Of a stretch of DNA of 64,000 nt, positions 1-64,000 are shown one piece after another. Numbering within the stretch: position 1 is the stretch's first letter; each line of letters begins with the position of its first letter. The translations under genes were made by a program, and so were the position numbers. Under the pieces are notes generated by a model. The model was given only the letters and a program-made list of their open reading frames with translations, had not been told where the DNA came from and ran no database searches. The stretch covers positions 1 through 64,000 of the forward strand of contig CAJWHW010000004.1 of the NCBI GenBank assembly GCA_913040915.1. The letters run 5' to 3'. The DNA is from an uncultured Fidelibacterota bacterium (GTDB taxonomy: Bacteria > Fidelibacterota > Marinisomatia > Marinisomatales > UBA1611).

Positions 1-1743
1 TATTTAAAACCTGCCTTTGATGAAATATTAGCTAATGAATTTCAGATTAGGGATCTTTTTGGTGAGCGGAATGCAGATATTGGTTCAAATAATTGGGTAG
101 TATCAGGTGAGTTAACAGCTTCAGGTAAACCTCTGTTAGCCAATGACCCTCATTTAGCATATACCCAACCGCCGCGATGGTTTGAAATTCATTTAAAAGG
201 AGGCAGGTTCAATACATCCGGGGTGTGTATCGCAGGCATTCCGATTCCTGTAATCGGACAAAATCAACATGTTGCTTGGGGGTTCACAAATAGCATGGTG
301 GATGATTTAGATTTTTTCATTGAAAAAACTCACCCCGATGACTCAACGAAATATTTATGGGGTGATCAATGGCGCCAAATAGAATTTCAAAAAGAAATAA
401 TCAAAATTAAAGATAGCAAAGATACAACAATTACTGTTCGAATAACTCATCATGGCCCGATTATAAGTGATGTTCATGGTTTATTAAAAAATAAAAACAT
501 AGCTATGTCTATAGCTTGGACAGGTCATTGGATTACAACTGAAATGGACGCATGGGTAAAATTGAATACAATGAAAAACTGGGATGATTTTACACGTGGG
601 GTAGAATTATTTGGTGTGCCCGGTCAAAATATTGTTTATGCGGATGATCAAGGGAATATAGGTTGGCGGCCTGCTGTTTATGTCCCAATTCGGAAAGAAG
701 GTTCTAGTTTAATTCCACGGCCGGGCGATAATCCAGATTATGATTGGCAGGGTAAAGTCCCTTATGAAGAAATGCCTTATTTATACAATCCAACAAAAGG
801 ATATATCTCTACAGCAAACAACAAAACCATAACTGATGACTTCCCTTACTATATCAGTGGCCTTTGGGCAGACCCGAGCCGCGCTGAACAACTAGTGCGA
901 AGATTAGATAGTTTGGAAAAAATGACAGTTGATGATATGAAATCTATTCAGTTAGATCAGACATCGCCTTTTGCTGAAGAATTTGTTCCATATTTATTAG
1001 CTGTAGAAACTGGAGATGAAACTGGAAATATTGCAATTGCATTTGATTTTTTGAAAGAGTGGGACTTTGTTGAAGATGTGGATTCTGAAGCAACCTTGCT
1101 TTTTCATGCAGTACTCAGAAACCTGACACTCAACTTGTACGGCGATGAACTATCTCTTCTTGGAGATAATTATCTAGAAGCATATACAGGTTTAAAATAT
1201 TTAGTTCATCGAAAACTACGTGAAGTATTGGCAACTGGGGAATCATCCTGGATTGATGATATACGTACACAAGATCATCAAGAAACATTACGAGAAATCA
1301 TCATAAGATCCATCACAGATGCTGTAGCTGAAATAGAAAATAAATTTGGTGTGAATGTATCTAATTGGAAATGGGGGGATGCCCACGCATTAACTCATAA
1401 ACACATGTTGTCAGATGTGAAATTTCTTAATTGGTTTTTTGATCTGGAAGTTGGTCCATATCGTTCAGGCGGTTCTGATAAAACTCCGAATGCCGGTGGT
1501 TATTCATTTAATAAACCCTATAAGCAAACCGCTGGTGCTTCAATGCGGCGCATAGTTGATTTTAGCAATATGAATGAAACACAATTCATTATTCCGACTG
1601 GACAATCTGGTATTCCATCAAGCCCCCATTATAGTGATCAGGCAGAGATGTATCATAAAGGTCAATACAGAACAACCTATTTTGATGAATCATTTATTCG
1701 CAAAGCCGATGAATTCCGACACCTTATATTATTGCCTGATTAA
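1..1743 (+). CDS. Penicillin acylase / Ntn-hydrolase family amidase, 5'-truncated by the window edge
   Basis: Frame is open from base 1. The beta-subunit N-terminal motif GSNNWVVSGELTASGKPLLANDPHL (nucleophile Ser codon 85-87) lies upstream of the ORF-track start at 223. C-terminal PTGQSG..SSPHYSDQ motif. Confidence 0.92.
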   Translation, partial: YLKPAFDEILANEFQIRDLFGERNADIGSNNWVVSGELTASGKPLLANDPHLAYTQPPRWFEIHLKGGRFNTSGVCIAGIPIPVIGQNQHVAWGFTNSMVDDLDFFIEKTHPDDSTKYLWGDQWRQIEFQKEIIKIKDSKDTTITVRITHHGPIISDVHGLLKNKNIAMSIAWTGHWITTEMDAWVKLNTMKNWDDFTRGVELFGVPGQNIVYADDQGNIGWRPAVYVPIRKEGSSLIPRPGDNPDYDWQGKVPYEEMPYLYNPTKGYISTANNKTITDDFPYYISGLWADPSRAEQLVRRLDSLEKMTVDDMKSIQLDQTSPFAEEFVPYLLAVETGDETGNIAIAFDFLKEWDFVEDVDSEATLLFHAVLRNLTLNLYGDELSLLGDNYLEAYTGLKYLVHRKLREVLATGESSWIDDIRTQDHQETLREIIIRSITDAVAEIENKFGVNVSNWKWGDAHALTHKHMLSDVKFLNWFFDLEVGPYRSGGSDKTPNAGGYSFNKPYKQTAGASMRRIVDFSNMNETQFIIPTGQSGIPSSPHYSDQAEMYHKGQYRTTYFDESFIRKADEFRHLILLPD

Positions 1744-2534
1744 TGCCTGAAGTTTTAATCTTAAGCGGAATTGTAATTTTAATGGTTAATCACAGGTTTT
1801 ATTGGCGCGCCAGAAAACAAAATAAATTGCCTAGATTTATGGCACACCGAGGTATAAAAACAAACTCTCCGGAAAACTCGTTAGCAGCCTATCAAGATGC
1901 TGTTGATAATGGATTTGAAGCCATTGAGATGGATATTGTTTCGACTCATGATGGGCAGCTTATCTGTTCACACAATTTTGATCTTGAGCGTGAAACCACT
2001 GGTTCTGGCTGGATCCACAAAATAAATAAAAAACAATTAGAACCAATTAAAACAGGGATTTATTCTCATCCTAATAACAGTCAATCTATGCCTACATTTT
2101 TAGATGCAGTAAACCAAATTCCACCTCATATCTTTTTAAATATTGAAATTAAAACACACCGGATATTTGATTTATCTACAGCAAAGGCTTTTATTCGTTT
2201 TGTTCAATTTGATGAAATTAAACAAAAATTTATTATTTCCTGTTTTAATCCATTTGTTGTGGCTTACTTTAGGTTGTTCCATCCAAAAATTCCTATCGGA
2301 TTTTTAATTCAAGATAAACAATTACTATGGTTAATACATTGGATTCATCCGGATTTTTTGCATCCAAGAGCTGATATGGTTGATGATAAAATTATGGATC
2401 TAAGCAGGGAACATAAATTGCCTTTGAATATTTGGACTGTAAATAACCTTGCTGCCATAGACTGGTGCTGTCAAAATAAAATTGCAGGTGTCATAACCGA
2501 TAATCCAAATGCTCTTCACCGTAACCCCAACTAG
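1743..2534 (+). CDS. Glycerophosphodiester phosphodiesterase (GDPD) with N-terminal membrane anchor
   Basis: AHRG..PENSLAA, EMD, NIEIK, WTVN and GVITDNP motifs; TAATG overlap with the upstream gene. Confidence 0.9.
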   Translation: MPEVLILSGIVILMVNHRFYWRARKQNKLPRFMAHRGIKTNSPENSLAAYQDAVDNGFEAIEMDIVSTHDGQLICSHNFDLERETTGSGWIHKINKKQLEPIKTGIYSHPNNSQSMPTFLDAVNQIPPHIFLNIEIKTHRIFDLSTAKAFIRFVQFDEIKQKFIISCFNPFVVAYFRLFHPKIPIGFLIQDKQLLWLIHWIHPDFLHPRADMVDDKIMDLSREHKLPLNIWTVNNLAAIDWCCQNKIAGVITDNPNALHRNPN

Positions 2535-2580
2535 AGTATCGCTTCAAACTTGTACCATATAAAAAAGGATATCTTTCATT

Positions 2581-2895
2581 ATGAAACAATTAACAGTAAA
2601 GGAATTAAAAACTAAATTAGATGCCAAAGAAGATTTTATGCTACTGGATGTGAGGGAAGCCCATGAATTAGCTATCGCTAAATTGGAAGATGCACTACAT
2701 ATTCCTATGATGCAAATTCCAATAAAATATCTAGAGTTTAATAAAGCAAATCCCATTGCAGTAATGTGTCATACTGGTGGTCGTTCTGCACAAGTTTGTA
2801 TGTTTTTAGATCAATATGGATTTGACACATACAATATTCAAGGTGGAATTCATGCGTGGGCATTGGAAATTGATCCTAATGTTAAAACATATTAG
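2581..2895 (+). CDS. Single-domain rhodanese / sulfurtransferase
   Basis: LLDVRE..E, active-site loop CHTGGRS, GGIHAW. Confidence 0.9.
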   Translation: MKQLTVKELKTKLDAKEDFMLLDVREAHELAIAKLEDALHIPMMQIPIKYLEFNKANPIAVMCHTGGRSAQVCMFLDQYGFDTYNIQGGIHAWALEIDPNVKTY

Positions 2896-2897
2896 AT

Positions 2898-2929
2898 CTA
2901 ATACAATGCTAATAACTAGTGATTAGCAT
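2898..2929 (+). promoter_or_regulatory. Putative Pho box plus -10 element upstream of the phoB remnant and phoX-ppk2-nudix
   Basis: CTAAT(2898)-N6-CTAAT(2909)-N10-TAGCAT(2924); same geometry as at phoB, pstS and the Na/Pi transporter. Confidence 0.7.
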
Positions 2930-2938
2930 CACATCAAC

Positions 2939-3200
2939 ATGAATATCAAAAAGACACATATTTTAGTAGTTGAAAAAGAATCTGACATAACAGATCTTGG
3001 AGAATACACTCTTGAGACTAATGCATATAAAGTAACTAAATCCAACAGTGGTGTATCTTGGGAAAAAAGCTCGAGAATTAAAACTGGATCTTATTTTATT
3101 AGAGCTGATGTTTCTTGGGATTCATGGTTTGGACGTTTGTAGAATTCTGAAGGCAGATGCTGGCACAAATACAATATTTGCCATTACTCTTCCTTTGTAA
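2939..3200 (+). pseudogene. phoB: Frameshifted, truncated copy of the phoB receiver domain
   Basis: Frame of 2939 reads KKTHILVVEKESDITDLGEYTL (cf. KKHILIIEDEKDIAELLEYNL at 6145). After a shift near 3055-3060 it reads KKARELKLDLILLELMFLGIHGLDVCRILKAD (cf. KVARKQNPDLILLDLMLPGIQGLDVCRIIKTD), stopping at 3198-3200. No DNA-binding domain. Confidence 0.85.
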
Positions 3201-3229
3201 TATCCCGCATTAATTTTAAGGCTGAATAA

Positions 3230-4513
3230 ATGAAAATGAATCGTAGGACTTTTTTATCCACTATAGGGCTTTTTCCCTTTTTGAGCTTTGAAAGGGCCCT
3301 AGGCCACAAAATCAAAAAAGATTCAAATAAGATTGTGGATTTAAATCCGCATTTATCATATAACATATTATCCAGAAAGGGTAATAAAATGTCTGATGGA
3401 TACCTTGTCCCAGGTTTACCAGATGGTATGGGCGCATTTGCAGTCAAAAATAAAACAGTGATCATAAGAAATCACGAATTGACTAAGTGGACCCATTCGA
3501 GAGAAAGTGCTTTTTCTAATCCAAAAAAAGAAATTCAAGCTCTAGATAATAAACATTACGATGTAAAATCATTTGGTGGAACGACTACCATGGTGTATGA
3601 TAATGCATCCAATAAGGTTGTTAATGAATACTTGAGTCTTAGTGGCACTATAGCTAATTGCGGAGGAGGAATTACACCATGGGGAACTTGGCTTTCTTGT
3701 GAAGAGCATATTGAAAAAAAACAGAATAACCAAACACCTCACGGATATGTTTTTGAGGTCTCCCCCCTTGGCGATTCTCTTGAAATACCTCGTCCGCTTA
3801 AAAAGATGGGGCGATTTAATCATGAAGCAGTTGCGTTTGATAAGTTTAATCAGGCTTATTTAACAGAAGATAGAAATGATGGCTTGATTTATAAATTCAT
3901 TCCAGAAAGAATTAATTCTCTAAAAAAAGGTGAGTTATTTGCCTTAAGAATCGATGATAATACATTCACTGATTTTAGAAATTGGTCAAAATCACTTGTA
4001 ACAAAAAATAAACGTTTTAATATTGAATGGATCAAAATTGAAGAACATGACCCTATCGAGGATTCTGTGCGATTCGAAGGGCACTATAAGGGCGCAACAA
4101 AATTTGCACGAGGGGAAGGAATTACTTCAGATGGGGTTTCAATCTATATTGCCTGTACAAATGGTGGGCCAGTCAAAAAAGGGCAAATTTGGAAAATCAC
4201 TCCAACCTCAAAAAATGAATCCACCATAGAATTATGGTATGAAGTAGATATAGAAAATAATATTAATATGCCAGATAATATCATGATTGCACCATGGGGT
4301 GATTTGATTGTCTGTGAAGACAATTCAGATATAAATAGACTTTGGGGAATAAATCCAAATGGCCAATCATATCTTATTGCTGAGAATAATTATAACGGTG
4401 CTGAGTTTGCTGGTGTTTGTTTTTCACCCATTGATGGTAGTATGTTTGTCAATCTCCAACAAAATGGCTTAACAATATCAGTGACTGGGAATTGGAAAGA
4501 AGTTTTAATCTAG
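3230..4513 (+). CDS. phoX: PhoX-family (DUF839) alkaline phosphatase, Tat-exported
   Basis: Twin-arginine signal MNRRTFL; NHE, NCGGGITPWGTWLSCEE, MGRFNHEA, RGEG, PDN and CED motifs. Confidence 0.9.
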   Translation: MKMNRRTFLSTIGLFPFLSFERALGHKIKKDSNKIVDLNPHLSYNILSRKGNKMSDGYLVPGLPDGMGAFAVKNKTVIIRNHELTKWTHSRESAFSNPKKEIQALDNKHYDVKSFGGTTTMVYDNASNKVVNEYLSLSGTIANCGGGITPWGTWLSCEEHIEKKQNNQTPHGYVFEVSPLGDSLEIPRPLKKMGRFNHEAVAFDKFNQAYLTEDRNDGLIYKFIPERINSLKKGELFALRIDDNTFTDFRNWSKSLVTKNKRFNIEWIKIEEHDPIEDSVRFEGHYKGATKFARGEGITSDGVSIYIACTNGGPVKKGQIWKITPTSKNESTIELWYEVDIENNINMPDNIMIAPWGDLIVCEDNSDINRLWGINPNGQSYLIAENNYNGAEFAGVCFSPIDGSMFVNLQQNGLTISVTGNWKEVLI

Positions 4514-4548
4514 GTATAAGTATACTTAGATAATATATAGCAATAATT

Positions 4549-5385
4549 ATGATAATATATAATAGAACAGAATATAAAACTCTTTCACCAAAGCAATATA
4601 AAAAAGAGAAAAAAAGACTACAGGTAGAATTATTAAAACTTCAGGAATGGGTAATAAAGAACAATAAAAGAATTGGTATTGTTTTTGAGGGTAGAGACGC
4701 TGCTGGTAAGGGGTCCACTATAAAACGCTTTATAGAAAACATGATGCCCAAGACTGTCAGCGTTATAGAATTAGGAGTTCCAAATAAAAAACAAAGAAAG
4801 CGATGGTTTGACACCTGGAATAAAATGATGCCCCCCCCAGGAAATATATATTTTTTTGACAGAAGCTGGTATTCAAGAGCCATTATACAGCCTGTCATGG
4901 GGTATTGCAACGAGACGCAATATAAATACTTTATGAAAAATGTAAATAAATGGGAGAATCATCTAATAAATAATGGGATAATACTGATCAAATTCTACTT
5001 ATCTATATCAAAAGAGAACCAACAACTAAGGTTTCATTTAAGAGAAATTAACCCGTTAAAATATTGGAAACTTTCACCAAACGATTGGAAATCACATAAA
5101 AACTGGCAAGTTCTTACAAAGTTCAAAGAGTATATGTTTAAACACACATCAACAGAAATATCTCCATGGGTTATAATAAACTCAGACAATAAAATGATTG
5201 CACGCTTGAATGCAATGAGATATGTCCTTGCACAAATAGATTATGAAGGAAAAGAAAGGATAAAAATAAAAAAATGGAACAGAGAAGACCCGACTTATCA
5301 GATGACAGTTAACAATGTTCTATTTGAAGATCTCAATAAAGAACAATATGAGTTTTTATATCAAATAAAAGCAAATGAACAATAA
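4549..5385 (+). CDS. ppk2: Polyphosphate kinase 2
   Basis: Walker A FEGRDAAGKG, FDRSWY, PLKYWKLSPND, SPWVII..DNK..AR. Confidence 0.93.
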   Translation: MIIYNRTEYKTLSPKQYKKEKKRLQVELLKLQEWVIKNNKRIGIVFEGRDAAGKGSTIKRFIENMMPKTVSVIELGVPNKKQRKRWFDTWNKMMPPPGNIYFFDRSWYSRAIIQPVMGYCNETQYKYFMKNVNKWENHLINNGIILIKFYLSISKENQQLRFHLREINPLKYWKLSPNDWKSHKNWQVLTKFKEYMFKHTSTEISPWVIINSDNKMIARLNAMRYVLAQIDYEGKERIKIKKWNREDPTYQMTVNNVLFEDLNKEQYEFLYQIKANEQ

Positions 5386-5836
5386 AATTAATACAGCTGG
5401 CGGAATTGTAATAAAAAACAATGCAATTTTATTTATAAAAAAAAATGATGTTTGGGATTTGCCAAAAGGAAAAATTAAAAAAGGCGACAAAAAAAGATAT
5501 ACAGCTATTAATGAAATATCTGAAGAAACTGGTTTAAAAAAAGAATCATTAATAATAAAAAATAAATTAATCCCGACATATTACCATAAGAGGATTAATG
5601 CACACCATTTTATAAAAAAAACATATTGGTATCTAGTGGAGTATAATGGAAGTTTATCTCAAAAATTAATTCCAGACAAACACGAGGGAATTACACAATG
5701 TAAGTGGGTGAGCTATAAAGACTTAGAATATATTCTTAAAGATTGCCACATATGGATAGCATACTTAATAAAATATTTTAAGGGGACAATATATTATAGA
5801 GATTCTATTAATTCGACCACCTCATCTAATATCTAA
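5375..5836 (+). CDS. Nudix hydrolase
   Basis: AGGIV and WDLPKGK..EISEETGL Nudix box (slightly degenerate); overlaps the ppk2 stop. Confidence 0.85.
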   Translation: MNNKINTAGGIVIKNNAILFIKKNDVWDLPKGKIKKGDKKRYTAINEISEETGLKKESLIIKNKLIPTYYHKRINAHHFIKKTYWYLVEYNGSLSQKLIPDKHEGITQCKWVSYKDLEYILKDCHIWIAYLIKYFKGTIYYRDSINSTTSSNI

Positions 5837-6026
5837 AATCTGCTTTTCATAAAAGGCACGAGGTTTATTAGCTGTCTTATTATCATGAACTACAACATAT
5901 CCATTTTTAAACCTTGCCATACCGCTGATTGTTAATTCTTGTTTTTTTAGTTAAGGTCAACTATTGATTATCTGCATACAAAAAACAGTATATTGATGTA
6001 GAAGATAGAATGATTTTATTTTTCAT
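5822..6026 (-). pseudogene. Degraded 5' remnant of a secreted protein gene divergent from phoB
   Basis: MKNKIILSSTSIYCFLYADNQ*(TAG)LTLTKK, then a frameshift in an A7 run, then QELTISGMARFKNGYVVVHDNK. The ISGMA..VVHDNK pattern resembles beta-propeller (phytase-like) blade starts; recognised from memory only. Confidence 0.4.
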
Positions 6027-6100
6027 CAGATTTCAAATAATTATTTTTCTTAAAAACCCAATCAGTTTATGATACTATATAAAGAATTATTTCACCAAAC

Positions 6101-6132
6101 CTAATATATTTCTAACAAACCATTTATAATTT
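6101..6132 (+). promoter_or_regulatory. Putative Pho box plus -10 element upstream of phoB (autoregulation)
   Basis: CTAAT(6101)-N6-CTAAC(6112)-N10-TAATTT(6127); an overlapping TATAAT lies at 6125-6130. Confidence 0.75.
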
Positions 6133-6144
6133 TATTTTAATACC

Positions 6145-6840
6145 ATGTCAAAAAAACATATTTTAATTATTGAAGACGAAAAAGACATTGCTGAGCTTCT
6201 TGAATATAACCTTGGTGCTGGTGGATATTATACATATGTCGCTAATAATGGGGAAACCGGCCTCAAAGTGGCTAGAAAACAAAATCCGGACCTCATTCTT
6301 CTTGATCTAATGCTGCCTGGAATTCAGGGGTTAGATGTTTGTCGAATTATCAAGACTGATGAAGACACAAAAAATATCCCAATAGTAATGCTTACTGCAC
6401 TTGGGCAAGAAGAAAATATTGTGAAGGGCTTGGAATCGGGAGCTGATGATTATATTACCAAACCGTTCAGTTTTAAAATATTGTTAGCAAGAATTAAATC
6501 CGTTCTCCGTAGGGGTAAACTAGAAGAGCAAGACCTAAATAAAGAAATAAAAATTTTTGATGTAACAATTAAACCAAGAACAAGAGAAGTGATTATAAGC
6601 AATGCATTTATTGAACTAACTTTTACAGAATTTCAAATTTTACATTTATTATCATCACACCCTGGATGGGTTTTTACAAGGTATCAAATTATTGATAAGA
6701 TACGTGGAGATAATTACCCCGTAACAGACCGTTCCATAGATTTTCAAATAGTTGGGTTGAGAAAAAAAATGGGTGAATCTGGGTCTCTCATTCAGACCAT
6801 TCGTGGTGTTGGGTATCGATTTAAACCTGGGGATTCCTAG
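6145..6840 (+). CDS. phoB: Phosphate regulon response regulator (OmpR/PhoB family)
   Basis: Receiver domain (ED, DLMLP, GADDYITKPF) plus winged helix (IQTIRGVGYRF); directly upstream of phoR and pstSCAB-phoU. Confidence 0.9.
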   Translation: MSKKHILIIEDEKDIAELLEYNLGAGGYYTYVANNGETGLKVARKQNPDLILLDLMLPGIQGLDVCRIIKTDEDTKNIPIVMLTALGQEENIVKGLESGADDYITKPFSFKILLARIKSVLRRGKLEEQDLNKEIKIFDVTIKPRTREVIISNAFIELTFTEFQILHLLSSHPGWVFTRYQIIDKIRGDNYPVTDRSIDFQIVGLRKKMGESGSLIQTIRGVGYRFKPGDS

Positions 6841-6873
6841 GTTTTCTATTGGTTTAATTCCTTATAATTCTTG

Positions 6874-7914
6874 ATGGCCAAACACCTAAAAAGAAATAAA
6901 ACAGAAGAAGATACAAATTTTGTCTTATCAAACATGACAGAAGGTGTATTGGTCGTAGATAACCAAAAAACTATTCTGATGATAAATAAATCAGGACTCA
7001 CATATCTTAATATTATGACAAAGAATCCAATTGGGCTCAAGATTGACAAAGCAATAAAGGATGAGAACTTTCAATCCTACATTAATGAATTAATTGAATC
7101 CAATACCGCTCAAAAAAAGGAGATCAGAATTAAAAAGAACATGGATAGATTTTTTCTGGTTAACGGAACCATTCTCCAGGGTCCTCAATCAGGATATCTT
7201 GTAGTGTTAAGCGATATTACCAAATTGAAACAACTTGAAAAAATAAGACAGGACTTTGTTGCAAATGTTAGTCATGAACTAAAAACTCCAATTACATCAA
7301 TTGTAGGGTTTCTGGAAACTGTTCAACAAAAAGGATTTCCAAAAGACAAAAGAAAATCATTTCTAAAAAAAGCGCTCAAAAACTCTAATAGACTAAATTC
7401 GATCATTGATGACCTCCTTTGGTTATCAAAAATTGAATCCATGGAAGACAATGACAGTTTTGATCTGACCAATCAGAGCCTTAATGATATTATACATGGT
7501 GCGGTTAATGATTTTCAAACCCTCATGGGTAAAGAAGATTTTTTTGTTGAAATAAAATGCGATTCATCTATTCATTTAAACGCAGATGAACAATTACTCC
7601 GAGAGGCGTTTATAAATCTCTTAGACAATGCAATTAAATACGGTGACCCAGATCAAGGAATTTCAATTACAGTTGAAATGAAATCAAGTTTGATTATACA
7701 ATTTCAAAATTATGGTGAACCGATTCCCGCGAAGTATAAAGACAGGATCTTCCATAGATTTTATCGCATTGACAAATCAAGAAGTCGTCGGCAGGGCGGT
7801 ACGGGTCTTGGATTAGCAATTGTAAAACATATTATATTTGTACACGGGGGAGATATTTCCGTTCAGAGCAATTATGAAATAGGTACTGTATTTACAATAG
7901 ATATTCCAATTTAG
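6874..7914 (+). CDS. phoR: Phosphate regulon sensor kinase (PAS-HisKA-HATPase) lacking transmembrane segments
   Basis: PAS (SNMTEGVLVVD), H-box DFVANVSHELKTPIT, N-box NLLDNAIKY, RFYRIDKSRSR..GGTGLGLAIVKH. ATG at 6874 (TTG at 6871); in-frame TAA at 6865. Confidence 0.88.
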   Translation: MAKHLKRNKTEEDTNFVLSNMTEGVLVVDNQKTILMINKSGLTYLNIMTKNPIGLKIDKAIKDENFQSYINELIESNTAQKKEIRIKKNMDRFFLVNGTILQGPQSGYLVVLSDITKLKQLEKIRQDFVANVSHELKTPITSIVGFLETVQQKGFPKDKRKSFLKKALKNSNRLNSIIDDLLWLSKIESMEDNDSFDLTNQSLNDIIHGAVNDFQTLMGKEDFFVEIKCDSSIHLNADEQLLREAFINLLDNAIKYGDPDQGISITVEMKSSLIIQFQNYGEPIPAKYKDRIFHRFYRIDKSRSRRQGGTGLGLAIVKHIIFVHGGDISVQSNYEIGTVFTIDIPI

Positions 7915-8051
7915 ATTAAACCATTAATTATGTTATTCAAGCCAAAATGAAATAGTTTTTTGTCTGTTTTTTGTAATAACCTAACAATATCAACCCCGTC
8001 CAACCCTTACCCCGCCCACTCAATTAATATGGTCTGAAGTAACATTAATAT

Positions 8052-8105
8052 CTATTGTTATTCTAACTAAAGGCTAACGCTATTCTAATGCTCCAGTAGT
8101 AAAAT
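8052..8105 (+). promoter_or_regulatory. Tandem Pho boxes plus -10 element upstream of pstS
   Basis: Four 11-bp-phased half-sites CTATT(8052), CTAAC(8063), CTAAC(8074), CTAAT(8085), then N10 and TAAAAT(8100). Confidence 0.82.
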
Positions 8106-8180
8106 TTTTTGGCATTTGTGGATAATGTATTTCGTTTTTAAGAATTATCTAATCACAAAGATTAACAAATAAGGAAAATA

Positions 8181-9176
8181 ATGAATAGCAAGATCATTAT
8201 AATATTGACAACTATCGGTCTCACTTTAATAAGTTGTGCAAAAGAAAAAAAAACACTAACTGGACTTAGTGGAACTGTAATGGTAGATGGGTCAAGCACC
8301 GTTTTCCCAATTACCGAAGCGGTTGCTGAGGAGTTTGGGAAAGTACACCCTAGGGTGCGTGTTACGGTTGGTGTTTCAGGAACAGGTGGCGGATTTAAAA
8401 AATATACTATTGGTGAAATAGATATTAATGATGCGTCTAGACCAATAAAGGGAAAAGAAATAAAAAAAGCGATTGAAAATAATGTTGAATTTATTGAATT
8501 GCCCGTGGCTTTTGATGGCCTCTCCGTTGTTGTGAGTAAAGAAAACACCTGGGTTAACAATCTCACAAAAGAAGAGCTTCATATGATTTGGAAACCAGAT
8601 AGTAGAATTACAAAATGGTCTGATATACGCCCCAACTGGCCTCAAGAAAAAATTAAACTATACGGCCCCGGTACAGATTCTGGAACGTTCGATTATTTTA
8701 CAGAAGCCATCAATGGGAAATCACAGGTTTGTCGTTCAGATTTTTCAAAAAGCGAAGATGATAATGTATTGGTCCAGGGCATTGCGGGGGATAAACACTC
8801 ATTAGGCTTCTTTGGTTTTGCTTATTACAAAGAAAATAAAGATAAATTAAAAATTGTGCCTATAGATGGCGGCAATGGCCCCATAGCACCATCAGAAGAA
8901 TCTATTAACAATGGGACATATCAGCCTCTTTCACGACCTATTTTTATTTATGTAAACCCAGTATCTGGAGAACGACCAGAAGTAAGTGCTTTTGTTGAGT
9001 TTTACATGAAAGAAGCAAAGCACCTTGTAGGCGAAGTTGGCTATGTGGCGTTGCCAGATCAAGTCTATACTATGGGCTTGGATCGTTTTAATAAAAAAAT
9101 AACTGGCTCGACATTCAGTGGCAAGAATACAGTGGGTGTTAAGATAGAAAACCTTTGGTCATCAAATTTAAGATAG
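8181..9176 (+). CDS. pstS: Phosphate ABC transporter substrate-binding lipoprotein
   Basis: Lipobox LISC; DGSSTV.P, SGTGGGF, ASR, DSGTFDYF, YQPLSRPIFIYVN. Confidence 0.95.
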   Translation: MNSKIIIILTTIGLTLISCAKEKKTLTGLSGTVMVDGSSTVFPITEAVAEEFGKVHPRVRVTVGVSGTGGGFKKYTIGEIDINDASRPIKGKEIKKAIENNVEFIELPVAFDGLSVVVSKENTWVNNLTKEELHMIWKPDSRITKWSDIRPNWPQEKIKLYGPGTDSGTFDYFTEAINGKSQVCRSDFSKSEDDNVLVQGIAGDKHSLGFFGFAYYKENKDKLKIVPIDGGNGPIAPSEESINNGTYQPLSRPIFIYVNPVSGERPEVSAFVEFYMKEAKHLVGEVGYVALPDQVYTMGLDRFNKKITGSTFSGKNTVGVKIENLWSSNLR

Positions 9177-9188
9177 AGTAAGTGTTTC

Positions 9189-10076
9189 TTGAAAAAATCT
9201 AATCAAATAATTGAGAGAATTGTTTATTATATTTTGGCTCTTGCGGCATTTGGTTCTGTTATTACTACAGCAGGGATTATTATTGTGTTGGCCACAGAGT
9301 CAGCTGAGTTTTTTAAAGAAGTCCCTCTCGTTGATTTTTTGTTCGGAACTCGTTGGGAGCCACTGCTAGAGCCAAAATCATTCGGTATTTTACCTCTAGT
9401 GGCGGGTACATTAACCATTGTGCTTGGTTCTGGTATTATTGCTTTACCTGTGGGCATTATGACAGCTATTTATTTAAGCGAATATGCATCTCCAAAATCG
9501 CGAAGTATTATCAAACCAATTCTTGAAATATTAGCTGGCATCCCTACAGTGGTTTATGGATACTTTGCACTGACTTTTATTACGCCAATAATTAGAATGT
9601 TTTTAGCAGAAACACAAATTTTTAATTCAGGGAGCGCATCAATTGTTGTGGGAATTATGATATTGCCTATGGTTGCATCCTTATGTGATGATGCTATTCG
9701 ATCTGTACCAACCAGTTTGCGTCAAGGAGGTTTTGCATTAGGTGCTACAACGTTTGAAGTAATTAAAAGTGTTGTTGCACCAGGAGCATTTTCGGGTATT
9801 ATGGCATCGTTTGTACTTGCTTTATCCAGGGCATTTGGTGAAACCATGGCGGTAACATTGGCTGCGGGAGCAACGCCGAATTTGACACTAAATCCTCTAG
9901 AAAGTATCCAAACTATGACGGCCTACATTGTACAAGTTAGCCTCGGTGATACACCAGCAGGCGGGATTGAGTATCAAACAATCTTTGCTGTTGGTGCTTT
10001 ACTTTTTTGTGTCACTTTGGCTATGAATATATTTGCGAATCATGTCATGAATAAATATCGTGAGATATACGAATGA
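9189..10076 (+). CDS. pstC: Phosphate ABC transporter permease
   Basis: ILAGIPTVVYGYFAL, RAFGETMAV; operon position; TTG start. Confidence 0.95.
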   Translation: MKKSNQIIERIVYYILALAAFGSVITTAGIIIVLATESAEFFKEVPLVDFLFGTRWEPLLEPKSFGILPLVAGTLTIVLGSGIIALPVGIMTAIYLSEYASPKSRSIIKPILEILAGIPTVVYGYFALTFITPIIRMFLAETQIFNSGSASIVVGIMILPMVASLCDDAIRSVPTSLRQGGFALGATTFEVIKSVVAPGAFSGIMASFVLALSRAFGETMAVTLAAGATPNLTLNPLESIQTMTAYIVQVSLGDTPAGGIEYQTIFAVGALLFCVTLAMNIFANHVMNKYREIYE

Positions 10077-10936
10077 TAAAGACCAACTTAGAAAAAAGAA
10101 AAAAGAATGAGAGACGGTTTAAATTAATGTGTTTGTCACTAACTTGGATGTCGCTGGTTATTCTAGTTGTTTTATTGCTGCATGTAAGCTTGGAGGGGTT
10201 TAGTCGCTTAAGTCTGGATTTTTTAACCAATTTTCCTTCAAGATTTGCTCATAAGGCAGGATTAAAATCCGCACTTTGGGGAAGTATCTGGCTTATGGGG
10301 TTAGTCTTTTTAATTGCAGTCCCTATTGGTGTTGCATCAGCCATTTATCTTGAAGAGTATAATTCAAGAGGAAAGCTTTCAAGGTTTATTGAAATAAATA
10401 TTTCTAATCTTGCTGGAGTTCCATCTGTGGTCTATGGTATACTGGGTTTGGCAATTTTTGTACGGTTTTTTGGGTTAGATAGAAGTCTATTGGCAGGAAG
10501 TATGACCATGTCATTATTGATATTACCAGTTATTATTATATCATCAAGAGAATCTTTGAGGGCTGTACCACAGAGTATTCGCCATGGTGCCTTTGCGCTG
10601 GGCGCAACGAATTTACAAACAATTTGGCACCATGTATTACCACCGGCATTTCCTGGAATCATGACAGGTGTCATTTTGGCTATGAGTCGCGCTATTGGAG
10701 AAACGGCACCACTGATAATGATAGGCGCATTAACTTATATAGCATTTTTGCCAACATCACCGATGGATCCATTTACGACTCTCCCTATTCAAATTTTCAA
10801 TTGGTCATCTAGGCCACAAAGTGCATTCCAAGAAGTAGCTGCCGCTGGTATTATTGTTCTTTTAACAGTTTTATTATTGATGAATACAACTGCTGTCATC
10901 ATTCGGTATCGCGCTCAAAAGAAATATAAATGGTAA
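10073..10936 (+). CDS. pstA: Phosphate ABC transporter permease
   Basis: NLAGVPSVVYGILGL, SRAIGETAPLI; ATGA overlap with pstC. Confidence 0.95.
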   Translation: MIKTNLEKRKKNERRFKLMCLSLTWMSLVILVVLLLHVSLEGFSRLSLDFLTNFPSRFAHKAGLKSALWGSIWLMGLVFLIAVPIGVASAIYLEEYNSRGKLSRFIEINISNLAGVPSVVYGILGLAIFVRFFGLDRSLLAGSMTMSLLILPVIIISSRESLRAVPQSIRHGAFALGATNLQTIWHHVLPPAFPGIMTGVILAMSRAIGETAPLIMIGALTYIAFLPTSPMDPFTTLPIQIFNWSSRPQSAFQEVAAAGIIVLLTVLLLMNTTAVIIRYRAQKKYKW

Positions 10937-10939
10937 ATT

Positions 10940-11692
10940 ATGAATCAATCTGTATTATCAACACAAAACCTTTCAATTTTTTATGGCGATACATGTGCGG
11001 TAAAAGATTGCACAGTCTCTTTTGAAAAAAATAAAGTAACCGCTATTATTGGGCCATCTGGATGTGGTAAAAGTACTTTACTTCGTACATTCAATAGAAT
11101 GAATGATTTTATTGATTCTTTCAGGGCAGAAGGGCAAGCGACTTTTTTAGGAAATAATATTTACGATGAAGATACAGATCCAGTGGATATTCGTCGCAGG
11201 ATTGGCATGGTGTTCCAAAAGCCAAACCCATTTCCAAAATCTATATATGAAAATATTATTTGGGGCCCTAAGATTAATGGATTCGATGGCAATGATGATT
11301 CCTTAGTTGAATCCAGTCTTAAAGCGGCAGCGTTATGGGATGAAGTTAAAGATCGGCTAAATGATTCTGCTATGGTACTTTCTGGCGGTCAGCAACAACG
11401 TCTTTGTATCGCACGTGCCATCGCAATGAAACCCGAAGTCATTCTTATGGATGAACCAGCGTCTGCACTCGATCCAAAATCAACTACTAGGATTGAAGAC
11501 CTCATTGGAGAATTACGCGAGAATTATACAATAGTTATTGTAACACATAACATGCAACAAGCCGCACGAGTCTCTGATTTTACTGTGTTTTTATATGAGG
11601 GAGAATTAATAGAGTATGGAGATACTAAACAAGTTTTTACAAAGCCTAGCCATCAACAAACTGAAGACTATATAACGGGTCGATTTGGATAA
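10940..11692 (+). CDS. pstB: Phosphate ABC transporter ATPase
   Basis: [37 protein letters not shown]. Confidence 0.97.
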
Positions 11693-11697
11693 AAAAT

Positions 11698-12357
11698 ATG
11701 TCAGAACAATTACAAAAAGAAATTCAAGATATAAATCAATTAATTCTAGAAGTTGGAACACGCGTTGAAGAAGCTGTAAGAAATTCTATGGATGCGCTTA
11801 AAAACATGGATTTTAAAAAAGCAAAAAAAATACAAAACGATGATGGTATTATTGATAGATTAGAAGTAGACGTAGAAGAATTGTGTTTAAAATGTTTTGC
11901 ATTGCATCAGCCAGTTGCGATGGATTTGCGTTATATTTTTGCTGTATCTAAAATTAATAATGACTTAGAAAGAATAGGTGATTTAGCAACTAATATTGCT
12001 GGTACCGTAGAAAACTTAAAAGACCATCCATCAGTAGTGATTCCTAATCGGGTTTATGCCATGAGCGTAACTGTGGGTGAAATGCTTAAGATTAGTTTGG
12101 ATGCTTTGGTAAATAAAAATGCTGTCATGGCACGAACTGTTTTAAACATGGATGATGATGTAGATAAAATTCATAACAGCATGTATGAATATGTACAGGA
12201 AAAATCTATTGATAATACAAAAGAAATGGGGCAATGGTTTTATGTTTTATCTATATCAAGATATCTTGAAAGAATTGCAGATCATACAACAAATATTTCT
12301 GAAGATGTTATTTACATGGTTGAAGGTGAGATTGCTCGCCATGGATATAAATCTTGA
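11698..12357 (+). CDS. phoU: Phosphate signalling protein PhoU
   Basis: QPVAMDLR, DLERIGD, YLERIADHTTNISE repeats. Confidence 0.95.
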   Translation: MSEQLQKEIQDINQLILEVGTRVEEAVRNSMDALKNMDFKKAKKIQNDDGIIDRLEVDVEELCLKCFALHQPVAMDLRYIFAVSKINNDLERIGDLATNIAGTVENLKDHPSVVIPNRVYAMSVTVGEMLKISLDALVNKNAVMARTVLNMDDDVDKIHNSMYEYVQEKSIDNTKEMGQWFYVLSISRYLERIADHTTNISEDVIYMVEGEIARHGYKS

Positions 12358-12382
12358 ACAAAAAATAAAAAGGAGTGATATA

Positions 12383-13324
12383 ATGAAAAAGAGTTTGATG
12401 TTTATGTGGGTGTATTTGTGTCTTGGTGCTTTTCTATTTGCCGGAACACAGACAAGCGGAAAGGTCTTCTACAATTACACTAGGAACCTAGATGACGGTA
12501 GCAATTCCTTTAACATTAAAAGAGGATACTTAACATTTGTAAATAATGCCACTGAAACGGTCTCATATAAACTAACCTACGATATTGGGTCTAATAATGC
12601 TGGAAGCGCATATACTGCATTTTTAAAAGTGGCTATGGTAAAGTGGGAAACTAGATTGGGAGTTGTTTCTATCGGTATGCAGGGAATGAACATGTACAAG
12701 ACCATGGAAAACACATGGGGACATCGTTTTATAGCAAAGGGTAGCATGGGCGCCTATGGTTATTCATCATCAGCGGATATAGGCATAGGGCTTGCCCGGG
12801 AACTTGGTCCGATCACAACCAGTGCCATGGTTACAAACGGTGGTGGCTACAAACGACCGGAAACCGATGCACACAAAAAACTATCCCTACACATGGTCTA
12901 TGGTCAACCACAACTAAACAAGGAAGATGGTTTTAATTGTGGCGGTAGTTTTTCAATGGAGCCGTATGATGTAGATGATTCGAGAACTGAGAATATAAAT
13001 GTAGTGGGGGTCTTTGGTGGATATGCAGGGCTTGGTTTCAGGGGTGGTGTAGAATTTGACACAAAGAAAAACGGTGAAACCATGGGGCAAATAATTTCCC
13101 TATATGGAACCTACGCCATATCTGATAAAATTTCTTTTTTGGCAAAAGTAGACCAAGTAGATGAAAATACTTCAGTAGATAAAGATGGAATCCAGGCTAT
13201 CATATTGGGGCTTCATTATGGCCTTGGTGAAGGTATGATAGTGGCACCAACATTTAGAATGACAAAACCAGAAAATGGAGACCCAGACAACTCAATTGTT
13301 GTGAACTTTGAATTCAAATTTTAG
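12383..13324 (+). CDS. Outer-membrane beta-barrel, putative phosphate-regulated porin
   Basis: AGGAG RBS at 12371 and ATG at 12383, signal peptide, F.IKRGYL motif typical of OprO/P-like porins, alternating beta pattern, C-terminal VVNFEFKF; last gene of the pst operon. Confidence 0.7.
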   Translation: MKKSLMFMWVYLCLGAFLFAGTQTSGKVFYNYTRNLDDGSNSFNIKRGYLTFVNNATETVSYKLTYDIGSNNAGSAYTAFLKVAMVKWETRLGVVSIGMQGMNMYKTMENTWGHRFIAKGSMGAYGYSSSADIGIGLARELGPITTSAMVTNGGGYKRPETDAHKKLSLHMVYGQPQLNKEDGFNCGGSFSMEPYDVDDSRTENINVVGVFGGYAGLGFRGGVEFDTKKNGETMGQIISLYGTYAISDKISFLAKVDQVDENTSVDKDGIQAIILGLHYGLGEGMIVAPTFRMTKPENGDPDNSIVVNFEFKF

Positions 13325-13358
13325 GTGGGGCCTAAATCAATTGTTGGCCCATGGTGCT

Positions 13359-13529
13359 CTAGTCCATTTTTCTAGGAAGAAACGCATACAAGATAGCGCC
13401 TAATACACAGGCAAGAATGCCTTTATTCCAACCCATTTTAGACGGTAGAAGACCCCCTTCTTGAAACCAAGAAAGAATTGCAAACATTATGCCAAATGAT
13501 GATAGGGAAAGCCATATCAGTTTTTTCAT
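13359..13529 (-). CDS. Unannotated 56-aa two-helix membrane protein
   Basis: MKKLIWLSLSSFGIMFAILSWFQEGGLLPSKMGWNKGILACVLGAILYAFLPRKMD; ATG overlaps the upstream stop (TAATG); below the ORF-track cutoff. Confidence 0.7.
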   Translation of the reverse strand: MKKLIWLSLSSFGIMFAILSWFQEGGLLPSKMGWNKGILACVLGAILYAFLPRKMD

Positions 13530-14200
13530 TACTTTTTATAGCCAACTGCCTCAAATGGATTGACAAGGATCGTAGATATGTTTTTAAGGTGCGCGGCTAT
13601 CCTTTTGAGGTATCTAGCATATAAAGCAAGAGTGACAGATTTTGACTCACTTCCTTGAGACAGCTCACCAGATATGCATCCATTTACTATGTTATCTGAG
13701 CTGGAAACAACATCTTTATAGGTTGCCATGAGCGAACGAGCAACCTCCTCATCTTGAGAGTTAATTGCAGTAATGGTCTTTTCAAAACGTGAGATGACCT
13801 CTCTCTCTATTTCTGCGAGTTCACTAGAAAATTCTTCAGCCAACATTGTATCAGGGTAGTTCAATGCCAGATCTAAAATATTTTTAGTATAGTCCCCAAC
13901 TCTTTCTACGTCCACGACCATGTTCAAAAGTACAAGGCCATTTGGTAGATCTTCAACATTCTGACTGACGGCATAGTGTGTCACCACCTTACGCCGAACA
14001 TCCTTTTGAAATAGATTGATCTCTACATCGCGTTTTTTTAGTGCTTTAATTGCATCAAGGTCTTCATTTTCTCGTAGATATCTTATGGCCTTGTTAAATA
14101 TCTGGTTTGATAAGACCATCATCTCATAAGACTCATCCCAGGCCTGAGATAAAAGGTCATCTGAGTTCCAAAGTTTTACAATATCCCTAAATAACGACAT
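13529..14200 (-). CDS. PhoU-like domain protein paired with the Na/Pi cotransporter
   Basis: Two PhoU-type repeats: DVERVGDYTKNI and RYLKRIAAHLKNI. Confidence 0.82.
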   Translation of the reverse strand: MSLFRDIVKLWNSDDLLSQAWDESYEMMVLSNQIFNKAIRYLRENEDLDAIKALKKRDVEINLFQKDVRRKVVTHYAVSQNVEDLPNGLVLLNMVVDVERVGDYTKNILDLALNYPDTMLAEEFSSELAEIEREVISRFEKTITAINSQDEEVARSLMATYKDVVSSSDNIVNGCISGELSQGSESKSVTLALYARYLKRIAAHLKNISTILVNPFEAVGYKK

Positions 14201-14225
14201 GATAGATCCTATTTTTCTTTCTTAT

Positions 14226-15329
14226 CTACCGACCTAACAAGATAATGGTTAATGGCATTCCCACGAAAACCAGGAGCAGATAAAGCACAGGAATCAACTT
14301 GTTCTTAACGGCTTGATCGGCAATCCACTCTGCGCAATTTAAAGGAATGACCCTTAAAAATGGTAGGCCATATATGATTATTATTCCAAAAATATTAAAG
14401 AGTAAATGACTGATCGCTGCAATAAGCGCCGCTACGGTTCCTGTGATCGCGGCCAATAGGGCCGTTACGGTCGTGCCGATGTTGGCACCAAGGGTGAATG
14501 GGAATATCTGACGTAAGGTCAATACACCTGCACCCGCAAGAGGGACGACCAGAGATGTTGTTATTGAAGAACTCTGAACCATGATTGTCAGTACTATTCC
14601 AAAACCAATAGCCCTTATGGCTGTTTTAAAAATATATTCATCAAAAAACACTTCTACTTTTTTTAATACAAGACTTCGCAAGATTTTTACCAGTGCGTAA
14701 AGCATTGCAAATGTGATCAGGATACTGAGGATGAGGTATATGACATCATTGTCAAATGAGAACTTTTCCACAAACTTTGCACCAGACTTTATTGCAACCT
14801 TAATGGGGCTTTTCGCTTTTAATATCTCAACATTTTGTATTTTTCCAAACATCAGAGAGGATATCCACTCTGCAGATCGCTGTATTCCATGGAATGCCAT
14901 TTCTAATGGAAAAAGAACCATGACAGACATCATGTTAAAAAAGTCGTGAACAGTAGATGCTGCAAATGCTCTTCGAAATTCACTTCCGCGATTGAGGTGT
15001 CCAATAGAAACGATCGTATTTGTTACGGTTGTGCCAATATTTGCACCCATGATCATGGGTACCGCACCGGCAAGCCCCAGTGCACCACTGCTTACCATTC
15101 CAACAATCAACGATGTTGTAGTTGACGAGCTTTGAAATAAAACTGTGGCAAACACACCGATAAAAAGAGCAATTACAGGATCACTTGTTGTTGTGAATAT
15201 CGAATCTGCAACATCTGACCCCATATGCTTGATGGCCGACGACATACCTTTGATTCCCACTAAGAAAAGGTAAAGTGCGCCGAAGATACCCAAGACCTTA
15301 AGTCCAACATTCTTTGATTCGGTGCTCAT
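14226..15329 (-). CDS. nptA: Na+/phosphate cotransporter (PNaS / NptA / SLC34 family)
   Basis: Duplicated QSSS and GANIGTT signature motifs; highly hydrophobic. Confidence 0.92.
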   Translation of the reverse strand: MSTESKNVGLKVLGIFGALYLFLVGIKGMSSAIKHMGSDVADSIFTTTSDPVIALFIGVFATVLFQSSSTTTSLIVGMVSSGALGLAGAVPMIMGANIGTTVTNTIVSIGHLNRGSEFRRAFAASTVHDFFNMMSVMVLFPLEMAFHGIQRSAEWISSLMFGKIQNVEILKAKSPIKVAIKSGAKFVEKFSFDNDVIYLILSILITFAMLYALVKILRSLVLKKVEVFFDEYIFKTAIRAIGFGIVLTIMVQSSSITTSLVVPLAGAGVLTLRQIFPFTLGANIGTTVTALLAAITGTVAALIAAISHLLFNIFGIIIIYGLPFLRVIPLNCAEWIADQAVKNKLIPVLYLLLVFVGMPLTIILLGR

Positions 15330-15369
15330 GCTGCCCCTTTTTTATGTATGATCAGTTTTGACACAAATG

Positions 15370-15401
15370 ATATTATTATCCTATTGTTAGGATTGTGTTA
15401 G
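15370..15401 (-). promoter_or_regulatory. Putative Pho box plus -10 element upstream of the Na/Pi cotransporter
   Basis: Minus strand CTAAC(15401-15397)-N6-CTAAC(15390-15386)-N10-TAATAT(15375-15370). Confidence 0.78.
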
Positions 15402-15501
15402 GGCATGGCGTTTTAAAATGGTTTTTCGAGAAGGGTCCCTATTGATAATTATCGGTCTTTGCTAGAATGCTATTATGACCTAGACTCCCCTAGTAAAATG
15501 T

Positions 15502-17055
15502 TTAGTGCTTAAAGCATCGAGTGCCTGTAAAGATCATTGCGAACCCATGTTCATCACATGCGTCAATGACCTCTTGGTCTCGTATCGAACCCCCAGGCTG
15601 GATTACGGTACCAATACCCGAGTCTTTTATTATATCAATACTATCTCTAAATGGAAAGAATGCATCTGATGCCAAAACCCCACCCTTGACACCTTCCCCA
15701 CCTTTTTTTAATGCCATGTGAACTGCATCAACTCGACTTACCTGACCTGCGCCAAGACCGATAGTCGTACCATTTTTTGCTATTAGGATTCCATTGGACT
15801 TAGCATGCCTTAAGACCTTCCAGGTGAAAAGAGCAGTATTAATATCTTGGTCAGATGGTTTCTTTTTTGTGACGATGGTCAGATTGTTTTTTGTTAAGAT
15901 CTTTGTATCTGTATCTTGAACAAGAATACCTCCATCCACATTGCGTATCTCAATTTTTTTCTCTCGTTTATTAAACTTTCCAAGTTCTAATATTCTAAAA
16001 TTTTTCTTCTTTTTGAATATTGCAAGTGCTTCTTGATCAAAGTCTGGTGCGATGACTATTTCAACAAAAACTTTTGTAATGGCATCTGCCACTTCTTTGG
16101 TACATGTTCGATTAAATGCAATAATTCCTCCAAACGCAGAAAGAGAGTCAGCATTGAAAGCGCGGTTGTAAACATCTAACAGGTCATTACCGGTAGCTAC
16201 ACCGCAGGGATTGGCATGCTTCACTACTACGCATGCTGGCTCATCAAATTCCCTAACACAAGCCAGAGCAGCATCTGCATCCATAATATTATTGTAGGAG
16301 AGTGTTTTACCTTGGTGAATAGTTGCATTCAAAATATTGGGCTCAGTATTTCCAGGGATCTTATAAGACGATGCGGACTGGTGTGGGTTTTCTCCATAGC
16401 GCATTGTGGAATGTTTTTTAAAAGTCAGGGAAAGTTCATCAGATAGATTTTGATCTTTAACATAATTATGAATAATTGTGTCATATTGAGCAGTATGGCC
16501 AAATGCCTTTGCTGATAGTCTACGGCGTGTTTCAAAGGAAACTTCTCCCAATGCCATTTCATCTGCAATGGTATCGTAATCATTCGGGTCAACCACCGCA
16601 CAGACCCAACCCACATTTTTAGCTGCTGAGCGAATCATGGTTGGACCGCCAATATCCACATTTTCCAGCGCGTCTGCTAATTCACAACCTTCTTGAGAAA
16701 TAGTTTTTGAAAATGGATAAAGATTACATATCACAAGATCAATCCATTGAATTTTATTGTTTTCCGCATCGGTATTATGTTTATCGCGGAGACCCAGAAT
16801 ACCGCCCCCCACTAGTGGATTAATTGTCTTTACACGGCCGTCCATGATTTCCGGAAACTGGGTGTAGTCACTTATATCCTTTACAGGGATATCCACTTCT
16901 CTTAATGCTTTAGCTGTGCCGCCGGTGGACAGTATCTCCACATTATTAGCATGGAGAGATTGCGCAAGTTCAATGATGCCGGTTTTATCAAAAACAGAAA
17001 TAAGTGCTCGATTAATATTTATGGGATTTTTGTTTAAAGACGGATTATCTAACAT
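15502..17055 (-). CDS. purH: Bifunctional AICAR transformylase / IMP cyclohydrolase
   Basis: RALISVFDK, STGGT, DIGGPTM, RYGENPHQ, ASDAFFPF, QPGGS, FTGTRCFKH. Confidence 0.97.
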   Translation of the reverse strand: MLDNPSLNKNPININRALISVFDKTGIIELAQSLHANNVEILSTGGTAKALREVDIPVKDISDYTQFPEIMDGRVKTINPLVGGGILGLRDKHNTDAENNKIQWIDLVICNLYPFSKTISQEGCELADALENVDIGGPTMIRSAAKNVGWVCAVVDPNDYDTIADEMALGEVSFETRRRLSAKAFGHTAQYDTIIHNYVKDQNLSDELSLTFKKHSTMRYGENPHQSASSYKIPGNTEPNILNATIHQGKTLSYNNIMDADAALACVREFDEPACVVVKHANPCGVATGNDLLDVYNRAFNADSLSAFGGIIAFNRTCTKEVADAITKVFVEIVIAPDFDQEALAIFKKKKNFRILELGKFNKREKKIEIRNVDGGILVQDTDTKILTKNNLTIVTKKKPSDQDINTALFTWKVLRHAKSNGILIAKNGTTIGLGAGQVSRVDAVHMALKKGGEGVKGGVLASDAFFPFRDSIDIIKDSGIGTVIQPGGSIRDQEVIDACDEHGFAMIFTGTRCFKH

Positions 17056-17629
17056 AAAAATTATTTTGTATTAATTGTATTGCTTCAATGAAGGCTTCAC
17101 CTTCAAGTGACTGAACTTTTGTTTTTAGCGATTCTACTGTTTCATCGATAGATACTTCACATTTTTTCTGTACTAATATAGGTCCTGAGTCTAATTCATC
17201 TGTTACAAAATGGATAGTGCAACCTGTTTCAGTATCACCGTTGGTTAGTACCTCCTGATGCACGTTGGTATCCATACCACCTGCATATTTTGGCAGAAGT
17301 GAAGGATGAACATTCAACAGACGGTCTTTCCAAATATCACAAAATTCTTCAGATAGGATGCGCATAAAACCAATCAGCAAAACAAGGTCCACATTATGGT
17401 CCTGTAAAACTACTGTCATTTTCTGGTCAAAGTCTTTCCTCTCTTTACCCAGGTGAGGGATAAAAATGTTAGGTATATTGTGGTTATTGGCTCGTTCTAA
17501 AATGTAAGCGTTCTTTCGATTTGAGATGACTACAGATACTTCTGCATTTAATGTACCTGCACTAATAGCATCCAGTATAAACTGTAGGTCAGTGCCACTG
17601 GTTGAGCCTATTATGCCAAGCTTTATCAT
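17045..17629 (-). CDS. purN: Phosphoribosylglycinamide formyltransferase
   Basis: GFMRIL, NVHPSLLP, TGCTIHFV..ELDSGPI. Confidence 0.95.
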   Translation of the reverse strand: MIKLGIIGSTSGTDLQFILDAISAGTLNAEVSVVISNRKNAYILERANNHNIPNIFIPHLGKERKDFDQKMTVVLQDHNVDLVLLIGFMRILSEEFCDIWKDRLLNVHPSLLPKYAGGMDTNVHQEVLTNGDTETGCTIHFVTDELDSGPILVQKKCEVSIDETVESLKTKVQSLEGEAFIEAIQLIQNNFYVR

Positions 17630-18939
17630 CGTAATGAATTCATATGGTCAATGCGTTGCTGTACTACACTTGCTGTGCCTATATCTCTGCGATGAAACAA
17701 GGGACCTTTTACTGCGGATATTTCTTTTTCTGCAATTGCTTCTGCTTTAGATATTGTATCGGCCATCCCTACAACTGCCACAGTGCGGCTACCAGCTTCT
17801 ATCAATTGACCATTTTTAATATCTACTGAAGCGTAAAAAAGACCATCCCGGTTTTCAACACTGGACACATCGATCTCCTGGCCTTTTATCGGGCTTTCTG
17901 GATACCCTTTTGGAACGGCATATTTACAAACGGTAGCCTGGTTGGAAAATTGAACATTGATCTGATCCAAGGTGCCTTCTGCAATAGCAATGCAAATATC
18001 AATATAATCTGATTCCAATAGGGAAAGTACATTCATCGCTTCCGGGTCACCCAGGCGAGCATTATATTCGATCAGCTTCACGCCGTTAGCAGTGGCCATA
18101 AAACCACCGTAGAGAATACCCTTATAGCCTTCACTAAACTTAGCCTTTAAAGCTTTGGCGGTTGCAAAATTGATAGCTTTGGCTTCCGCGATTTCATTAT
18201 CATTCAAAAAAGGCAAACCATGATTCGCATCAGAATAAGTACCCATTCCACCAGTGTTGGGCCCTCGGTCTCCTTCGTAGGCCCGTTTATGATCTTGAAC
18301 AATAGGCATATGCTTCAGGTTATCTCCATCACAAAAGCTCATAAGAGAGAATTCCTGTCCCACAAATTTTTCTTCGATCACAAAGCTGCCACCATTATCT
18401 GTCAAATCTTGGCAGTAGACTAAAGCTTCATCATGGGAATGTAAATGATCTCCTGATACTTTTACTCCCTTGCCACCCATAAGACCATCATATTTTACTA
18501 CGTAATTTTCTTTTAGCTCTTTCAGGAATTCTGCTACCCCGTCCATGGAATCAAAGGTCTGGTATTTAGGACCTCCAGGGATTACAAATTCCTTTAATAA
18601 ATTTCTGGTGAACGCTTTAGATGTTTCCAGCTGCGCAAGTTTTTGTTTGGGCCCTACAGTTTTTACGCCGACATTCCAAAGGGCATCGGCAACACCGTTT
18701 TCCAGTGGATTTTCCGGGCCTATGATAGCCAGAGTTGCGGCGGTCTCCTGAGCATAGTTTACGACAAAGTCTGGATCACTCATCTTACCCACTGTTAATT
18801 CATCGCAGATTTCTGCAATCCCTGGGTTCATATTGGACGCGAGGCAGTAAAGCTCTTTTTCTTGTGGAGATCTGTCTAATGCACGGACAATGGCATGCTC
18901 CCGGGCACCGGAACCTATGATTAAAATTTTATTCACCAT
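17626..18939 (-). CDS. purD: Phosphoribosylamine-glycine ligase
   Basis: IGSGAREHA, GPE.PL, LETSKAF, QDHKR..GD.GPNTGGMG, EYNARLGDPE. Confidence 0.96.
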   Translation of the reverse strand: MVNKILIIGSGAREHAIVRALDRSPQEKELYCLASNMNPGIAEICDELTVGKMSDPDFVVNYAQETAATLAIIGPENPLENGVADALWNVGVKTVGPKQKLAQLETSKAFTRNLLKEFVIPGGPKYQTFDSMDGVAEFLKELKENYVVKYDGLMGGKGVKVSGDHLHSHDEALVYCQDLTDNGGSFVIEEKFVGQEFSLMSFCDGDNLKHMPIVQDHKRAYEGDRGPNTGGMGTYSDANHGLPFLNDNEIAEAKAINFATAKALKAKFSEGYKGILYGGFMATANGVKLIEYNARLGDPEAMNVLSLLESDYIDICIAIAEGTLDQINVQFSNQATVCKYAVPKGYPESPIKGQEIDVSSVENRDGLFYASVDIKNGQLIEAGSRTVAVVGMADTISKAEAIAEKEISAVKGPLFHRRDIGTASVVQQRIDHMNSLR

Positions 18940-18949
18940 TCGATTCGTT

Positions 18950-20512
18950 TTATAAAATATTTTTTCTTTTTAAGAATGGATCTTTACTTTCAAGACCTCT
19001 TATTCTATAGGTAATCGACTTATATAAAGATTTTAAATTTTTATATTTATCAACATAATTAGGATCTGGATTACAACGTAATTGTTCATCATATTCTACA
19101 AAATTATCTGTGAGCTCGGTCAAATTAATATTTTTATTACCTGATTCTAATTCCCAAACCCATGCTGCGTGTATCGCGGCACCTAAAGCAGCTCCTTCAC
19201 CTATTACTGGAACAGCTTGACAATTAAAAATATTTGCTATGGTTTGACACCAGCTTTTTGATAAAGACAATCCGCCTGTTAAATGGAGTATCTTTGGCTT
19301 AACTGGCATTCTTTCAAAACCTTGATTTAAGTTAAGTATGTGACCTTCAAGTATTCCCCTTGCAATGGATTTTTTATTAAGGTCTTTAAATCCAAATCCA
19401 AAATATAGTGGTGCTGCATTAGGTATATCAGGCGTTCTTTCACCTTCATACCAAGGTACAATAATGTTACCATTATTACATGGCTCTGTCTTGGAAATCA
19501 AATCTTCAAAATCTAGATGAGATAGAGAATGTTCTTTTAAAAATGTATTATATCCGCCTGACATATTTGAGACACAAAGAAGCGGCATATAGTTTCCAGT
19601 GCTATCACAAAATAAAGCAATCTCTCCTTCTTCATCAACATATGGGTTTTCTAATATTGTAAACGCAGTCCCACTGGTACCGAGACTAATTGTAACAGTC
19701 CCTGGTTTTGTATTTGCAGTACCAATGGCACTGTACATATTATCACCTGATCCGGCATCAATTTTACATTGAGGATTGAAACCATACTTGGCAACTAATT
19801 CTTCTGAGATATTTCCAATTGATTCTGTAGATGAAGTAACATTTGGTAATTTTTCTAACAAATCATCAGAAATTATTTTTATTAACTCTGTTGACCATGT
19901 TTTGCTTACAGGATCCCATAGACCACTACCAGAAGCATCTCCCGGCTCCATAGCGATTATTCCACCTGTTAAATACCAGTTAATAAAATTATGAACCAGT
20001 AAAAATGAATCTGTATTCTCATAATATGATTTCTCATTTCTATACATATGAAATATTTTTGATGCAGTATATCCTGTCCGTTGAGTATTGCCAATTTTTG
20101 CAATCATGGCACTTACTCCACCTAATGAATCTGTTAATATTTCACATTCACGTTGTGTTGAAAAATCATTCCAAAGTTTGGATGTTGGTTTGGTCAGTTT
20201 ACCAAATTTATCCAGTGCAACTAAACCATGCTGTTGGCCAGAAATAGATAATGCATTTATTTTATGTAATATTTGTCCTTCAAGTTTTAATCTTTGGAAA
20301 ATAATGTTGAGAGCTTCAATCCACATATTGGGGTCGGACTCTGAGATCCCCAGTGAGTTATCCCCAATTGTGCCATTTATGGTACGATAAGTTGGTAAAT
20401 CAGTATCATAAACCAGCGTATCCTGATATATTATAGAATAATTGGAAATATTTAATACGGAGATTGTTAGACTTTGAGTTGAAACATCGATTCCTGCAAA
20501 AAATTTATCCAT
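18950..20512 (-). CDS. FGGY-family carbohydrate kinase, xylulokinase-like
   Basis: GIDVSTQS, SGQQHGLV, LWND, GDNM, SLGTSGT, GERTP, GAALGAA. Confidence 0.85.
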   Translation of the reverse strand: MDKFFAGIDVSTQSLTISVLNISNYSIIYQDTLVYDTDLPTYRTINGTIGDNSLGISESDPNMWIEALNIIFQRLKLEGQILHKINALSISGQQHGLVALDKFGKLTKPTSKLWNDFSTQRECEILTDSLGGVSAMIAKIGNTQRTGYTASKIFHMYRNEKSYYENTDSFLLVHNFINWYLTGGIIAMEPGDASGSGLWDPVSKTWSTELIKIISDDLLEKLPNVTSSTESIGNISEELVAKYGFNPQCKIDAGSGDNMYSAIGTANTKPGTVTISLGTSGTAFTILENPYVDEEGEIALFCDSTGNYMPLLCVSNMSGGYNTFLKEHSLSHLDFEDLISKTEPCNNGNIIVPWYEGERTPDIPNAAPLYFGFGFKDLNKKSIARGILEGHILNLNQGFERMPVKPKILHLTGGLSLSKSWCQTIANIFNCQAVPVIGEGAALGAAIHAAWVWELESGNKNINLTELTDNFVEYDEQLRCNPDPNYVDKYKNLKSLYKSITYRIRGLESKDPFLKRKNIL

Positions 20513-20769
20513 ATATTATTTTCTTATTAATTATGATTAAGGAGTATTTCATTAAAAAGGCCTCAGCATAATAAATGAATAACCGAAGATACAATTGCCC
20601 AAAAAAAGAAAAACTGTTTATGGGTTTAAAACATCTCAATAAAATATTATGCTTATTTATATTAGAAATTTTATGATAGTATCGTTTGTAAACAATCAAT
20701 TTCAATTATATATAATTGTTTAAACTGAATTTTGATCATCTATTTGTATATTTAAATGATCTATTATAA

Positions 20770-22407
20770 TTGACTATGACTATTTTTACTACATTTGACT
20801 GGATTGTACTGGCTCTCTTTTTTGGTGTGCTTGGTTATATTATTTGGTGGGTTATCAACCAAAAACAAGATTCCACTGAAGAATACTTCTTGGCCGGAAG
20901 AAACTTAGGCTGGTTTGTAATTGGAGCTTCAATTTTCGCCTCTAATATAGGCTCTGAACACATTGTTGGATTAGCAGGAACAGCTGCAAATAGCGGTATG
21001 GTTATGGGGCACTATGAATTACATTCTTGGATTATTCTGTTACTGGGTTGGGTATTTGTACCATTTTATTTACGCAGTACTGTTTTCACAATGCCCGAAT
21101 TTATCGAGCGTAGATATTCTGAAGAGTCCAGATGGATTTTGACGGTTATTACCCTGATTAGTTATGTTCTTACGAAAGTGTCTGTTACGGTGTATGCCGG
21201 AGCTGTTGTTTTTCAAACTCTAATGGGTATTGAATTTTGGTCGGGAGCACTTACAATCGTTATATTGACAGGCCTATATACTGTCCTTGGCGGATTAAGA
21301 GCAGTAATCTATACTGATGCAATTCAGGCCATAGTCTTATTAGTAGGATCAGCAACCATTACTATTTTGGGCTTAATAAAGATTGGAGGCTGGAATAATT
21401 TAGTTTCTGGAATTGAAGCATCACATTTTAACATGTTTCTGCCAGCAGACCATCCGGATTTTCCTTGGATCGGTATGGTTTTTGCTCCGCCGATTATAGG
21501 TATTTGGTATTGGTGTACAGATCAATATATTGTACAAAGAGTTTTATCAGCGAGGGATGAAACACAGGCAAGAAGAGGGACCATTTTCGCAGGATATTTA
21601 AAGATATTACCTATTTTTATGTTTTTTATCCCAGGGTTAATTGCTTATGCCCTATCTAAATCAGGTCAAATGAGCTATGGATCATCTGATCAAGTTTTCC
21701 CAATGCTTGTTAGAGACCTTTTACCCTCTGGTATCCGCGGTCTGGTAGCTGGCGGACTTTTAGCTGCTTTGATGAGTTCTCTTTCTTCAGTTTTCAATTC
21801 TTGTTCCACATTATTTACAATGGATATTTATAAAAAACTTAATCCAAATGTTGAAGAAAAAAAGCTAGTATTTGTTGGCCGACTAGCTACAGGTATTGTG
21901 GTGTTAACTGGAATATTGTGGATACCTTTAATGAAAGTTGTCAGCAGTGGTGGGCTATACAAATATTTGCAAAGTGTTCAGGCATATATAGCACCACCAA
22001 TTGCAGCAGTATTTTTACTTGGGATATTCTGGAAAAGAATCAATGCAAACGGTGCTCTGGCTACCTTGATAAGTGGTTTTTCAGCTGGGATGCTGCGCCT
22101 TTTTCTAGAGATAAAGAAGGAAACTCTTTCATCCGGTTTTTGGCTCAGCGTTGCAGAGCTTAATTTTCTCTATTTTGCAATTTTCTCATTTTTATTTTCA
22201 GTCATAATATTGATAGTGGTAAGTCTATTTACTCCTGAACCTAATCTGGACAAACTACAGGGGCTCACTTTTGGCACAGTGACACAGGAAGATAAAAAAT
22301 TGTCACAACAAAGTTGGGTTAATTCAGATTTAATCCATTCTGTAGTAATTGTTCTCATCCTGATATTAATATTGGTTTATTTTTCGCCGCTTGGCATTGG
22401 AGGTTAA
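20770..22407 (+). CDS. Sodium:solute symporter (SSS, SGLT-like sugar subfamily)
   Basis: YFLAGR, SNIGSEH, TMPEF, YTD..Q, WYWCTDQYIVQR. Confidence 0.92.
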   Translation: MTMTIFTTFDWIVLALFFGVLGYIIWWVINQKQDSTEEYFLAGRNLGWFVIGASIFASNIGSEHIVGLAGTAANSGMVMGHYELHSWIILLLGWVFVPFYLRSTVFTMPEFIERRYSEESRWILTVITLISYVLTKVSVTVYAGAVVFQTLMGIEFWSGALTIVILTGLYTVLGGLRAVIYTDAIQAIVLLVGSATITILGLIKIGGWNNLVSGIEASHFNMFLPADHPDFPWIGMVFAPPIIGIWYWCTDQYIVQRVLSARDETQARRGTIFAGYLKILPIFMFFIPGLIAYALSKSGQMSYGSSDQVFPMLVRDLLPSGIRGLVAGGLLAALMSSLSSVFNSCSTLFTMDIYKKLNPNVEEKKLVFVGRLATGIVVLTGILWIPLMKVVSSGGLYKYLQSVQAYIAPPIAAVFLLGIFWKRINANGALATLISGFSAGMLRLFLEIKKETLSSGFWLSVAELNFLYFAIFSFLFSVIILIVVSLFTPEPNLDKLQGLTFGTVTQEDKKLSQQSWVNSDLIHSVVIVLILILILVYFSPLGIGG

Positions 22408-22485
22408 TAATATATTGCCAGTGTTTACGATTAGGTAAAAAGAACACGTAGCTTTTGACTAACTCAAATAAAGCTAGGGCACATT

Positions 22486-22845
22486 TTAAATCCAGACATC
22501 GTTCTCAGTTGTGAGTGAACCACCAGCGTCTCCAGTATTGGTTACCCCTTTTGGTTCTATGATCATAATCTGGCATTCGTTCTGTGCTGCCGGTTTGTGT
22601 TTCATACCCTTGGGAACAACAATCATTTCACCCTTTGACAGTGTTACGGTTTTATCAGGGAATTCAATGGTCAGTTCACCATCCAGTACGATGAATGCTT
22701 CGTCCGTATCTTCATGAGCATGCCAGATAAACTCACCATCCACCTTTGCAAGTTTGAACTGATAATCATTCATTTCAGCGATTACCTTTGGTGTCCAGTG
22801 ATCCGAAATTTTTTCGAGTTTTTCAGAAAGATTGATTATTTGCAA
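22486..22845 (-). CDS. Cupin domain protein
   Basis: GEFIWHAHEDTDE and VVPKGMKHKP cupin motifs. Confidence 0.88.
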   Translation of the reverse strand: MQIINLSEKLEKISDHWTPKVIAEMNDYQFKLAKVDGEFIWHAHEDTDEAFIVLDGELTIEFPDKTVTLSKGEMIVVPKGMKHKPAAQNECQIMIIEPKGVTNTGDAGGSLTTENDVWI

Positions 22846-22853
22846 AGGATGTC

Positions 22854-24341
22854 CTAAGTAATCGGGTTTCCCGTATTGCGATCATTCACACGCATGGTTT
22901 CCATTTCAACTACCTTGGCTGCATCAATATCATTAGCCACGTAATTTCCATCCAGGCAGGCCATACATGGTCGGTCAATGTGATGATCCCCTCTGCGGGT
23001 TACTGCCTCCACAAGATCATCGATGGTTTGATAGAGCAGGGCATCCACTTCCATATATGCTTCAATGGCATCTTCTGTCATATTTCCTGCGATAAGTTCA
23101 TCCTTGGTAGGCATATCCACGCCGTAAAAGCAAGGCGATTTCACAGGAGGGCAAGCCACAGCGAAATAGACTTCCTTTGCCCCGAAATCTTTAAGCATAC
23201 GAACGATCTCCCAACTGGTATTCCCTCGGACAATGCTGTCATCCATGATCATGACTTTTTTATTTCTGATTTCTAATTCCTGAGGTACCAGCTTGTATTT
23301 TACAGATTTTTTCCGTTCCGCTTGCCCTGGCATAATAAAGGTTCTGCCGATGAACGTGTTTTTGTACAGGCCTTCCGAATAACGAACACCAAGTTCATGA
23401 GCAAAGGATAGTGCAGCGGTATTGGCCGTGCTCGGTGCAGGTATCACAATATCCGGTATTTTATTTGGATATTTTTTTTGCCAGGCTTCTGCCAGATTTT
23501 GCCCCATGCGCAGGCGTGCCCTGTATACACTCACATCATTCAGGGTGGAATCAGGGCGGGCAAAATATACATATTCAAAAATGCAGGGATTGAATTCCTT
23601 CTTTATTAGGCGCTTGTTGAAAACCTGTCCACTTTCATCCACGTAAATTAATTCACCGGGCAGTACAGTTCCGGTGGGCTCATATCCTAGTGCATAAAAC
23701 ATGGTGTTTTCGGAAGCAAAAATATAATCTTTTCTGCCATTACCATTCGATCGCTGCCCCTTAACCAGAGGACGAATCCCCTGGGGGTCTCTAAAAACAA
23801 CAAGTCCTTTGCCAATAATAATACATGTAACGGAATATGCCCCCGTTACTTTATTAAAAATATTTTTGACTGCTTCACATAGCAGTTCAAAGAATTCTTC
23901 ACTAGTTTGGGGAGGAATTTCTTTATGCAATGCGTCAGCAAATAAATGCAATAGCACTTCTGAATCACTGGTTGTATTTAGGTACCTTGTTTCTTTTTTT
24001 GTTACTTCAGAAGCCATCTCATTATAGTTTGTTAAATTGCCGTTATGGGCTAGTGCAATACCGTAAGGAACTGATGTCCAAAAAGGTTGGACCTCTCCAT
24101 GACTAAATCCGCCGTGAGTAGGATAGCGGTTGTGAGAAATACCAATGTTCCCCGTTAGAAGCTGCATGTTTTCTTTATTGAAAATTTCTTTGGCTAGGCC
24201 GACCCCTTTCTCTTTATGCATTCGGTCGTCATAAGTCATGATGCCAGCGGCGTCTTGTCCTCGGTGCTGTAGGTGAATTATACTATCGTAAAGCTCAGCG
24301 GCAACAGGTTTATGAGAAAATATTCCGGCGATTCCGCACAT
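22854..24341 (-). CDS. purF: Amidophosphoribosyltransferase
   Basis: N-terminal CG, QHRGQD, CIFEYVYFARPDS, DDSIVRG. Confidence 0.97.
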   Translation of the reverse strand: MCGIAGIFSHKPVAAELYDSIIHLQHRGQDAAGIMTYDDRMHKEKGVGLAKEIFNKENMQLLTGNIGISHNRYPTHGGFSHGEVQPFWTSVPYGIALAHNGNLTNYNEMASEVTKKETRYLNTTSDSEVLLHLFADALHKEIPPQTSEEFFELLCEAVKNIFNKVTGAYSVTCIIIGKGLVVFRDPQGIRPLVKGQRSNGNGRKDYIFASENTMFYALGYEPTGTVLPGELIYVDESGQVFNKRLIKKEFNPCIFEYVYFARPDSTLNDVSVYRARLRMGQNLAEAWQKKYPNKIPDIVIPAPSTANTAALSFAHELGVRYSEGLYKNTFIGRTFIMPGQAERKKSVKYKLVPQELEIRNKKVMIMDDSIVRGNTSWEIVRMLKDFGAKEVYFAVACPPVKSPCFYGVDMPTKDELIAGNMTEDAIEAYMEVDALLYQTIDDLVEAVTRRGDHHIDRPCMACLDGNYVANDIDAAKVVEMETMRVNDRNTGNPIT

Positions 24342-25693
24342 TAGATTAGATCCACTAGTTTAGGGGCAATGCCTACATATGTTTTGGGAGATAAGGATAA
24401 TAGAATATTCTTATCTTCCTTAGAGATATTCAATCCCGACACAAATTCTGCCATGGATTCAGCATTGATGGTTTGTCCGTGAGTCAGTGATTTCAATTGT
24501 TCGTAAGCGTTTGGTTTCCCTGATTTTCGTAAAATGGTCTGTACTGCTTCTGCCAGCACTTCCCAGTGGTTATCCAGCTCATTCCCCATCTGTATTTTAT
24601 TAATTGTAATTCTCCCCAAGCCTTTTAAAATATTTTTAAGAGCTAAGTAAGAATGCCCTAGAGATACACCCTGATTACGCAGAGTGGTAGAATCTGTGAG
24701 ATCGCGCTGCATGCTTGAGATGGGTAGTTTTACCGCTAGGTGATTTAATAAAGCATTGGCAATCCCCATGTTCCCTTCCGCATTCTCGAATTGAATGGGG
24801 TTAATCTTATGGGGCATTGTGGAAGAGCCTACTTCGCCAGCTACCTTTTTTTGCATCAATACTCCCCGGCTTATGTAAGCCCAAATATCACGGCACAGGT
24901 CAGTCAGAATAGAGTTTACACGTACGATCTGGTGATAACTTTCTGCTAAAGAATCATGGTCTTCAATCTGAGTAGTGATAAGATTTGGTTCAAGCCCGAA
25001 TGATTTAATGAATCTGGATGCAAATCGTGGCCAGTCTGTTTTTGGAGATGCAGTCACATGGGCAGACCAGGTGCCGGTAGCACCGCCAAATTTCCCCATC
25101 AGAGAATGAGTTTTTATTTTTTTGATTTGTCGATCGAGCCGACCGTAGAACACTGCCAGTTCTTTACCAAATGTAGTGGGGGTGGCCGGTTGGCCATGTG
25201 TCAAAGAGAGCATGGGAACATTCCTGTACTTACGAGCCAGTCTCTTTAAATACTTATTTATCGCTTGCAGTGCTGGTAGATACACTTGTTTTAATCCATC
25301 CTGCCACATGAGCGAATAGGATAAATTATTCACATCTTCCGATGTCAGAGCAAAATGGATCCAGGGATGGATGGATTGTTTAATTCTGCCCTGTATGTAA
25401 TATTCAATTGCTTTCACATCGTGATTAGTTGTTGATTCAATATTCTTTACTTTTTCTGCAGCAGCAGTGTTGAAGTTTTTATAGATATTCCGTAGGCGGG
25501 CCTGTTCATCTTTGGAAAATGGCGATAGTTCTTGAATGCTCTTTTCATGGCCCAAGGCTATGATATATTCTATCTCCACTTTTAAACGGTATTGCATAAG
25601 AGCAGATTCAGAAAAGTATGCAGAAAGGTCCTCTACGCTATTGTTATAACGTCCATCAAGTGGTGAAATTGCATTGAGTCGACTAGACACCAA
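24341..25693 (-). CDS. purB: Adenylosuccinate lyase
   Basis: AISPLDGRY, TNHDVKA, THGQPATP, GSSTMPHKINP. Confidence 0.96.
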   Translation of the reverse strand: MVSSRLNAISPLDGRYNNSVEDLSAYFSESALMQYRLKVEIEYIIALGHEKSIQELSPFSKDEQARLRNIYKNFNTAAAEKVKNIESTTNHDVKAIEYYIQGRIKQSIHPWIHFALTSEDVNNLSYSLMWQDGLKQVYLPALQAINKYLKRLARKYRNVPMLSLTHGQPATPTTFGKELAVFYGRLDRQIKKIKTHSLMGKFGGATGTWSAHVTASPKTDWPRFASRFIKSFGLEPNLITTQIEDHDSLAESYHQIVRVNSILTDLCRDIWAYISRGVLMQKKVAGEVGSSTMPHKINPIQFENAEGNMGIANALLNHLAVKLPISSMQRDLTDSTTLRNQGVSLGHSYLALKNILKGLGRITINKIQMGNELDNHWEVLAEAVQTILRKSGKPNAYEQLKSLTHGQTINAESMAEFVSGLNISKEDKNILLSLSPKTYVGIAPKLVDLI

Positions 25694-26069
25694 AAATGCG
25701 TTTAACAGCTAACGCACAATTACCTGGATCAACCACAGTAAGTACCGGTGTATTGCTGGGCATTTGCAGAGTCGAATGAATGTTCACCAGCATATCCGCC
25801 TTATCTGAAAAAGGCGGACAGCCTAAGGTGGGAAATGCAGAATTGGCAGCCACGAATCCGGACAGGGCATTGGATCGTCCGGCGATAGTGATATACACAA
25901 TATCTTTATTATCTTTATTAGCATTTAAGATATCCAGAACTTTCAGAGGCTCCTTATGTGCTGATGCTGCATGCTGTTCCCATGCAATTCCGTATTCATC
26001 CAGTTTGTCAGTAATTTTTTTCGCGTGGGGTTCATCTGATGTTGAACCCATGATAATCACTGTTTTCAT
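25683..26069 (-). CDS. purE: AIR carboxylase, class II type
   Basis: MGSTSD, SAHK, AGRSNAL (class II-type loop rather than class I AGGAAHL), P.LGCPP; 128 aa. Confidence 0.9.
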   Translation of the reverse strand: MKTVIIMGSTSDEPHAKKITDKLDEYGIAWEQHAASAHKEPLKVLDILNANKDNKDIVYITIAGRSNALSGFVAANSAFPTLGCPPFSDKADMLVNIHSTLQMPSNTPVLTVVDPGNCALAVKRIFGV

Positions 26070-27052
26070 AATTCATCCTTTAAGTTTGTGTTAATGCGTT
26101 TCTGTACTTCCTTACCGGTCTCTGGAAAAGGGAAGGCGACCCCAGTAATGGTTTCGTAGAGATATATATAGCGACTGGAAAGTTCAATCACCAAATCAGT
26201 CGGGGCCTCCGGCAATGTTTCATCGTTGTAGGGGTCACAATTATCCACGAACCACAGGCGTAGGAATTCTTTATCAATATTTTGAGGCTCCTGCCCATTG
26301 GAAATACGTTGTTCGTAGGTTTCAGCAATCCAATATCTGCTGGAATCTGGAGTATGGATTTCATCAATCAACACAATATTTCCATCGGCGTCTCGTCCCA
26401 TTTCATACTTAGTATCTACCAAGATCATGCCGTGTTCTGCTGCTTTCTGCTGGCCGAAGGTAAAAAGTTCCAGAGCCTTCTGACTGCAGTAATCCCAATC
26501 TTTCTGGTTCATCCATCCTTCGCTCACAATCTCTGCCGGTGCAATGGGCCGGTCATGGTGTTCCTCCTTTGTAGTCGGTGTAAGCATATTAGTATCTAGT
26601 TTTTGGTTTTTCTTAAGCCCTTCTGGTAGAACATTACCACAATATTGTCGATCACCATTATTATAAACCGTCCACAGCGATGTGCTGGTACTACCTGTAA
26701 TATATCCGCGAACCACAAATTCAATGGGGAAAACATCGCATGTTTTTACCAATGTTACATTGGGGTCTGGCACATGAAGCACATGGTTTGGAATAATGTT
26801 TTTTGTCTGATCAAACCACCAGGCGCTAGTTAGGTTAAGGACCTGTCCCTTAAAGGGAATAGCAGCCAGCACGCGGTCAAAAGCACTTTGTCGGTCCGTG
26901 GTTATCAACGCAATTTTATCTCCCAGGTTATATTGGTCTCTAACCTTGCCGGTCTTTTTGGAACCACTGGGAAGATTTGTTTTAGTGAGGGTGTTATTTA
27001 ATTCCGCCTCGATGCGGTCTTTGTAGTGTTTAGTTGATTCGATAGCATTCAT
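26066..27052 (-). CDS. purC: SAICAR synthetase
   Basis: GKVRD, TDRQSAFD, FKGQVLN, VDTKYE, DEIHTPDSSRYW. Confidence 0.96.
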   Translation of the reverse strand: MNAIESTKHYKDRIEAELNNTLTKTNLPSGSKKTGKVRDQYNLGDKIALITTDRQSAFDRVLAAIPFKGQVLNLTSAWWFDQTKNIIPNHVLHVPDPNVTLVKTCDVFPIEFVVRGYITGSTSTSLWTVYNNGDRQYCGNVLPEGLKKNQKLDTNMLTPTTKEEHHDRPIAPAEIVSEGWMNQKDWDYCSQKALELFTFGQQKAAEHGMILVDTKYEMGRDADGNIVLIDEIHTPDSSRYWIAETYEQRISNGQEPQNIDKEFLRLWFVDNCDPYNDETLPEAPTDLVIELSSRYIYLYETITGVAFPFPETGKEVQKRINTNLKDEL

Positions 27053-28286
27053 GAGATAGTGGGTTGTATAGTATATTAGTGTTTAATATGTCTTGTAAAA
27101 CAGTGTTTAAATTACCGCTATTTACGGATACATTCCATATGACACCACGCTTTAATTTGGTAAGTTCTTGAATTTCAAACCGTTCTGTAAGGGATTCAAA
27201 TTTTGCACGCCCATGCATATCTTCTTTCTGGCGCACTAAAAAAGACACTGTGTTTTTATCTGCTTTTGTTTGACTGATAAATTCTTTGTTTGAATTATAA
27301 AGCTCTCCTGTGGCATCAATGCGTTTTAAATTTGCATCCCGGTCGCCACTGGTAGAAATTTCCCAATGAGTCTGGCGGGAAATAGTGACATCGTGACCAA
27401 GTTGATTTAGTGCATTATGTACTGACGCTGCTTCGTTATCGGTAATAATCATATCAATCACCCATTCTGTTGCCTTCGGGTTTGCTATATGTTCTTGCAC
27501 TTCGTATTGGGGACGGTCATAGAATAATTTATGTTTTGTGATCGGATTTCCAAGTTCAATAAACTCTTTCATAGAAGAAAAAATAACATCTCCGTTATCC
27601 GTTCGTTCCGGATGAGGCATCATGGCCATAATATTTCCCTGCGTATTGCATACAGCAGCTAGGTTATACATAGATCCGTTGGGATTCGTAGGAAACTCAT
27701 CCATCACGTTTCCGTTGTCATCGCAGTAGCGGTAAACGGTTTGCTCATTAGCAATCATTTTTTCCAATAATTCTTCTGGAATGATAAAACGTCCTTCGCC
27801 ATGGGCTAGCGGTATATTAATAAAATCACCAGTCTTTAAATGACGTGTAAATGCACAGCGTTCAGGTGAAATAGACATTTGTAGATTAGCCCAGGTATTG
27901 TAATAACCCACACCCACAACATGGCCACCTTTTACCCGCTTGTTATCTGTGAGTGCCAATCCGACTCGGTGATTTGCCATCCCGGGGACGAGCTTGCTTT
28001 CTACCAGAATCTGGGCTCCATTGCAGATGCCAAGTACTGGCTTCCCTTTATTTGCCTCAATTTTGATCTTCTTCATGATGGGATCCAGGGCCGCAATAAC
28101 GCCGGCACGGGAGCGGTCTTCATAGGCAAATCCGCCCACAATTATATAACCATGAAAATCTGATAGTTTTTCGGCCTGCTCATTCCATAGAAATTCAATT
28201 GGGTTCAATCCCACGCGGTGGCAAGCCATGATTGTTTCACGTTCTGTATTGGAACCAGGGAATTGAATGATTGCAATTTTTGCCAT
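27030..28286 (-). CDS. purQ: FGAM synthase glutaminase subunit with a long C-terminal PurS-like extension
   Basis: FPGSN, GGFAYED, LGICNG.QIL, AHGEG, NPNGS, MMPHPER, then ~180 extra residues ending LYNPLSH (PurS-like L.NP motif). Start at 28286 or 28295. Confidence 0.9.
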   Translation of the reverse strand: MAKIAIIQFPGSNTERETIMACHRVGLNPIEFLWNEQAEKLSDFHGYIIVGGFAYEDRSRAGVIAALDPIMKKIKIEANKGKPVLGICNGAQILVESKLVPGMANHRVGLALTDNKRVKGGHVVGVGYYNTWANLQMSISPERCAFTRHLKTGDFINIPLAHGEGRFIIPEELLEKMIANEQTVYRYCDDNGNVMDEFPTNPNGSMYNLAAVCNTQGNIMAMMPHPERTDNGDVIFSSMKEFIELGNPITKHKLFYDRPQYEVQEHIANPKATEWVIDMIITDNEAASVHNALNQLGHDVTISRQTHWEISTSGDRDANLKRIDATGELYNSNKEFISQTKADKNTVSFLVRQKEDMHGRAKFESLTERFEIQELTKLKRGVIWNVSVNSGNLNTVLQDILNTNILYNPLSHECYRIN

Positions 28287-28291
28287 AGAGC

Positions 28292-29002
28292 TCACAGAGA
28301 ACTATTTAACCAACTATATATTTTTGTTATTGTTTTTTTACTCATTTCGTGACCAATAGAATCTTCAAAGTATTCAGCATTAGCCCCCAATCCATCAAAA
28401 AAGGCTTTTGCCTGTATTGACCATTTTTTACTAAAACTATCTTCTGTTCCATGCAAAATCAAAACATTCAGATCTTTATAATCATCTTCAGAGTTTCTTA
28501 ATGTATATTTAATTGGAATACGTGCACTATGAGCAAAGATACCTGCAAAATATTCTGGATGGGATAGGCCCAAATTAAAGGCCATAATCCCTCCTTGGCT
28601 AAAGCCACCTATAAATACATTAGAAATATCATAATTGTATTGTTTGTTGATTGTGTCAATAGTAGAGAGTATTCTTTGTTTACTATGTTCGATCTGTGTC
28701 TGATTGGATGCAGTATCTCCATCAATAATGCTAAACTCATACCATCTATTTAAAAAGCCCAACATAAATCCATAAGGTGCTTCTATGGATACAATAAGAA
28801 ACCGATCATCAATAATTTCAATTACATCATTAAATTGATTTTTATTGCTCCCGTATCCATGTAATAAGAATAACACAGGCGGTTTTTCTCCAACATCTTT
28901 ATGCATTTTTAATTTATATTGTAATGGTACATTGTTACTCGTGGCAAAAAGCACACAAAACACAATAATTAATACTAACAATGATGATAATATTCGTTTC
29001 AT
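28292..29002 (-). CDS. Secreted phospholipase/carboxylesterase (alpha/beta hydrolase)
   Basis: Signal peptide, LHGYG, GFSQG nucleophile, HG.ED, GHE. Confidence 0.88.
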   Translation of the reverse strand: MKRILSSLLVLIIVFCVLFATSNNVPLQYKLKMHKDVGEKPPVLFLLHGYGSNKNQFNDVIEIIDDRFLIVSIEAPYGFMLGFLNRWYEFSIIDGDTASNQTQIEHSKQRILSTIDTINKQYNYDISNVFIGGFSQGGIMAFNLGLSHPEYFAGIFAHSARIPIKYTLRNSEDDYKDLNVLILHGTEDSFSKKWSIQAKAFFDGLGANAEYFEDSIGHEMSKKTITKIYSWLNSSL

Positions 29003-30036
29003 TTGAAGCTCACTATACTGCTCCCAGCTACTATGGTACCTATATCATAAATATGAGTTAATTCTTTCAGCGCATCTTTCACTAATTTCACATCGTTTGC
29101 ATCCACAATAAAGACCATTCCAATACCCATATTAAAAGTACGAAACATTTCATCTTCATCTACATTACCGATGGTTTGCATCACATCAAAAACCGGTAGG
29201 ATTGGCCAAGATCTTTTTTGAATTTCTACTCCGCAGCCATCCGGTAAAATGCGTGGCATATTTTCTACCAATCCGCCGCCGGTGATGTGGGCAACCCCTT
29301 TGATATCAACTCCGGCATCAAGCGTTGCAAATACATGCTTTGTATAATTAATATGGGGTTCAAGCAAAGTCAACCCAACAGACTTATCCAATCCAGGAAT
29401 GGGGTCATTCACATCATATCCGCCAATTTCAAAAAAGAGTTTTCGGGCAAAGGAATATCCATTGGTGTGTAATCCATTAGAAGGCAACCCCAAGACCGAA
29501 TGACCAGGCACAATTTTTTTGCCGTTAATAATGTTATCTTTTTCAACAACTCCAGTAATAACGCCTACTAAATCGTGCTCGCCAGGCAGATATGTGTCAG
29601 GCATTTCTGCTGTTTCTCCACCCACCAAAGAAACACCTGTATCCTGACAGGCTTTCACCATTCCAGATACAATCTCTTCAATAATTGTCGGATTTAGTTT
29701 GTCGTTTGCAATATAATCCAAAAAAGTGAGTGGTCGGGCACCCATGACTAAAATATCATTGGCGCAGGCGCTTAACAGATCAATGCCAATTGTATCGAAT
29801 TTGCCTAGCTTTCTGGCAATGATGATCTTAGTACCTACACCGTCAATACTTTGCACCATGACAGGATTCTTGTAACCATTAAGAATAGATTTAAGATCAT
29901 AAAGGGAACCGAAACTGCCAAGACTAGTCAGCACATTAGATGTAAAAGTGGACTTTACGCCATCTTTGATGCGATTAACTGCTTCATTACCGGCATCAAT
30001 ATCAACGCCAGCTGATTTGTAGTCCAGCTTGCTCAT
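28999..30036 (-). CDS. purM: AIR synthetase
   Basis: YKSAGVDI, DGVGTK, GGETAEMP, GLHTNGYS, AHITGGG, RTFNMGIG. Confidence 0.97.
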   Translation of the reverse strand: MSKLDYKSAGVDIDAGNEAVNRIKDGVKSTFTSNVLTSLGSFGSLYDLKSILNGYKNPVMVQSIDGVGTKIIIARKLGKFDTIGIDLLSACANDILVMGARPLTFLDYIANDKLNPTIIEEIVSGMVKACQDTGVSLVGGETAEMPDTYLPGEHDLVGVITGVVEKDNIINGKKIVPGHSVLGLPSNGLHTNGYSFARKLFFEIGGYDVNDPIPGLDKSVGLTLLEPHINYTKHVFATLDAGVDIKGVAHITGGGLVENMPRILPDGCGVEIQKRSWPILPVFDVMQTIGNVDEDEMFRTFNMGIGMVFIVDANDVKLVKDALKELTHIYDIGTIVAGSSIVSFK

Positions 30037-32365
30037 AGCTTATCACGCAAACCATTCGCCCAAGCTTCCACTGCATCAAGAACCGCAAGATTCACCGTTT
30101 TATTGATGTTAATTGTTGTACCACCGGTAGTTCCTATATCAAAAGGTCTCACACCATAGTTTGAAAAAATAGCTTGGACTTTTTCAATATTACCTTGATG
30201 CGTTTCTGCTAAAAAGCCACCTGTTTCAGAAAACAGAACCTTGACAAGGGAAAGGTCACTTTCAATATGGACTTTACAGCCGATATTCTTTCCAAAAGTC
30301 ATTTCTGCGAGAGCTGATGAAATTCCACCATCAGCAATATCATGGCATGACAAAAACAACTCTTGATCAATACAGTCGGTAACCGCAAATATCTGGTTTT
30401 TCACTTCATTTAAATCAGGTTTCGGTATTTGTGCTCCCAGCTCATCATAGAGAGAATAATACACCGACCCCCCCAGCTCATCTTTCCGTTCGCCAATCAT
30501 TAAAATCACAGAATCCGTTTTTTGAAAATGCATAGGTACAGTACGACGCACATCCTTTATACGACCCAGACAGCTTACAATAGGACTAGGAGGAATGGCC
30601 CCGTTTTTTGATTCATTATAAAAACTCACATTTCCTGCAATAATGGGTGTGGCGTCATGAGGGTTATCTTTCAGTGTAATTGTATGGCAGGCATCAGCAA
30701 TGCCCCTGGCACTTTCTACAAACTCCCACATCTGGTGAGGCTTCTCTGGGTTGCCAAAACATAGACAATCTGAAATAGCATGTGGTGTGGCGCCCACAGC
30801 TGCAACATTACGCATAGCTTCTACAACAGCATTCACCCCACACCAATATGGATCTATTAGACCATGGCGTGGATTATTATCTGTAGAAAGTGCTATACCT
30901 ACATTACGAAGTTCTTCCGGATAATTTTCAGAATTAAAGGGAGCCAAGACTCCTGCATCAGCTAGACCTGTTTCGGTATAGATTCTTCCCTGAACCTGTT
31001 TGTCGTACGTTTCAAAAACAGGCTCACGGCTGGCCATATTTTCATGGGCTAAAATTTTCAGCATTATTTCATTATAATCGAAACCCTCCACAATCTCTGG
31101 TTCTGTAAATTTTTGTTGCCGTGCTTCGTAAGGGCGATCGTATAAAAAGCCTTTAGTTACTTCTGATGCTGGGGCGTTGATAATTTCTTCATCACCGCTG
31201 TGAACAATATACTGACCATCTCTGCGGATTTTGCCTATGACAGATGCCTGTGCACCTTTACTCACGCCGGGCAGGTTAAATACATTATTATAATGATCTA
31301 GTATCATTGGTGTCACCTCCGGAGGTGACACCCACATAAAACGCTCTTGGGTCTCGCTACACAGGTAAACCGATGGGTGGAGGTTTTCCATACCAATATG
31401 AATTTTGTCCATCCACACTTCAGAACCATACCCCGATGTTTCTGCCAGTTCGACGCTTGCACAGGCAACACCACCAGCCCCTAGATCCTTAAAACCCATT
31501 TTATGGACTAGTCCCTTTTCTTTTAGGATATCAAATAAGGCGTAAGATGATTTTAATAGATGGCGCTCCAGAAAAGCGTTAGGTTCCTGAACAGCACCCT
31601 TGTTTTGTTCCTTTTTATCTTCTTCTAGTTCTAGAGATGCAAAACTTGCACCGCCAAATCCGCTATTATCGGTAGGCTTACCAATGAGAATTAGGTCATA
31701 GCCATCAGCATCCTTCGGGGCGTAGGAATGAAGGATGTGGTCTTCGCGAACTATACCCAATGTAACTAAAGTGACTAAACAATTTTCATTATATCCTTTA
31801 TGGTAATAAATGTCTCCACCAATGTTTGGAATACCTAATGGATTACCGTAGCCAGCGACGCCTGCCACCACGCCGTCATGAATCCATTTAGTTTTATTAC
31901 TACTAATTTCTCCAAAGCGAAAAGAATCGGTGCAGGCAATCACCTCTGCGCCCATACACAAGACATCCCGGACATTCCCGCCAACGCCAGTAGCCGCTCC
32001 TTCGTAAGGAACAATTTGGGATGGGTGATTGTGTGATTCGTGGCTCATGACCACACACCATCGGTGACCTTCATTATCGGTTGCAACCGATACCACGCCC
32101 GCATCTTCTTTGGCACCAAGGATTACGTCGGGTCCTTTAGTAGTAAATTGCTTTAAATGGATGCGGCTACTTTTATAGGAGCAGTGTTCAGACCCTTGGA
32201 TGGAGAATAGAATAAGCTCCGCCAAAGATGGAGCACGCCCTAGCATATTATTTTGAATTTTAAGAGCTTCTTCAGCGGTAAGGGGAATGTTCAGATCATG
32301 TAGTCTGCTATTGATAGCTTCATCATTGAGCCCGTTGAAATCAACAAGTTCCTGTGTAAAGGGCA

Positions 32366-32366
<1 letters not shown>
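30033..32366 (-). CDS. purL: FGAM synthase synthetase subunit (small PurL)
   Basis: SEHCSYKS, ESHNHPS..PYEGAATGVGG, DLGAGG, SETQER, GNVSFYN, HDIADGG. Confidence 0.96.
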
Positions 32367-33697
<1,331 letters not shown>

Positions 33698-33761
33698 TCA
33701 CGAAAAATAGAGTAAATATTATTCGAATATTATAGAGATAACAATATTAAAAAAACCGCTA

Positions 33762-33959
33762 TTAAAAATCTTTTTTATTTAATCCGGATTTCTTTTTTGC
33801 CCATTCCAGCACGCGCTTTACTGGTGGAAAATAATCTGCCAAGATAATTAATCCGGGAATACCAAACATCCAGCCTTGAAAAACTGGAATCAAACCACCA
33901 ATCAATCCAACTATCAAAAGGAATATTCCCAATGTGATCCGGATTGTTTTTCTGATCAT
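33762..33959 (-). CDS. Small membrane protein (PGPGW-like)
   Basis: GLIGGLIPVFQGW.F.IPGL.ILA pattern; ATGA overlap with the upstream hydrolase. Confidence 0.7.
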   Translation of the reverse strand: MIRKTIRITLGIFLLIVGLIGGLIPVFQGWMFGIPGLIILADYFPPVKRVLEWAKKKSGLNKKDF

Positions 33960-35332
33960 TGAACTTGCTCTAAGTTAATGTGATTTAACAAAGAATAAAA
34001 TTTTGAATCTGACAGGCCTAGCAAATAAACATTTAAATACTCATAGACTATATTATTAAGTAAATCTATCGAAATATCAGTGGTTAAGTGACTCACATCT
34101 CGCATTACCCAGTGAATAATTGGAGAAAATATGGGGACATCTGAAAAATCTAAATGTTCTGATTCTTTGACAATGTATTGATGATACTGTTCTTGAGAAT
34201 TTAAAATCAATGTATCCAGTGTCTTATAATTATTTGGATAATCAGAATTATGCCAACTCGGTCTCATCAAAAAAAGTTGTGGTATTTTCAATCCTGAATT
34301 TAAAATAACCTTTGGTACAGGACTTATCCAAGGGTCTAGCCCAAAACAAGTCTTGATTCTTGGATCCCAAAAGGATGATACTAGCGCTGTTGCGCCACCA
34401 TATGAATGGCCGCCAACCGCTATCTTATCCATATCCAACTGGCTATTTAAATTAGATTGAATTTGACCTAATTGAATTTTTTTCATTTGATTAATGATAA
34501 AAGATATATCTTTACCACGAGTATTTATTTGCATTTTACGTAGAGCGAGACTATCTGGATGCCCAGTAATGTTTGAACGATAATCAGCCATGCTTCCATC
34601 TGGGAAAATAGTTAAATTGGCATCGTAGCTATGATCTAGGGCCGCTATAACGAACCCCCGGCTTGCCAAATATTCGTAGAGGGCCTGATGTAAATGACGA
34701 GACCCAGTTATCCCGTGAGAAAATACTAGGATAGGTAATTTAAACTTTGAGATTATAGCCGTTGCATTTAAATGACTATTAGTGGAAATATAATTTAAAT
34801 GTTTAGGAAAAAACTCAGGAATGCCTCCTGCCCTAGCTAAGGTTTTAGCTCTCAATTCAATATAGTCCATATAGGGTTCTGTCTTTTTTTCACTTTTAAG
34901 ATCTGCAGGATACCAAATTTGGATCATAATTTGGCGAAAATCGGATTTGTTTTCTGTAAACAACTCGGCTCTGCTTGAATCAATCCAATGATGTACTTCT
35001 GTCCCTATTGAATATTTGCCCCCGGGGTTTGGTAAATTAAAAACTGGTATAATCCAAAGAATAGAACCCGCAAGAATTAACCAACTCATTAACAAAGTTT
35101 TTGTTGTAACATTAATCTCCTTTGCTTTTAATTTGTGAGCAATATACATTGCCGGTAGAAAATATATAATAAAAGTAAATTGCCATCTGATGCCTTCTAT
35201 AAAAAACTGCATCAGGATCGTTAGTATAGCACCAAAGATAAGGTAAAGAAAGATTCGCCTATCTTTATGGTACAATAAAGCAGTTAAAGCGCCAATTGTT
35301 AAAATCAACGTTAGAATTTCAAAAGTGCGCAT
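33956..35332 (-). CDS. Membrane-anchored alpha/beta hydrolase (PAF-acetylhydrolase-like)
   Basis: N-terminal TM helices; QIWYPA, FSHG, GHSYGG, LDPW, HLDFSD. Confidence 0.85.
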   Translation of the reverse strand: MRTFEILTLILTIGALTALLYHKDRRIFLYLIFGAILTILMQFFIEGIRWQFTFIIYFLPAMYIAHKLKAKEINVTTKTLLMSWLILAGSILWIIPVFNLPNPGGKYSIGTEVHHWIDSSRAELFTENKSDFRQIMIQIWYPADLKSEKKTEPYMDYIELRAKTLARAGGIPEFFPKHLNYISTNSHLNATAIISKFKLPILVFSHGITGSRHLHQALYEYLASRGFVIAALDHSYDANLTIFPDGSMADYRSNITGHPDSLALRKMQINTRGKDISFIINQMKKIQLGQIQSNLNSQLDMDKIAVGGHSYGGATALVSSFWDPRIKTCFGLDPWISPVPKVILNSGLKIPQLFLMRPSWHNSDYPNNYKTLDTLILNSQEQYHQYIVKESEHLDFSDVPIFSPIIHWVMRDVSHLTTDISIDLLNNIVYEYLNVYLLGLSDSKFYSLLNHINLEQVQ

Positions 35333-35382
35333 TCAAAAACCATGTGTAAATTGAACGTATAAAAACCATTATGTTTTAAACT

Positions 35383-36036
35383 ATGTCCTTTCAAAAGTTA
35401 AGATTTACAACCTTGCCTGAACCAGATATGATATCTCGATCTACATCTTTTTTAAATCATCTAATGCAACGAAGAACCATACGGGATTTTTCAGATAAAT
35501 CGATTCCATTAGAAATTATAAAAAATGCCATTAAAGCTGCATCTTCTGCACCATCAGGAGCGAACAAGCAGCCATGGCATTTTGTAATCGTTCAAGATCC
35601 TGAAGTAAAAAAAGAAATTAGAACTGCAGCAGAAAAAGAAGAAAAAGAATTTTATAAACATAGAGCACCAGATTATTGGTTAGAAGATTTAAATCAGTTT
35701 GAAACAGATTGGCATAAACCATTTTTAGAAATAGCACCATATTTAATTGTGGTATTTAAACAGAGTTATGATTTAGGAGATGATGGTAAAAGAAAGAATT
35801 ATTATGTCAATGAATCGGTGGGTATTGCTTCTGGGTTTTTATTAGTGGCTTTGCATAATGCTGGACTTGCGACATTAACACATACTCCAAGCCCAATGGG
35901 TTTCTTGGAAAGAATATTAAACAGGCCAGAAAATGAAAAAGCTGTCCTACTTATACCAGTGGGGTTACCGGCTCACGATGCAGAAGTCCCAGAGCTAAAC
36001 AAAAAATCCTTTCGGGATGTTTGTACAATTATCTAA
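35383..36036 (+). CDS. Iodotyrosine deiodinase (IYD subgroup of nitroreductases)
   Basis: RRTIRDF, APSGANKQPW, lid AEKEEKEFY..TDWHKPFL with the substrate-binding Glu/Tyr/Lys, LTHTPSP. Confidence 0.85.
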   Translation: MSFQKLRFTTLPEPDMISRSTSFLNHLMQRRTIRDFSDKSIPLEIIKNAIKAASSAPSGANKQPWHFVIVQDPEVKKEIRTAAEKEEKEFYKHRAPDYWLEDLNQFETDWHKPFLEIAPYLIVVFKQSYDLGDDGKRKNYYVNESVGIASGFLLVALHNAGLATLTHTPSPMGFLERILNRPENEKAVLLIPVGLPAHDAEVPELNKKSFRDVCTII

Positions 36037-36048
36037 GGTCAACAGATT

Positions 36049-36534
36049 ATGCCAGTTCGAATTTTAATAACCGGTGGAACTTTTGATAAAGAATATGATG
36101 AAATAACAGGTGAACTTTATTTTAAAGATACGCACATGCGTGAAATATTAGCTCTCGGAAGATCTAAACTAAAGGTGAAAATTCGAACATTAATGCTTAT
36201 CGATAGTTTGGATATGACCGATGAAGATAGAAAGTTAATTCTTGATAATTGTAATAAGATAGAGGAGGATCAAATTGTCATTACTCATGGCACAGATACA
36301 ATGACGCAAACTGCTCGGACGATTGCAAATGAAAATTTGAATAAAACAATTGTACTCACCGGTGCAATGATACCATACAAATTTGGCAGTAGCGATGGTT
36401 TATTTAATTGCGGCAGTGCCTTAGCCTTAGCTCAAGCCTTACCCCATGGTGTATATATTGCAATGAATGGGCGATATTTTAATTGGGATAAAGTAGAAAA
36501 AAATAAAAAAACAGGTGTATTTGAAGAAATATAG
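36049..36534 (+). CDS. Short single-domain asparaginase
   Basis: TGGTFDK, DSLDM, HGTDTM, LTGAM. Confidence 0.88.
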   Translation: MPVRILITGGTFDKEYDEITGELYFKDTHMREILALGRSKLKVKIRTLMLIDSLDMTDEDRKLILDNCNKIEEDQIVITHGTDTMTQTARTIANENLNKTIVLTGAMIPYKFGSSDGLFNCGSALALAQALPHGVYIAMNGRYFNWDKVEKNKKTGVFEEI

Positions 36535-36554
36535 TATGCATTTACACGTATGTA

Positions 36555-37604
36555 TTAATCTTGCATTTTTCTAATCCAATTTTTAACAAGCTCTACACCT
36601 TCTTTATGAACCAGTTTTCTGCCCAGTTCAGGCATCATGATTCCAGGGTCTGTTGATTCTATTCGATAAAGCATTATTGATTTATCTGGATGCCTTGGTA
36701 CAATGGTGTATTTCATATCACCCGAGCCCCGTCCTGCTGCAATAGGTGGTTTCATGATCCCTAATTTTGTTGGATCAGTTTCTTCAACATTCAAAAATAA
36801 ACCTGATGTTTCTCCTGGAGCACCAAACCGATGGCAATGGGCACAGTTAATATCAATCCAGGCCCGCGCTCGTTCAGCAACAGTTCCATCTTCGTGATTA
36901 TCATAATCGGGCGTATAAGGCAATTCAGAAATTGGAGGTAGCCCTTTTATCATATCTAATTCTGACCATTTCTGTAGTTGATTCATTATCTCATTCCCAT
37001 AATCATAGTCATTATTTAGTAGTCTTACTTTTGGTCCAATAGGTACCATTTTATTGTGACTGACATGACAACCTTTACATTGATTGAAGTTGGGGACACT
37101 ATATTTAAAATTGACTTGTTCGCCTGCAAAATTAGTAAATGACACATCCATTCTGTCACCGGCAATTTCTAAGAATGCATCTGACTGCTCTTCATCCCAA
37201 ATATAGGGGAAGCCCATCCAGCCATCGGGAGTATGAATAAGTAGCCTTGTCTCCATGAGACGAATATTTTCTTCAGGATATCTTAAATCAGCAGGGAAAT
37301 AAAATGTTTTAATCAGTATGGACTCAATTGGAAAATCAAAGGAACCGTCTACTTGGTAGATTAATTGTTCACCGGCTGGTAAAACAATAAATCTAGATTT
37401 TAGAGCATAATCAGAAAATAATTGAGCTGATATATTATATGGGACTATGCCATCTGCTGGCTGGTGTTGTGCTATCCGTCCTTCAAAGAAATTATAATCA
37501 GATAATTTAGGCTTTGCATATTTAAGTGGACTTATTCCAGAAAGAAGGGAAAATAGAATAAGAGAAAAAGCAAAGCGATGCACTTTTCTCAAAAAAATAA
37601 TCAT
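36555..37604 (-). CDS. SO2930-like diheme c-type cytochrome
   Basis: Two CxxCH motifs (CKGCH, CAHCH), LFSDYA.K.R, ETRLL, MMPELG; paired with a beta-helix gene. Confidence 0.8.
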   Translation of the reverse strand: MIIFLRKVHRFAFSLILFSLLSGISPLKYAKPKLSDYNFFEGRIAQHQPADGIVPYNISAQLFSDYALKSRFIVLPAGEQLIYQVDGSFDFPIESILIKTFYFPADLRYPEENIRLMETRLLIHTPDGWMGFPYIWDEEQSDAFLEIAGDRMDVSFTNFAGEQVNFKYSVPNFNQCKGCHVSHNKMVPIGPKVRLLNNDYDYGNEIMNQLQKWSELDMIKGLPPISELPYTPDYDNHEDGTVAERARAWIDINCAHCHRFGAPGETSGLFLNVEETDPTKLGIMKPPIAAGRGSGDMKYTIVPRHPDKSIMLYRIESTDPGIMMPELGRKLVHKEGVELVKNWIRKMQD

Positions 37605-38788
37605 TTTTTTATTTCTAAGATCAATTGGTGTTCACTACCACAATGATGCGGAGATAGATCTTCCGAAAAATTAGAAATAAATGGTGAATACCATTCTTTA
37701 AAATTGTGTTCTATGTCTAGATTTGTAAATCTAGCGCGCCCATTATTTTGAATACATAGTCCTGCTGTTATTTTTGGATCTTGCATACCATCATAAATAA
37801 TATCTGGTATGTTCCTTCCGTATTTAATTGCTAATAATTTTCCAATGTCATAATCTAAGGTGGGGAATCCTGGCCATCGCTCATAAACATTATTATATAT
37901 ATGAATATCTGCTGTGTAAGGATTATATAGAGAATCCTTAATTGTTTCTTCTGTCATGAAATAACTGACCACACCAGTTCCTACACTTTTATTATTTCGA
38001 ATTGTATTCCGGTAAATATATATATCTCTACAGGCTAAAATCATAATTCCTGTACCCGGGAGTACTTTTCCAACAATATTACCCGGGGGTGCGAAATTGA
38101 ATAAATTATTGGATTCAATAATGTTATTAAAAACATGAATATTCCCGCCTTTTTTCTGTATCAGGTCAGGTAAATCAAATACAAGAATACCCCCCGTATT
38201 ATTATAGGTATGATTTTTGTAGACTTTTGCATTATTTGAATTTTCAATTTCAATACCAGCCACATTATCAAAAACAGTGTTATAGCGCACAATGATTTCA
38301 TTAGACTGACCCACATAAATTCCGGCGTCAGAAGCACCGATCGAAAGTGAATGTTCAATTAACACATTATTACATTGCACTGGATATAGTCCATAGGCTC
38401 CATTGGTAGGTTTGGGACCTCCTGTCCATTCTGTTTTTAAGTGACGGAAAACAATTCCATCCGTATATTGAACCTTAATGGCATCACCTTTTGAATCTTG
38501 AACTGTAAAATTTTCCAATGTTATATTTTTGGAATTAGTAATGCTGATGCCTTGCGCTCCTTCTTCTTGATTGGAAAACTGCAGGATGGATTTATCCATG
38601 CCGGATCCACGAATAAACAAATTTTCTTTTCCTTCAATTGATAAAGTACCTAAAATTAGATGGACACCATCCGGCACTGTGATGGTGTCACCGAACTCTG
38701 CTAGAATGAATTGCATTTGCAGTTCTTTTTCCAGATTCGCATAAGCTATGCAAACTAAAAGATGAAGTGATATGGTTAAATGGGTCAT
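37601..38788 (-). CDS. Secreted parallel beta-helix protein
   Basis: GAYGLYPVQC, GASDAGIYVGQS, NVAGIEIENS, NNTGGILVFDLP repeats. Confidence 0.85.
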   Translation of the reverse strand: MTHLTISLHLLVCIAYANLEKELQMQFILAEFGDTITVPDGVHLILGTLSIEGKENLFIRGSGMDKSILQFSNQEEGAQGISITNSKNITLENFTVQDSKGDAIKVQYTDGIVFRHLKTEWTGGPKPTNGAYGLYPVQCNNVLIEHSLSIGASDAGIYVGQSNEIIVRYNTVFDNVAGIEIENSNNAKVYKNHTYNNTGGILVFDLPDLIQKKGGNIHVFNNIIESNNLFNFAPPGNIVGKVLPGTGIMILACRDIYIYRNTIRNNKSVGTGVVSYFMTEETIKDSLYNPYTADIHIYNNVYERWPGFPTLDYDIGKLLAIKYGRNIPDIIYDGMQDPKITAGLCIQNNGRARFTNLDIEHNFKEWYSPFISNFSEDLSPHHCGSEHQLILEIKK

Positions 38789-38900
38789 GCGTATAATTAA
38801 GAAATTAAGTGCAACTTAAGGTATGAATAAACATCAAAATAACGCATTCAATAATTCCCGCATATTTTCTTTTTTAAAAATCTTTGCTTAGATTTAAAAA

Positions 38901-39617
38901 ATGAAGCCTACTCGTTTCCATTCCTGGAATGTTTCTCCTGAAGAAGCATCTGCAATTCAGCTCAATTTGCGTGATAAAGTTGAAGTTCAACCTTTGCCAA
39001 ATGATATTGAATTGGTGTGTGGGACATCTATATCTCATGATCCAAATACCAATACAGTGCATGTAGCATTAGTGGTCTCAAAATTTCCAGCGATGGAATT
39101 AGTAGAGTGTCACAGTCTATCAGAAGAAACCACATTCCCTTATGTTAGTGGTCTATTGGCATTTCGGGAAGCACCGTCTTTGATGACATTGCTAAAGAGA
39201 ATCCAGTACCAGCCTGATGTAATATTATTTCATTCTCACGGGCTTGCCCACCCCAGAAAGTTTGGCTTAGCATGCCATTTAGGTGTTTTATTTAATATAC
39301 CATCGATTGGTGTTGCAGACCGGGTTTTGGTTGGATACCATGATAATTTGCCGATAGAGAAAGGATGCTATGTCCCACTTAAGGATAACAAGCAAGAACT
39401 TGGACTTGTTCTGCGTACAAAGGAAGATGAGAATCCTATATTTGTTTCTGTTGGGCACAAATCGGATCTTTTCACTGCTATGGAATTAACTATGAAATGC
39501 ATCACGCGTTACCGGCATCCCGAACCCATACGCCAGGCACAATTAGCTGTGAGAGCCCAAAGAGATGGTGAAAATATTGATTTAGAACATGGTAGTAATC
39601 AAGCGTCTTTATTTTAG
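38901..39617 (+). CDS. nfi: Endonuclease V homologue with substituted catalytic residues
   Basis: PYVSGLLAFRE wedge, HG.AHPR.FGLA.HLG, SVGH and PEP.R.A retained; acidic metal ligands replaced (see findings). Confidence 0.85.
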   Translation: MKPTRFHSWNVSPEEASAIQLNLRDKVEVQPLPNDIELVCGTSISHDPNTNTVHVALVVSKFPAMELVECHSLSEETTFPYVSGLLAFREAPSLMTLLKRIQYQPDVILFHSHGLAHPRKFGLACHLGVLFNIPSIGVADRVLVGYHDNLPIEKGCYVPLKDNKQELGLVLRTKEDENPIFVSVGHKSDLFTAMELTMKCITRYRHPEPIRQAQLAVRAQRDGENIDLEHGSNQASLF

Positions 39618-39730
39618 TACATATTTTTATGCTCCAAATAAAACAATAACTATAGGAATTGTAAGTTTCTAGGATAGAGGTTAGAGTTTTAGCATAATGG
39701 TCACTTATTTCTTATTTTATATTTTAGTTA

Positions 39731-39762
39731 TTAATAATAACCTAACATTGTTTTTTTAAAGT
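39731..39762 (+). promoter_or_regulatory. Candidate Pho box plus -10 element upstream of arsC
   Basis: TTAAT(39731)-N6-CTAAC(39742)-N10-TAAAGT(39757); one mismatch to the consensus, identical spacing; AT-rich context. Confidence 0.55.
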
Positions 39763-39780
39763 AAAAATAAAGGAATAGAT

Positions 39781-40134
39781 ATGTCTGAATTCACCCTATA
39801 TCATAATCCAAGGTGAGGGAAAAGCAGGGGAGCCGTGTCGCTCCTCAAAGAAGAAAATATAGATTTCAAAATTATAGAATATTTAAAAACACCCTTAAAT
39901 AAAAAAGAAATCTTATCTATCTCTAAAAAACTGAACCTTCCTCCATCAGGTTTTGTGCGAAAGAATGAAGTAGAATTCAAAGATAATAATTTGAGTGATG
40001 AGCTTGATAATGATGAAACAATGGCAGAAGCAATCGCGAAATTTCCAAAAATTATGCAACGTCCCATTGCTGTTAAAGGCAACCAGGCAGTCATTGGACG
40101 TCCGCCAGAAAATGTTTTAATTTTAATTCGTTGA
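39781..40134 (+). CDS. arsC: Glutaredoxin-type arsenate reductase (ArsC family), probable selenoprotein with Sec12
   Basis: AAGGA RBS at 39770 and ATG at 39781. Reads MSEFTLYHNPR-[TGA 39814-39816]-GKSRGAVSLL in frame with the 39835 ORF. Keeps the VRK, QRPI and GRPPE arginines; 117 aa with readthrough. Confidence 0.88.
39827..39846 (+). promoter_or_regulatory. Bacterial SECIS-like hairpin within arsC
   Basis: GGGGAGC-CGTGTC-GCTCCTC: 7-bp stem (one G-U), starting 10 nt after the UGA, with a GU near the 5' side of the loop; locally GC-rich in an AT-rich gene. Confidence 0.75.
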
Positions 40135-40145
40135 GAGAAAAAAAC

Positions 40146-41255
40146 ATGAAAAAAACATTATTGCTTTTTACCCTGTTTATCATGTGCTGTGAGCCATTCG
40201 TTACCACCTTCCCAGACTCATCTGATGCAGTCATGTATGAAGCTACTGATAAGACCAATGTGGCTTATAGTGGAGAAAATATAAAAGTGATTACATGGAA
40301 CATCCGTTTTGGTGTTGGACGTTTTCCATTCTTTGGCGATTCCTGTGGTGATAGTGTTATTTTAGATGATGGTTCCATTGAAAAAATAATGTCTAACATA
40401 GCAGACTCCATTAATGCTATGAATGCTGATATTGTGTTGTTGCAGGAAGTGGATGTATCATCGAAAAGAACAGGCTACATAGATCAGGTTCAATATCTTT
40501 TGGACAATACCCACATGAATTATGGGTGTTACGCTTCCATGTGGAAGGCCGATTATATACCTAGTGGTGGCATTGGACGTGTTGATGCTGGGAATGCTAT
40601 TTTATCAAAATATAAACTTACAGATGCAGAACGAATCCAACTTAGGCTAAGAACAGATCAGGACGAGTTGATTCAGTATTTTTATTTAAGACGTAATATA
40701 TTAAAAGCAAAGGTCCCTGAATTATCACAAGGAGGAAAATCTTTTTATGCTGTGGATATCCATGCTACAGCTTTTGCAACAGATGATACCAAACAGCAGC
40801 ACATTGATAAATATGTTCAAACTCTAGCAACTATTCATAATAATGGTGATTATTTTGTTACCGGAGGTGATCTCAATTCTGTGCCACCTGGATCGGTTAC
40901 CGATTTTTGTGAAAGTGATATGTGTGAAGGAGATGATTACCACACTGAAGGTGCTGAAGAATATCATAAAGAGGGGAGCTATTTCGAAAACTTTGATGGT
41001 GAACCTGATCTGTTGCTTCCGCTTTATAACTCTTACAATGCGGCTATCGATTCGGCAGATGCAAATCTTCCTGGTCATTTTACCCATGGCCCGAGTACCA
41101 GTTATGAAATTAATAATATTAAATATGATAGAAAATTGGACTATCTTTTTACGAATAAAACTTGGGTAGATGGCGCATCCAGAACGCACCAAGCAGCCTG
41201 GGCACTAAGTGATCATATGCCGGTTAGCTCAATTATAAATATGGGAGGTGATTAA
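40146..41255 (+). CDS. Endonuclease/exonuclease/phosphatase (EEP) family lipoprotein
   Basis: Lipoprotein-like signal MKKTLLLFTLFIMCC; TWNI, LQEVD, GGDLN, LDYLF, SDH.P motifs. TTG at 40131 is an alternative start. Confidence 0.88.
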   Translation: MKKTLLLFTLFIMCCEPFVTTFPDSSDAVMYEATDKTNVAYSGENIKVITWNIRFGVGRFPFFGDSCGDSVILDDGSIEKIMSNIADSINAMNADIVLLQEVDVSSKRTGYIDQVQYLLDNTHMNYGCYASMWKADYIPSGGIGRVDAGNAILSKYKLTDAERIQLRLRTDQDELIQYFYLRRNILKAKVPELSQGGKSFYAVDIHATAFATDDTKQQHIDKYVQTLATIHNNGDYFVTGGDLNSVPPGSVTDFCESDMCEGDDYHTEGAEEYHKEGSYFENFDGEPDLLLPLYNSYNAAIDSADANLPGHFTHGPSTSYEINNIKYDRKLDYLFTNKTWVDGASRTHQAAWALSDHMPVSSIINMGGD

Positions 41256-42058
41256 TGGGCCGTATCATTTCTTCTATACTTCTTTCCTGTTATCTTATTG
41301 CAGAAACCAAAATTTGGGATTCCCATTCTGCTTACTTGCTTCCTCAAAAACGATGGGAAATAGGTTTGTTTCAGCCATTTAGATATGGCTATTCAGATAA
41401 ATTGGAATATAGTGTATATCCATTATGGTTTTTTGTCATGCCTAATATATCTTTGAAAAAGCCTTACAAGCCAATTGGCAGTTTCACAAGTGCATTTCAA
41501 TCTTCCTTGTTTTATCCAACGCCTTTTCTCAATATGATTGCTAAGAAAGATATTTTGGGTTTCATTTCTCCAGAATTTCAAATTCCACCCATGCTTGGTC
41601 TTTCTGGTACATTCCTTATATCTAATAATATAGCTGGGGTGGATTTAACTGTAAATGGTGGTTTAGACTTAGGCCTAGTGATGGGTGATTTGGATTATCG
41701 CTCCACTATTGATCTGCCCCTCGTGTATCATCGTTTGGGCGTGTATTACAACAATTGGGGAATGCATATGGGATTAGATATACAGAAAAGTATTTCATCA
41801 ATGATAGAAATTTTAGTTGATATTGATTACAGACTATTGCCTGAATTTCCTTTAAAACAGTTAGGAAAGAATTATTCTATAGAACATAAGCTTATTCTTA
41901 GTTGGAGAAAATCAGATCACTTCCGGTTAATAACCGGTTATAAATTTGTTATGGGAGAGTTTCCTTACGGTTCCGATATGCGATTACTACCCTATATACC
42001 CTTAGTTGAACGATGGGTACCCATAATTGAATTACAATGGGCTGGGAGAAAAAAATAA
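41255..42058 (+). CDS. Exported hypothetical protein, possibly an outer-membrane beta-barrel
   Basis: Signal peptide, alternating aromatic/glycine strands, terminal IELQW; TAATG coupling to the EEP gene. Confidence 0.55.
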   Translation: MGRIISSILLSCYLIAETKIWDSHSAYLLPQKRWEIGLFQPFRYGYSDKLEYSVYPLWFFVMPNISLKKPYKPIGSFTSAFQSSLFYPTPFLNMIAKKDILGFISPEFQIPPMLGLSGTFLISNNIAGVDLTVNGGLDLGLVMGDLDYRSTIDLPLVYHRLGVYYNNWGMHMGLDIQKSISSMIEILVDIDYRLLPEFPLKQLGKNYSIEHKLILSWRKSDHFRLITGYKFVMGEFPYGSDMRLLPYIPLVERWVPIIELQWAGRKK

Positions 42059-42075
42059 AATTAATCCAAATTCTA

Positions 42076-42798
42076 TTAGTTAAAAATTCGGTTTAACATT
42101 TCATATAATTCTGGGTTAGGGATTCCTTGCCCAAGATATATTTCATGCTGCTTGTTTTGCAGTATCATTTCCCAATGAAGATGAGATTGTTTTTTTGTCC
42201 CTAATGTGCTTGCTTTCATTCCAGTATTTCCTGACTTACCAATTACTTCATTTGCTAATACTTTTACTCCAGGTTTGATATTTTTTTCAATGTGGGATAA
42301 ATGCGCATAAATTGTAATGGTTCTAAACCCCGGAACAAGACCAAATCCATGATCAATAAAAATTGCTTTCCCTAATAAAACATTATTAAATATATCAGAA
42401 GGCGTTGAGCCCACTTTTCTGCTAGCCTCCAGCATGTTTACTCTAAAACTTGCAGGCACTTCCATATAACCATGATCTGCTCGTACGACAACACCATTTG
42501 CAACTGCATGCACTGCTGTTCCCCAATTTGCTAAAAAATCCACACCACGATGAATACCGCTTCGATTATCTCTAGGTGCATTTGGAAGATAACCAGACTG
42601 TTTTGGAACTTTGATATTTTTACATGGCAGAGCAAGTTGAAGAGAGTCAACCCACTTAGGATTAAAAATCTCTTTTTTGATTTCTTTGTCCTGTTTTACT
42701 GTGATTGAAGTTATAACGGAGAGACTTGAGTTTTTAGGACTCTCAGCTGATTGAGCAAGCATTATGGAGCCTCCAAATAATAGTATTTTTAATTTCAT
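42076..42798 (-). CDS. M23 family metallopeptidase
   Basis: HRGVD, YAHLS, IGKSGNTG, HLHWE. Confidence 0.9.
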   Translation of the reverse strand: MKLKILLFGGSIMLAQSAESPKNSSLSVITSITVKQDKEIKKEIFNPKWVDSLQLALPCKNIKVPKQSGYLPNAPRDNRSGIHRGVDFLANWGTAVHAVANGVVVRADHGYMEVPASFRVNMLEASRKVGSTPSDIFNNVLLGKAIFIDHGFGLVPGFRTITIYAHLSHIEKNIKPGVKVLANEVIGKSGNTGMKASTLGTKKQSHLHWEMILQNKQHEIYLGQGIPNPELYEMLNRIFN

Positions 42799-43226
42799 CT
42801 TTTTTGAGATAAAAGATGATCAATACCATTAATACATGCTGCAATAGGTTGCCCAGAGAATGAATTAATATATTTCCCTGTTAAAATAGATTCTGTTTCT
42901 TTACAACCTAGAAAAAATGGTTTTTCAAAGTAAACCATAGACGTTGGAATTTTAATCACATTTAATGTGTCTGCCACTGTCCAATCATACTTTGCCCAAG
43001 ATGTTGGAATCATCAATAATCCATCAGCCCAATTTCGGTTCCGTTGTAGAAAATTAATACATTGAAATTGCTTGTGGGTTTGGAAAAATTTTAGTTTTAT
43101 TTCTTTGCCATGGATATGCTTTCGAATGGCTTTATTTAATTTATCCAAAGTGAGCTGGTTCCCACTATCAGCGGATATTGTACCCAACAAATTCAGATTA
43201 GGGCCCTGTAGTATTAAAACATTCAT
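42795..43226 (-). CDS. Divergent type II dehydroquinase (AroQ)-like protein
   Basis: LILQGPNLNLLG N-terminus and FFQTH; the catalytic loop and VHLSN motif are not recognisable. Confidence 0.7.
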   Translation of the reverse strand: MNVLILQGPNLNLLGTISADSGNQLTLDKLNKAIRKHIHGKEIKLKFFQTHKQFQCINFLQRNRNWADGLLMIPTSWAKYDWTVADTLNVIKIPTSMVYFEKPFFLGCKETESILTGKYINSFSGQPIAACINGIDHLLSQKR

Positions 43227-43609
43227 TTTAAGGGAATCATATGACCCAAAATATACCCAATGATAATTCCGATCAGGAGGCCAAGAGTAACAATTCTGCT
43301 TTTAGCCAATTCGGTAGCATATCCCTTTTTGATTGCTATTCCTGAAACCACATAACCCATGGCGTTAAAAAACCAAAATACTGGTATAGAAACAATTTTT
43401 ATGATGATGGGGCCTACAATAGGTATCATCCCGATTAAAGCACCGAGACCAACGAACATCTGTGTAAAAATGCTAATTACAAATGTTACAAATACTACAA
43501 TCTTTTTATCAATACCAAAATATAGAGAAGTACAGATTCCTATAACTGCAATAATCCAACCAAGAATTTGTTTTTGGTATAGTTTTATAAATGATGATTT
43601 GTGATTCAT
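43223..43609 (-). CDS. Hypothetical membrane protein
   Basis: Several hydrophobic helices, IPIVGP motif; overlaps the next gene. Confidence 0.7.
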   Translation of the reverse strand: MNHKSSFIKLYQKQILGWIIAVIGICTSLYFGIDKKIVVFVTFVISIFTQMFVGLGALIGMIPIVGPIIIKIVSIPVFWFFNAMGYVVSGIAIKKGYATELAKSRIVTLGLLIGIIIGYILGHMIPLK

Positions 43610-43624
43610 GTTAGAAGAAAGTGT

Positions 43625-44059
43625 TTAGTATGCTTTAGAACCTATAAACATCTTCTTATATTTTAAAACTGAGTTAGAACTGTAGTATTCATCTGTTTCT
43701 TTTTCATCAATTATTAATGTAAGGATATTTTCATTTATTTTATATTTACCAATTGTTTTTTCTTTTTTCATATTTAAAGTTAATGCTCCGTTATTTGTTT
43801 CCCATATGCCCAATTCCGCATCTTCAAAACCTTCATAAATTCCTCGGGCACTGAATGACCCATCTTTTCGAAATGTAAATGTTTCTTGATAATAACTACT
43901 TTTATCAGTTGTTATTATCTCTTTCGGTTCACTAAAGTAAATAGTGGTCATAGTTTGATATTCCCAACTGCCAATGATTTCCTTATCTCTTTCTTGGGCT
44001 TGAAGTAGTATTGATAAAACTATAATACTATAACAGATTTTTGATATAATGTTTTTCAT
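43625..44059 (-). CDS. Secreted lipocalin-like beta-barrel protein
   Basis: Signal peptide, IIGSWEY, F..DGSF, G.W. Confidence 0.65.
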   Translation of the reverse strand: MKNIISKICYSIIVLSILLQAQERDKEIIGSWEYQTMTTIYFSEPKEIITTDKSSYYQETFTFRKDGSFSARGIYEGFEDAELGIWETNNGALTLNMKKEKTIGKYKINENILTLIIDEKETDEYYSSNSVLKYKKMFIGSKAY

Positions 44060-44111
44060 TTGAATTTCCTTAGAAACAAGTCCAAATAGAAATGAATTTT
44101 TATCGCGTTTA

Positions 44112-44810
44112 TTATTCCTTAATTAGTGCTGTAATTGGAAACCAAGCAGTTTTAAGTGATGCTTGAATAATTCTTTTAGGTATTTGGTTTGAAACCCATA
44201 TTTCTCTTATATTTTCCTCTATTACTATCTTTTCCATAAAATAATCAGACTGCGCATTTATTTTTGTAGTATTATCAATGATTTTAAGATCAAGACGATA
44301 ATAGTCACAAAAAATAGAATCATTACCATTCCAAACATTAACAGTATCAGCCCAAAGAAATCGTGCATTTCCAATCATACCTTCATGTTCATAAGGTAAC
44401 CACTTTGTATCAATTCTTTCTGCTTCAATATTTTGTATTAAGGATAGGAGATTCAGAATAGATCTTGTCGAGTCTGGTAAATTAATTTTGTTCTTTTTAT
44501 CGTAAACTAAAACTCCAGAAGAATCTAAATGTGCATTCAATTTCTGTTTGAAGTCACCTTGCTGTATCTTTTTTCCCCAGGATTGTAAAATGTAAGAATT
44601 AGTATCATGCTGGGCCTCATAGTAATTCTTAGTTGGCCATATCAAGTCAAAAACTCCTATGCTATACGTGTCAAATTTAATTTTACCTGATTCATTAATG
44701 GTTTGCTCTACATTAGCTACTGGAAAACCCCAAATAGATATTTCATATTTTTGTCCAATGCACAGATTAAAAAGTATGGTTAAACTGTATACTCTTTTCA
44801 TGGTTTCCAT
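44112..44810 (-). CDS. Hypothetical exported protein (DUF3108-like)
   Basis: Y.IS.WGFPVA start of the mature region, beta-rich; operon position. Confidence 0.5.
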   Translation of the reverse strand: METMKRVYSLTILFNLCIGQKYEISIWGFPVANVEQTINESGKIKFDTYSIGVFDLIWPTKNYYEAQHDTNSYILQSWGKKIQQGDFKQKLNAHLDSSGVLVYDKKNKINLPDSTRSILNLLSLIQNIEAERIDTKWLPYEHEGMIGNARFLWADTVNVWNGNDSIFCDYYRLDLKIIDNTTKINAQSDYFMEKIVIEENIREIWVSNQIPKRIIQASLKTAWFPITALIKE

Positions 44811-45886
44811 TTGAACTTATTAAAAATTCCCATACAGCCGATAATGGGAATGTAAAAAGGCTGGATAAGTGACCAAATTATATAGACACCAGGCTTGATT
44901 GATGTTTCAAAAAGCCTACCTCCTAGATATATAACTAAACCTTCAAAAATAAATTTGATTAAAAATACAAATCCCCATCCTGAGATTCCTAATATAGCAT
45001 AAAACAAAATAGTAATATTGGTCAAAAAAGCAGAAACTAAAAAAACGAAAAATAGAGGTCTAGATTGGATAATATTTCTTGAATTAGATGACCATCTAAC
45101 GCGCTGATTGATAAAGTCATAGATTGTACCTACCCCAAGAGTGGTAACAAAAGAATTGGGATCGATATTTATTAACCCATTCTGTACTTTGGAAATTGAT
45201 TGTACCAAATACATATCATCTCCGGATAGCTGATCTTTTACTGTTTCAAAACCATTGATTTTTTCAAAGTATGATTTTCTATAAGCTAAATTTTGACCGG
45301 TTCCTGACCAAAAATGATTCCATCCACCAGCACCTGCGTTTACTGCAATAATTCCTAGAAAATCAATACATTGATAATGATCAAAAAATTCTTCTCCTAC
45401 AACTTTTGAATAACCAATTGAAATTCCATCAGTTTGAAAAACGCTATAAACCATGCTTGATACCCAAAGTGATTTTACCCGACAATCTGCATCCGTAGAA
45501 ATAATCACATCACCTCTTGCAGCTTCTATGCCTAGTTTAAGGGCATGTTTTTTTGGAGTCATTTCTTCTGATTTTTTCTCCACTTTAATTTGTGTAATAA
45601 AACTATAATTTTTTTCCGCTTCTTCTAAAATAGATAAAGTTGAATCGTTGGAGCGATCATTAACAATAATTACTTCTATTTTATCAGTTGGATATTCTTG
45701 CTTGACAAGATCATGAATTAAATCCGGTAGATTCTTTTCTTCATTGCGAGCAGCAATCACAACTGAAACAAATGGTAAACTCGAAATTGCATTAATGGGT
45801 AATTCTGAGTGGCGGAATAATCCTAAAATAATAAAAGAAATAAATGCAAAATATAATCCTGCACTTATAATCAGGAAAAATGACAT
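44798..45886 (-). CDS. GT2 family membrane glycosyltransferase
   Basis: IAARNEE, DRSND, TDADC, SGDD, QRVRW. Confidence 0.9.
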   Translation of the reverse strand: MSFFLIISAGLYFAFISFIILGLFRHSELPINAISSLPFVSVVIAARNEEKNLPDLIHDLVKQEYPTDKIEVIIVNDRSNDSTLSILEEAEKNYSFITQIKVEKKSEEMTPKKHALKLGIEAARGDVIISTDADCRVKSLWVSSMVYSVFQTDGISIGYSKVVGEEFFDHYQCIDFLGIIAVNAGAGGWNHFWSGTGQNLAYRKSYFEKINGFETVKDQLSGDDMYLVQSISKVQNGLINIDPNSFVTTLGVGTIYDFINQRVRWSSNSRNIIQSRPLFFVFLVSAFLTNITILFYAILGISGWGFVFLIKFIFEGLVIYLGGRLFETSIKPGVYIIWSLIQPFYIPIIGCMGIFNKFKWKP

Positions 45887-45889
45887 GGT

Positions 45890-47260
45890 TTAAATTGAAA
45901 GGAGGTTCCCAGCAATACCGAAATAAAGTAACACACCTAATATATCAATGCTGGTTGTAACGAAAGGTCCAGTTGCAATTGCTGGATCAACATCAATTTT
46001 TCTGAAAATAAGAGGAATAAATGTCCCCATTGCAGCTGCAATGAGCATGGATGAGCAGATACTTAGGCCTACAACAATACCCAGCATTGGATCAGTATCC
46101 ATAAAGCTAAATTTGGCAAATAAACCAAGTAAGAGCCCGTAAAGAATACCTAATATCATTCCAACCTGAATCTCTTTAAAAAGAACCTTTAATTCATTGC
46201 CAGCCTCAATTCGTCCTGTGGCGATCCCACGGACAATGATGGTGGAAGATTGAGTCCCAATATTACCTCCCATTCCTATAATCACAGGAATAAAAGCTGC
46301 CAGTGAAATTATACTTTCCAACATATATTCAAAAGTGCCGATTACATTTGCAGCAGTGATACCGCCAATCCAAGAAGCAAATAACCAGGGTAACCGAGCT
46401 TTTGCATTGCCCCAGCTCGATTTAAGTAAAATTTCACGATCCTTACCAGCACCTGCCATTTGTAAAAAGTCTTCGGTCGCTTCTTGACGAATTACGTCAA
46501 CCACATCATCCACAGTGACAATCCCAATTAAATGATCATCTTCATCTAAAACAGGTACAGCTAAATAATTATATTGAGCAACAATTTGAGCTACATCTTC
46601 TTGGTCAGTTTCTGGCCGCACAGAATGTACTCGTTTTACCATGATGTCCATCAGGAGAGCATCCTGTGGTGTGGTTGCCAATGCACGGAGTGATGCTACT
46701 CCAACGAGCCGATTATCATCATCTGTAATGTAAAGATAAAAGACCATTTCTGCTTCTTCTTGATCTTGAAGCGTCCTTAATGCTTCACCACAGGTTGTAT
46801 TCTGATAAAGGGTAAAAACATTTGTAGTCATCATGGCACCAGCGGAATCTCCCGGATAGCCCATAAGTTCTTCAATCTCTTCCTGTTCTTCAGTTTTCAA
46901 TAAATCAATAACTGACTGTGCCTGCTCTTCTTCAAGTGTCCCTAGTATATAGCTTTGATCATTTGTTGAAGCATATTCAATTAATCTAGCAATCCTCTGG
47001 GGATGTTCTTCTATCAATAAATTGGCTATTATAGTATCATCCAGTTCAACTAAAAATTCAGCTGTATGTTCATTCTCTTTTAAGAGATTGAACACTTGAT
47101 ATTGTTCTTCATCATTAAAGTATCGAAATACAATTGCTAGATCTGCGGGATGCGTTTTATTAATTAGTTTGCCTAGGTTCGTATGGGCATGTCTGCGCAA
47201 TAATCGGCCAAAAGTATCCCTTAAAATAGTGATTTCATGCCTAAACATTTCTTTTTTCAT
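45890..47260 (-). CDS. mgtE: Magnesium transporter MgtE
   Basis: HPADLA, CBS pair, ARLPWL, GGNIGTQS, DPAIATGPFVTT..D. Confidence 0.95.
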   Translation of the reverse strand: MKKEMFRHEITILRDTFGRLLRRHAHTNLGKLINKTHPADLAIVFRYFNDEEQYQVFNLLKENEHTAEFLVELDDTIIANLLIEEHPQRIARLIEYASTNDQSYILGTLEEEQAQSVIDLLKTEEQEEIEELMGYPGDSAGAMMTTNVFTLYQNTTCGEALRTLQDQEEAEMVFYLYITDDDNRLVGVASLRALATTPQDALLMDIMVKRVHSVRPETDQEDVAQIVAQYNYLAVPVLDEDDHLIGIVTVDDVVDVIRQEATEDFLQMAGAGKDREILLKSSWGNAKARLPWLFASWIGGITAANVIGTFEYMLESIISLAAFIPVIIGMGGNIGTQSSTIIVRGIATGRIEAGNELKVLFKEIQVGMILGILYGLLLGLFAKFSFMDTDPMLGIVVGLSICSSMLIAAAMGTFIPLIFRKIDVDPAIATGPFVTTSIDILGVLLYFGIAGNLLSI

Positions 47261-48054
47261 TATCTAACCTTTATTTGATTGATTTCTTTAAATCCAAAAG
47301 CAGTCGCACCTAAAGCCATAATAATAATCCAAGGCGCTACATGACCATACCAAATATAGACACTTGATTCAGCTGTATTTGAAAATGAAAATAACATAGC
47401 TCCAGCATTATTCATCCCATGTAAGATCAAAGGAGGCAACACTGATCCTGTTCTCCAGGCTAAAAATCCCAAAAGGATTCCTAATAAATATATTTGTATA
47501 AACCAAAAAGGGTTCATGTGAATCATAGCGAAAAACAAAGCAGTAATTAGAATAGCCCGTGTAACATCTTTCCAATATTTTTCTAAAAATTGTTGGAGAA
47601 AACCACGAAACAAGAGTTCTTCACCTAAAGGTGCAATTAAAACAACCGCAACAAATAAAAGAATGAATCCACTGACAGACTCAGGTTGGAGTAGTCCGTT
47701 AAGGTCCACAATATAATCCGGTGCCGGTATAAACATTTGTACAATTCTATCAAGTTCATCTGATAGTATGATTACGCCAAAAGAAAAAAGAGTGGTAGAT
47801 ATAAATATTTCTTGAGAGATAGGATTTAATCTAAGTCGTTTGAAAAGAGGTTGTTTTTTGGAAATCAGGAACCAGAGCAAGGGAGCAACCATAAACCCTT
47901 GCCCAACAATAAAGGAAATAAATGTATAGAGCTTTTTTGAAGAATCCGGATTAGATAAACCAATCCCCAATACCAATCCACCAGCAAAAAAGGCAGATAG
48001 AATGGATAGCACTACAATGCCGAAAGCGGTTTGGATACTGAACGTATTGTTCAT
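47260..48054 (-). CDS. CPBP (Abi/CAAX) intramembrane metalloprotease
   Basis: EELLFRG, FAMIH, H..NN. Confidence 0.9.
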   Translation of the reverse strand: MNNTFSIQTAFGIVVLSILSAFFAGGLVLGIGLSNPDSSKKLYTFISFIVGQGFMVAPLLWFLISKKQPLFKRLRLNPISQEIFISTTLFSFGVIILSDELDRIVQMFIPAPDYIVDLNGLLQPESVSGFILLFVAVVLIAPLGEELLFRGFLQQFLEKYWKDVTRAILITALFFAMIHMNPFWFIQIYLLGILLGFLAWRTGSVLPPLILHGMNNAGAMLFSFSNTAESSVYIWYGHVAPWIIIMALGATAFGFKEINQIKVR

Positions 48055-48188
48055 AAGGGTCGGATTCCTTGGAATTCATTTAACAAAAATTACGATACTG
48101 AATCAGTTTTTTAAAAAGATGATTTATTAAATATCTATATCAATTCATTCAAATAAAAATTTGACTTGATTATATTATTTAATTGATA

Positions 48189-48935
48189 TTAAGGCTCCTT
48201 TCTAGAAAATTTATACATAAGAATAGAGCCAGCTACTGAAACATTCAGCGATTCTCCAAAGCCCTGTTTATTAATTGTTACAAATTCATGAAGTAGATTA
48301 CGAGATTCATCAGATAGGCCACGTGCTTCGTTGCCAAAAACTAAAACATAATTTTTGGGTACAGAAAATTGATCTGATGATTTTCCAGATTGATCTGCGC
48401 CAATTAAGGTATGAGATACAGTAAATTGGCTCAAAAAAACATTAGTATATATGGAAAGCCCAAAATGTGCACCCATGCCTGCACGTACAACTTTAGGATT
48501 AAATGGATCAACACAATCAGGTGATAATGCAATATGATTAAATCCAAAATATCCTGCAGATCGAATAAGTGTCCCCATATTTCCAGGGTCTGAAATTTTA
48601 TCAAAAAACACCCATTTTGGTATTGATTCATTTAGTGGTTTTGGTTTTGGTAATCGACATATAGCTGCAATACCTGATGGCGATTCTGTGAAAGATAATT
48701 TTTTCATAACTTTAGATGGAATACATGTCATCTCCACTCCACAAGCAAAGATTTTATCTTTAAAATCGGAATTATCCTTAAGGAATGAATGGGTAACATA
48801 AATGATCTCAAGGTTGGCTTGCATCTCTATCGCAGTTTGAACTAACCGTTTTCCTTCAATGAAATATTGTTGATATCTCTGCCGATATTTTATTTTTTCT
48901 AACGAATGTACTCTCTTTATTTCACTATTTATCAT
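48189..48935 (-). CDS. TrmH/SpoU family RNA methyltransferase
   Basis: DPGNMGTLIRS, FGNEARGL, ESLNVSVA. Confidence 0.92.
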   Translation of the reverse strand: MINSEIKRVHSLEKIKYRQRYQQYFIEGKRLVQTAIEMQANLEIIYVTHSFLKDNSDFKDKIFACGVEMTCIPSKVMKKLSFTESPSGIAAICRLPKPKPLNESIPKWVFFDKISDPGNMGTLIRSAGYFGFNHIALSPDCVDPFNPKVVRAGMGAHFGLSIYTNVFLSQFTVSHTLIGADQSGKSSDQFSVPKNYVLVFGNEARGLSDESRNLLHEFVTINKQGFGESLNVSVAGSILMYKFSRKEP

Positions 48936-49059
48936 ATCTGCTTGATAGTTTTACATATTGAAAATAACAGAATCTTCAATGATAAATCTAAAGAAATCTA
49001 CCTTGGTGTGTACAGCAGTCACCGGTAATTTTCCCTTCAATAATTAAGCATTTTATATT

Positions 49060-50526
49060 ATGAGCAAAGGATTACCCAATAGAGATACTGATTTTTCTGC
49101 ATGGTATACCCAAGTGGTACACCGTGCCGGGTTAGCTGATTATGGCCCGGTGAAAGGAACCATGGTCATTAAGCCTTATGGTTTCCAATTGTGGGACAAC
49201 ATTAAACAAGCATTTGATAAAATGATTAAAGAAACTGGGCATGTGAATGCCTATTTCCCTTTGTTTATACCAAAATCATTTTTGGCTAAGGAAGCTAAAC
49301 ATGTGGAGGGCTTTGCAAAAGAATGTGCGGTAGTAACCCATACACGATTAAAAGCCGATGATGATTATGGTGTCGTGGTAGACCCAGAGTCAAAATTAGA
49401 TGAAGAAATTATTGTTCGCCCTACATCTGAAACTGTGATTTGGTCCATGTATAAAAAATGGATTCAATCCTATCGTGATTTACCATTACTCATAAATCAA
49501 TGGGCTAATGTAGTACGATGGGAAATGCGAACAAGGCTCTTTTTACGTACATCAGAATTTTTATGGCAGGAAGGTCATACAGCCCACGCGACAGCAGAAG
49601 AAGCCCAAAAAGAAACACTAAAAATTTTAGAGCTTTATCGTCAATTAGCAGAAGATTACTTAGCCGTTCCCGTTTTTATTGGTGTTAAAACAGAATCAGA
49701 AAAATTTGCCGGAGCAGAAAAAACATACTGTATTGAAGCAATGATGGGGGATAAAAGGGCATTGCAGGCAGGCACCAGTCATAATTTAGGTCAAAATTTT
49801 GCTAAAGCATTTGATGTAAAATTTCAAACAAAAGATAATAGAGAAGAATTAGTATGGGCCACAAGTTGGGGGGTTAGTACAAGATTAGTTGGTGCTATAA
49901 TCTTAACTCATGGTGATGAAAAAGGTCTCCGGCTGCCGCCTAAAATATCCCCTATTCAATTAGTGATAATCCCTATTTCACGGAATGAAGAACAGGAAAA
50001 TGCTGTAAAAAATTATTTAGCTCCACTTGTTGAATCATTAAAGAAGATAGGTATACGAGTTCACCAGGATTGGTCTGATAATTCTCCCGGATTTAAATTT
50101 AATGAATGGGAAATGAAAGGTGTCCCATTACGCATGGAAGTTGGCCCACGCGATGTTGAAAACGGTAATGTGATTGTAGCTAGACGAGATACCAGTGAAA
50201 AATCTTTTTTATCTAAAAAAGATGCTTTAGATAAAATACCAGAACTATTAACTCAAATTCAGCAGGGATTATTTAATCAGGCAAAACAATTTCAAAATAA
50301 AAATACTCATTCTGTTGAAAGCTATGATTCGTTGAAAAAAGTAATTGAAAAAGGAGGGTTTGTCCGTTGTGGGTGGGATGGGACTGATAAAACAGAAGCT
50401 AAAGTAAAAGAAGAAACCAAAGCAACTATTCGATGTATTCTTATGGATGAAAACCCGCATGGATTAACTTGTATCTATTCTGGTAAGCCCGCAAAACATG
50501 AGGTGATTTACGCTAAAGCGTATTGA
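49060..50526 (+). CDS. proS: Proline-tRNA ligase (archaeal/eukaryote-like type)
   Basis: RPTSET, QWANVVRWE, FLWQEGHT, QAGTSH.LGQNF, SWGVSTR, C-terminal AKAY. Confidence 0.97.
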   Translation: MSKGLPNRDTDFSAWYTQVVHRAGLADYGPVKGTMVIKPYGFQLWDNIKQAFDKMIKETGHVNAYFPLFIPKSFLAKEAKHVEGFAKECAVVTHTRLKADDDYGVVVDPESKLDEEIIVRPTSETVIWSMYKKWIQSYRDLPLLINQWANVVRWEMRTRLFLRTSEFLWQEGHTAHATAEEAQKETLKILELYRQLAEDYLAVPVFIGVKTESEKFAGAEKTYCIEAMMGDKRALQAGTSHNLGQNFAKAFDVKFQTKDNREELVWATSWGVSTRLVGAIILTHGDEKGLRLPPKISPIQLVIIPISRNEEQENAVKNYLAPLVESLKKIGIRVHQDWSDNSPGFKFNEWEMKGVPLRMEVGPRDVENGNVIVARRDTSEKSFLSKKDALDKIPELLTQIQQGLFNQAKQFQNKNTHSVESYDSLKKVIEKGGFVRCGWDGTDKTEAKVKEETKATIRCILMDENPHGLTCIYSGKPAKHEVIYAKAY

Positions 50527-50569
50527 AGTTTTTTATAAGAAAAATCGAAAAAAACTTAATTAATTTAAC

Positions 50570-51259
50570 TTGATTATTCATACTCCTGCCATTGTTTTAA
50601 ATTCATTCCCATATGGTGATACATCTCTAATTGCCAGATGTTTTACAAAAGACCAAGGTAAGGTAAGTCTAATTGTAAAAGGGGCCCGTACAAAAACCTC
50701 ACCGAAATCTGCCCAGTTTCAACCAATTAGTTTTATCGATATAATATATCACCAAAAATCAAATCGGGCATTACAAGTACTCTCTAAAGTTAATTTTCGG
50801 GAATCGTGGTCCAGAATTTTAGATGATTTAAAATCAGTCACACTAGCCATGGCTATTTTAGAAATGACGGAAAGAACAATCCATGATGATGATCCACATC
50901 CTGGGCTATTTTCAATACTTGTCGATGTACTGAGAGCTTATAACCATGGCGAAGTTGATCCAAATTTATTATTCTGGTTCTATGAATGTAGCTTGTTATC
51001 TCACTTAGGCTTCCAACCAAACTTGGACCAAAGAGAATTACCCGGAGTGATACTTCCTGATCCAAATCTAGGCCCTAATAGTGGAATTATTTTAGCGAGT
51101 CTTTTATCAGAAGATATAACGAAATTACCGAGAGAGGAGATTACTCCGATTGATTTGAAAATTATCAGCGATTATCTTTGGACATTACTTCGCTATCATT
51201 TTGACAATTTGGATAAAATGAAATCTATGGGGGTGGCTAGAAAAATTTTAAATAATTAA
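50570..51259 (+). CDS. recO: DNA repair protein RecO
   Basis: AIVL..FPYGDTSLI...FT...GK...IVKGAR OB-fold, LL..LGFQP. Confidence 0.88.
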   Translation: MIIHTPAIVLNSFPYGDTSLIARCFTKDQGKVSLIVKGARTKTSPKSAQFQPISFIDIIYHQKSNRALQVLSKVNFRESWSRILDDLKSVTLAMAILEMTERTIHDDDPHPGLFSILVDVLRAYNHGEVDPNLLFWFYECSLLSHLGFQPNLDQRELPGVILPDPNLGPNSGIILASLLSEDITKLPREEITPIDLKIISDYLWTLLRYHFDNLDKMKSMGVARKILNN

Positions 51260-51377
51260 ATATTCAATCATAATCTGATGTAAAAATGTACATCGAATTT
51301 ATATAAATTATATAAAGCTATAAATTGAAGCTATGGAACTATTTCCAAACCAATGAATTACTTAATTTCAAAAGCCT

Positions 51378-52205
51378 ATGAGATATCAATTTCAATCAAA
51401 CCCAAGCCAATTTTCATATAAACCATCAATATTTACAGATGCGATCAAGATACTTGTTTCTATAAATTTTGGTATATTTGTACTGCAAACCATCTCTGGT
51501 GCAGAGTCACTATTCTTTCCATTATTCGGACTGGTTCCTAAACTGGTCTGGTCCCAGTTTATGTTATGGCAGCCCTTCACTTATTTGTTTTTCCATGGAG
51601 GGGTTTGGCACGTACTCATTAATATGTTTGTACTATGGATGTTTGGTAGCGAATTAGAAAGGCTATGGGGTAAAGTTCATTTTTTGAGATTTTATTTTAT
51701 TACTGGCATTGGAGCAGGTCTGCTCACCATGCTTTTTGGCCTTGATTCAATAACGCCAATAGTTGGAGCCAGTGGGGCTGTTTACGGTATTCTTCTAGCA
51801 TATGGGCTTACTTATCCAAATCGAACAATTTATCTTTATGGAATCATTCCTATTAAATCATTATGGTTTATAATTGGTATTGGCACCATTGCTTTTATAT
51901 CGTCTTTTGATGGAGGCTCCCAAATAAGTCATCTTACACATTTATCGGGCATGGTAATAGGCTACTTTGTATTAAAAAAGCCTGTTCGTTTGAATGATCT
52001 TTGGTTCAGTATTCGCAAACGGACCATGGAATACAAAGTGCAACAACAAGAAAAAAAGTTCTCGGAACAGCAAGCCATCGAACTAGACATTGATCGAATT
52101 TTAGATAAGATCCACCGCGAAGGATTTGACAGTTTAAGTGAGGAGGAAAATGATCGTTTATACAAAGGCAGTCAATCCATCTCCCGTTCAAGGAAAAAAG
52201 ATTGA
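51378..52205 (+). CDS. Rhomboid intramembrane serine protease
   Basis: WQPFTY.F.H, H...NM, GASG, HL.G; C-terminal IDRILDKI domain. Confidence 0.92.
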   Translation: MRYQFQSNPSQFSYKPSIFTDAIKILVSINFGIFVLQTISGAESLFFPLFGLVPKLVWSQFMLWQPFTYLFFHGGVWHVLINMFVLWMFGSELERLWGKVHFLRFYFITGIGAGLLTMLFGLDSITPIVGASGAVYGILLAYGLTYPNRTIYLYGIIPIKSLWFIIGIGTIAFISSFDGGSQISHLTHLSGMVIGYFVLKKPVRLNDLWFSIRKRTMEYKVQQQEKKFSEQQAIELDIDRILDKIHREGFDSLSEEENDRLYKGSQSISRSRKKD

Positions 52206-52264
52206 TTCACTTTTTTGGGGACTTTCTTAATTTTACCTTCTATTAAATCTATTTTAATAAAAAT

Positions 52265-53188
52265 ATGGATAATCAAAAAGGCACAACTGATTTAGGGACT
52301 TTGATTGGTTTCTTAGCTGGCATAAGCATTATTGTGATTGGTGTTGTGCAAAGTGGTGGAAAATTATTTTGGTTTTTTAATTTTAATTCTTTGCTAATTG
52401 TTGTTGGTGGGACCTTTGCTGCTACTATGGTTAATCTTCCTTTAAAAGCAGTAGGCAATTTATTTAATATTTTGAAAAATGTTTTTAAAGGCGAAGATTA
52501 CAATTATGTTGGGACCATTAATGAAATTGTTGAAAAAGCACAAAAAGCTCGCAAAAATGGGTTACTTTCATTAGAAAAAGAATTGCCAAACATGCGTGAA
52601 GGGTTTTTTAAAAATGGGATTGAGTTAGCTATCAATGAAAGAGAATCTTCTCGTCTTCGAACCTTTTTGAATCTTGAAATGAATAATATTCAAAACAGGC
52701 ATATAGCTGGGCAGGAATTATTTCTTTATATGGGGTCCTATGCACCGGCATTTGGAATGTTAGGAACTGTATTAGGTCTTATTGTAATGATGAACAATTT
52801 TGCAGGCGGTGAAATCACTACTGCAATGGCAACATCTTATGATATAGCAGATCGTTTTGCAGAATTATTATCCGGGATGGGTTTAGCTTTAATAACAACC
52901 TTCTATGGTGTATTTATGGCTAACATGATTTTTCTCCCAATTGGCGGGAAACTCAAACGGCGTTCCGAAAATGAAATGATGTTGAAAAGTATTGTTGTTG
53001 AAGGTATTATCAGTATTCATGCTCGAGAACATCCTATTTTAATTAAAGAGAAACTTCTGACATTTGTTCCTGCTTATGTACGCTATAAGCCCGAAGACAT
53101 TATAATTGAAGATAAACCTCAATCTTCCTTATCAGCCGTAAAGGAAAAACTAGAGGAAGAAAAAGTAAACAAAGACGAAGAAGGGTAA
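52265..53188 (+). CDS. MotA/PomA-like stator subunit
   Basis: DLGTLIG, IVVGGT, ARKNGLLSLE, APAFGMLGTVLGL, ALITTFYG...AN. Confidence 0.88.
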   Translation: MDNQKGTTDLGTLIGFLAGISIIVIGVVQSGGKLFWFFNFNSLLIVVGGTFAATMVNLPLKAVGNLFNILKNVFKGEDYNYVGTINEIVEKAQKARKNGLLSLEKELPNMREGFFKNGIELAINERESSRLRTFLNLEMNNIQNRHIAGQELFLYMGSYAPAFGMLGTVLGLIVMMNNFAGGEITTAMATSYDIADRFAELLSGMGLALITTFYGVFMANMIFLPIGGKLKRRSENEMMLKSIVVEGIISIHAREHPILIKEKLLTFVPAYVRYKPEDIIIEDKPQSSLSAVKEKLEEEKVNKDEEG

Positions 53189-53192
53189 TATT

Positions 53193-53927
53193 TTGACGCA
53201 ATTTCGTCAGCCTGTTTCCATGGATGAAAGGAAAGCTAAAGCTACTGCATGGGCATTAACATTTGCAGATATGGTCACATTATTGCTTACATTTTTTGTT
53301 TTATTGCTTGTAATTCTCAATGATGCGGAAAAACAGATTGATGCAGTTATTAATAAACTGTTGGATGATACTTATGAAAAAATGAATGATGATTTAAGCT
53401 CCGCTACTGTATCTGTTGATAGAGTCACAAAAGGTATTAAAATCACAATTCGTGGAAATTTATTTAAATCTACTGCAGCAGACGTTGAACCTGAATATTA
53501 TCCTGTAATACATCAAATTGGTAAAATTATTAGGGAATCAGAAGTAATCAATATATTTGATGATGCCGGTTATGCCAATATATTAGAATTAATTCATAAT
53601 CGAGGCTCTCAATTGAATGTGGAAGTACGGTGTGAAGGACATACAGATGATGAAAAATTACCACCAAATTCGGATTATCCTAGTAACTGGGAACTATCAG
53701 CAGCTAGGTCCTTGAATTTAGTGCGAATTATGAATAAATATGCTGCTATGCCTGAAAAATATTTTTCTGCCATGGGATATGGTGAATTCCGACCTATTAT
53801 TGATGTCGGTTCTATTCGTAATCCAGAAGAAAAGAGAAAAGCTCGAGCCATAAACCGTAGAGTCGAAATCTATTTAGATGCTTTCTTAAAGAAAAAGGTA
53901 TTATCAGAAATTAAAATAAACGTTTAA
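53193..53927 (+). CDS. MotB/PomB-like stator subunit with OmpA peptidoglycan-binding domain
   Basis: WALTFADMVTLLLTFFVLL (essential Asp), EGHTD, SNWELSAAR, GYGEFRP, NRRVEI. Confidence 0.9.
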   Translation: MTQFRQPVSMDERKAKATAWALTFADMVTLLLTFFVLLLVILNDAEKQIDAVINKLLDDTYEKMNDDLSSATVSVDRVTKGIKITIRGNLFKSTAADVEPEYYPVIHQIGKIIRESEVINIFDDAGYANILELIHNRGSQLNVEVRCEGHTDDEKLPPNSDYPSNWELSAARSLNLVRIMNKYAAMPEKYFSAMGYGEFRPIIDVGSIRNPEEKRKARAINRRVEIYLDAFLKKKVLSEIKINV

Positions 53928-53939
53928 AATTTATTACTT

Positions 53940-54299
53940 CTAAGGTTTTTCAGTTATTTTTGGTATTACTTTAAAAACTTTTTCTCCTGGCTTTGCCATC
54001 CTAAATCGTTCACGGGCCAATTTTTCAATATATTCTAGATCATTCTCCAATCTGTTTTTTTCAGCGATAAGTGTTTCCCTATTGGCCCTCAATTCACCAA
54101 TTTTTTTCTGAATTTGCACTCTTTCTTGTTTAAGTGTATAAAGTTGGAATAGCCCGTGGTCTCCAAAAATGAAAATGATCAGTAATGTGATACCTATCAA
54201 TAACAATATACCGCGCACGAATTGACGCTGTGTTTCAGCAATTTGGTATTTAATTGTTTTTGGTTCGCCTTGTCTTTTCATTTTTGAATATTGTATCAT
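53940..54299 (-). CDS. ftsB: Septum formation initiator (FtsB/DivIC family)
   Basis: TM helix, FGDHGL, coiled coil, IEKLARE...M.KPGE; follows eno. Confidence 0.85.
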
Positions 54300-55585
54300 T
54301 TAGAATGCCCTAGAACATCGATTGTGGCAAACCTTGCTGATGTCCCTAATTCTTCCTCAATTCTTATAAGCTGATTGTATTTACAAACCCTATCCGTGCG
54401 AGAAGCAGAGCCAGTTTTGATTTGCCCCATGCCCATGGCAACAGCGAAATCTGCAATAGTAGTATCTTCTGTCTCACCAGATCGATGAGAAATTATTGCA
54501 CCGTATTCTGCGTTTCTTGCCATTTCCACAGCTTGAATTGTTTCTGTTACAGTACCAATTTGATTTAGTTTGATAAGGATCCCATTCATACTATTTTCAT
54601 TAATAGCACGTTCTAAGCGATTAATATTAGTAACCGTCAAATCATCTCCAACAATTTGAATTTTTTCTCCAAATTCTGATGTAAAATAATTCCACCCTGA
54701 CCAATCATCTTCATGCAGGCCATCTTCAATAGAAACGATAGGGTACTTGGTAGCTAAGCTCCCAAGATATTGCACCATTTCTGTAGATGAAAGTGATTTA
54801 CCTTCAGATTCTAAATGATACTTTCCATCCTTATATAATTCACTAGCTGCTACATCCAATGCTATATACAGATCTTTTCCTGATTTATATCCTGATTTTA
54901 CAATTGCCTCTAATATTACCTCAATAGCTTCTTCGTTAGATGATAAATTAGGTGCAAAGCCTCCTTCATCTCCAACTGCTGTATTCATTTCTTTAGATTT
55001 GAGTACGGATTTCAAACAGTGAAAAACTTCTGTTCCCATCTGCAGAGCCTCAGAAAATGTATTTGCACCAAATGGGAAAATCATAAATTCCTGGATATCT
55101 ACTGTATTATCTGCATGACTGCCACCATTAAGAATATTCATCATGGGAACAGGAAGTATTCTTGCTTTGTCTCCGCCTAAATAATGGTAAAGAGGTCGAC
55201 CTGTTACTTTTGCGCCAGCGTGTGCAGCAGCCATTGATACACCCAATAATGCATTAGCTCCAAGGTTGGATTTATTATCTGTGCCATCTAATCGAATCAT
55301 TAATTGATCTATTTCTACTTGATTAGTTACATCCATACCTTTCAGTGCACTAGCTATAGTAGAATTAATATGTGTAATTGCAGATCGTACGCCTTTACCC
55401 ATATATCTTTTATGATCGCCATCCCGCATTTCAATAGCCTCATGATCACCAGTGGATGCACCTGAAGGGACTGCCGCCCGCCCTAAAATATTATTTGTGA
55501 GAAAAATATCAACCTCTACGGTTGGATTCCCGCGAGAATCTAATATCTCGCGGGCATGGATTTTTTCAATAGCAGAATTCAACAA
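54296..55585 (-). CDS. eno: Enolase
   Basis: [38 protein letters not shown]. Confidence 0.98.
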
Positions 55586-55700
55586 TTACTCCTGTAAATT
55601 ATATGACCAAATTAGAAATAGTGATAACCACCATTCAATAGGAATAACATTTAATTGAGATTTTGGAACAAGTAAAAAATTACTCCATTAAACTAGATTC

Positions 55701-56666
55701 ATGTTCGAATTAAAATCATATAATCAAAAAGAAGAATCCCAGTGGGATGATTTTGTGGGAAAAAGTAATAATGGAACCATATTTCATCTCCGCCGATTTT
55801 TAAATTATCATCCGAAAGGTCGTTTCAAAGACCAAAGTATTTTAATAGAGAAAAAGGGGAAGTTATTTTCAGTATTACCAGCTGTAGAGCATGATTTACA
55901 AGGCTCCAAGTATTTAATTTCTCACCCTGGTTCAACAGTAGGATCATTTGTTGTGGCAGAGAATTTATCTATAGCCGATGCAATGGAGATAGTATCACTT
56001 TTGATAGAATTTGCGAAAAAGAATAATTTTGATGGTGTTCGTATTACTTTACCACCAGTACTTTACCAAAGGCGTTTATCCCATTATTTAGATTTTGCTT
56101 TTTTCAAATCAGGATTTAAATATTTAAAAAGAGATTTGACCAGTATACTTTTTTTAGAAAACTCATTGCAGCAAAACCTAGATAAGTTTAGATCATCTCA
56201 TAAAAGAGCAGTACGAAATGCAGAGTCAAAAGGAGTACTTGTAAAGAAGACAAATGATTTTGCTACTTTCTATAAAATATTAGAGAAAAATCTGAATATT
56301 AGACATGGTGTTACTCCTACTCATAATTTAAATGAATTATTGGATCTTCATCAGCGATTCCCTGAAAGAATCAATTTATTTGGTGCATTTATTAATAATC
56401 AAATGGTAGCAGGTGTTGTGAATTTTATAGTAAATAAACAGGTCGTATTAGCTTTCTATATCAGCCATGATGAATCATTTAAAGATTACCGAGCCGTTAA
56501 CTTGCTATTTTTTTCTATTTTTGATTGGGCAATTCAACAAAAGTTCAAGATTTATGATTTTGGCATTTTTACAGTAAATGGTGAACCGAATATGGGGCTA
56601 GGTAGGTTTAAGGAAAATTTTGGTTCCAGCGGTATTTTCAGAGATACGATCGAAATTAAACTTTAA
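55701..56666 (+). CDS. FemAB-like GNAT-fold protein in glycan locus
   Basis: NGTIFH.R.FLNYH, KRAVR.A, YDFG, GL..FKENFG. Confidence 0.8.
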   Translation: MFELKSYNQKEESQWDDFVGKSNNGTIFHLRRFLNYHPKGRFKDQSILIEKKGKLFSVLPAVEHDLQGSKYLISHPGSTVGSFVVAENLSIADAMEIVSLLIEFAKKNNFDGVRITLPPVLYQRRLSHYLDFAFFKSGFKYLKRDLTSILFLENSLQQNLDKFRSSHKRAVRNAESKGVLVKKTNDFATFYKILEKNLNIRHGVTPTHNLNELLDLHQRFPERINLFGAFINNQMVAGVVNFIVNKQVVLAFYISHDESFKDYRAVNLLFFSIFDWAIQQKFKIYDFGIFTVNGEPNMGLGRFKENFGSSGIFRDTIEIKL

Positions 56667-56671
56667 TAATA

Positions 56672-58105
56672 ATGTCACTAAAAAGTCTTGGTAAGCAGTC
56701 ACTCATTTATGGATTGGGCCATATTATATCCCGATTAGTTACATTCCTTTTATTACCGCTTTATACGAATGTTTTTACAACGGAAGAATACGGTGTTGTT
56801 GCACTTTTCTACACTTTTCTGGGATTCATGAATGTTATTATGAGATATGGATTAGGTGCAGCTTTTTTAAAATATTATGTTCCAGCAAGTCCTAATGATA
56901 GAAATGCTGTTTTATCCAATGTTATTACTTCGCTGGTGATGACGGGAATTCCATTTTTGATTATTTGGCATTTTGCAAATGAATTACTTTCTCCAATAAT
57001 ACTTGGAATCAATGAGCCAAGTTACATATCCATCATGGGAGTAATTATAGTTGTGGATACAATTTGGTCAATTCCCTTGTTGGGCTTTCGCGCTGAAAAT
57101 CAACCATTATTGTTTACAGCATATAGTTTACTTAATGTAGGTATTACTATAGGATTAAATCTTTTTTTGATATTAAAAATGGGCTTAGGGATTAAAGCTA
57201 TTTTCTATAGTAATTTGACTGCTTCTATCATAGTTCTGATATTGTGCCTTCCTTTTATTTGGAAACGATTTGTTATTGCAGATATTTCCTTCAATCTCTG
57301 GAAAAAGATTCTTTCTTTTGCTGTCCCTTTTTTGCCTGCAGGGCTTTTTTCTATGACTATGGAACTAGCTGATAGATATATTCTAAAAATGCTTACAGAT
57401 CTTTCAACAGTTGGTATTTATAATGCTGGGTATAAAGTTAGTATGTTAATGATGCTCGCAGTGACTGCTTTTAATTATGGTTGGCAACCTTATTTTTTGG
57501 AAGAAGGAAAACAAGGAGAAAAAAATCAATTATTTAGCAGGATCACCACTTTTGTTGTAGCAATATTGGGATTTATTTGGCTTCTTTTGGTATTGTGGGC
57601 TGATGATTTTATAAAAATAAAAATTATGGGGTATTCATTTTTAGGAGAAGATTTTCAATCTTCTCTTTCAATCGTTCCTTGGATAGGACTGGGATATGTA
57701 TTTTATGGGTTTTATGTGCTACAAACTCCTGGATTATTTTTAAAAAACCGTCCTGGGGTTGCAGCCTGGACACGGGGAGTAGGCGCAGTGACGAACATTA
57801 TACTGTGTTTTTTACTAATTCCTCATTATGGTGCAAAAGGTGCTGCAGTAGCAACTTGCTTTTCTTTTATGGCTATGTTTATCATGATTTATCTGATGAA
57901 TACAAAATTATATCCAATTGATTTGGAATGGAGCAAGTTAACTGCTATCGGTATCATGATGTTTTCTGGATATTTTGCTTCTCTACTCTTAAATGATCAT
58001 TGGGGAGTTAATCTGATAATTACAGCACTTTATCCGATTCTTGTTTTATCATCAAAACTGATAAAAACAGGTATGGTCGCAGAAATGATTGGTGATGATG
58101 AATGA
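56672..58105 (+). CDS. Wzx-like oligosaccharide flippase (MOP superfamily)
   Basis: SLIYG, FLLLPLYT...T.EEYG, DRYIL, VGIYNAG, LIPHYG..GAA.AT. Confidence 0.9.
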   Translation: MSLKSLGKQSLIYGLGHIISRLVTFLLLPLYTNVFTTEEYGVVALFYTFLGFMNVIMRYGLGAAFLKYYVPASPNDRNAVLSNVITSLVMTGIPFLIIWHFANELLSPIILGINEPSYISIMGVIIVVDTIWSIPLLGFRAENQPLLFTAYSLLNVGITIGLNLFLILKMGLGIKAIFYSNLTASIIVLILCLPFIWKRFVIADISFNLWKKILSFAVPFLPAGLFSMTMELADRYILKMLTDLSTVGIYNAGYKVSMLMMLAVTAFNYGWQPYFLEEGKQGEKNQLFSRITTFVVAILGFIWLLLVLWADDFIKIKIMGYSFLGEDFQSSLSIVPWIGLGYVFYGFYVLQTPGLFLKNRPGVAAWTRGVGAVTNIILCFLLIPHYGAKGAAVATCFSFMAMFIMIYLMNTKLYPIDLEWSKLTAIGIMMFSGYFASLLLNDHWGVNLIITALYPILVLSSKLIKTGMVAEMIGDDE

Positions 58106-58989
58106 ATGGGCTTCAACCTAATTTTTTTATTATAGGAGCACCAAAGTGCGGTACCACATCCATGTCAGTGTATTTATCGAGTCATCCTGATATCATTATT
58201 TCCAATCCAAAGGAACCACATTATTTCAGCAAAGATATTAATAACGGTGGTATCCGTAAAATGCAAGAGTACTTAGATTGTTTTTCATCAGTAGATAAAA
58301 AGGCCAATGCTATTGGGGAAGCATCAACGCTTTATCTTTATTCAAAAGTTGCGGTTCCAAATATATTGGCTTTTAATAAAGATGTTAGATTCATAGTTAT
58401 GCTTAGAAATCCTAAAGAAGTTGCTTATTCTTATCATCAGCTTGCATTAAAAATGTTTGGTGAAACAGAAACAAATTTTGAAACAGCATGGGATTATTTA
58501 GATGACAGGCAAGAAGGTAAACATGTGCCAGCCGGCTGCCCAGATAATAAATTAATTTGTTATGGTAACATTGCAAAATTTGGAGAGCAAATAGAACAGT
58601 TGCTTTCAATAGTGGATCATAAAAAAGTACATTTTATAATTTTTGAAGATCTGGATAAAAATCCAAAAAAAGAATTTCAAAGTGTACTTGAGTTTTTAAA
58701 TCTAGATTCACACTACCAGACAAACTTTGTAATTCATAATCCAACTCAAACTATCAAAAATTTATTTGTTACAAAAATGATAAATAAAGCTTTCGGGATG
58801 AAAAAAGCTTTGGGTATTACAAAGCAATTCGGTATTGCAAATAAAATTCATTCATCAAATATTAAACAGGGAAAACATAAGTTGTTAGATAATCAACTGT
58901 TAATCAAAATGAATGAATTTTTTCATGATGACATTCAGTTATTATCAACTCTGTTAGATAAAGATTTTACTCATTGGCTAAAAAATTAA
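58102..58989 (+). CDS. PAPS-dependent sulfotransferase
   Basis: PNFFIIGAPKCGTTS, KEPHYF, GEAST.Y, LRNP...AYS. Confidence 0.92.
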   Translation: MNGLQPNFFIIGAPKCGTTSMSVYLSSHPDIIISNPKEPHYFSKDINNGGIRKMQEYLDCFSSVDKKANAIGEASTLYLYSKVAVPNILAFNKDVRFIVMLRNPKEVAYSYHQLALKMFGETETNFETAWDYLDDRQEGKHVPAGCPDNKLICYGNIAKFGEQIEQLLSIVDHKKVHFIIFEDLDKNPKKEFQSVLEFLNLDSHYQTNFVIHNPTQTIKNLFVTKMINKAFGMKKALGITKQFGIANKIHSSNIKQGKHKLLDNQLLIKMNEFFHDDIQLLSTLLDKDFTHWLKN

Positions 58990-59960
58990 ATATAGGTTTT
59001 ATTGGCGGTACTGGGCGCTGTGGCACATCTATTTTACGCAGAATTATAGCTTCCCATTCTCAGGTTGCGACCTTGCCGACTGAATACAAGATTACTATAG
59101 AGCCAGAAGGAGTCATAGATTATTACAATAGTTTTTCTAGTAGCTGGTCTCCCTATTTAGCAGATCAAAAACTAAAAAGATTAGAATCCTTTTTATACTC
59201 CCTTTCATCTAAATCAATAGTAGATAAGTCAATTCATTATTTATTAAGAATATTTTCAATATTTGGAATACCAATTACACCAAAAGTGTATTTAGATTTA
59301 GAACTTAGTAGATCAATACCTTCATACTTACATCATGTAGACACTTTAATTAATGAGCTAACAGACTTTACGTATTCTGCTAATAGATTGGGTATGGATA
59401 GTTACACATTACATCCAAAGATTAGATATGCTTCATTTGCAACCAAATCAGAACTCCAACCAGTTTTTAAAAAATTTATTTCAAATCTTATTAAAGATTT
59501 TTTAAAGCACCAGAAAAAAGATTTTTTTATAGAAGATAACACATGGAATATTCTCTTTGCTAATGATTTGTTACAAATTTTACCTGATGCAAAATTTATT
59601 TCGATTATCCGAGACCCAAGAGATGTAGTCACTTCGCTTGCAAACCAACCATGGATGCCAAATGATAAAAGTAAAGTAGCAATCATATATAATGATATAA
59701 TGTCCCATTGGCTTGAGATCCAAACAAAGTTACCAGTGAATCGTTGGATACAGATTAAATTGGAAGATTTAACCCGTACACCGGAAAAGGAGTTAAAAAA
59801 TATCTGTTCTTTCTTAGAGCTTCCATGGGAAGCTCAGTTACTTGAAATGGATTTAACAAAATCAAATTCAGGGCGATGGAAAAAAGAAATTCATAATCAC
59901 GAAACCAATCAGGTTTTGTCCCTACTACAAGAAAATATTGAATTATTGGGTTATGAATAA
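58974..59960 (+). CDS. PAPS-dependent sulfotransferase (second, divergent)
   Basis: FIGGTGRCGTS, HS, IRDPRDVV.S, EDL...PE, GRWK. Confidence 0.85.
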   Translation: MAKKLNIGFIGGTGRCGTSILRRIIASHSQVATLPTEYKITIEPEGVIDYYNSFSSSWSPYLADQKLKRLESFLYSLSSKSIVDKSIHYLLRIFSIFGIPITPKVYLDLELSRSIPSYLHHVDTLINELTDFTYSANRLGMDSYTLHPKIRYASFATKSELQPVFKKFISNLIKDFLKHQKKDFFIEDNTWNILFANDLLQILPDAKFISIIRDPRDVVTSLANQPWMPNDKSKVAIIYNDIMSHWLEIQTKLPVNRWIQIKLEDLTRTPEKELKNICSFLELPWEAQLLEMDLTKSNSGRWKKEIHNHETNQVLSLLQENIELLGYE

Positions 59961-61182
59961 GGCAAATGTTGCTCTTAGGGAATTCCCATTTCCTGCTCAT
60001 TGCGCGGTTGCAATATCCAGCGATATTGATAATGCAAGTTCTGTTGATTCTTTTAAAGAGATTATGAATTATTTTAATAGTTCATCTAATACAATCTTTG
60101 GTAATGGCTTAGGGTTAGAAGTTGGAAACAGTTTTTGGTTTTATACAAACTCAAACAAACCGCAACTTTCATATTTTGAAGGTATCACAACCAGAAAAAG
60201 TAAATTTGCACCTATCATTCGTGAATTATGGAAGAGTGGCCATATTGATACGATGCATTCTTGGGGTAATTTTGACTTGGGTGGCTTCGATAGAAGCCTG
60301 GCAGATGCTGGATTGAATGAGCTGCAAAAATGTTCAACAAAGATCCCTGTTTGGGTCAATCACGGAGTTGGTTTAAATCTTCAAAAACTAGGTAACTACC
60401 CTAATATGAAAGGAGATGATCCTAGTCATGATGCATATCATTTAGATCTATCGGTTGAAGCTGGTTGTGAGTATTTCTGGATCGGGAAAACAACCCATAT
60501 CATTGGTCAAAATTCACACCCATCAATAACAAACAAATTAAAATTAGGATTACAATGGCTTATTAAACGCACAAAATATTACGGGACTAAAGATCCAATA
60601 TATGATGATGGGAATGAACTTCTTTTTCCAATTGAATTTCGTGATGGTCGGAAAATGTGGGAGTTTATTCGATTTATTAATGCTTGGGGACAAGAACATA
60701 TTTTAGATATTAATGAACTTACCAAACAGTTGAATCCTAGTATTATCAAAAGGCTCATAAAAAACCAAGGTTATATGATATTGTATACACATCTCAATGA
60801 ACATGTTGATTTAGCGGGCTTGCCACAGTCATTAGTCAAAAATTTATTTTATTTACAAGAACATGTTGTGAATGGCAATATATTGATGGGGACGACATCC
60901 AGAATCCTTAAATACAAAGAAATCCGAGATTATCTATCTTACAAGATTGTTGAAACTGATAATGAAGTTAAAATTGAAGTTCAGGACTTTATAGAAACTC
61001 CAATTGGGGTCAAAAAAATTCAAGAGAATCAATTAATGGGAGTCACCTTCTATTGTGATACTCCGGAAAAAACCACCATATTACTGGGAAAAACCAAATT
61101 AGATTTTAAAATTAACCCTAAAGATGAGACAGGCAGACAGTCCATATCAATACCTTGGCAAAATCTGATTTATCCTAGTTAA
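59953..61182 (+). CDS. Hypothetical protein, polysaccharide deacetylase-like fold
   Basis: FPFP...A.AISSDID, H.DTMHSWG, WVNHG, YTHL metal-binding-like motifs. Confidence 0.55.
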   Translation: MNKANVALREFPFPAHCAVAISSDIDNASSVDSFKEIMNYFNSSSNTIFGNGLGLEVGNSFWFYTNSNKPQLSYFEGITTRKSKFAPIIRELWKSGHIDTMHSWGNFDLGGFDRSLADAGLNELQKCSTKIPVWVNHGVGLNLQKLGNYPNMKGDDPSHDAYHLDLSVEAGCEYFWIGKTTHIIGQNSHPSITNKLKLGLQWLIKRTKYYGTKDPIYDDGNELLFPIEFRDGRKMWEFIRFINAWGQEHILDINELTKQLNPSIIKRLIKNQGYMILYTHLNEHVDLAGLPQSLVKNLFYLQEHVVNGNILMGTTSRILKYKEIRDYLSYKIVETDNEVKIEVQDFIETPIGVKKIQENQLMGVTFYCDTPEKTTILLGKTKLDFKINPKDETGRQSISIPWQNLIYPS

Positions 61183-61184
61183 AA

Positions 61185-62279
61185 ATGGCGATTAAAATTT
61201 TATATATTTCTCCAGAAAATACAGTTGGAACTCTCACTCTATGGAAATTGGAGCATGAATCCCGTGGTAATTATTGTCGTACAGTAACATTTTTTAGATC
61301 ACCAAAAAATTTTAAAGAAGATATTTGTCTTAACCTTCCCTTTAATTTTACAAGAAGGAATATGTCTTTTCTTCGCAATCAGCTATATAAATATTACAGA
61401 GGTGAAGAAGGTTATTTTAAACCAAAAGAAGGTTATCCACCTGCTTGGCGGCCAGAAGGATGGCTTGATACTATGTTTTTTAAATTTAAAGATTTGTTAT
61501 GGAAGTCCATTATTAAAAAAGCAATTAAAGATTTTGATCTATATAATTTTGATGTGATTCATTATGAAAGTGGTTCAGATTTTTTAAAAAATGAATTTTT
61601 TGTTAAAGAAATACATCGTAGAGGGAAAAAGATAATCGCCCATTATCATGGAGAAGATTTACGCTCTAGTGGCGTTATGCCATTTTTGGATTCAGTCTCA
61701 AATTTAAATTTAACAAATGAAATAGATTTACTAGATAAACATCCAAATATTAATTATTTATTTTTACCATATGATACATCAAAATTTTCAGCTAAAAATA
61801 AATTAAGTGATACAATTGTTGTTTCCCATGCCCCTACAAACCGATTCTATAAAGGATCTAATTTTATTATTTCAGTTTGTAAAAAATTAGAAAAAGAAGA
61901 ATTAATTCAATTTGATTTGATCGAAAATCTACCACACTCAGTTACATTAGATAGAAAGTACAAATCAGATATTTTTATTGATCAAATAGGTGATAGAGGA
62001 GGCTGGGGTTATGGGATGAATTCCGTTGAGTCATTATCCATGGGAATTTGCACTCTAACAGAGATAAATGATCAATGCCATAATTTTATACCTGACCATC
62101 CTTTTATAAATATAAACAAATATAATCTAGAAGAAACGTTGAGAAACCTATGCCAAAATAAAGAAGAGATTATAAAAAAGGCACAGGAGGGCAGGAGGTG
62201 GGTCGTTAATCATCATGATATTAAACAAGTTGCTAAAAAACTTTACACTTATTATAGTATGATTGGATTGCCAGTTTGA
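61185..62279 (+). CDS. GT-B glycosyltransferase (GT4-like)
   Basis: HYHGEDLR, HAPTNR..KGS, DIFIDQ, GYGMNSVESLSMG. Confidence 0.82.
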   Translation: MAIKILYISPENTVGTLTLWKLEHESRGNYCRTVTFFRSPKNFKEDICLNLPFNFTRRNMSFLRNQLYKYYRGEEGYFKPKEGYPPAWRPEGWLDTMFFKFKDLLWKSIIKKAIKDFDLYNFDVIHYESGSDFLKNEFFVKEIHRRGKKIIAHYHGEDLRSSGVMPFLDSVSNLNLTNEIDLLDKHPNINYLFLPYDTSKFSAKNKLSDTIVVSHAPTNRFYKGSNFIISVCKKLEKEELIQFDLIENLPHSVTLDRKYKSDIFIDQIGDRGGWGYGMNSVESLSMGICTLTEINDQCHNFIPDHPFININKYNLEETLRNLCQNKEEIIKKAQEGRRWVVNHHDIKQVAKKLYTYYSMIGLPV

Positions 62280-63367
62280 AAGCAACTGTATACAATCCCA
62301 AATATATTTTTTGGGCTAAAGTAGTAAGTTTTTTGCTATCACCATTTTATTTTGTTTTGAATTGTATTAGGCCATCTTTTTATTTTGATCAAAATAAAAT
62401 AAAATCTATCTTAGTTTGCGAATACCATCGTATTGGCGATGTGCTATTAATTATACCAGTTCTACATTTATTAAGGAAACATTACCCTAAAGCAAAAATA
62501 ACCTTGTTGTGTTGTTCATCTGCCAAGTTATTAGTGGCAGATCTAAAAGTTGTCGATGAGGTTATTGAAATTGATGTCCCTTGGACTACATGGAGTTTTT
62601 CACCTTTTAAATGGATAAGGGCTCGGTCTTATGCTCGGACCTTAAAAAAGAAAAATTTTGATTTAGCCATTGATTTTAAAGGTGATTTACGTAATAGCTG
62701 GTTTTTATGGCATATAAAAGCCAAAAAGAGTTTAGGATATACCGACACAGGCGGATCTATGTTTTATACTCATCCAATAAATCCACCTTATGGTATTCAT
62801 CAAAGTAGTAGAGCATTGGCATTAATATCCCATCTTGGTCTTGACACTCAATATTCTCCAGATAAGAAAATTTACTTTCATGATCATGGTTCAATTGTGT
62901 TACACCCTGGCGGGTCAGATCCAAAAAGAATGTGGCCAAAAGCAAAATGGGTTAAATTAACTGAATTACTCTCGAAGGAGCATACATTAACTATGGTAAA
63001 AACCCCAGATTCCAATGCTGTTGTTAAACAAATAATTGAAAAACAATTAAATGTAGATTTCTTTGAAGACAATTTAGTTCAATTCAAACATTGGCTTGGA
63101 GGGCAAAAACTTCTTGTTTGCATCGATTCAATGCCGGGACACTTAGCAGCTTATTTAGGTATTCCGACTGTTTCTATTTTTGGTTCTCAAGATCCAAAAA
63201 TAACACGGCCTCTCGGTAAATTAGTAGAAATTGTCACTCCGGATTTTCCATGTAATCATCAACGCTCTCATTGGCGATTATGTAACTTGTGTATGGAAAC
63301 AATAACAGTGGACCAAGTTTTTAAAGCAATAGAAACCTTAATATATAGAGCTGTAAGTAATCAATAA
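62276..63367 (+). CDS. GT9 family glycosyltransferase (heptosyltransferase-like)
   Basis: RIGDVLL, FDLAID, HPGG...K.WP, DS.PGHLAA.LG.PTV.IFG, CM..ITV..V. Confidence 0.9.
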   Translation: MKATVYNPKYIFWAKVVSFLLSPFYFVLNCIRPSFYFDQNKIKSILVCEYHRIGDVLLIIPVLHLLRKHYPKAKITLLCCSSAKLLVADLKVVDEVIEIDVPWTTWSFSPFKWIRARSYARTLKKKNFDLAIDFKGDLRNSWFLWHIKAKKSLGYTDTGGSMFYTHPINPPYGIHQSSRALALISHLGLDTQYSPDKKIYFHDHGSIVLHPGGSDPKRMWPKAKWVKLTELLSKEHTLTMVKTPDSNAVVKQIIEKQLNVDFFEDNLVQFKHWLGGQKLLVCIDSMPGHLAAYLGIPTVSIFGSQDPKITRPLGKLVEIVTPDFPCNHQRSHWRLCNLCMETITVDQVFKAIETLIYRAVSNQ

Positions 63368-63525
63368 ATATAAATATTGCCATTATCTTCTTTATTTGTA
63401 AATTTAGTAAATAGAAAAGGGATTGCCCTTCAGTTCCACGAATTACAAAGGACAATTCATAAAAAAAAGAACTTTGATAAGTTATCATTGTTCTGACCAA
63501 AGAACCAAACCATGGAGGTATCGGC

Positions 63526-63735
63526 ATGGCTGACTTGAACTCAACCGTACAAAACGCAGCGTCAGGAATCGTTGGCATTATTAAAGCACTGATTGTGCTA
63601 TTCGTATTTGTCAACATTGTTTATTCCACACAATTTGACCCAATTGGTGGGATTGTTGACTTGGTAAACACATTTCTGGATGGTGGTTTTGCCGGTCTGC
63701 TAGCTCTGCTGGTTTTTCTCTCGTTTCTGGGATAA
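63526..63735 (+). CDS. Small hydrophobic protein A (69 aa), unknown function
   Basis: GGAGG RBS at 63514; amphipathic N-terminus plus two hydrophobic helices; paralogous to the next gene. Confidence 0.85.
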   Translation: MADLNSTVQNAASGIVGIIKALIVLFVFVNIVYSTQFDPIGGIVDLVNTFLDGGFAGLLALLVFLSFLG

Positions 63736-63750
63736 ACACACAGGTATTGA

Positions 63751-63781
63751 CACAGGGTCTAATTTAATTTTGGGCCCTGTG
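63751..63781 (+). other. Intercistronic stem-loop between the two small genes
   Basis: CACAGGGTCTAA / TTGGGCCCTGTG 12-bp stem with two G-U pairs; no U-tract. Confidence 0.7.
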
Positions 63782-63801
63782 CCTAATAACAGGAGGAAAA
63801 T

Positions 63802-64000
63802 ATGCTGAAAGACGCATTGCAGACCGTTAACGGGTGGCTTGATCAAGTCATTGACTTGCTCAAAACTCTCATTATTGTAGGTATTATTGTTGGAATTTTG
63901 TTTGATGACTTCTTTGGAGTCATTGCCGGATTGGGTCGAGTTATGGCTCAGTTTGGGGATGCAGGTTTCGCAGGTATACTTGCTTTGATGATCCTCGTTA
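63802..64000 (+). CDS. Small hydrophobic protein B, paralog of A, truncated by the window edge and absent from the ORF track
   Basis: AGGAGG RBS at 63791; MLKDALQTVNGWLDQVIDLLKTLIIVGIIVGILFDDFFGVIAGLGRVMAQFGDAGFAGILALMILV..., no stop before 64000. Confidence 0.85.
   Translation, partial: MLKDALQTVNGWLDQVIDLLKTLIIVGIIVGILFDDFFGVIAGLGRVMAQFGDAGFAGILALMILV

Follow-up and report, generated by a model that had tools for sequence, protein, structure and literature searches.

Organization of the arsC locus

Within the 64-kb window (viz. the whole stretch of 64,000 nucleotides that was analysed), the genes for an arsenate reductase (arsC), a putative lipoprotein of the EEP (endonuclease/exonuclease/phosphatase) fold and a predicted beta-barrel protein form a tightly packed trio on the forward strand (39781-42058, +). 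The EEP gene starts at 40146, which is 11 nt past the arsC stop codon, and its own stop codon overlaps the start of the barrel gene in the sequence TAATG at 41255. The same arrangement was described in an earlier sequence-only reading of this DNA, whose sequence features were all found where it had placed them. No terminator is predicted on the + strand in the arsC-EEP-barrel region, and a scan of this region for sigma-70 promoters gave 12 sites as compared to 13.4 in shuffled sequences, by which an internal promoter is neither supported nor excluded. The host belongs to the marine Marinimicrobia (SAR406 / Neomarinimicrobiota).

Genes for arsR, arsB or acr3 are not adjacent to arsC, as had also been remarked in the earlier reading, and a Pfam search of the ORFs of at least 100 aa across the 64-kb window detected no ArsR, ArsB or ACR3 domain. 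A classical ars operon, in which arsR and arsB or acr3 lie beside arsC, is not seen within this window. As regards the machinery for selenocysteine (Sec), the 64-kb window contains no tRNA and no Sel protein domains.

A selenocysteine-containing arsenate reductase

The first gene, arsC (39781..40134, +), codes for a 117-aa arsenate reductase of the glutaredoxin type with Sec at position 12, as indicated by its translation, its matches to TIGR00014 and PF03960 and its alignment with 1i9d. The Sec codon is an in-frame UGA (TGA at 39814..39816, +; motif UGKS) in the place of the catalytic Cys codon 12, identified from the translation and from relatives. This TGA is kept at codon 12 in all 26 of the 26 relatives with an intact N-terminus, the protein sequence is conserved on both sides of it, and the solved homologues have Cys at this position. 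With C written for U, the protein scores 110 bits against TIGR00014 (cutoff 106.05, i.e. a small margin of about 4 bits) and 49 bits against PF03960 (cutoff 24). Aligned with the solved ArsC 1i9d, the protein matches it one-to-one over residues 1-116 of both, and it carries U12, R60, R94 and R107 at the corresponding positions; the position-12 nucleophile and the R60/R94/R107 triad are what we take to be the catalytic residues of ArsC.

If weight is given to the small margin above the TIGR00014 cutoff, to the weaker matches of this protein to the Spx/MgsR and glutaredoxin models, to the lack of an arsenite pump or ArsR nearby, and to the persistence of the EEP/barrel linkage in one clade, then the protein could be regarded as a Sec-dependent thiol/redox protein (Spx- or YffB-like), which acts on a target related to the envelope module. 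However, by far the strongest matches of the protein are to solved arsenate reductases, which are found at about 1e-19 to 1e-11 (the best being 3f0i, at 3.4e-19) with Spx at 1e-3; the three arginine residues noted above are in place; and ArsC is without a signal peptide, whereas the EEP protein and the barrel are predicted to be exported. A redox role of this kind is, in our judgement, very unlikely. Judged by its sequence, the product of the first gene is a cytoplasmic glutaredoxin-type arsenate reductase with a selenocysteine nucleophile and a member of the published 'ArsC 1, UxxS' family. Most likely it reduces arsenate that enters the cell via phosphate transporters, arsenate being its presumed substrate.

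In comparison to ArsC of the R773 / E. coli type (1i9d, 3f0i, 3rdw), the protein described here is of the same length class and fold family and passes TIGR00014, but it differs in having a Sec (UGA) nucleophile and in not belonging to an arsR-arsB/acr3 operon. From the 'Arsenate reductase (ArsC) 1' UxxS selenoproteins of the Sargasso Sea and GOS datasets, for which 14 sequences are given in PMC1088965 and 77 sequences in PMC2398784, in passages that mention neither neighbouring genes nor promoters, it shows no essential difference; both have the PF03960 domain, a UxxS motif, which is UGKS in the present protein, and a SECIS hairpin right after the UGA, and what distinguishes the present case is its assignment to Marinimicrobia and its genomic context. 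The Sec-ArsC family has been known since 2005/2008.

The SECIS-like hairpin (39827..39846, +), with a 7-bp stem and a CGUGUC loop, begins 10 nt past the UGA codon, i.e. at the 14th base counting from its U, and its apical loop contains a G, as in bacterial SECIS elements. Folded alone it has an energy of -12 kcal/mol with z = -1.0, which is not exceptional. RNAalifold gave no consensus structure for 25 segments downstream of the UGA and, due to this, the pairs of the hairpin obtained by single-sequence folding were counted across the 25 sequences instead. Of these pairs, the five inner ones are preserved in 20-25 of the 25, and one pair changes from G-C to A-U in 6. An Rfam scan of 39500-42200 at E <=1 gave no match. 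The hairpin sits inside the coding sequence. Lying just 3' of the UGA, it would help to recode this codon as Sec in arsC. The earlier description of arsC as Sec-containing is upheld by these results, with the UGA at the Cys12 codon of a Grx-type enzyme and the hairpin downstream of it.

Pho boxes in the window and the repeat upstream of arsC

The pattern CTAAY-N6-CTAAY occurs 6 times in the window as compared to 0.71 occurrences expected; all but one of these 6 matches are placed in intergenic regions of the pho island. The motif matches in this island are a triple Pho box, CTAAC-N6-CTAAC-N6-CTAAT, upstream of pstS (8063..8089, +), and Pho boxes upstream of phoB (6101..6116, +), of a Na/Pi cotransporter gene (15386..15401, -) and of a small receiver-fragment ORF and phoX (2898..2913, +). 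The layout CTAAY-N6-CTAAY-N10-TAnnnT is found at four pho-island promoters, and the C at the first position is invariant in all ten pho-island half-sites. PhoB is named after its best NCBIfam match, which at 235.9 bits is below the equivalog cutoff of 296.

The Pho box recognized by PhoB, as described for E. coli, consists of direct repeats with an 11-bp periodicity, which replace the -35 element and lie about 10 bp from the -10 element. Directly upstream of arsC the sequence TTAAT-N6-CTAAC-N10-TAAAGT is present, as was noticed in the earlier reading. It consists of a Pho-box-like direct repeat, TTAAT-N6-CTAAC (39731..39746, +), with the 11-bp periodicity of the pho-island boxes, and a -10-like hexamer, TAAAGT (39757..39762, +), which lies 10 nt past the box, a spacing also seen at the four pho promoters, and is separated by 18 nt from the ATG at 39781. 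This arrangement shares with the E. coli-type Pho box the two 5-bp repeats placed 11 bp apart and the -10-like hexamer after 10 nt, but it deviates at the invariant C, its matrix score is low, and among the relatives surveyed it appears not to be kept. In the downstream half-site the sequence is cCTAACa, as it is in each half of the Na/Pi box. The upstream half-site has a T at the invariant C and a T at the C/T position, and instead of the single mismatch claimed earlier, 2 of the 10 positions differ from CTAAC-N6-CTAAC; against the genome's own consensus the arsC box matches 8 of the 10 core positions.

If this box resembles a Pho box by chance, as may happen in an AT-rich promoter, then arsC-EEP-barrel would be expressed constitutively or be regulated in some other manner, and the adjacency of arsC to the EEP gene would be neutral, brought about by local gene loss in a syntenic region. 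The intergenic DNA is 30% GC, 41 sites with <=2 mismatches occur in the window, where about one per 3-4 kb is expected, and the relaxed pattern has one other match in the window, inside a coding region at 49873 (0.62 expected by chance). The score of the arsC box is 8.78 bits versus 17.5-22.4 for the training sites (11.1-18.2 when these are left out one at a time), and it ranks 27 (all 16 columns) or 13 (half-sites only) among 127,970 positions. A 13-mer, TAATAACCTAACA, is common to the arsC-box region and the region upstream of pstS, but it is given less weight because 75% of shuffles also yield a match of this length at some place in the window. However, when a score equal to or higher than that of the arsC box is combined with the N10 spacing and TANNNT, only 5 sites are found in the window, viz. 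the four pho promoters and arsC, and the arsC box shares this spacing together with a promoter-proximal position only with the pho promoters. Rough hand arithmetic gives p ~0.03-0.07 for the arsC promoter alone. The arsC box exceeds chance only moderately.

The conservation of the box, on which a PhoB-wired operon of the kind proposed earlier would depend, is not observed. In the 20 relatives that could be assessed, no site with <=2 mismatches is present within 150 nt upstream of arsC (0/20) when these are scored with the Pho consensus of the present genome, which may not be their own. The closest relatives differ in their promoter sequence before arsC, which also agrees with a chance origin of the box, and a search of 765 kb from 80 related loci gave no match to the exact pattern in the vicinity of arsC or EEP. 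The motif matches seen in the 80 loci (6 and 4) lay in coding or non-promoter positions and are uninformative on the Pho boxes of the relatives. As the arsC box is weak and is absent in relatives, PhoB control would not be a conserved property of the operon. However, the presence of a degenerate box that is properly spaced from a -10 element suggests that PhoB may add phosphate-starvation induction in this genome. PhoB control of arsC in this strain is possible, and on balance we lean against it; binding of PhoB to this promoter, if it occurs, would be a strain-specific feature and not a conserved design of the unit. In the literature, which was covered mostly through abstracts and listings, no description was found of a Pho box before arsC or of a Marinimicrobia arsenate reductase in this arrangement.

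The putative EEP lipoprotein and its predicted beta-barrel partner

The second gene (40146..41255, +) codes for a 369-aa putative lipoprotein of the EEP fold, recognized by PF03372, by its invariant residues and by Foldseek. The PF03372 match extends over residues 49-357 (1.9e-16), and the EEP motif residues N52, E101, D242, N244, D356 and H357 are the same in all 15 sequences compared. With a model of moderate quality (pLDDT 65), Foldseek retrieved EEP enzymes at 1e-10 to 1e-8, with 4ruw, nocturnin, CNOT6L and TDP2 at the top, whereas a search of PDB sequences with the EEP profile gave 0 matches at E <=0.01; only the fold search placed the protein, and it did so without pointing to a particular EEP subfamily. 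Cys15 is invariant and the lipobox consensus of the family is L-G-C, although the F-I-M-C of the protein in the window is non-canonical. By these sequence features the protein appears to be a catalytically intact lipoprotein. Its substrate may be a phosphoester at the cell envelope, the fold by itself not giving the substrate.

The third gene (41255..42058, +), whose start overlaps the EEP stop codon, codes for an exported protein of 267 aa from an unnamed family, for which the assignment as a beta-barrel comes from the predicted structure and Foldseek. The model (pLDDT 77, pTM 0.75) is all-beta, with about 12-13 strands after an N-terminal helix, and shows a closed antiparallel barrel following the signal peptide, as is characteristic of outer-membrane barrels. 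Foldseek matched it to FapF, OmpG, OmpT and porins, with E values of 1e-4 to 1e-3 and TM scores of 0.4-0.55. What was earlier described as an exported beta-rich protein is thus more specifically a predicted beta-barrel, and it would be located in the outer membrane. The family has 396 representative relatives. The barrel protein of the window has no match in Pfam, and for 30 members of the family only stray matches were obtained at E <=1 (Legionella_OMP in 3 and Pom in 1); due to this, the name 'surface antigen D15', which is assigned automatically to the barrel in the Atlas, has not been adopted. Longer relatives in which EEP and barrel are fused were not found, which is weak evidence.

A model of the complex between the EEP protein and the barrel, built on our own alignments, scored 0.72 as compared to 0.00 for the best control; among solved complexes 116 of 157 attain this mark, and among mismatched pairs 2 of 215 do. 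The runs share at least 86% of their contacts, with a partner pLDDT of 82 or more. The modelled interface includes the invariant EEP residues P17, F18, V19, K107, G110, Y111 and R145. The EEP lipoprotein and the small outer-membrane barrel probably form a complex, in which the conserved N-terminal tether of the lipoprotein and the loops beside the catalytic glutamate would dock on the loops of the barrel. Complexes of a lipoprotein with an outer-membrane barrel are represented by LptD-LptE, RcsF with OmpA/C/F, and SusC-SusD. The present pair resembles these in the adjacency of the lipoprotein and barrel genes and in a confidently predicted interface involving an N-terminal tether, but it differs from them in its small barrel (about 250 aa, roughly 12-14 strands) from an unnamed family and in the EEP fold of its lipoprotein, and it has no sequence relationship to them.

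Distribution of the EEP-barrel pair and its linkage to arsC

The EEP gene is followed by the barrel gene in the same orientation in 78 of 80 related loci, which span Marinimicrobia, Cloacimonadota, KSB1, Chlorobiota, Saprospiraceae and one gammaproteobacterial MAG. On the other hand, arsC is directly upstream of EEP in only 22 of the 80, all of them from one Marinimicrobia subclade and with EEP identity of at least 57%, and it is absent in 56 of the 78 paired loci. Of the gene order described in the earlier reading, the EEP-barrel part is conserved widely, and the adjacency of arsC within one Marinimicrobia subclade. Clustering of the neighbourhoods over the 80 loci revealed no third conserved partner, and every other neighbour is limited to at most 19 loci; the commonest are PALP (14 loci), an asparaginase/nitroreductase synteny (12-15) and an AsnC-type regulator (10). 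Based on these sequence comparisons, the EEP-barrel pair is an independent two-gene envelope module, which appears to be older and more widely distributed than its linkage to arsC.

The significance of the arsC adjacency can be considered in two ways. There are 6 further loci in which arsC has the same orientation as EEP and lies 3-5 kb before it, a pattern that points to conserved synteny and not to functional coupling, and the upstream neighbours of arsC vary (nfi, an AsnC-type regulator or a GlnA-like gene); both observations are in accordance with a neutral adjacency. However, the gap between arsC and EEP is 10-15 nt in all of the 22 loci, and that it has been maintained in loci whose EEP identity is as low as 57% is an argument for selection on co-expression. 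We give the reading in which the box is fortuitous and the adjacency neutral a chance that is close to even.

Interpretation of the three-gene unit

The interpretation that we prefer, and hold to be fairly probable, is that the locus is a three-gene unit joining two functionally separate things, viz. a Sec-ArsC and an EEP-barrel module, with a strain-specific, degenerate copy of a Pho box before arsC. In one Marinimicrobia subclade, arsC would have come to lie 10-15 nt upstream of the older EEP-barrel module; due to this placement, the three genes are probably co-transcribed from the promoter before arsC.

A more integrated system has also been proposed, in which PhoB induces the whole operon, Sec-ArsC detoxifies arsenate and the EEP/barrel pair scavenges organic phosphate. 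In support of it, the geometry of the arsC box is that of the four pho promoters of the same genome and its downstream half is that of the Na/Pi box, the three genes follow closely on one another and no + strand terminator is predicted to separate them, the putative EEP lipoprotein has a phosphoesterase fold, and there is a precedent in Crocosphaera, where phosphate limitation induces arsenic-detoxification genes including arsB (PMC11665274). However, in Crocosphaera the link was established by expression data for an efflux pump, whereas here there is only a motif before a reductase, and the organism is a heterotroph belonging to a different phylum. Further, the box is weak and absent from the assessable relatives, the EEP/barrel pair mostly occurs without arsC, and in the upstream regions of EEP-barrel pairs the box is present in 1 of 55, which is the background level. 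The pair also lies outside the pho island, where PhoX and GDPD are already encoded, and the EEP fold does not indicate a substrate. Such an integrated system is therefore considered unlikely. As the pair is independent and is mostly found without arsC and the box, its presence here gives no evidence for a phosphate-scavenging unit, which the earlier reading had put forward as a possibility. The further claim that a link between phosphorus, arsenic and selenium is new also has to be modified, as Sec-ArsC is already reported in PMC1088965 and PMC2398784 and the connection between phosphate limitation and arsenic in PMC11665274.

In the most far-reaching form of this proposal, Sec-ArsC would have been newly recruited to the Pho regulon by promoter remodelling and would be co-transcribed with an outer-membrane EEP-barrel complex that frees phosphate from envelope or extracellular phosphoesters. 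This is quite improbable, but if it were true, then one transcript would couple phosphate scavenging, arsenate detoxification and selenium use. Likewise, if the Pho link of arsC is real, then a heterotrophic deep-ocean lineage would have wired arsenate detoxification to phosphate stress, as cyanobacteria do, and the supply of selenium would be a hidden requirement for arsenate tolerance in low-phosphate water.

The more durable result of this work is the conserved EEP-barrel pair, which occurs in Marinimicrobia, Cloacimonadota, Chlorobiota, Bacteroidota and others, and whose two proteins are predicted to bind each other. Independent of the Pho question, this pair, which is the freshest lead to have emerged from the locus, would if confirmed represent a new and phylogenetically broad type of lipoprotein-barrel enzyme complex. 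The window also yields a clean and usable Pho-box consensus for a Marinimicrobia genome, viz. CTAAY-N6-CTAAY, located 10 nt from the -10 element.

Gene order around arsC and the EEP/barrel pair

The gene for the lipoprotein with an endonuclease/exonuclease/phosphatase (EEP) fold (40146..41255, + strand) starts 11 nt past the stop codon of arsC (39781-40134, +), and the ATG of the third, barrel gene (41255..42058, +) overlaps the EEP stop codon as TAATG at 41255. Both features are as described in the sequence-only reading, and ArsR, ArsB and ACR3 domains are absent from all ORFs of at least 100 aa in the window. The relatives of the proteins from this region are found in MAGs of Candidatus Marinimicrobia / Neomarinimicrobiota / Fidelibacterota. 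Gene order was examined by scanning species-representative genomes with an EEP alignment, which yielded 80 related loci (L001 etc.), and by tblastn searches with the three window proteins. The order of the EEP and barrel genes is retained: in 78 of 80 loci the barrel gene follows EEP on the same strand (within about 150 nt in 77 of them and at ~0.8 kb in L028); of the other two, L032 is from a contig that ends inside EEP and L071 gave no hit. These 78 loci include Marinimicrobia, Cloacimonadota, a KSB1 MAG, Chlorobiota, Saprospiraceae/Bacteroidota and a gammaproteobacterial MAG. However, arsC lies directly upstream of EEP in only 22/80 loci (viz. L001-L020, L051 and L055), all of which are of the Marinimicrobia type with EEP identity of at least 57%, so that this adjacency is limited to one lineage. 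In six more loci from more distant Marinimicrobia (L033, L036, L044, L049, L052 and L058), a selenocysteine-containing arsC (Sec-arsC) precedes the EEP/barrel pair on the same strand at a distance of 3-5 kb. When the flanking ORFs of the 80 loci were clustered, no further partner was present in over 19 loci; upstream genes for PAF-AH, nitroreductase and asparaginase are common to the window and L009. Since the barrel gene accompanies EEP in nearly all loci whereas arsC does so in a minority, the EEP/barrel pair is an autonomous and old module, and arsC a lineage-specific addition within a syntenic region.

Co-transcription of the three genes is argued for, though not shown, because the arsC-EEP gap, based on locus coordinates, is kept at 10-15 nt across the 22 loci and the next two genes overlap. 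Consensus scans detected no terminator on the + strand between one gene and the next, and the promoter-like sites in these scans were no more numerous than in shuffles.

Characteristics of the EEP and barrel proteins

The EEP protein is 369 aa long, with a PF03372 match spanning residues 49-357. In an alignment of 15 relatives, from which the motifs were read, the EEP motif residues N52, E101, D242, N244, D356 and H357 are invariant, as are Cys15, the P17-F18-V19 that follows it and three further cysteines. The lipobox has the family consensus L-G-C, the window's own copy reading F-I-M-C. The structure model is of moderate quality (pLDDT 65), with a well predicted core and a low-confidence insert at residues 245-298. 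Foldseek searches with it retrieved the uncharacterised EEP protein 4ruw, nocturnin, CNOT6L, ANGEL2 and TDP2, with neutral sphingomyelinase lower down, and the sequence profile matched no solved structure. In these model-based comparisons the protein falls among EEP enzymes, without indication of a substrate class.

Neither Pfam nor NCBIfam matches the barrel protein, even at E <= 1 over 30 family members, and its homologues number 188 in a word-indexed search and 396 representative clusters at E <= 1e-3. The model for it (pLDDT 77, pTM 0.75) consists of an N-terminal helix followed by ~12-13 long beta strands, and its Foldseek matches are the outer-membrane barrels FapF, OmpG, OmpT, porins and COG4313 (TM 0.4-0.55). 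The earlier description of this protein as exported and beta-rich is thus supported by structure prediction, as is a probable outer-membrane barrel, to which no named family applies.

Because the pair is conserved across phyla and one partner is without a known family, one complex prediction was run. The EEP-barrel model scored 0.72, the best of three controls scoring 0.00; 116 of 157 solved complexes attain the score mark, as do 2 of 215 mismatched pairs, counts that hold here only roughly as custom alignments were used. At least 86% of contacts are shared between the runs, and the partner pLDDT is at least 82. The EEP interface comprises residues 17-19, 69-74, 105-111, 136-145 and 175-178, which include the invariant P17, F18, V19, K107, G110, Y111 and R145; on the barrel it is formed by residues 96-107 and 149-154, within the two longest loops, and by 237-252. 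The model supports, but does not show, binding of the two proteins. As loops after the E101-bearing strand take part, the modelled contacts suggest that the barrel docks near the EEP catalytic face, and because long barrel loops are conventionally extracellular, the pair would form a surface complex. A fused EEP-barrel protein was looked for and none was found, which is weak evidence. What is modestly new in this region is that the EEP-lipoprotein/beta-barrel pair can be recognised as a conserved envelope module, the members of which probably interact physically.

Selenocysteine in ArsC

With the ATG at 39781, a TGA is the 12th codon of arsC, and reading it as selenocysteine (U) gives a protein of 117 aa with the N-terminus MSEFTLYHNPRUGKSR. 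With C written for U, this protein scores above the cutoff of the NCBIfam equivalog model for glutaredoxin-type arsenate reductase (110 bits vs 106.05), and it is also matched by Pfam ArsC. Among solved structures it is closest to arsenate reductases (3f0i, 3.4e-19; 1i9d, 8.2e-13), Spx reaching only 1e-3, and its alignment with 1i9d covers residues 1-116 of both proteins. Besides Sec at position 12, the protein contains R60, R94 and R107, which correspond, together with position 12, to the catalytic residues of the R773 enzyme. The TGA is present at the same codon in all 26 related-locus homologues with an intact N-terminus (21 copies adjoining EEP and 5 farther off), with conserved protein sequence on both of its flanks.

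A 7-bp hairpin with the loop CGUGUC begins 10 nt past the UGA codon (the 14th base from its U), and its single-sequence fold has an energy of -12 kcal/mol with a z of only -1.0. Its five inner pairs are standard pairs in 20-25 of 25 sequences, one pair switches from G-C to A-U in 6 of the 25, and 78% of the hairpin cells are paired overall, compared with 39-65% when the partner columns are slid. However, this evidence from covariation is modest, because the region also encodes GAVSLL; RNAalifold gave no consensus structure for the region downstream of UGA, and the hairpin region had no match in Rfam. In the six loci with a more distant Sec-arsC, the SECIS stems differ in sequence (e.g. CAGAC…GCAGCTG) and are similar in position. 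Within the window, a search for Sec machinery found no tRNA and no Sel protein. Two earlier surveys list 'Arsenate reductase' with UXXS for the Sargasso Sea selenoproteome (PMC1088965; 14 sequences) and 'ArsC 1' (pfam03960, UxxS) for GOS (PMC2398784; 77 sequences), and on the basis of these entries the Sec-ArsC described here is a member of a published family and not a new one.

The Pho-box-like site upstream of arsC

The window has a GC content of 36% (30% in intergenic DNA), and its pho island, at ~1.7-15.3 kb, encodes GDPD, rhodanese, PhoX, PPK2, a NUDIX protein, a response regulator, a PhoR/PnpS-like kinase, PstSCAB, PhoU, a second PhoU-like protein and a Na/Pi cotransporter. PhoB is the best NCBIfam match of the response regulator, at 235.9 bits, which is under the equivalog cutoff of 296. 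The sequence CTAAY-N6-CTAAY occurs 6 times in the window vs 0.71 expected, a number reached in 0/100 shuffles, and five of the six matches are upstream of pho-island genes (viz. a small ORF before phoX, phoB, pstS and the Na/Pi transporter), the pstS match being an overlapping triple repeat. At four pho-island sites a TANNNT hexamer follows exactly 10 nt after the box. The reference Pho-box motif is robust. The window's strongest array is in the pstS promoter (8052-8089, +), with three to four half-sites at 11-bp spacing (CTATT-N6-CTAAC-N6-CTAAC-N6-CTAAT).

Upstream of arsC, TTAAT-N6-CTAAC is located at 39731-39746, followed after 10 nt by TAAAGT (39757-39762), as placed previously. The relaxed pattern YTAAY-N6-CTAAC is found 5 times vs 0.62 expected, at three pho sites, at arsC and inside the prolyl-tRNA synthetase gene (opposite strand). 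With a matrix from five pho sites the arsC site scores 8.78 bits, compared with 17.5-22.4 for the training sites and 11.1-18.2 when these are left out in turn; it ranks 27 of 127,970, or 13 with the half-site columns alone, and its upstream half-site carries T in place of the C common to all ten pho-island half-sites. Up to 2 mismatches to CTAAC-N6-CTAAC are seen at 41 window sites, 13 of them outside the gene list. In favour of the arsC box, exactly five of the window sites that score at least as high as it does also have N10 plus TANNNT, viz. the four pho promoters and arsC. A 13-mer, TAATAACCTAACA, is common to the far-upstream pstS region (7974-7986) and the arsC promoter (39735-39747); however, 75% of shuffles yield some 13-mer match somewhere in the window, and this one may be due to chance or to a lone PhoB half-site context. 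By a rough estimate, such a site would occur by chance before arsC a few times in a hundred, which is suggestive but falls short of being decisive, the estimate being post hoc.

The box was not found to be conserved. Twenty relatives have an adjacent arsC preceded by at least 60 nt of sequence (L002 and L015 being too short), and none of them has a site with up to 2 mismatches within 150 nt, the best having 3-5 mismatches to the window's own consensus, which may not be that of the relatives. Exact-pattern matches across the 80 loci (765 kb; 6 and 4 hits) include none near arsC or EEP. A site with up to 2 mismatches lies within 200 nt upstream of EEP in one of the 55 loci that lack an adjacent arsC, which is background level at a rate of 2e-4 per position. 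At the position of the window's box, another promoter-proximal sequence (…TTGTACCTTA…) is common to the four closest relatives. In view of this difference and the absence of the site from all 20 relatives, the arsC box is an innovation or an accident of the window's lineage.

The TTGTACCTTA-like element of L001, L018, L055 and L005 (GTCGTACTTTA in L005) is found ~25-35 nt before the arsC ATG, just upstream of the ribosome-binding site, and the window lacks it; this element might serve as a promoter or as the operator of a different regulator. An AsnC/Lrp-type regulator gene is divergently upstream in 10 loci.

The phosphate-arsenic-selenium system proposed earlier is only partly supported. Its arsenic-selenium part is real but was already known, its phosphate part depends on one degenerate and unconserved site, and nothing observed here connects the EEP/barrel pair with phosphate. 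A link between low phosphate and arsenic detoxification genes is known from Crocosphaera (PMC11665274). Text searches, at the level of listings and abstracts, yielded no paper on a Pho box upstream of arsC in Marinimicrobia or on the gene trio.

Other features of the window

ORFs of 128-414 aa without a Pfam match are located at 12185-13324 (+), 43223-43609 (-), 44112-44810 (-) and 59938-62279 (+), the first of which is inside the pho island, with its called start overlapping the end of phoU. Directly behind a Pho box of perfect geometry (2898-2913) is a 67-aa ORF (2939-3145, +) whose product is similar to the N-terminal part of the window's PhoB (E = 1e-8, with 40% identity across 42 aa); it has the appearance of a receiver-domain remnant left by truncation, or else of a small receiver fragment that is transcribed before phoX. 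Just upstream of nfi and arsC, the region 36555-38788 (-) encodes a right-handed beta-helix / NosD-like protein and then a protein with a weak cytochrome-c motif.

Follow-up and report, generated by a model that had tools for sequence, protein, structure and literature searches.

Results

An ArsC-type gene with an in-frame TGA

The stretch of DNA analysed here, 64,000 nucleotides from an uncultured Fidelibacterota bacterium and called the window below, carries on its plus strand a full ArsC-type coding sequence at 39781..40134, with 117 codons and a TGA stop, as delimited by its translation, by the TIGR00014 and PF03960 models and by alignment to the R773 ArsC structure 1i9d. The frame is opened by ATG 39781 and translates as MSEFTLYHNPR-TGA-GKSRGAV, with 11 sense codons ahead of the TGA at 39814..39816 (plus strand). 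This twelfth codon we read as a probable selenocysteine (U12) in the place of the catalytic Cys12, a reading based on codon conservation in relatives and in a phylum sample and on metagenome assemblies. A Shine-Dalgarno-like AAGGA on the same strand (39770..39774) is evident in the sequence itself, 6 nt upstream of the ATG, and most relatives have AGGA or AGGAG at the equivalent position upstream of the start. After codon 12 the protein continues as GKSRGAVSLL and the frame is uninterrupted up to the TGA at 40132..40134 (plus strand), the true stop, which has no hairpin after it; the ArsC genes of relatives stop at the equivalent position with TAA, TAG or TGA.

In the table-11 ORF list the gene begins instead at GTG 39835 and encodes 99 aa. 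The initial annotation, made from the letters of the window, had noted this late start and had proposed that a ribosome-binding site and ATG 39781 stand in frame with TGA 39814-39816 and that the rest of the gene is intact; the start signals were located exactly where it placed them, and the frame is open to 40132-40134. GTG 39835 belongs to a pair of codons, 18 and 19 (GCC GUG, 39832..39837, plus strand), that make up the stem top and loop start of the hairpin described below, and we take it, from the ORF list and the freezing of synonymous sites there, to be a false start.

Conservation of the TGA codon among homologues

With the protein as query, a homologue turned up in 30 of 41 related genomes, the organism's own genome counted. 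The codon aligned with Cys12 is TGA in 25 of these and TGT or TGC in the other five, an alternation of Cys and TGA codons among orthologues of the kind that the initial annotation had looked to as a check on its proposal, and both the YHNPR upstream and the KSR downstream of the codon are conserved among the relatives. The picture is similar at a larger scale: a phylum sample of 201 genomes, spread evenly, gave 48 homologues at E <= 1e-15, with one in-frame TGA in 32 and none in 16, and the Cys forms among these 48 group by genus. The possibility that the TGA is unique to this genome, which the initial annotation had named, together with a lack of hairpin conservation, as fatal to its own proposal, is refuted by these counts. 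A quick tree of 28 rows (L021 and L032 were excluded because of Ns) requires at least two changes between Sec and Cys, with Cys forms nested among Sec forms; it has a midpoint root only, and we leave the direction of the changes unclaimed. A separate search for related loci returned 77 Cys forms, from other phyla, two TGA forms and one locus that was left unparsed, but it is biased to Cys forms, one of its two patterns being a back-translation of Cys, and its tally is no frequency estimate.

The TGA is also present in independent assemblies. Three further runs of marine metagenomes, belonging to three studies, yielded contigs that span 39814-39816 and are identical there, so that the refuting case named by the initial annotation, TGT or TGC at 39814, is not seen. 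The differences listed for these contigs fall at 39639, 39680, 39900 and 40260, and that at 39900 is synonymous, in codon 40.

A hairpin downstream of the UGA

Within the coding sequence, beginning 10 nt past the TGA, a SECIS-type hairpin at 39827..39846 (plus strand) has a 7-bp stem, GGGGAGC/GCUCCUC, and a 6-nt loop, CGUGUC, at the coordinates that the initial annotation had given. We assessed it by folding, pairing counts and covariation. The region adopts it as its minimum-free-energy (MFE) structure, at -12.3 kcal/mol; taken as a single sequence the hairpin is not above chance (z = -0.56), 47 of 200 shuffled sequences being equally or more stable. Rfam yielded no SECIS or other credible family, either over the window at gathering cut-offs or over 39760-39920 at E up to 10.

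Pairing was counted on the 25 Sec forms, aligned without gaps. Of all cells for the seven stem pairs, 82.9% hold a pair; with the 3' arm displaced by one to three columns the figure is 40-63%, and none of 500 column shuffles reached the observed pairing or covariation score. Two pairs carry compensatory changes across the 25 Sec forms: pair 25/40 is GC in 19, AU in five and GU in one and is never unpaired, and pair 26/39 is GC in 11, AU in five, GU in four and UA in one, with four unpaired. The outermost pair, 23/42, is unformed in 16 of the 25, and the conserved stem is therefore 6 bp long. Sixteen of the 25 Sec forms have this hairpin as their MFE structure; RNAalifold over all 25 gave no consensus structure.

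Synonymous positions at the apex of the hairpin are frozen. All 19 Sec forms of the main clade have GCC as codon 18 and GUG as codon 19. At other conserved Ala, Val, Pro and Gly positions in these genes, three to four different codons occur, with an entropy of 1.3-1.9 bits. The bases of GCC GUG make up the final pair of the stem and the first part of the loop, and the invariant GUG is the very start codon chosen by gene callers. This freezing is the strongest single evidence that the hairpin is under constraint. In genomes with a GC content of about 36%, the stretch that spans the hairpin has 0.45-0.75 GC in Sec forms; the five Cys forms have 0.30-0.45 there. The initial annotation had described a SECIS-like hairpin soon after the UGA, had given a G or GU in the apical loop as a mark of bacterial SECIS elements and had pointed to covariation across orthologues as a way to check it; the CGUGUC loop, the pairing frequency, the frozen GCC GUG and the compensatory changes at pairs 25/40 and 26/39 all agree with that description.

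Four of the 25 Sec forms (L035, L036, L038 and L039) are without this hairpin and have other hairpins there. L039 has AGGAGU-GGUU-ACUCUU at almost the equivalent position. The other three share CUGUUG-CGUGA-CAAYGG, which begins 24 nt past the UGA and has another small stem before it, and this second type of hairpin, whose loop likewise starts with CGUG, occurs also in L052 and L064, from MAGs titled Marinimicrobia and Neomarinimicrobiota.

Selenocysteine machinery and other selenoprotein genes

The search for selA, selB and selD, another check that the initial annotation had put forward, found all three over their cut-offs. selA (492.1 bits) and selB (323.6 bits, full length) are adjacent on contig 16, and selD (385.6 bits) has an in-frame TGA of its own, in the context ...SHGSGUACKIG.... 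tRNA-Sec was not found by Rfam or ARAGORN in the assembly, which is 85% complete; the best Rfam match to tRNA-Sec, at 46.3 bits against a cut-off of 47, is a tRNA-Ser(tga) according to ARAGORN, which lists 30 tRNAs in the assembly and none for SeC, His, Ile or Trp. Among relatives, a tRNA-Sec of 90-93 nt scoring 58-67 bits is present in 19 of 24 genomes, a genome of the same genus included. In that genome the DNA flanking tRNA-Sec on one side matches contig C9 of the present assembly from position 2161 down to 7, and the opposite flank is without a match in the assembly. Because the syntenic site would thus fall ~0.8 kb past the end of contig C9, we attribute the absence of tRNA-Sec to an assembly gap.

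The genome encodes at least five selenoprotein genes besides arsC and selD: two for peroxiredoxins (TPGU), one for an Rdx/SelW-like protein (CxxU) and a pair for thioredoxin-like secreted proteins that carry a T9SS tail (WUGPC and YUGTC), in each of which a Pfam domain extends across the in-frame TGA. Calls were kept only where a Pfam domain spans the TGA, as scans by hairpin energy and redox motif returned mostly noise. Three other candidates stayed unconfirmed by this rule, C18:14577-15767 and C20:9425-9775 having no Pfam match and C61:77-325 a match to Glyco_hydro_43 under the cut-off.

Protein family and active site

For profile scoring, U was replaced by C in the protein. The protein belongs to the family of NCBIfam TIGR00014 arsC, 'arsenate reductase (glutaredoxin)', whose cut-off of 106.05 bits it passes with 110 bits, and matches Pfam ArsC PF03960 with an E of 8e-13 (48.9 bits, cut-off 24). 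It misses the cut-off of NF007456, the model for E. coli-type ArsC proper, with 62.7 bits against 242; NF041106 is absent among its NCBIfam matches, and the Spx models of NCBIfam stay far under their cut-offs. The nearest solved structures by sequence are 3f0i (E 3.5e-19) and 3rdw (E 5.7e-19). R773 ArsC, 1i9d, matches with an E of 6.5e-13 in a gapless alignment of residues 1-116 to residues 1-116, and codon 12 therefore corresponds to its Cys12.

The available text of a structural paper on YffB (PMC3169414) gives the classical ArsC signature as HX3CX3R together with an Arg60/Arg94/Arg107 triad, which YffB is without. The present protein has H8-N-P-R-U12-G-K-S-R16, a match to HX3CX3R with U standing in for C, as the initial annotation had recognised when it placed the nucleophile Cys12 of the ArsC motif at the TGA codon. 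All three arginines of the triad are present too; their codons, at 39958..39960 (Arg60), 40060..40062 (Arg94) and 40099..40101 (Arg107) on the plus strand, are invariant columns in 28 sequences and coincide with the same residues of 1i9d. In the alignment of 28 orthologues the complete set of invariant residues among these is H8, N9, U/C12, K14, S15, R16, R60, R94 and R107. The gene thus very probably encodes a 117-residue reductase of the ArsC type and glutaredoxin fold, in which selenocysteine takes the place of the nucleophile Cys12 and the UGA is recoded by way of the hairpin. The enzyme class, ArsC-type, is well supported; its physiological role is a matter of inference.

Genomic neighbourhood and arsenic context

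The neighbours of arsC are endonuclease V (nfi), a gene of the endonuclease/exonuclease/phosphatase (EEP) family, an ORF and an M23 peptidase. The EEP gene, at 40146..41255 on the plus strand, is the next gene, 11 nt downstream, and combines a PF03372 domain (E 1.9e-16) with a lipoprotein-like signal. It is without a PDB sequence match, falls into a generic family in NCBIfam and into generic EEP clusters in the Atlas, and counts here as a conserved neighbour with no demonstrated part in the mechanism. The order arsC-EEP-orf267 is retained in 20 of 29 loci of relatives, and Sec-ArsC itself is kept in most genomes of the lineage beside this secreted, phosphoesterase-like lipoprotein and the ORF. 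A single RNA contig (run X18) covers 40289-40447 only, outside the arsC gene.

No ars operon surrounds the gene. A search of the 85%-complete genome for arsenite-disposal genes, which covered ACR3, ArsB, ArsM, ArsP and MIP channel genes, found none, and across 16 genomes of the family ACR3 is over the cut-off in none and ArsB in one. The genome has two glutaredoxins, and its best gshB score, 75 bits, is under the cut-off of 299. That arsenate is the natural substrate is less certain than that the gene encodes Sec.

Public annotation of the family

Public cluster representatives that match the protein number 1617 at E <= 1e-10, and we sorted the best 120 of these 1617. Sixty of the best 120 are N-terminally truncated, at 96-100 aa, which bears out the prediction that standard annotation would truncate the gene and lose its active site; 49 of the same 120 show W at codon 12, usually together with W at the final TGA; and 11 have Cys at codon 12. 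The truncated group includes one 99-aa protein that is 98% identical to the present one, and some of its members were named 'arsenate reductase' by JGI.

Discussion

The gene at 39781..40134 can be regarded, with high confidence, as a genuine gene for a selenoprotein. The alternation of TGA and Cys codons, the covariation of the hairpin, the presence of selA, selB and selD and the recurrence of the TGA in independent assemblies all favour the initial proposal that the TGA encodes selenocysteine, whose insertion at this codon is predicted. In the mechanism that we propose, UGA 39814 would be recoded during translation, with the hairpin at 39827-39846 and its invariant apical CGUG bound by SelB. 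SelB carrying Sec-tRNA(Sec) would then deliver Sec to the ribosome in place of release factor 2, and UGA 40132, without a hairpin, would lead to termination. By analogy with R773 ArsC, arsenate would presumably be held by Arg60, Arg94 and Arg107, and the selenolate of U12 would attack it, a thiol then resolving the adduct with release of arsenite. In the model enzyme R773 ArsC the resolving thiol is glutathione or glutaredoxin; the reductant here may be of the same kind.

A simpler view of the locus, that the TGA is a nonsense mutation or a sequencing error and that what is left is a pseudogene, or just a 99-residue product from GTG 39835, seems to us extremely improbable. Gene callers make this choice, half of the best 120 of 1617 public representatives are truncated in this manner, and tRNA-Sec was not assembled; but a chance stop would hardly recur at this codon in 25 of 30 relatives, and again in 32 of the 48 homologues from the phylum, nor would it leave the 11 upstream codons with their YHNPR and the SD-like site conserved, and a product that starts from residue 19 would be without H8, U12 and R16. 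The conservation of the TGA and its presence in independent assemblies refute the pseudogene for practical purposes. It is very unlikely, too, that an alternative genetic code makes UGA a sense codon here, for Trp or Gly, or that a near-cognate tRNA reads it through with no part for SelB. The 49 of the best 120 public representatives that show W at codon 12 would suit such a code, yet the same translations also put W at the terminal TGA and run on into non-conserved sequence. Since arsC ends in TGA where its orthologues have TAA, TAG or TGA, and several orthologues do likewise where others use TAA or TAG, the organism otherwise uses TGA as a stop; moreover, codon 12 aligns with the catalytic Cys, which is neither Trp nor Gly, the surroundings hold normal long table-11 ORFs, the genome has dedicated Sec machinery, and the hairpin is under constraint. 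We reject an alternative code on the grounds that the terminal TGA acts as a stop and codon 12 aligns with Cys. Equally slight is the chance that the hairpin is no SECIS at all and either serves the minus strand as an intrinsic terminator or arises simply because the peptide GAVSLL is conserved. A consensus scan does list a terminator-like site on the minus strand at 39844-39829, and the stem is located in conserved codons; however, no minus-strand gene ends nearby, on which ground we reject the terminator, the Cys forms of the protein are without the hairpin, and synonymous positions in the stretch are either frozen (GCC GUG in 19 of 19) or covarying (25/40 and 26/39), beyond what the protein would demand.

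The alternative that deserves the most attention leaves the selenoprotein in place and concerns its work: a genuine selenoprotein of the ArsC fold could act on another substrate, or as a general selenol/thiol reductase, possibly with the downstream EEP lipoprotein, and arsenate detoxification would then not be its physiological role. We consider this unlikely, although it has several observations on its side. The genome yielded no ACR3, ArsB, ArsM, ArsP or MIP gene, with ACR3 in none and ArsB in one of 16 genomes of the family; the locus has no ars operon, and arsC-EEP-orf267 is kept instead in 20 of 29 loci; and 3f0i and 3rdw, the latter titled as a putative arsenate reductase, are nearer to the protein than R773 ArsC, with NF007456 missed. 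Against it stand the invariant HX3UX3R and Arg60, Arg94 and Arg107, the very set that separates classical ArsC from proteins of the YffB type, the passing of TIGR00014, a genome that is only 85% complete, and a search whose scope excluded arsenic exporters of the MFS type. Our preferred reading remains that of an ArsC-type selenoenzyme with arsenate as its probable substrate.

The class is not new, as the initial annotation had said of Sec-containing ArsC homologues from marine metagenomes. A Sec arsenate reductase with a UxxS motif, in COG1393, was described in 2005 from 14 Sargasso Sea sequences with a predicted SECIS (Zhang, Fomenko and Gladyshev, PMC1088965, in the part available to us), and the accessible portion of the GOS analysis has it as 'ArsC 1', pfam03960, UxxS, with 77 sequences (Zhang and Gladyshev 2008, PMC2398784). 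The family is also listed, with TIGR00014, in the passages available from two reviews of 2022 and 2026 (PMC9312934 and PMC13188914). The present gene shares with this 'Arsenate reductase' or 'ArsC 1' selenoprotein family the Pfam and TIGR assignments, the UxxS motif (here U-G-K-S) and the marine source. As far as the available descriptions of that family go, the two are alike also in that Sec aligns with the position of the catalytic Cys and that a stem-loop whose small apical loop includes a G comes shortly after the UGA, and those descriptions offer nothing that is substantially different from the present gene. To judge by its sequence, then, the gene is a plain member of the known UxxS Sec-ArsC family. 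What we would add is a marine lineage with relatives among Marinimicrobia/SAR406 MAGs, the frozen GCC GUG apex, the other type of hairpin, confined to one clade, and the failure to find any of the arsenite-disposal genes sought, and these may stand already in the figures or supplements of the papers. Our literature search found no paper that links the Sec-ArsC family to Marinimicrobia; this is a weak negative, as the search did not extend to supplements and subscription journals.

H8, position 12, R16, R60, R94 and R107 coincide with those of the glutaredoxin-coupled ArsC of R773/E. coli (1i9d and 1j9b), whereas the present protein has Sec for Cys12, is 117 aa long compared with the 141 aa of R773 ArsC, is without the C-terminal extension and is encoded outside an ars operon. 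The proteins of 3f0i ('Arsenate reductase') and 3rdw ('Putative arsenate reductase') are of like length (119-121 aa) and share YHNP(R/K)C(S)KSR, but carry Cys where the present protein would have Sec. 'Arsenate reductase 2' (UxxC, cd03032, NF041106), YffB and Spx, all of PF03960, have the Pfam superfamily and the thioredoxin-like fold in common with it; the first differs in its UxxC, against UxxS here, and its model NF041106 is not matched, and YffB lacks, according to the available text of the paper on that protein, the Arg triad that is present here (PMC3169414). The hairpin, for its part, resembles the SECIS of the E. coli fdhF type in being a stem-loop that follows the UGA directly within the coding sequence and whose small apical loop contains G and U, as that element is described in the available part of PMC1088965. 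It differs in its unrelated sequence, short 7-bp stem, 6-nt loop and lack of an evident bulged U, and its binding by SelB is a prediction.

There is a functional point with some reach in the retention of Sec-ArsC by a lineage in which no arsenite-disposal gene was found among those searched. A tentative explanation, and one that we hold to be rather doubtful, is that the Sec-ArsC of this marine lineage operates outside any arsenic-efflux resistance system, either in some other selenol-based reduction or on arsenate that enters through phosphate scavenging, with an arsenite product of unclear fate.

The main value of the finding lies in the correction of annotation. The available text of the BSepDB paper describes truncated calls as an error common to selenoprotein genes at large (PMC13326102), and public protein entries for Sec-ArsC are incorrect in nearly every case. 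As a result, when the metabolism of abundant marine bacteria is reconstructed, the enzyme enters in a catalytically dead form and dependence on selenium is undercounted. With the Sec form dominant in the lineage (32 of 48 homologues) and the SECIS under clear synonymous constraint, these genes provide a clean natural example for the evolution of a SECIS within a coding sequence and for the exchange of Sec and Cys.

Results

The genome of the source organism contains six genes besides arsC in which a Pfam domain extends across an in-frame TGA, all on the minus strand of their contigs. Two encode peroxiredoxins with the motif TPGU (C28:310-762 and C35:9853-10350), and a hairpin with a CGGGAU loop lies 3' of the TGA in both. 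The others encode an Rdx/SelW-like protein with the motif CSMU (C35:9621-9875), two secreted Trx/AhpC-like proteins that carry a T9SS sorting tail and the motifs WUGPC and YUGTC (C32:4995-6485 and C8:65907-67466), and SelD, with GSGUACK (C6:66473-67507). Two further candidates, both on the plus strand, place the in-frame TGA within Cys-rich sequence, DPCGU (C18:14577-15767) and CDMPUC (C20:9425-9775), and neither has a Pfam match; the former is reminiscent of the family entered as ‘UshA-like, CxU’ in the GOS list (Zhang and Gladyshev 2008, PMC2398784).

In the same assembly, the start of contig C9 falls ~0.8 kb short of the site that tRNA-Sec occupies in a same-genus genome. The assembly has just 30 tRNAs and lacks those for His, Ile and Trp.

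Downstream of arsC, an EEP-family (PF03372) gene and then a 267-aa ORF occupy 40146-42058 of the window (+), with 11 nt between the arsC stop and the EEP start, and 20 of the 29 loci from relatives share this gene order. The EEP protein has a lipoprotein-like signal and is more conserved than ArsC (65-78% identity in the six top matches shown); neither a PDB sequence match nor a specific family was found for it. Elsewhere in the window, an ORF with a match to the SO2930-family diheme c-type cytochrome (36555-37604, -; TIGR03806, 396.7 bits) adjoins one for a beta-helix/NosD-like protein (37601-38788, -), and a 97-aa antisense ORF entirely within arsC (39801-40094, -) is taken to be spurious.

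Discussion

One clade of Sec-ArsC relatives (L035, L036, L038, L052 and L064) lacks the near hairpin of the main clade and has a hairpin, CUGUUG-CGUGA-CAAYGG, 24 nt 3' of the UGA; a small stem that lies 5' of this hairpin shows synonymous-site covariation (AGC..CUG versus AGU..CUA). Because CGUG begins the loop in both clades, the predicted SECIS of Sec-ArsC seems to have been relocated within the coding sequence in these relatives.
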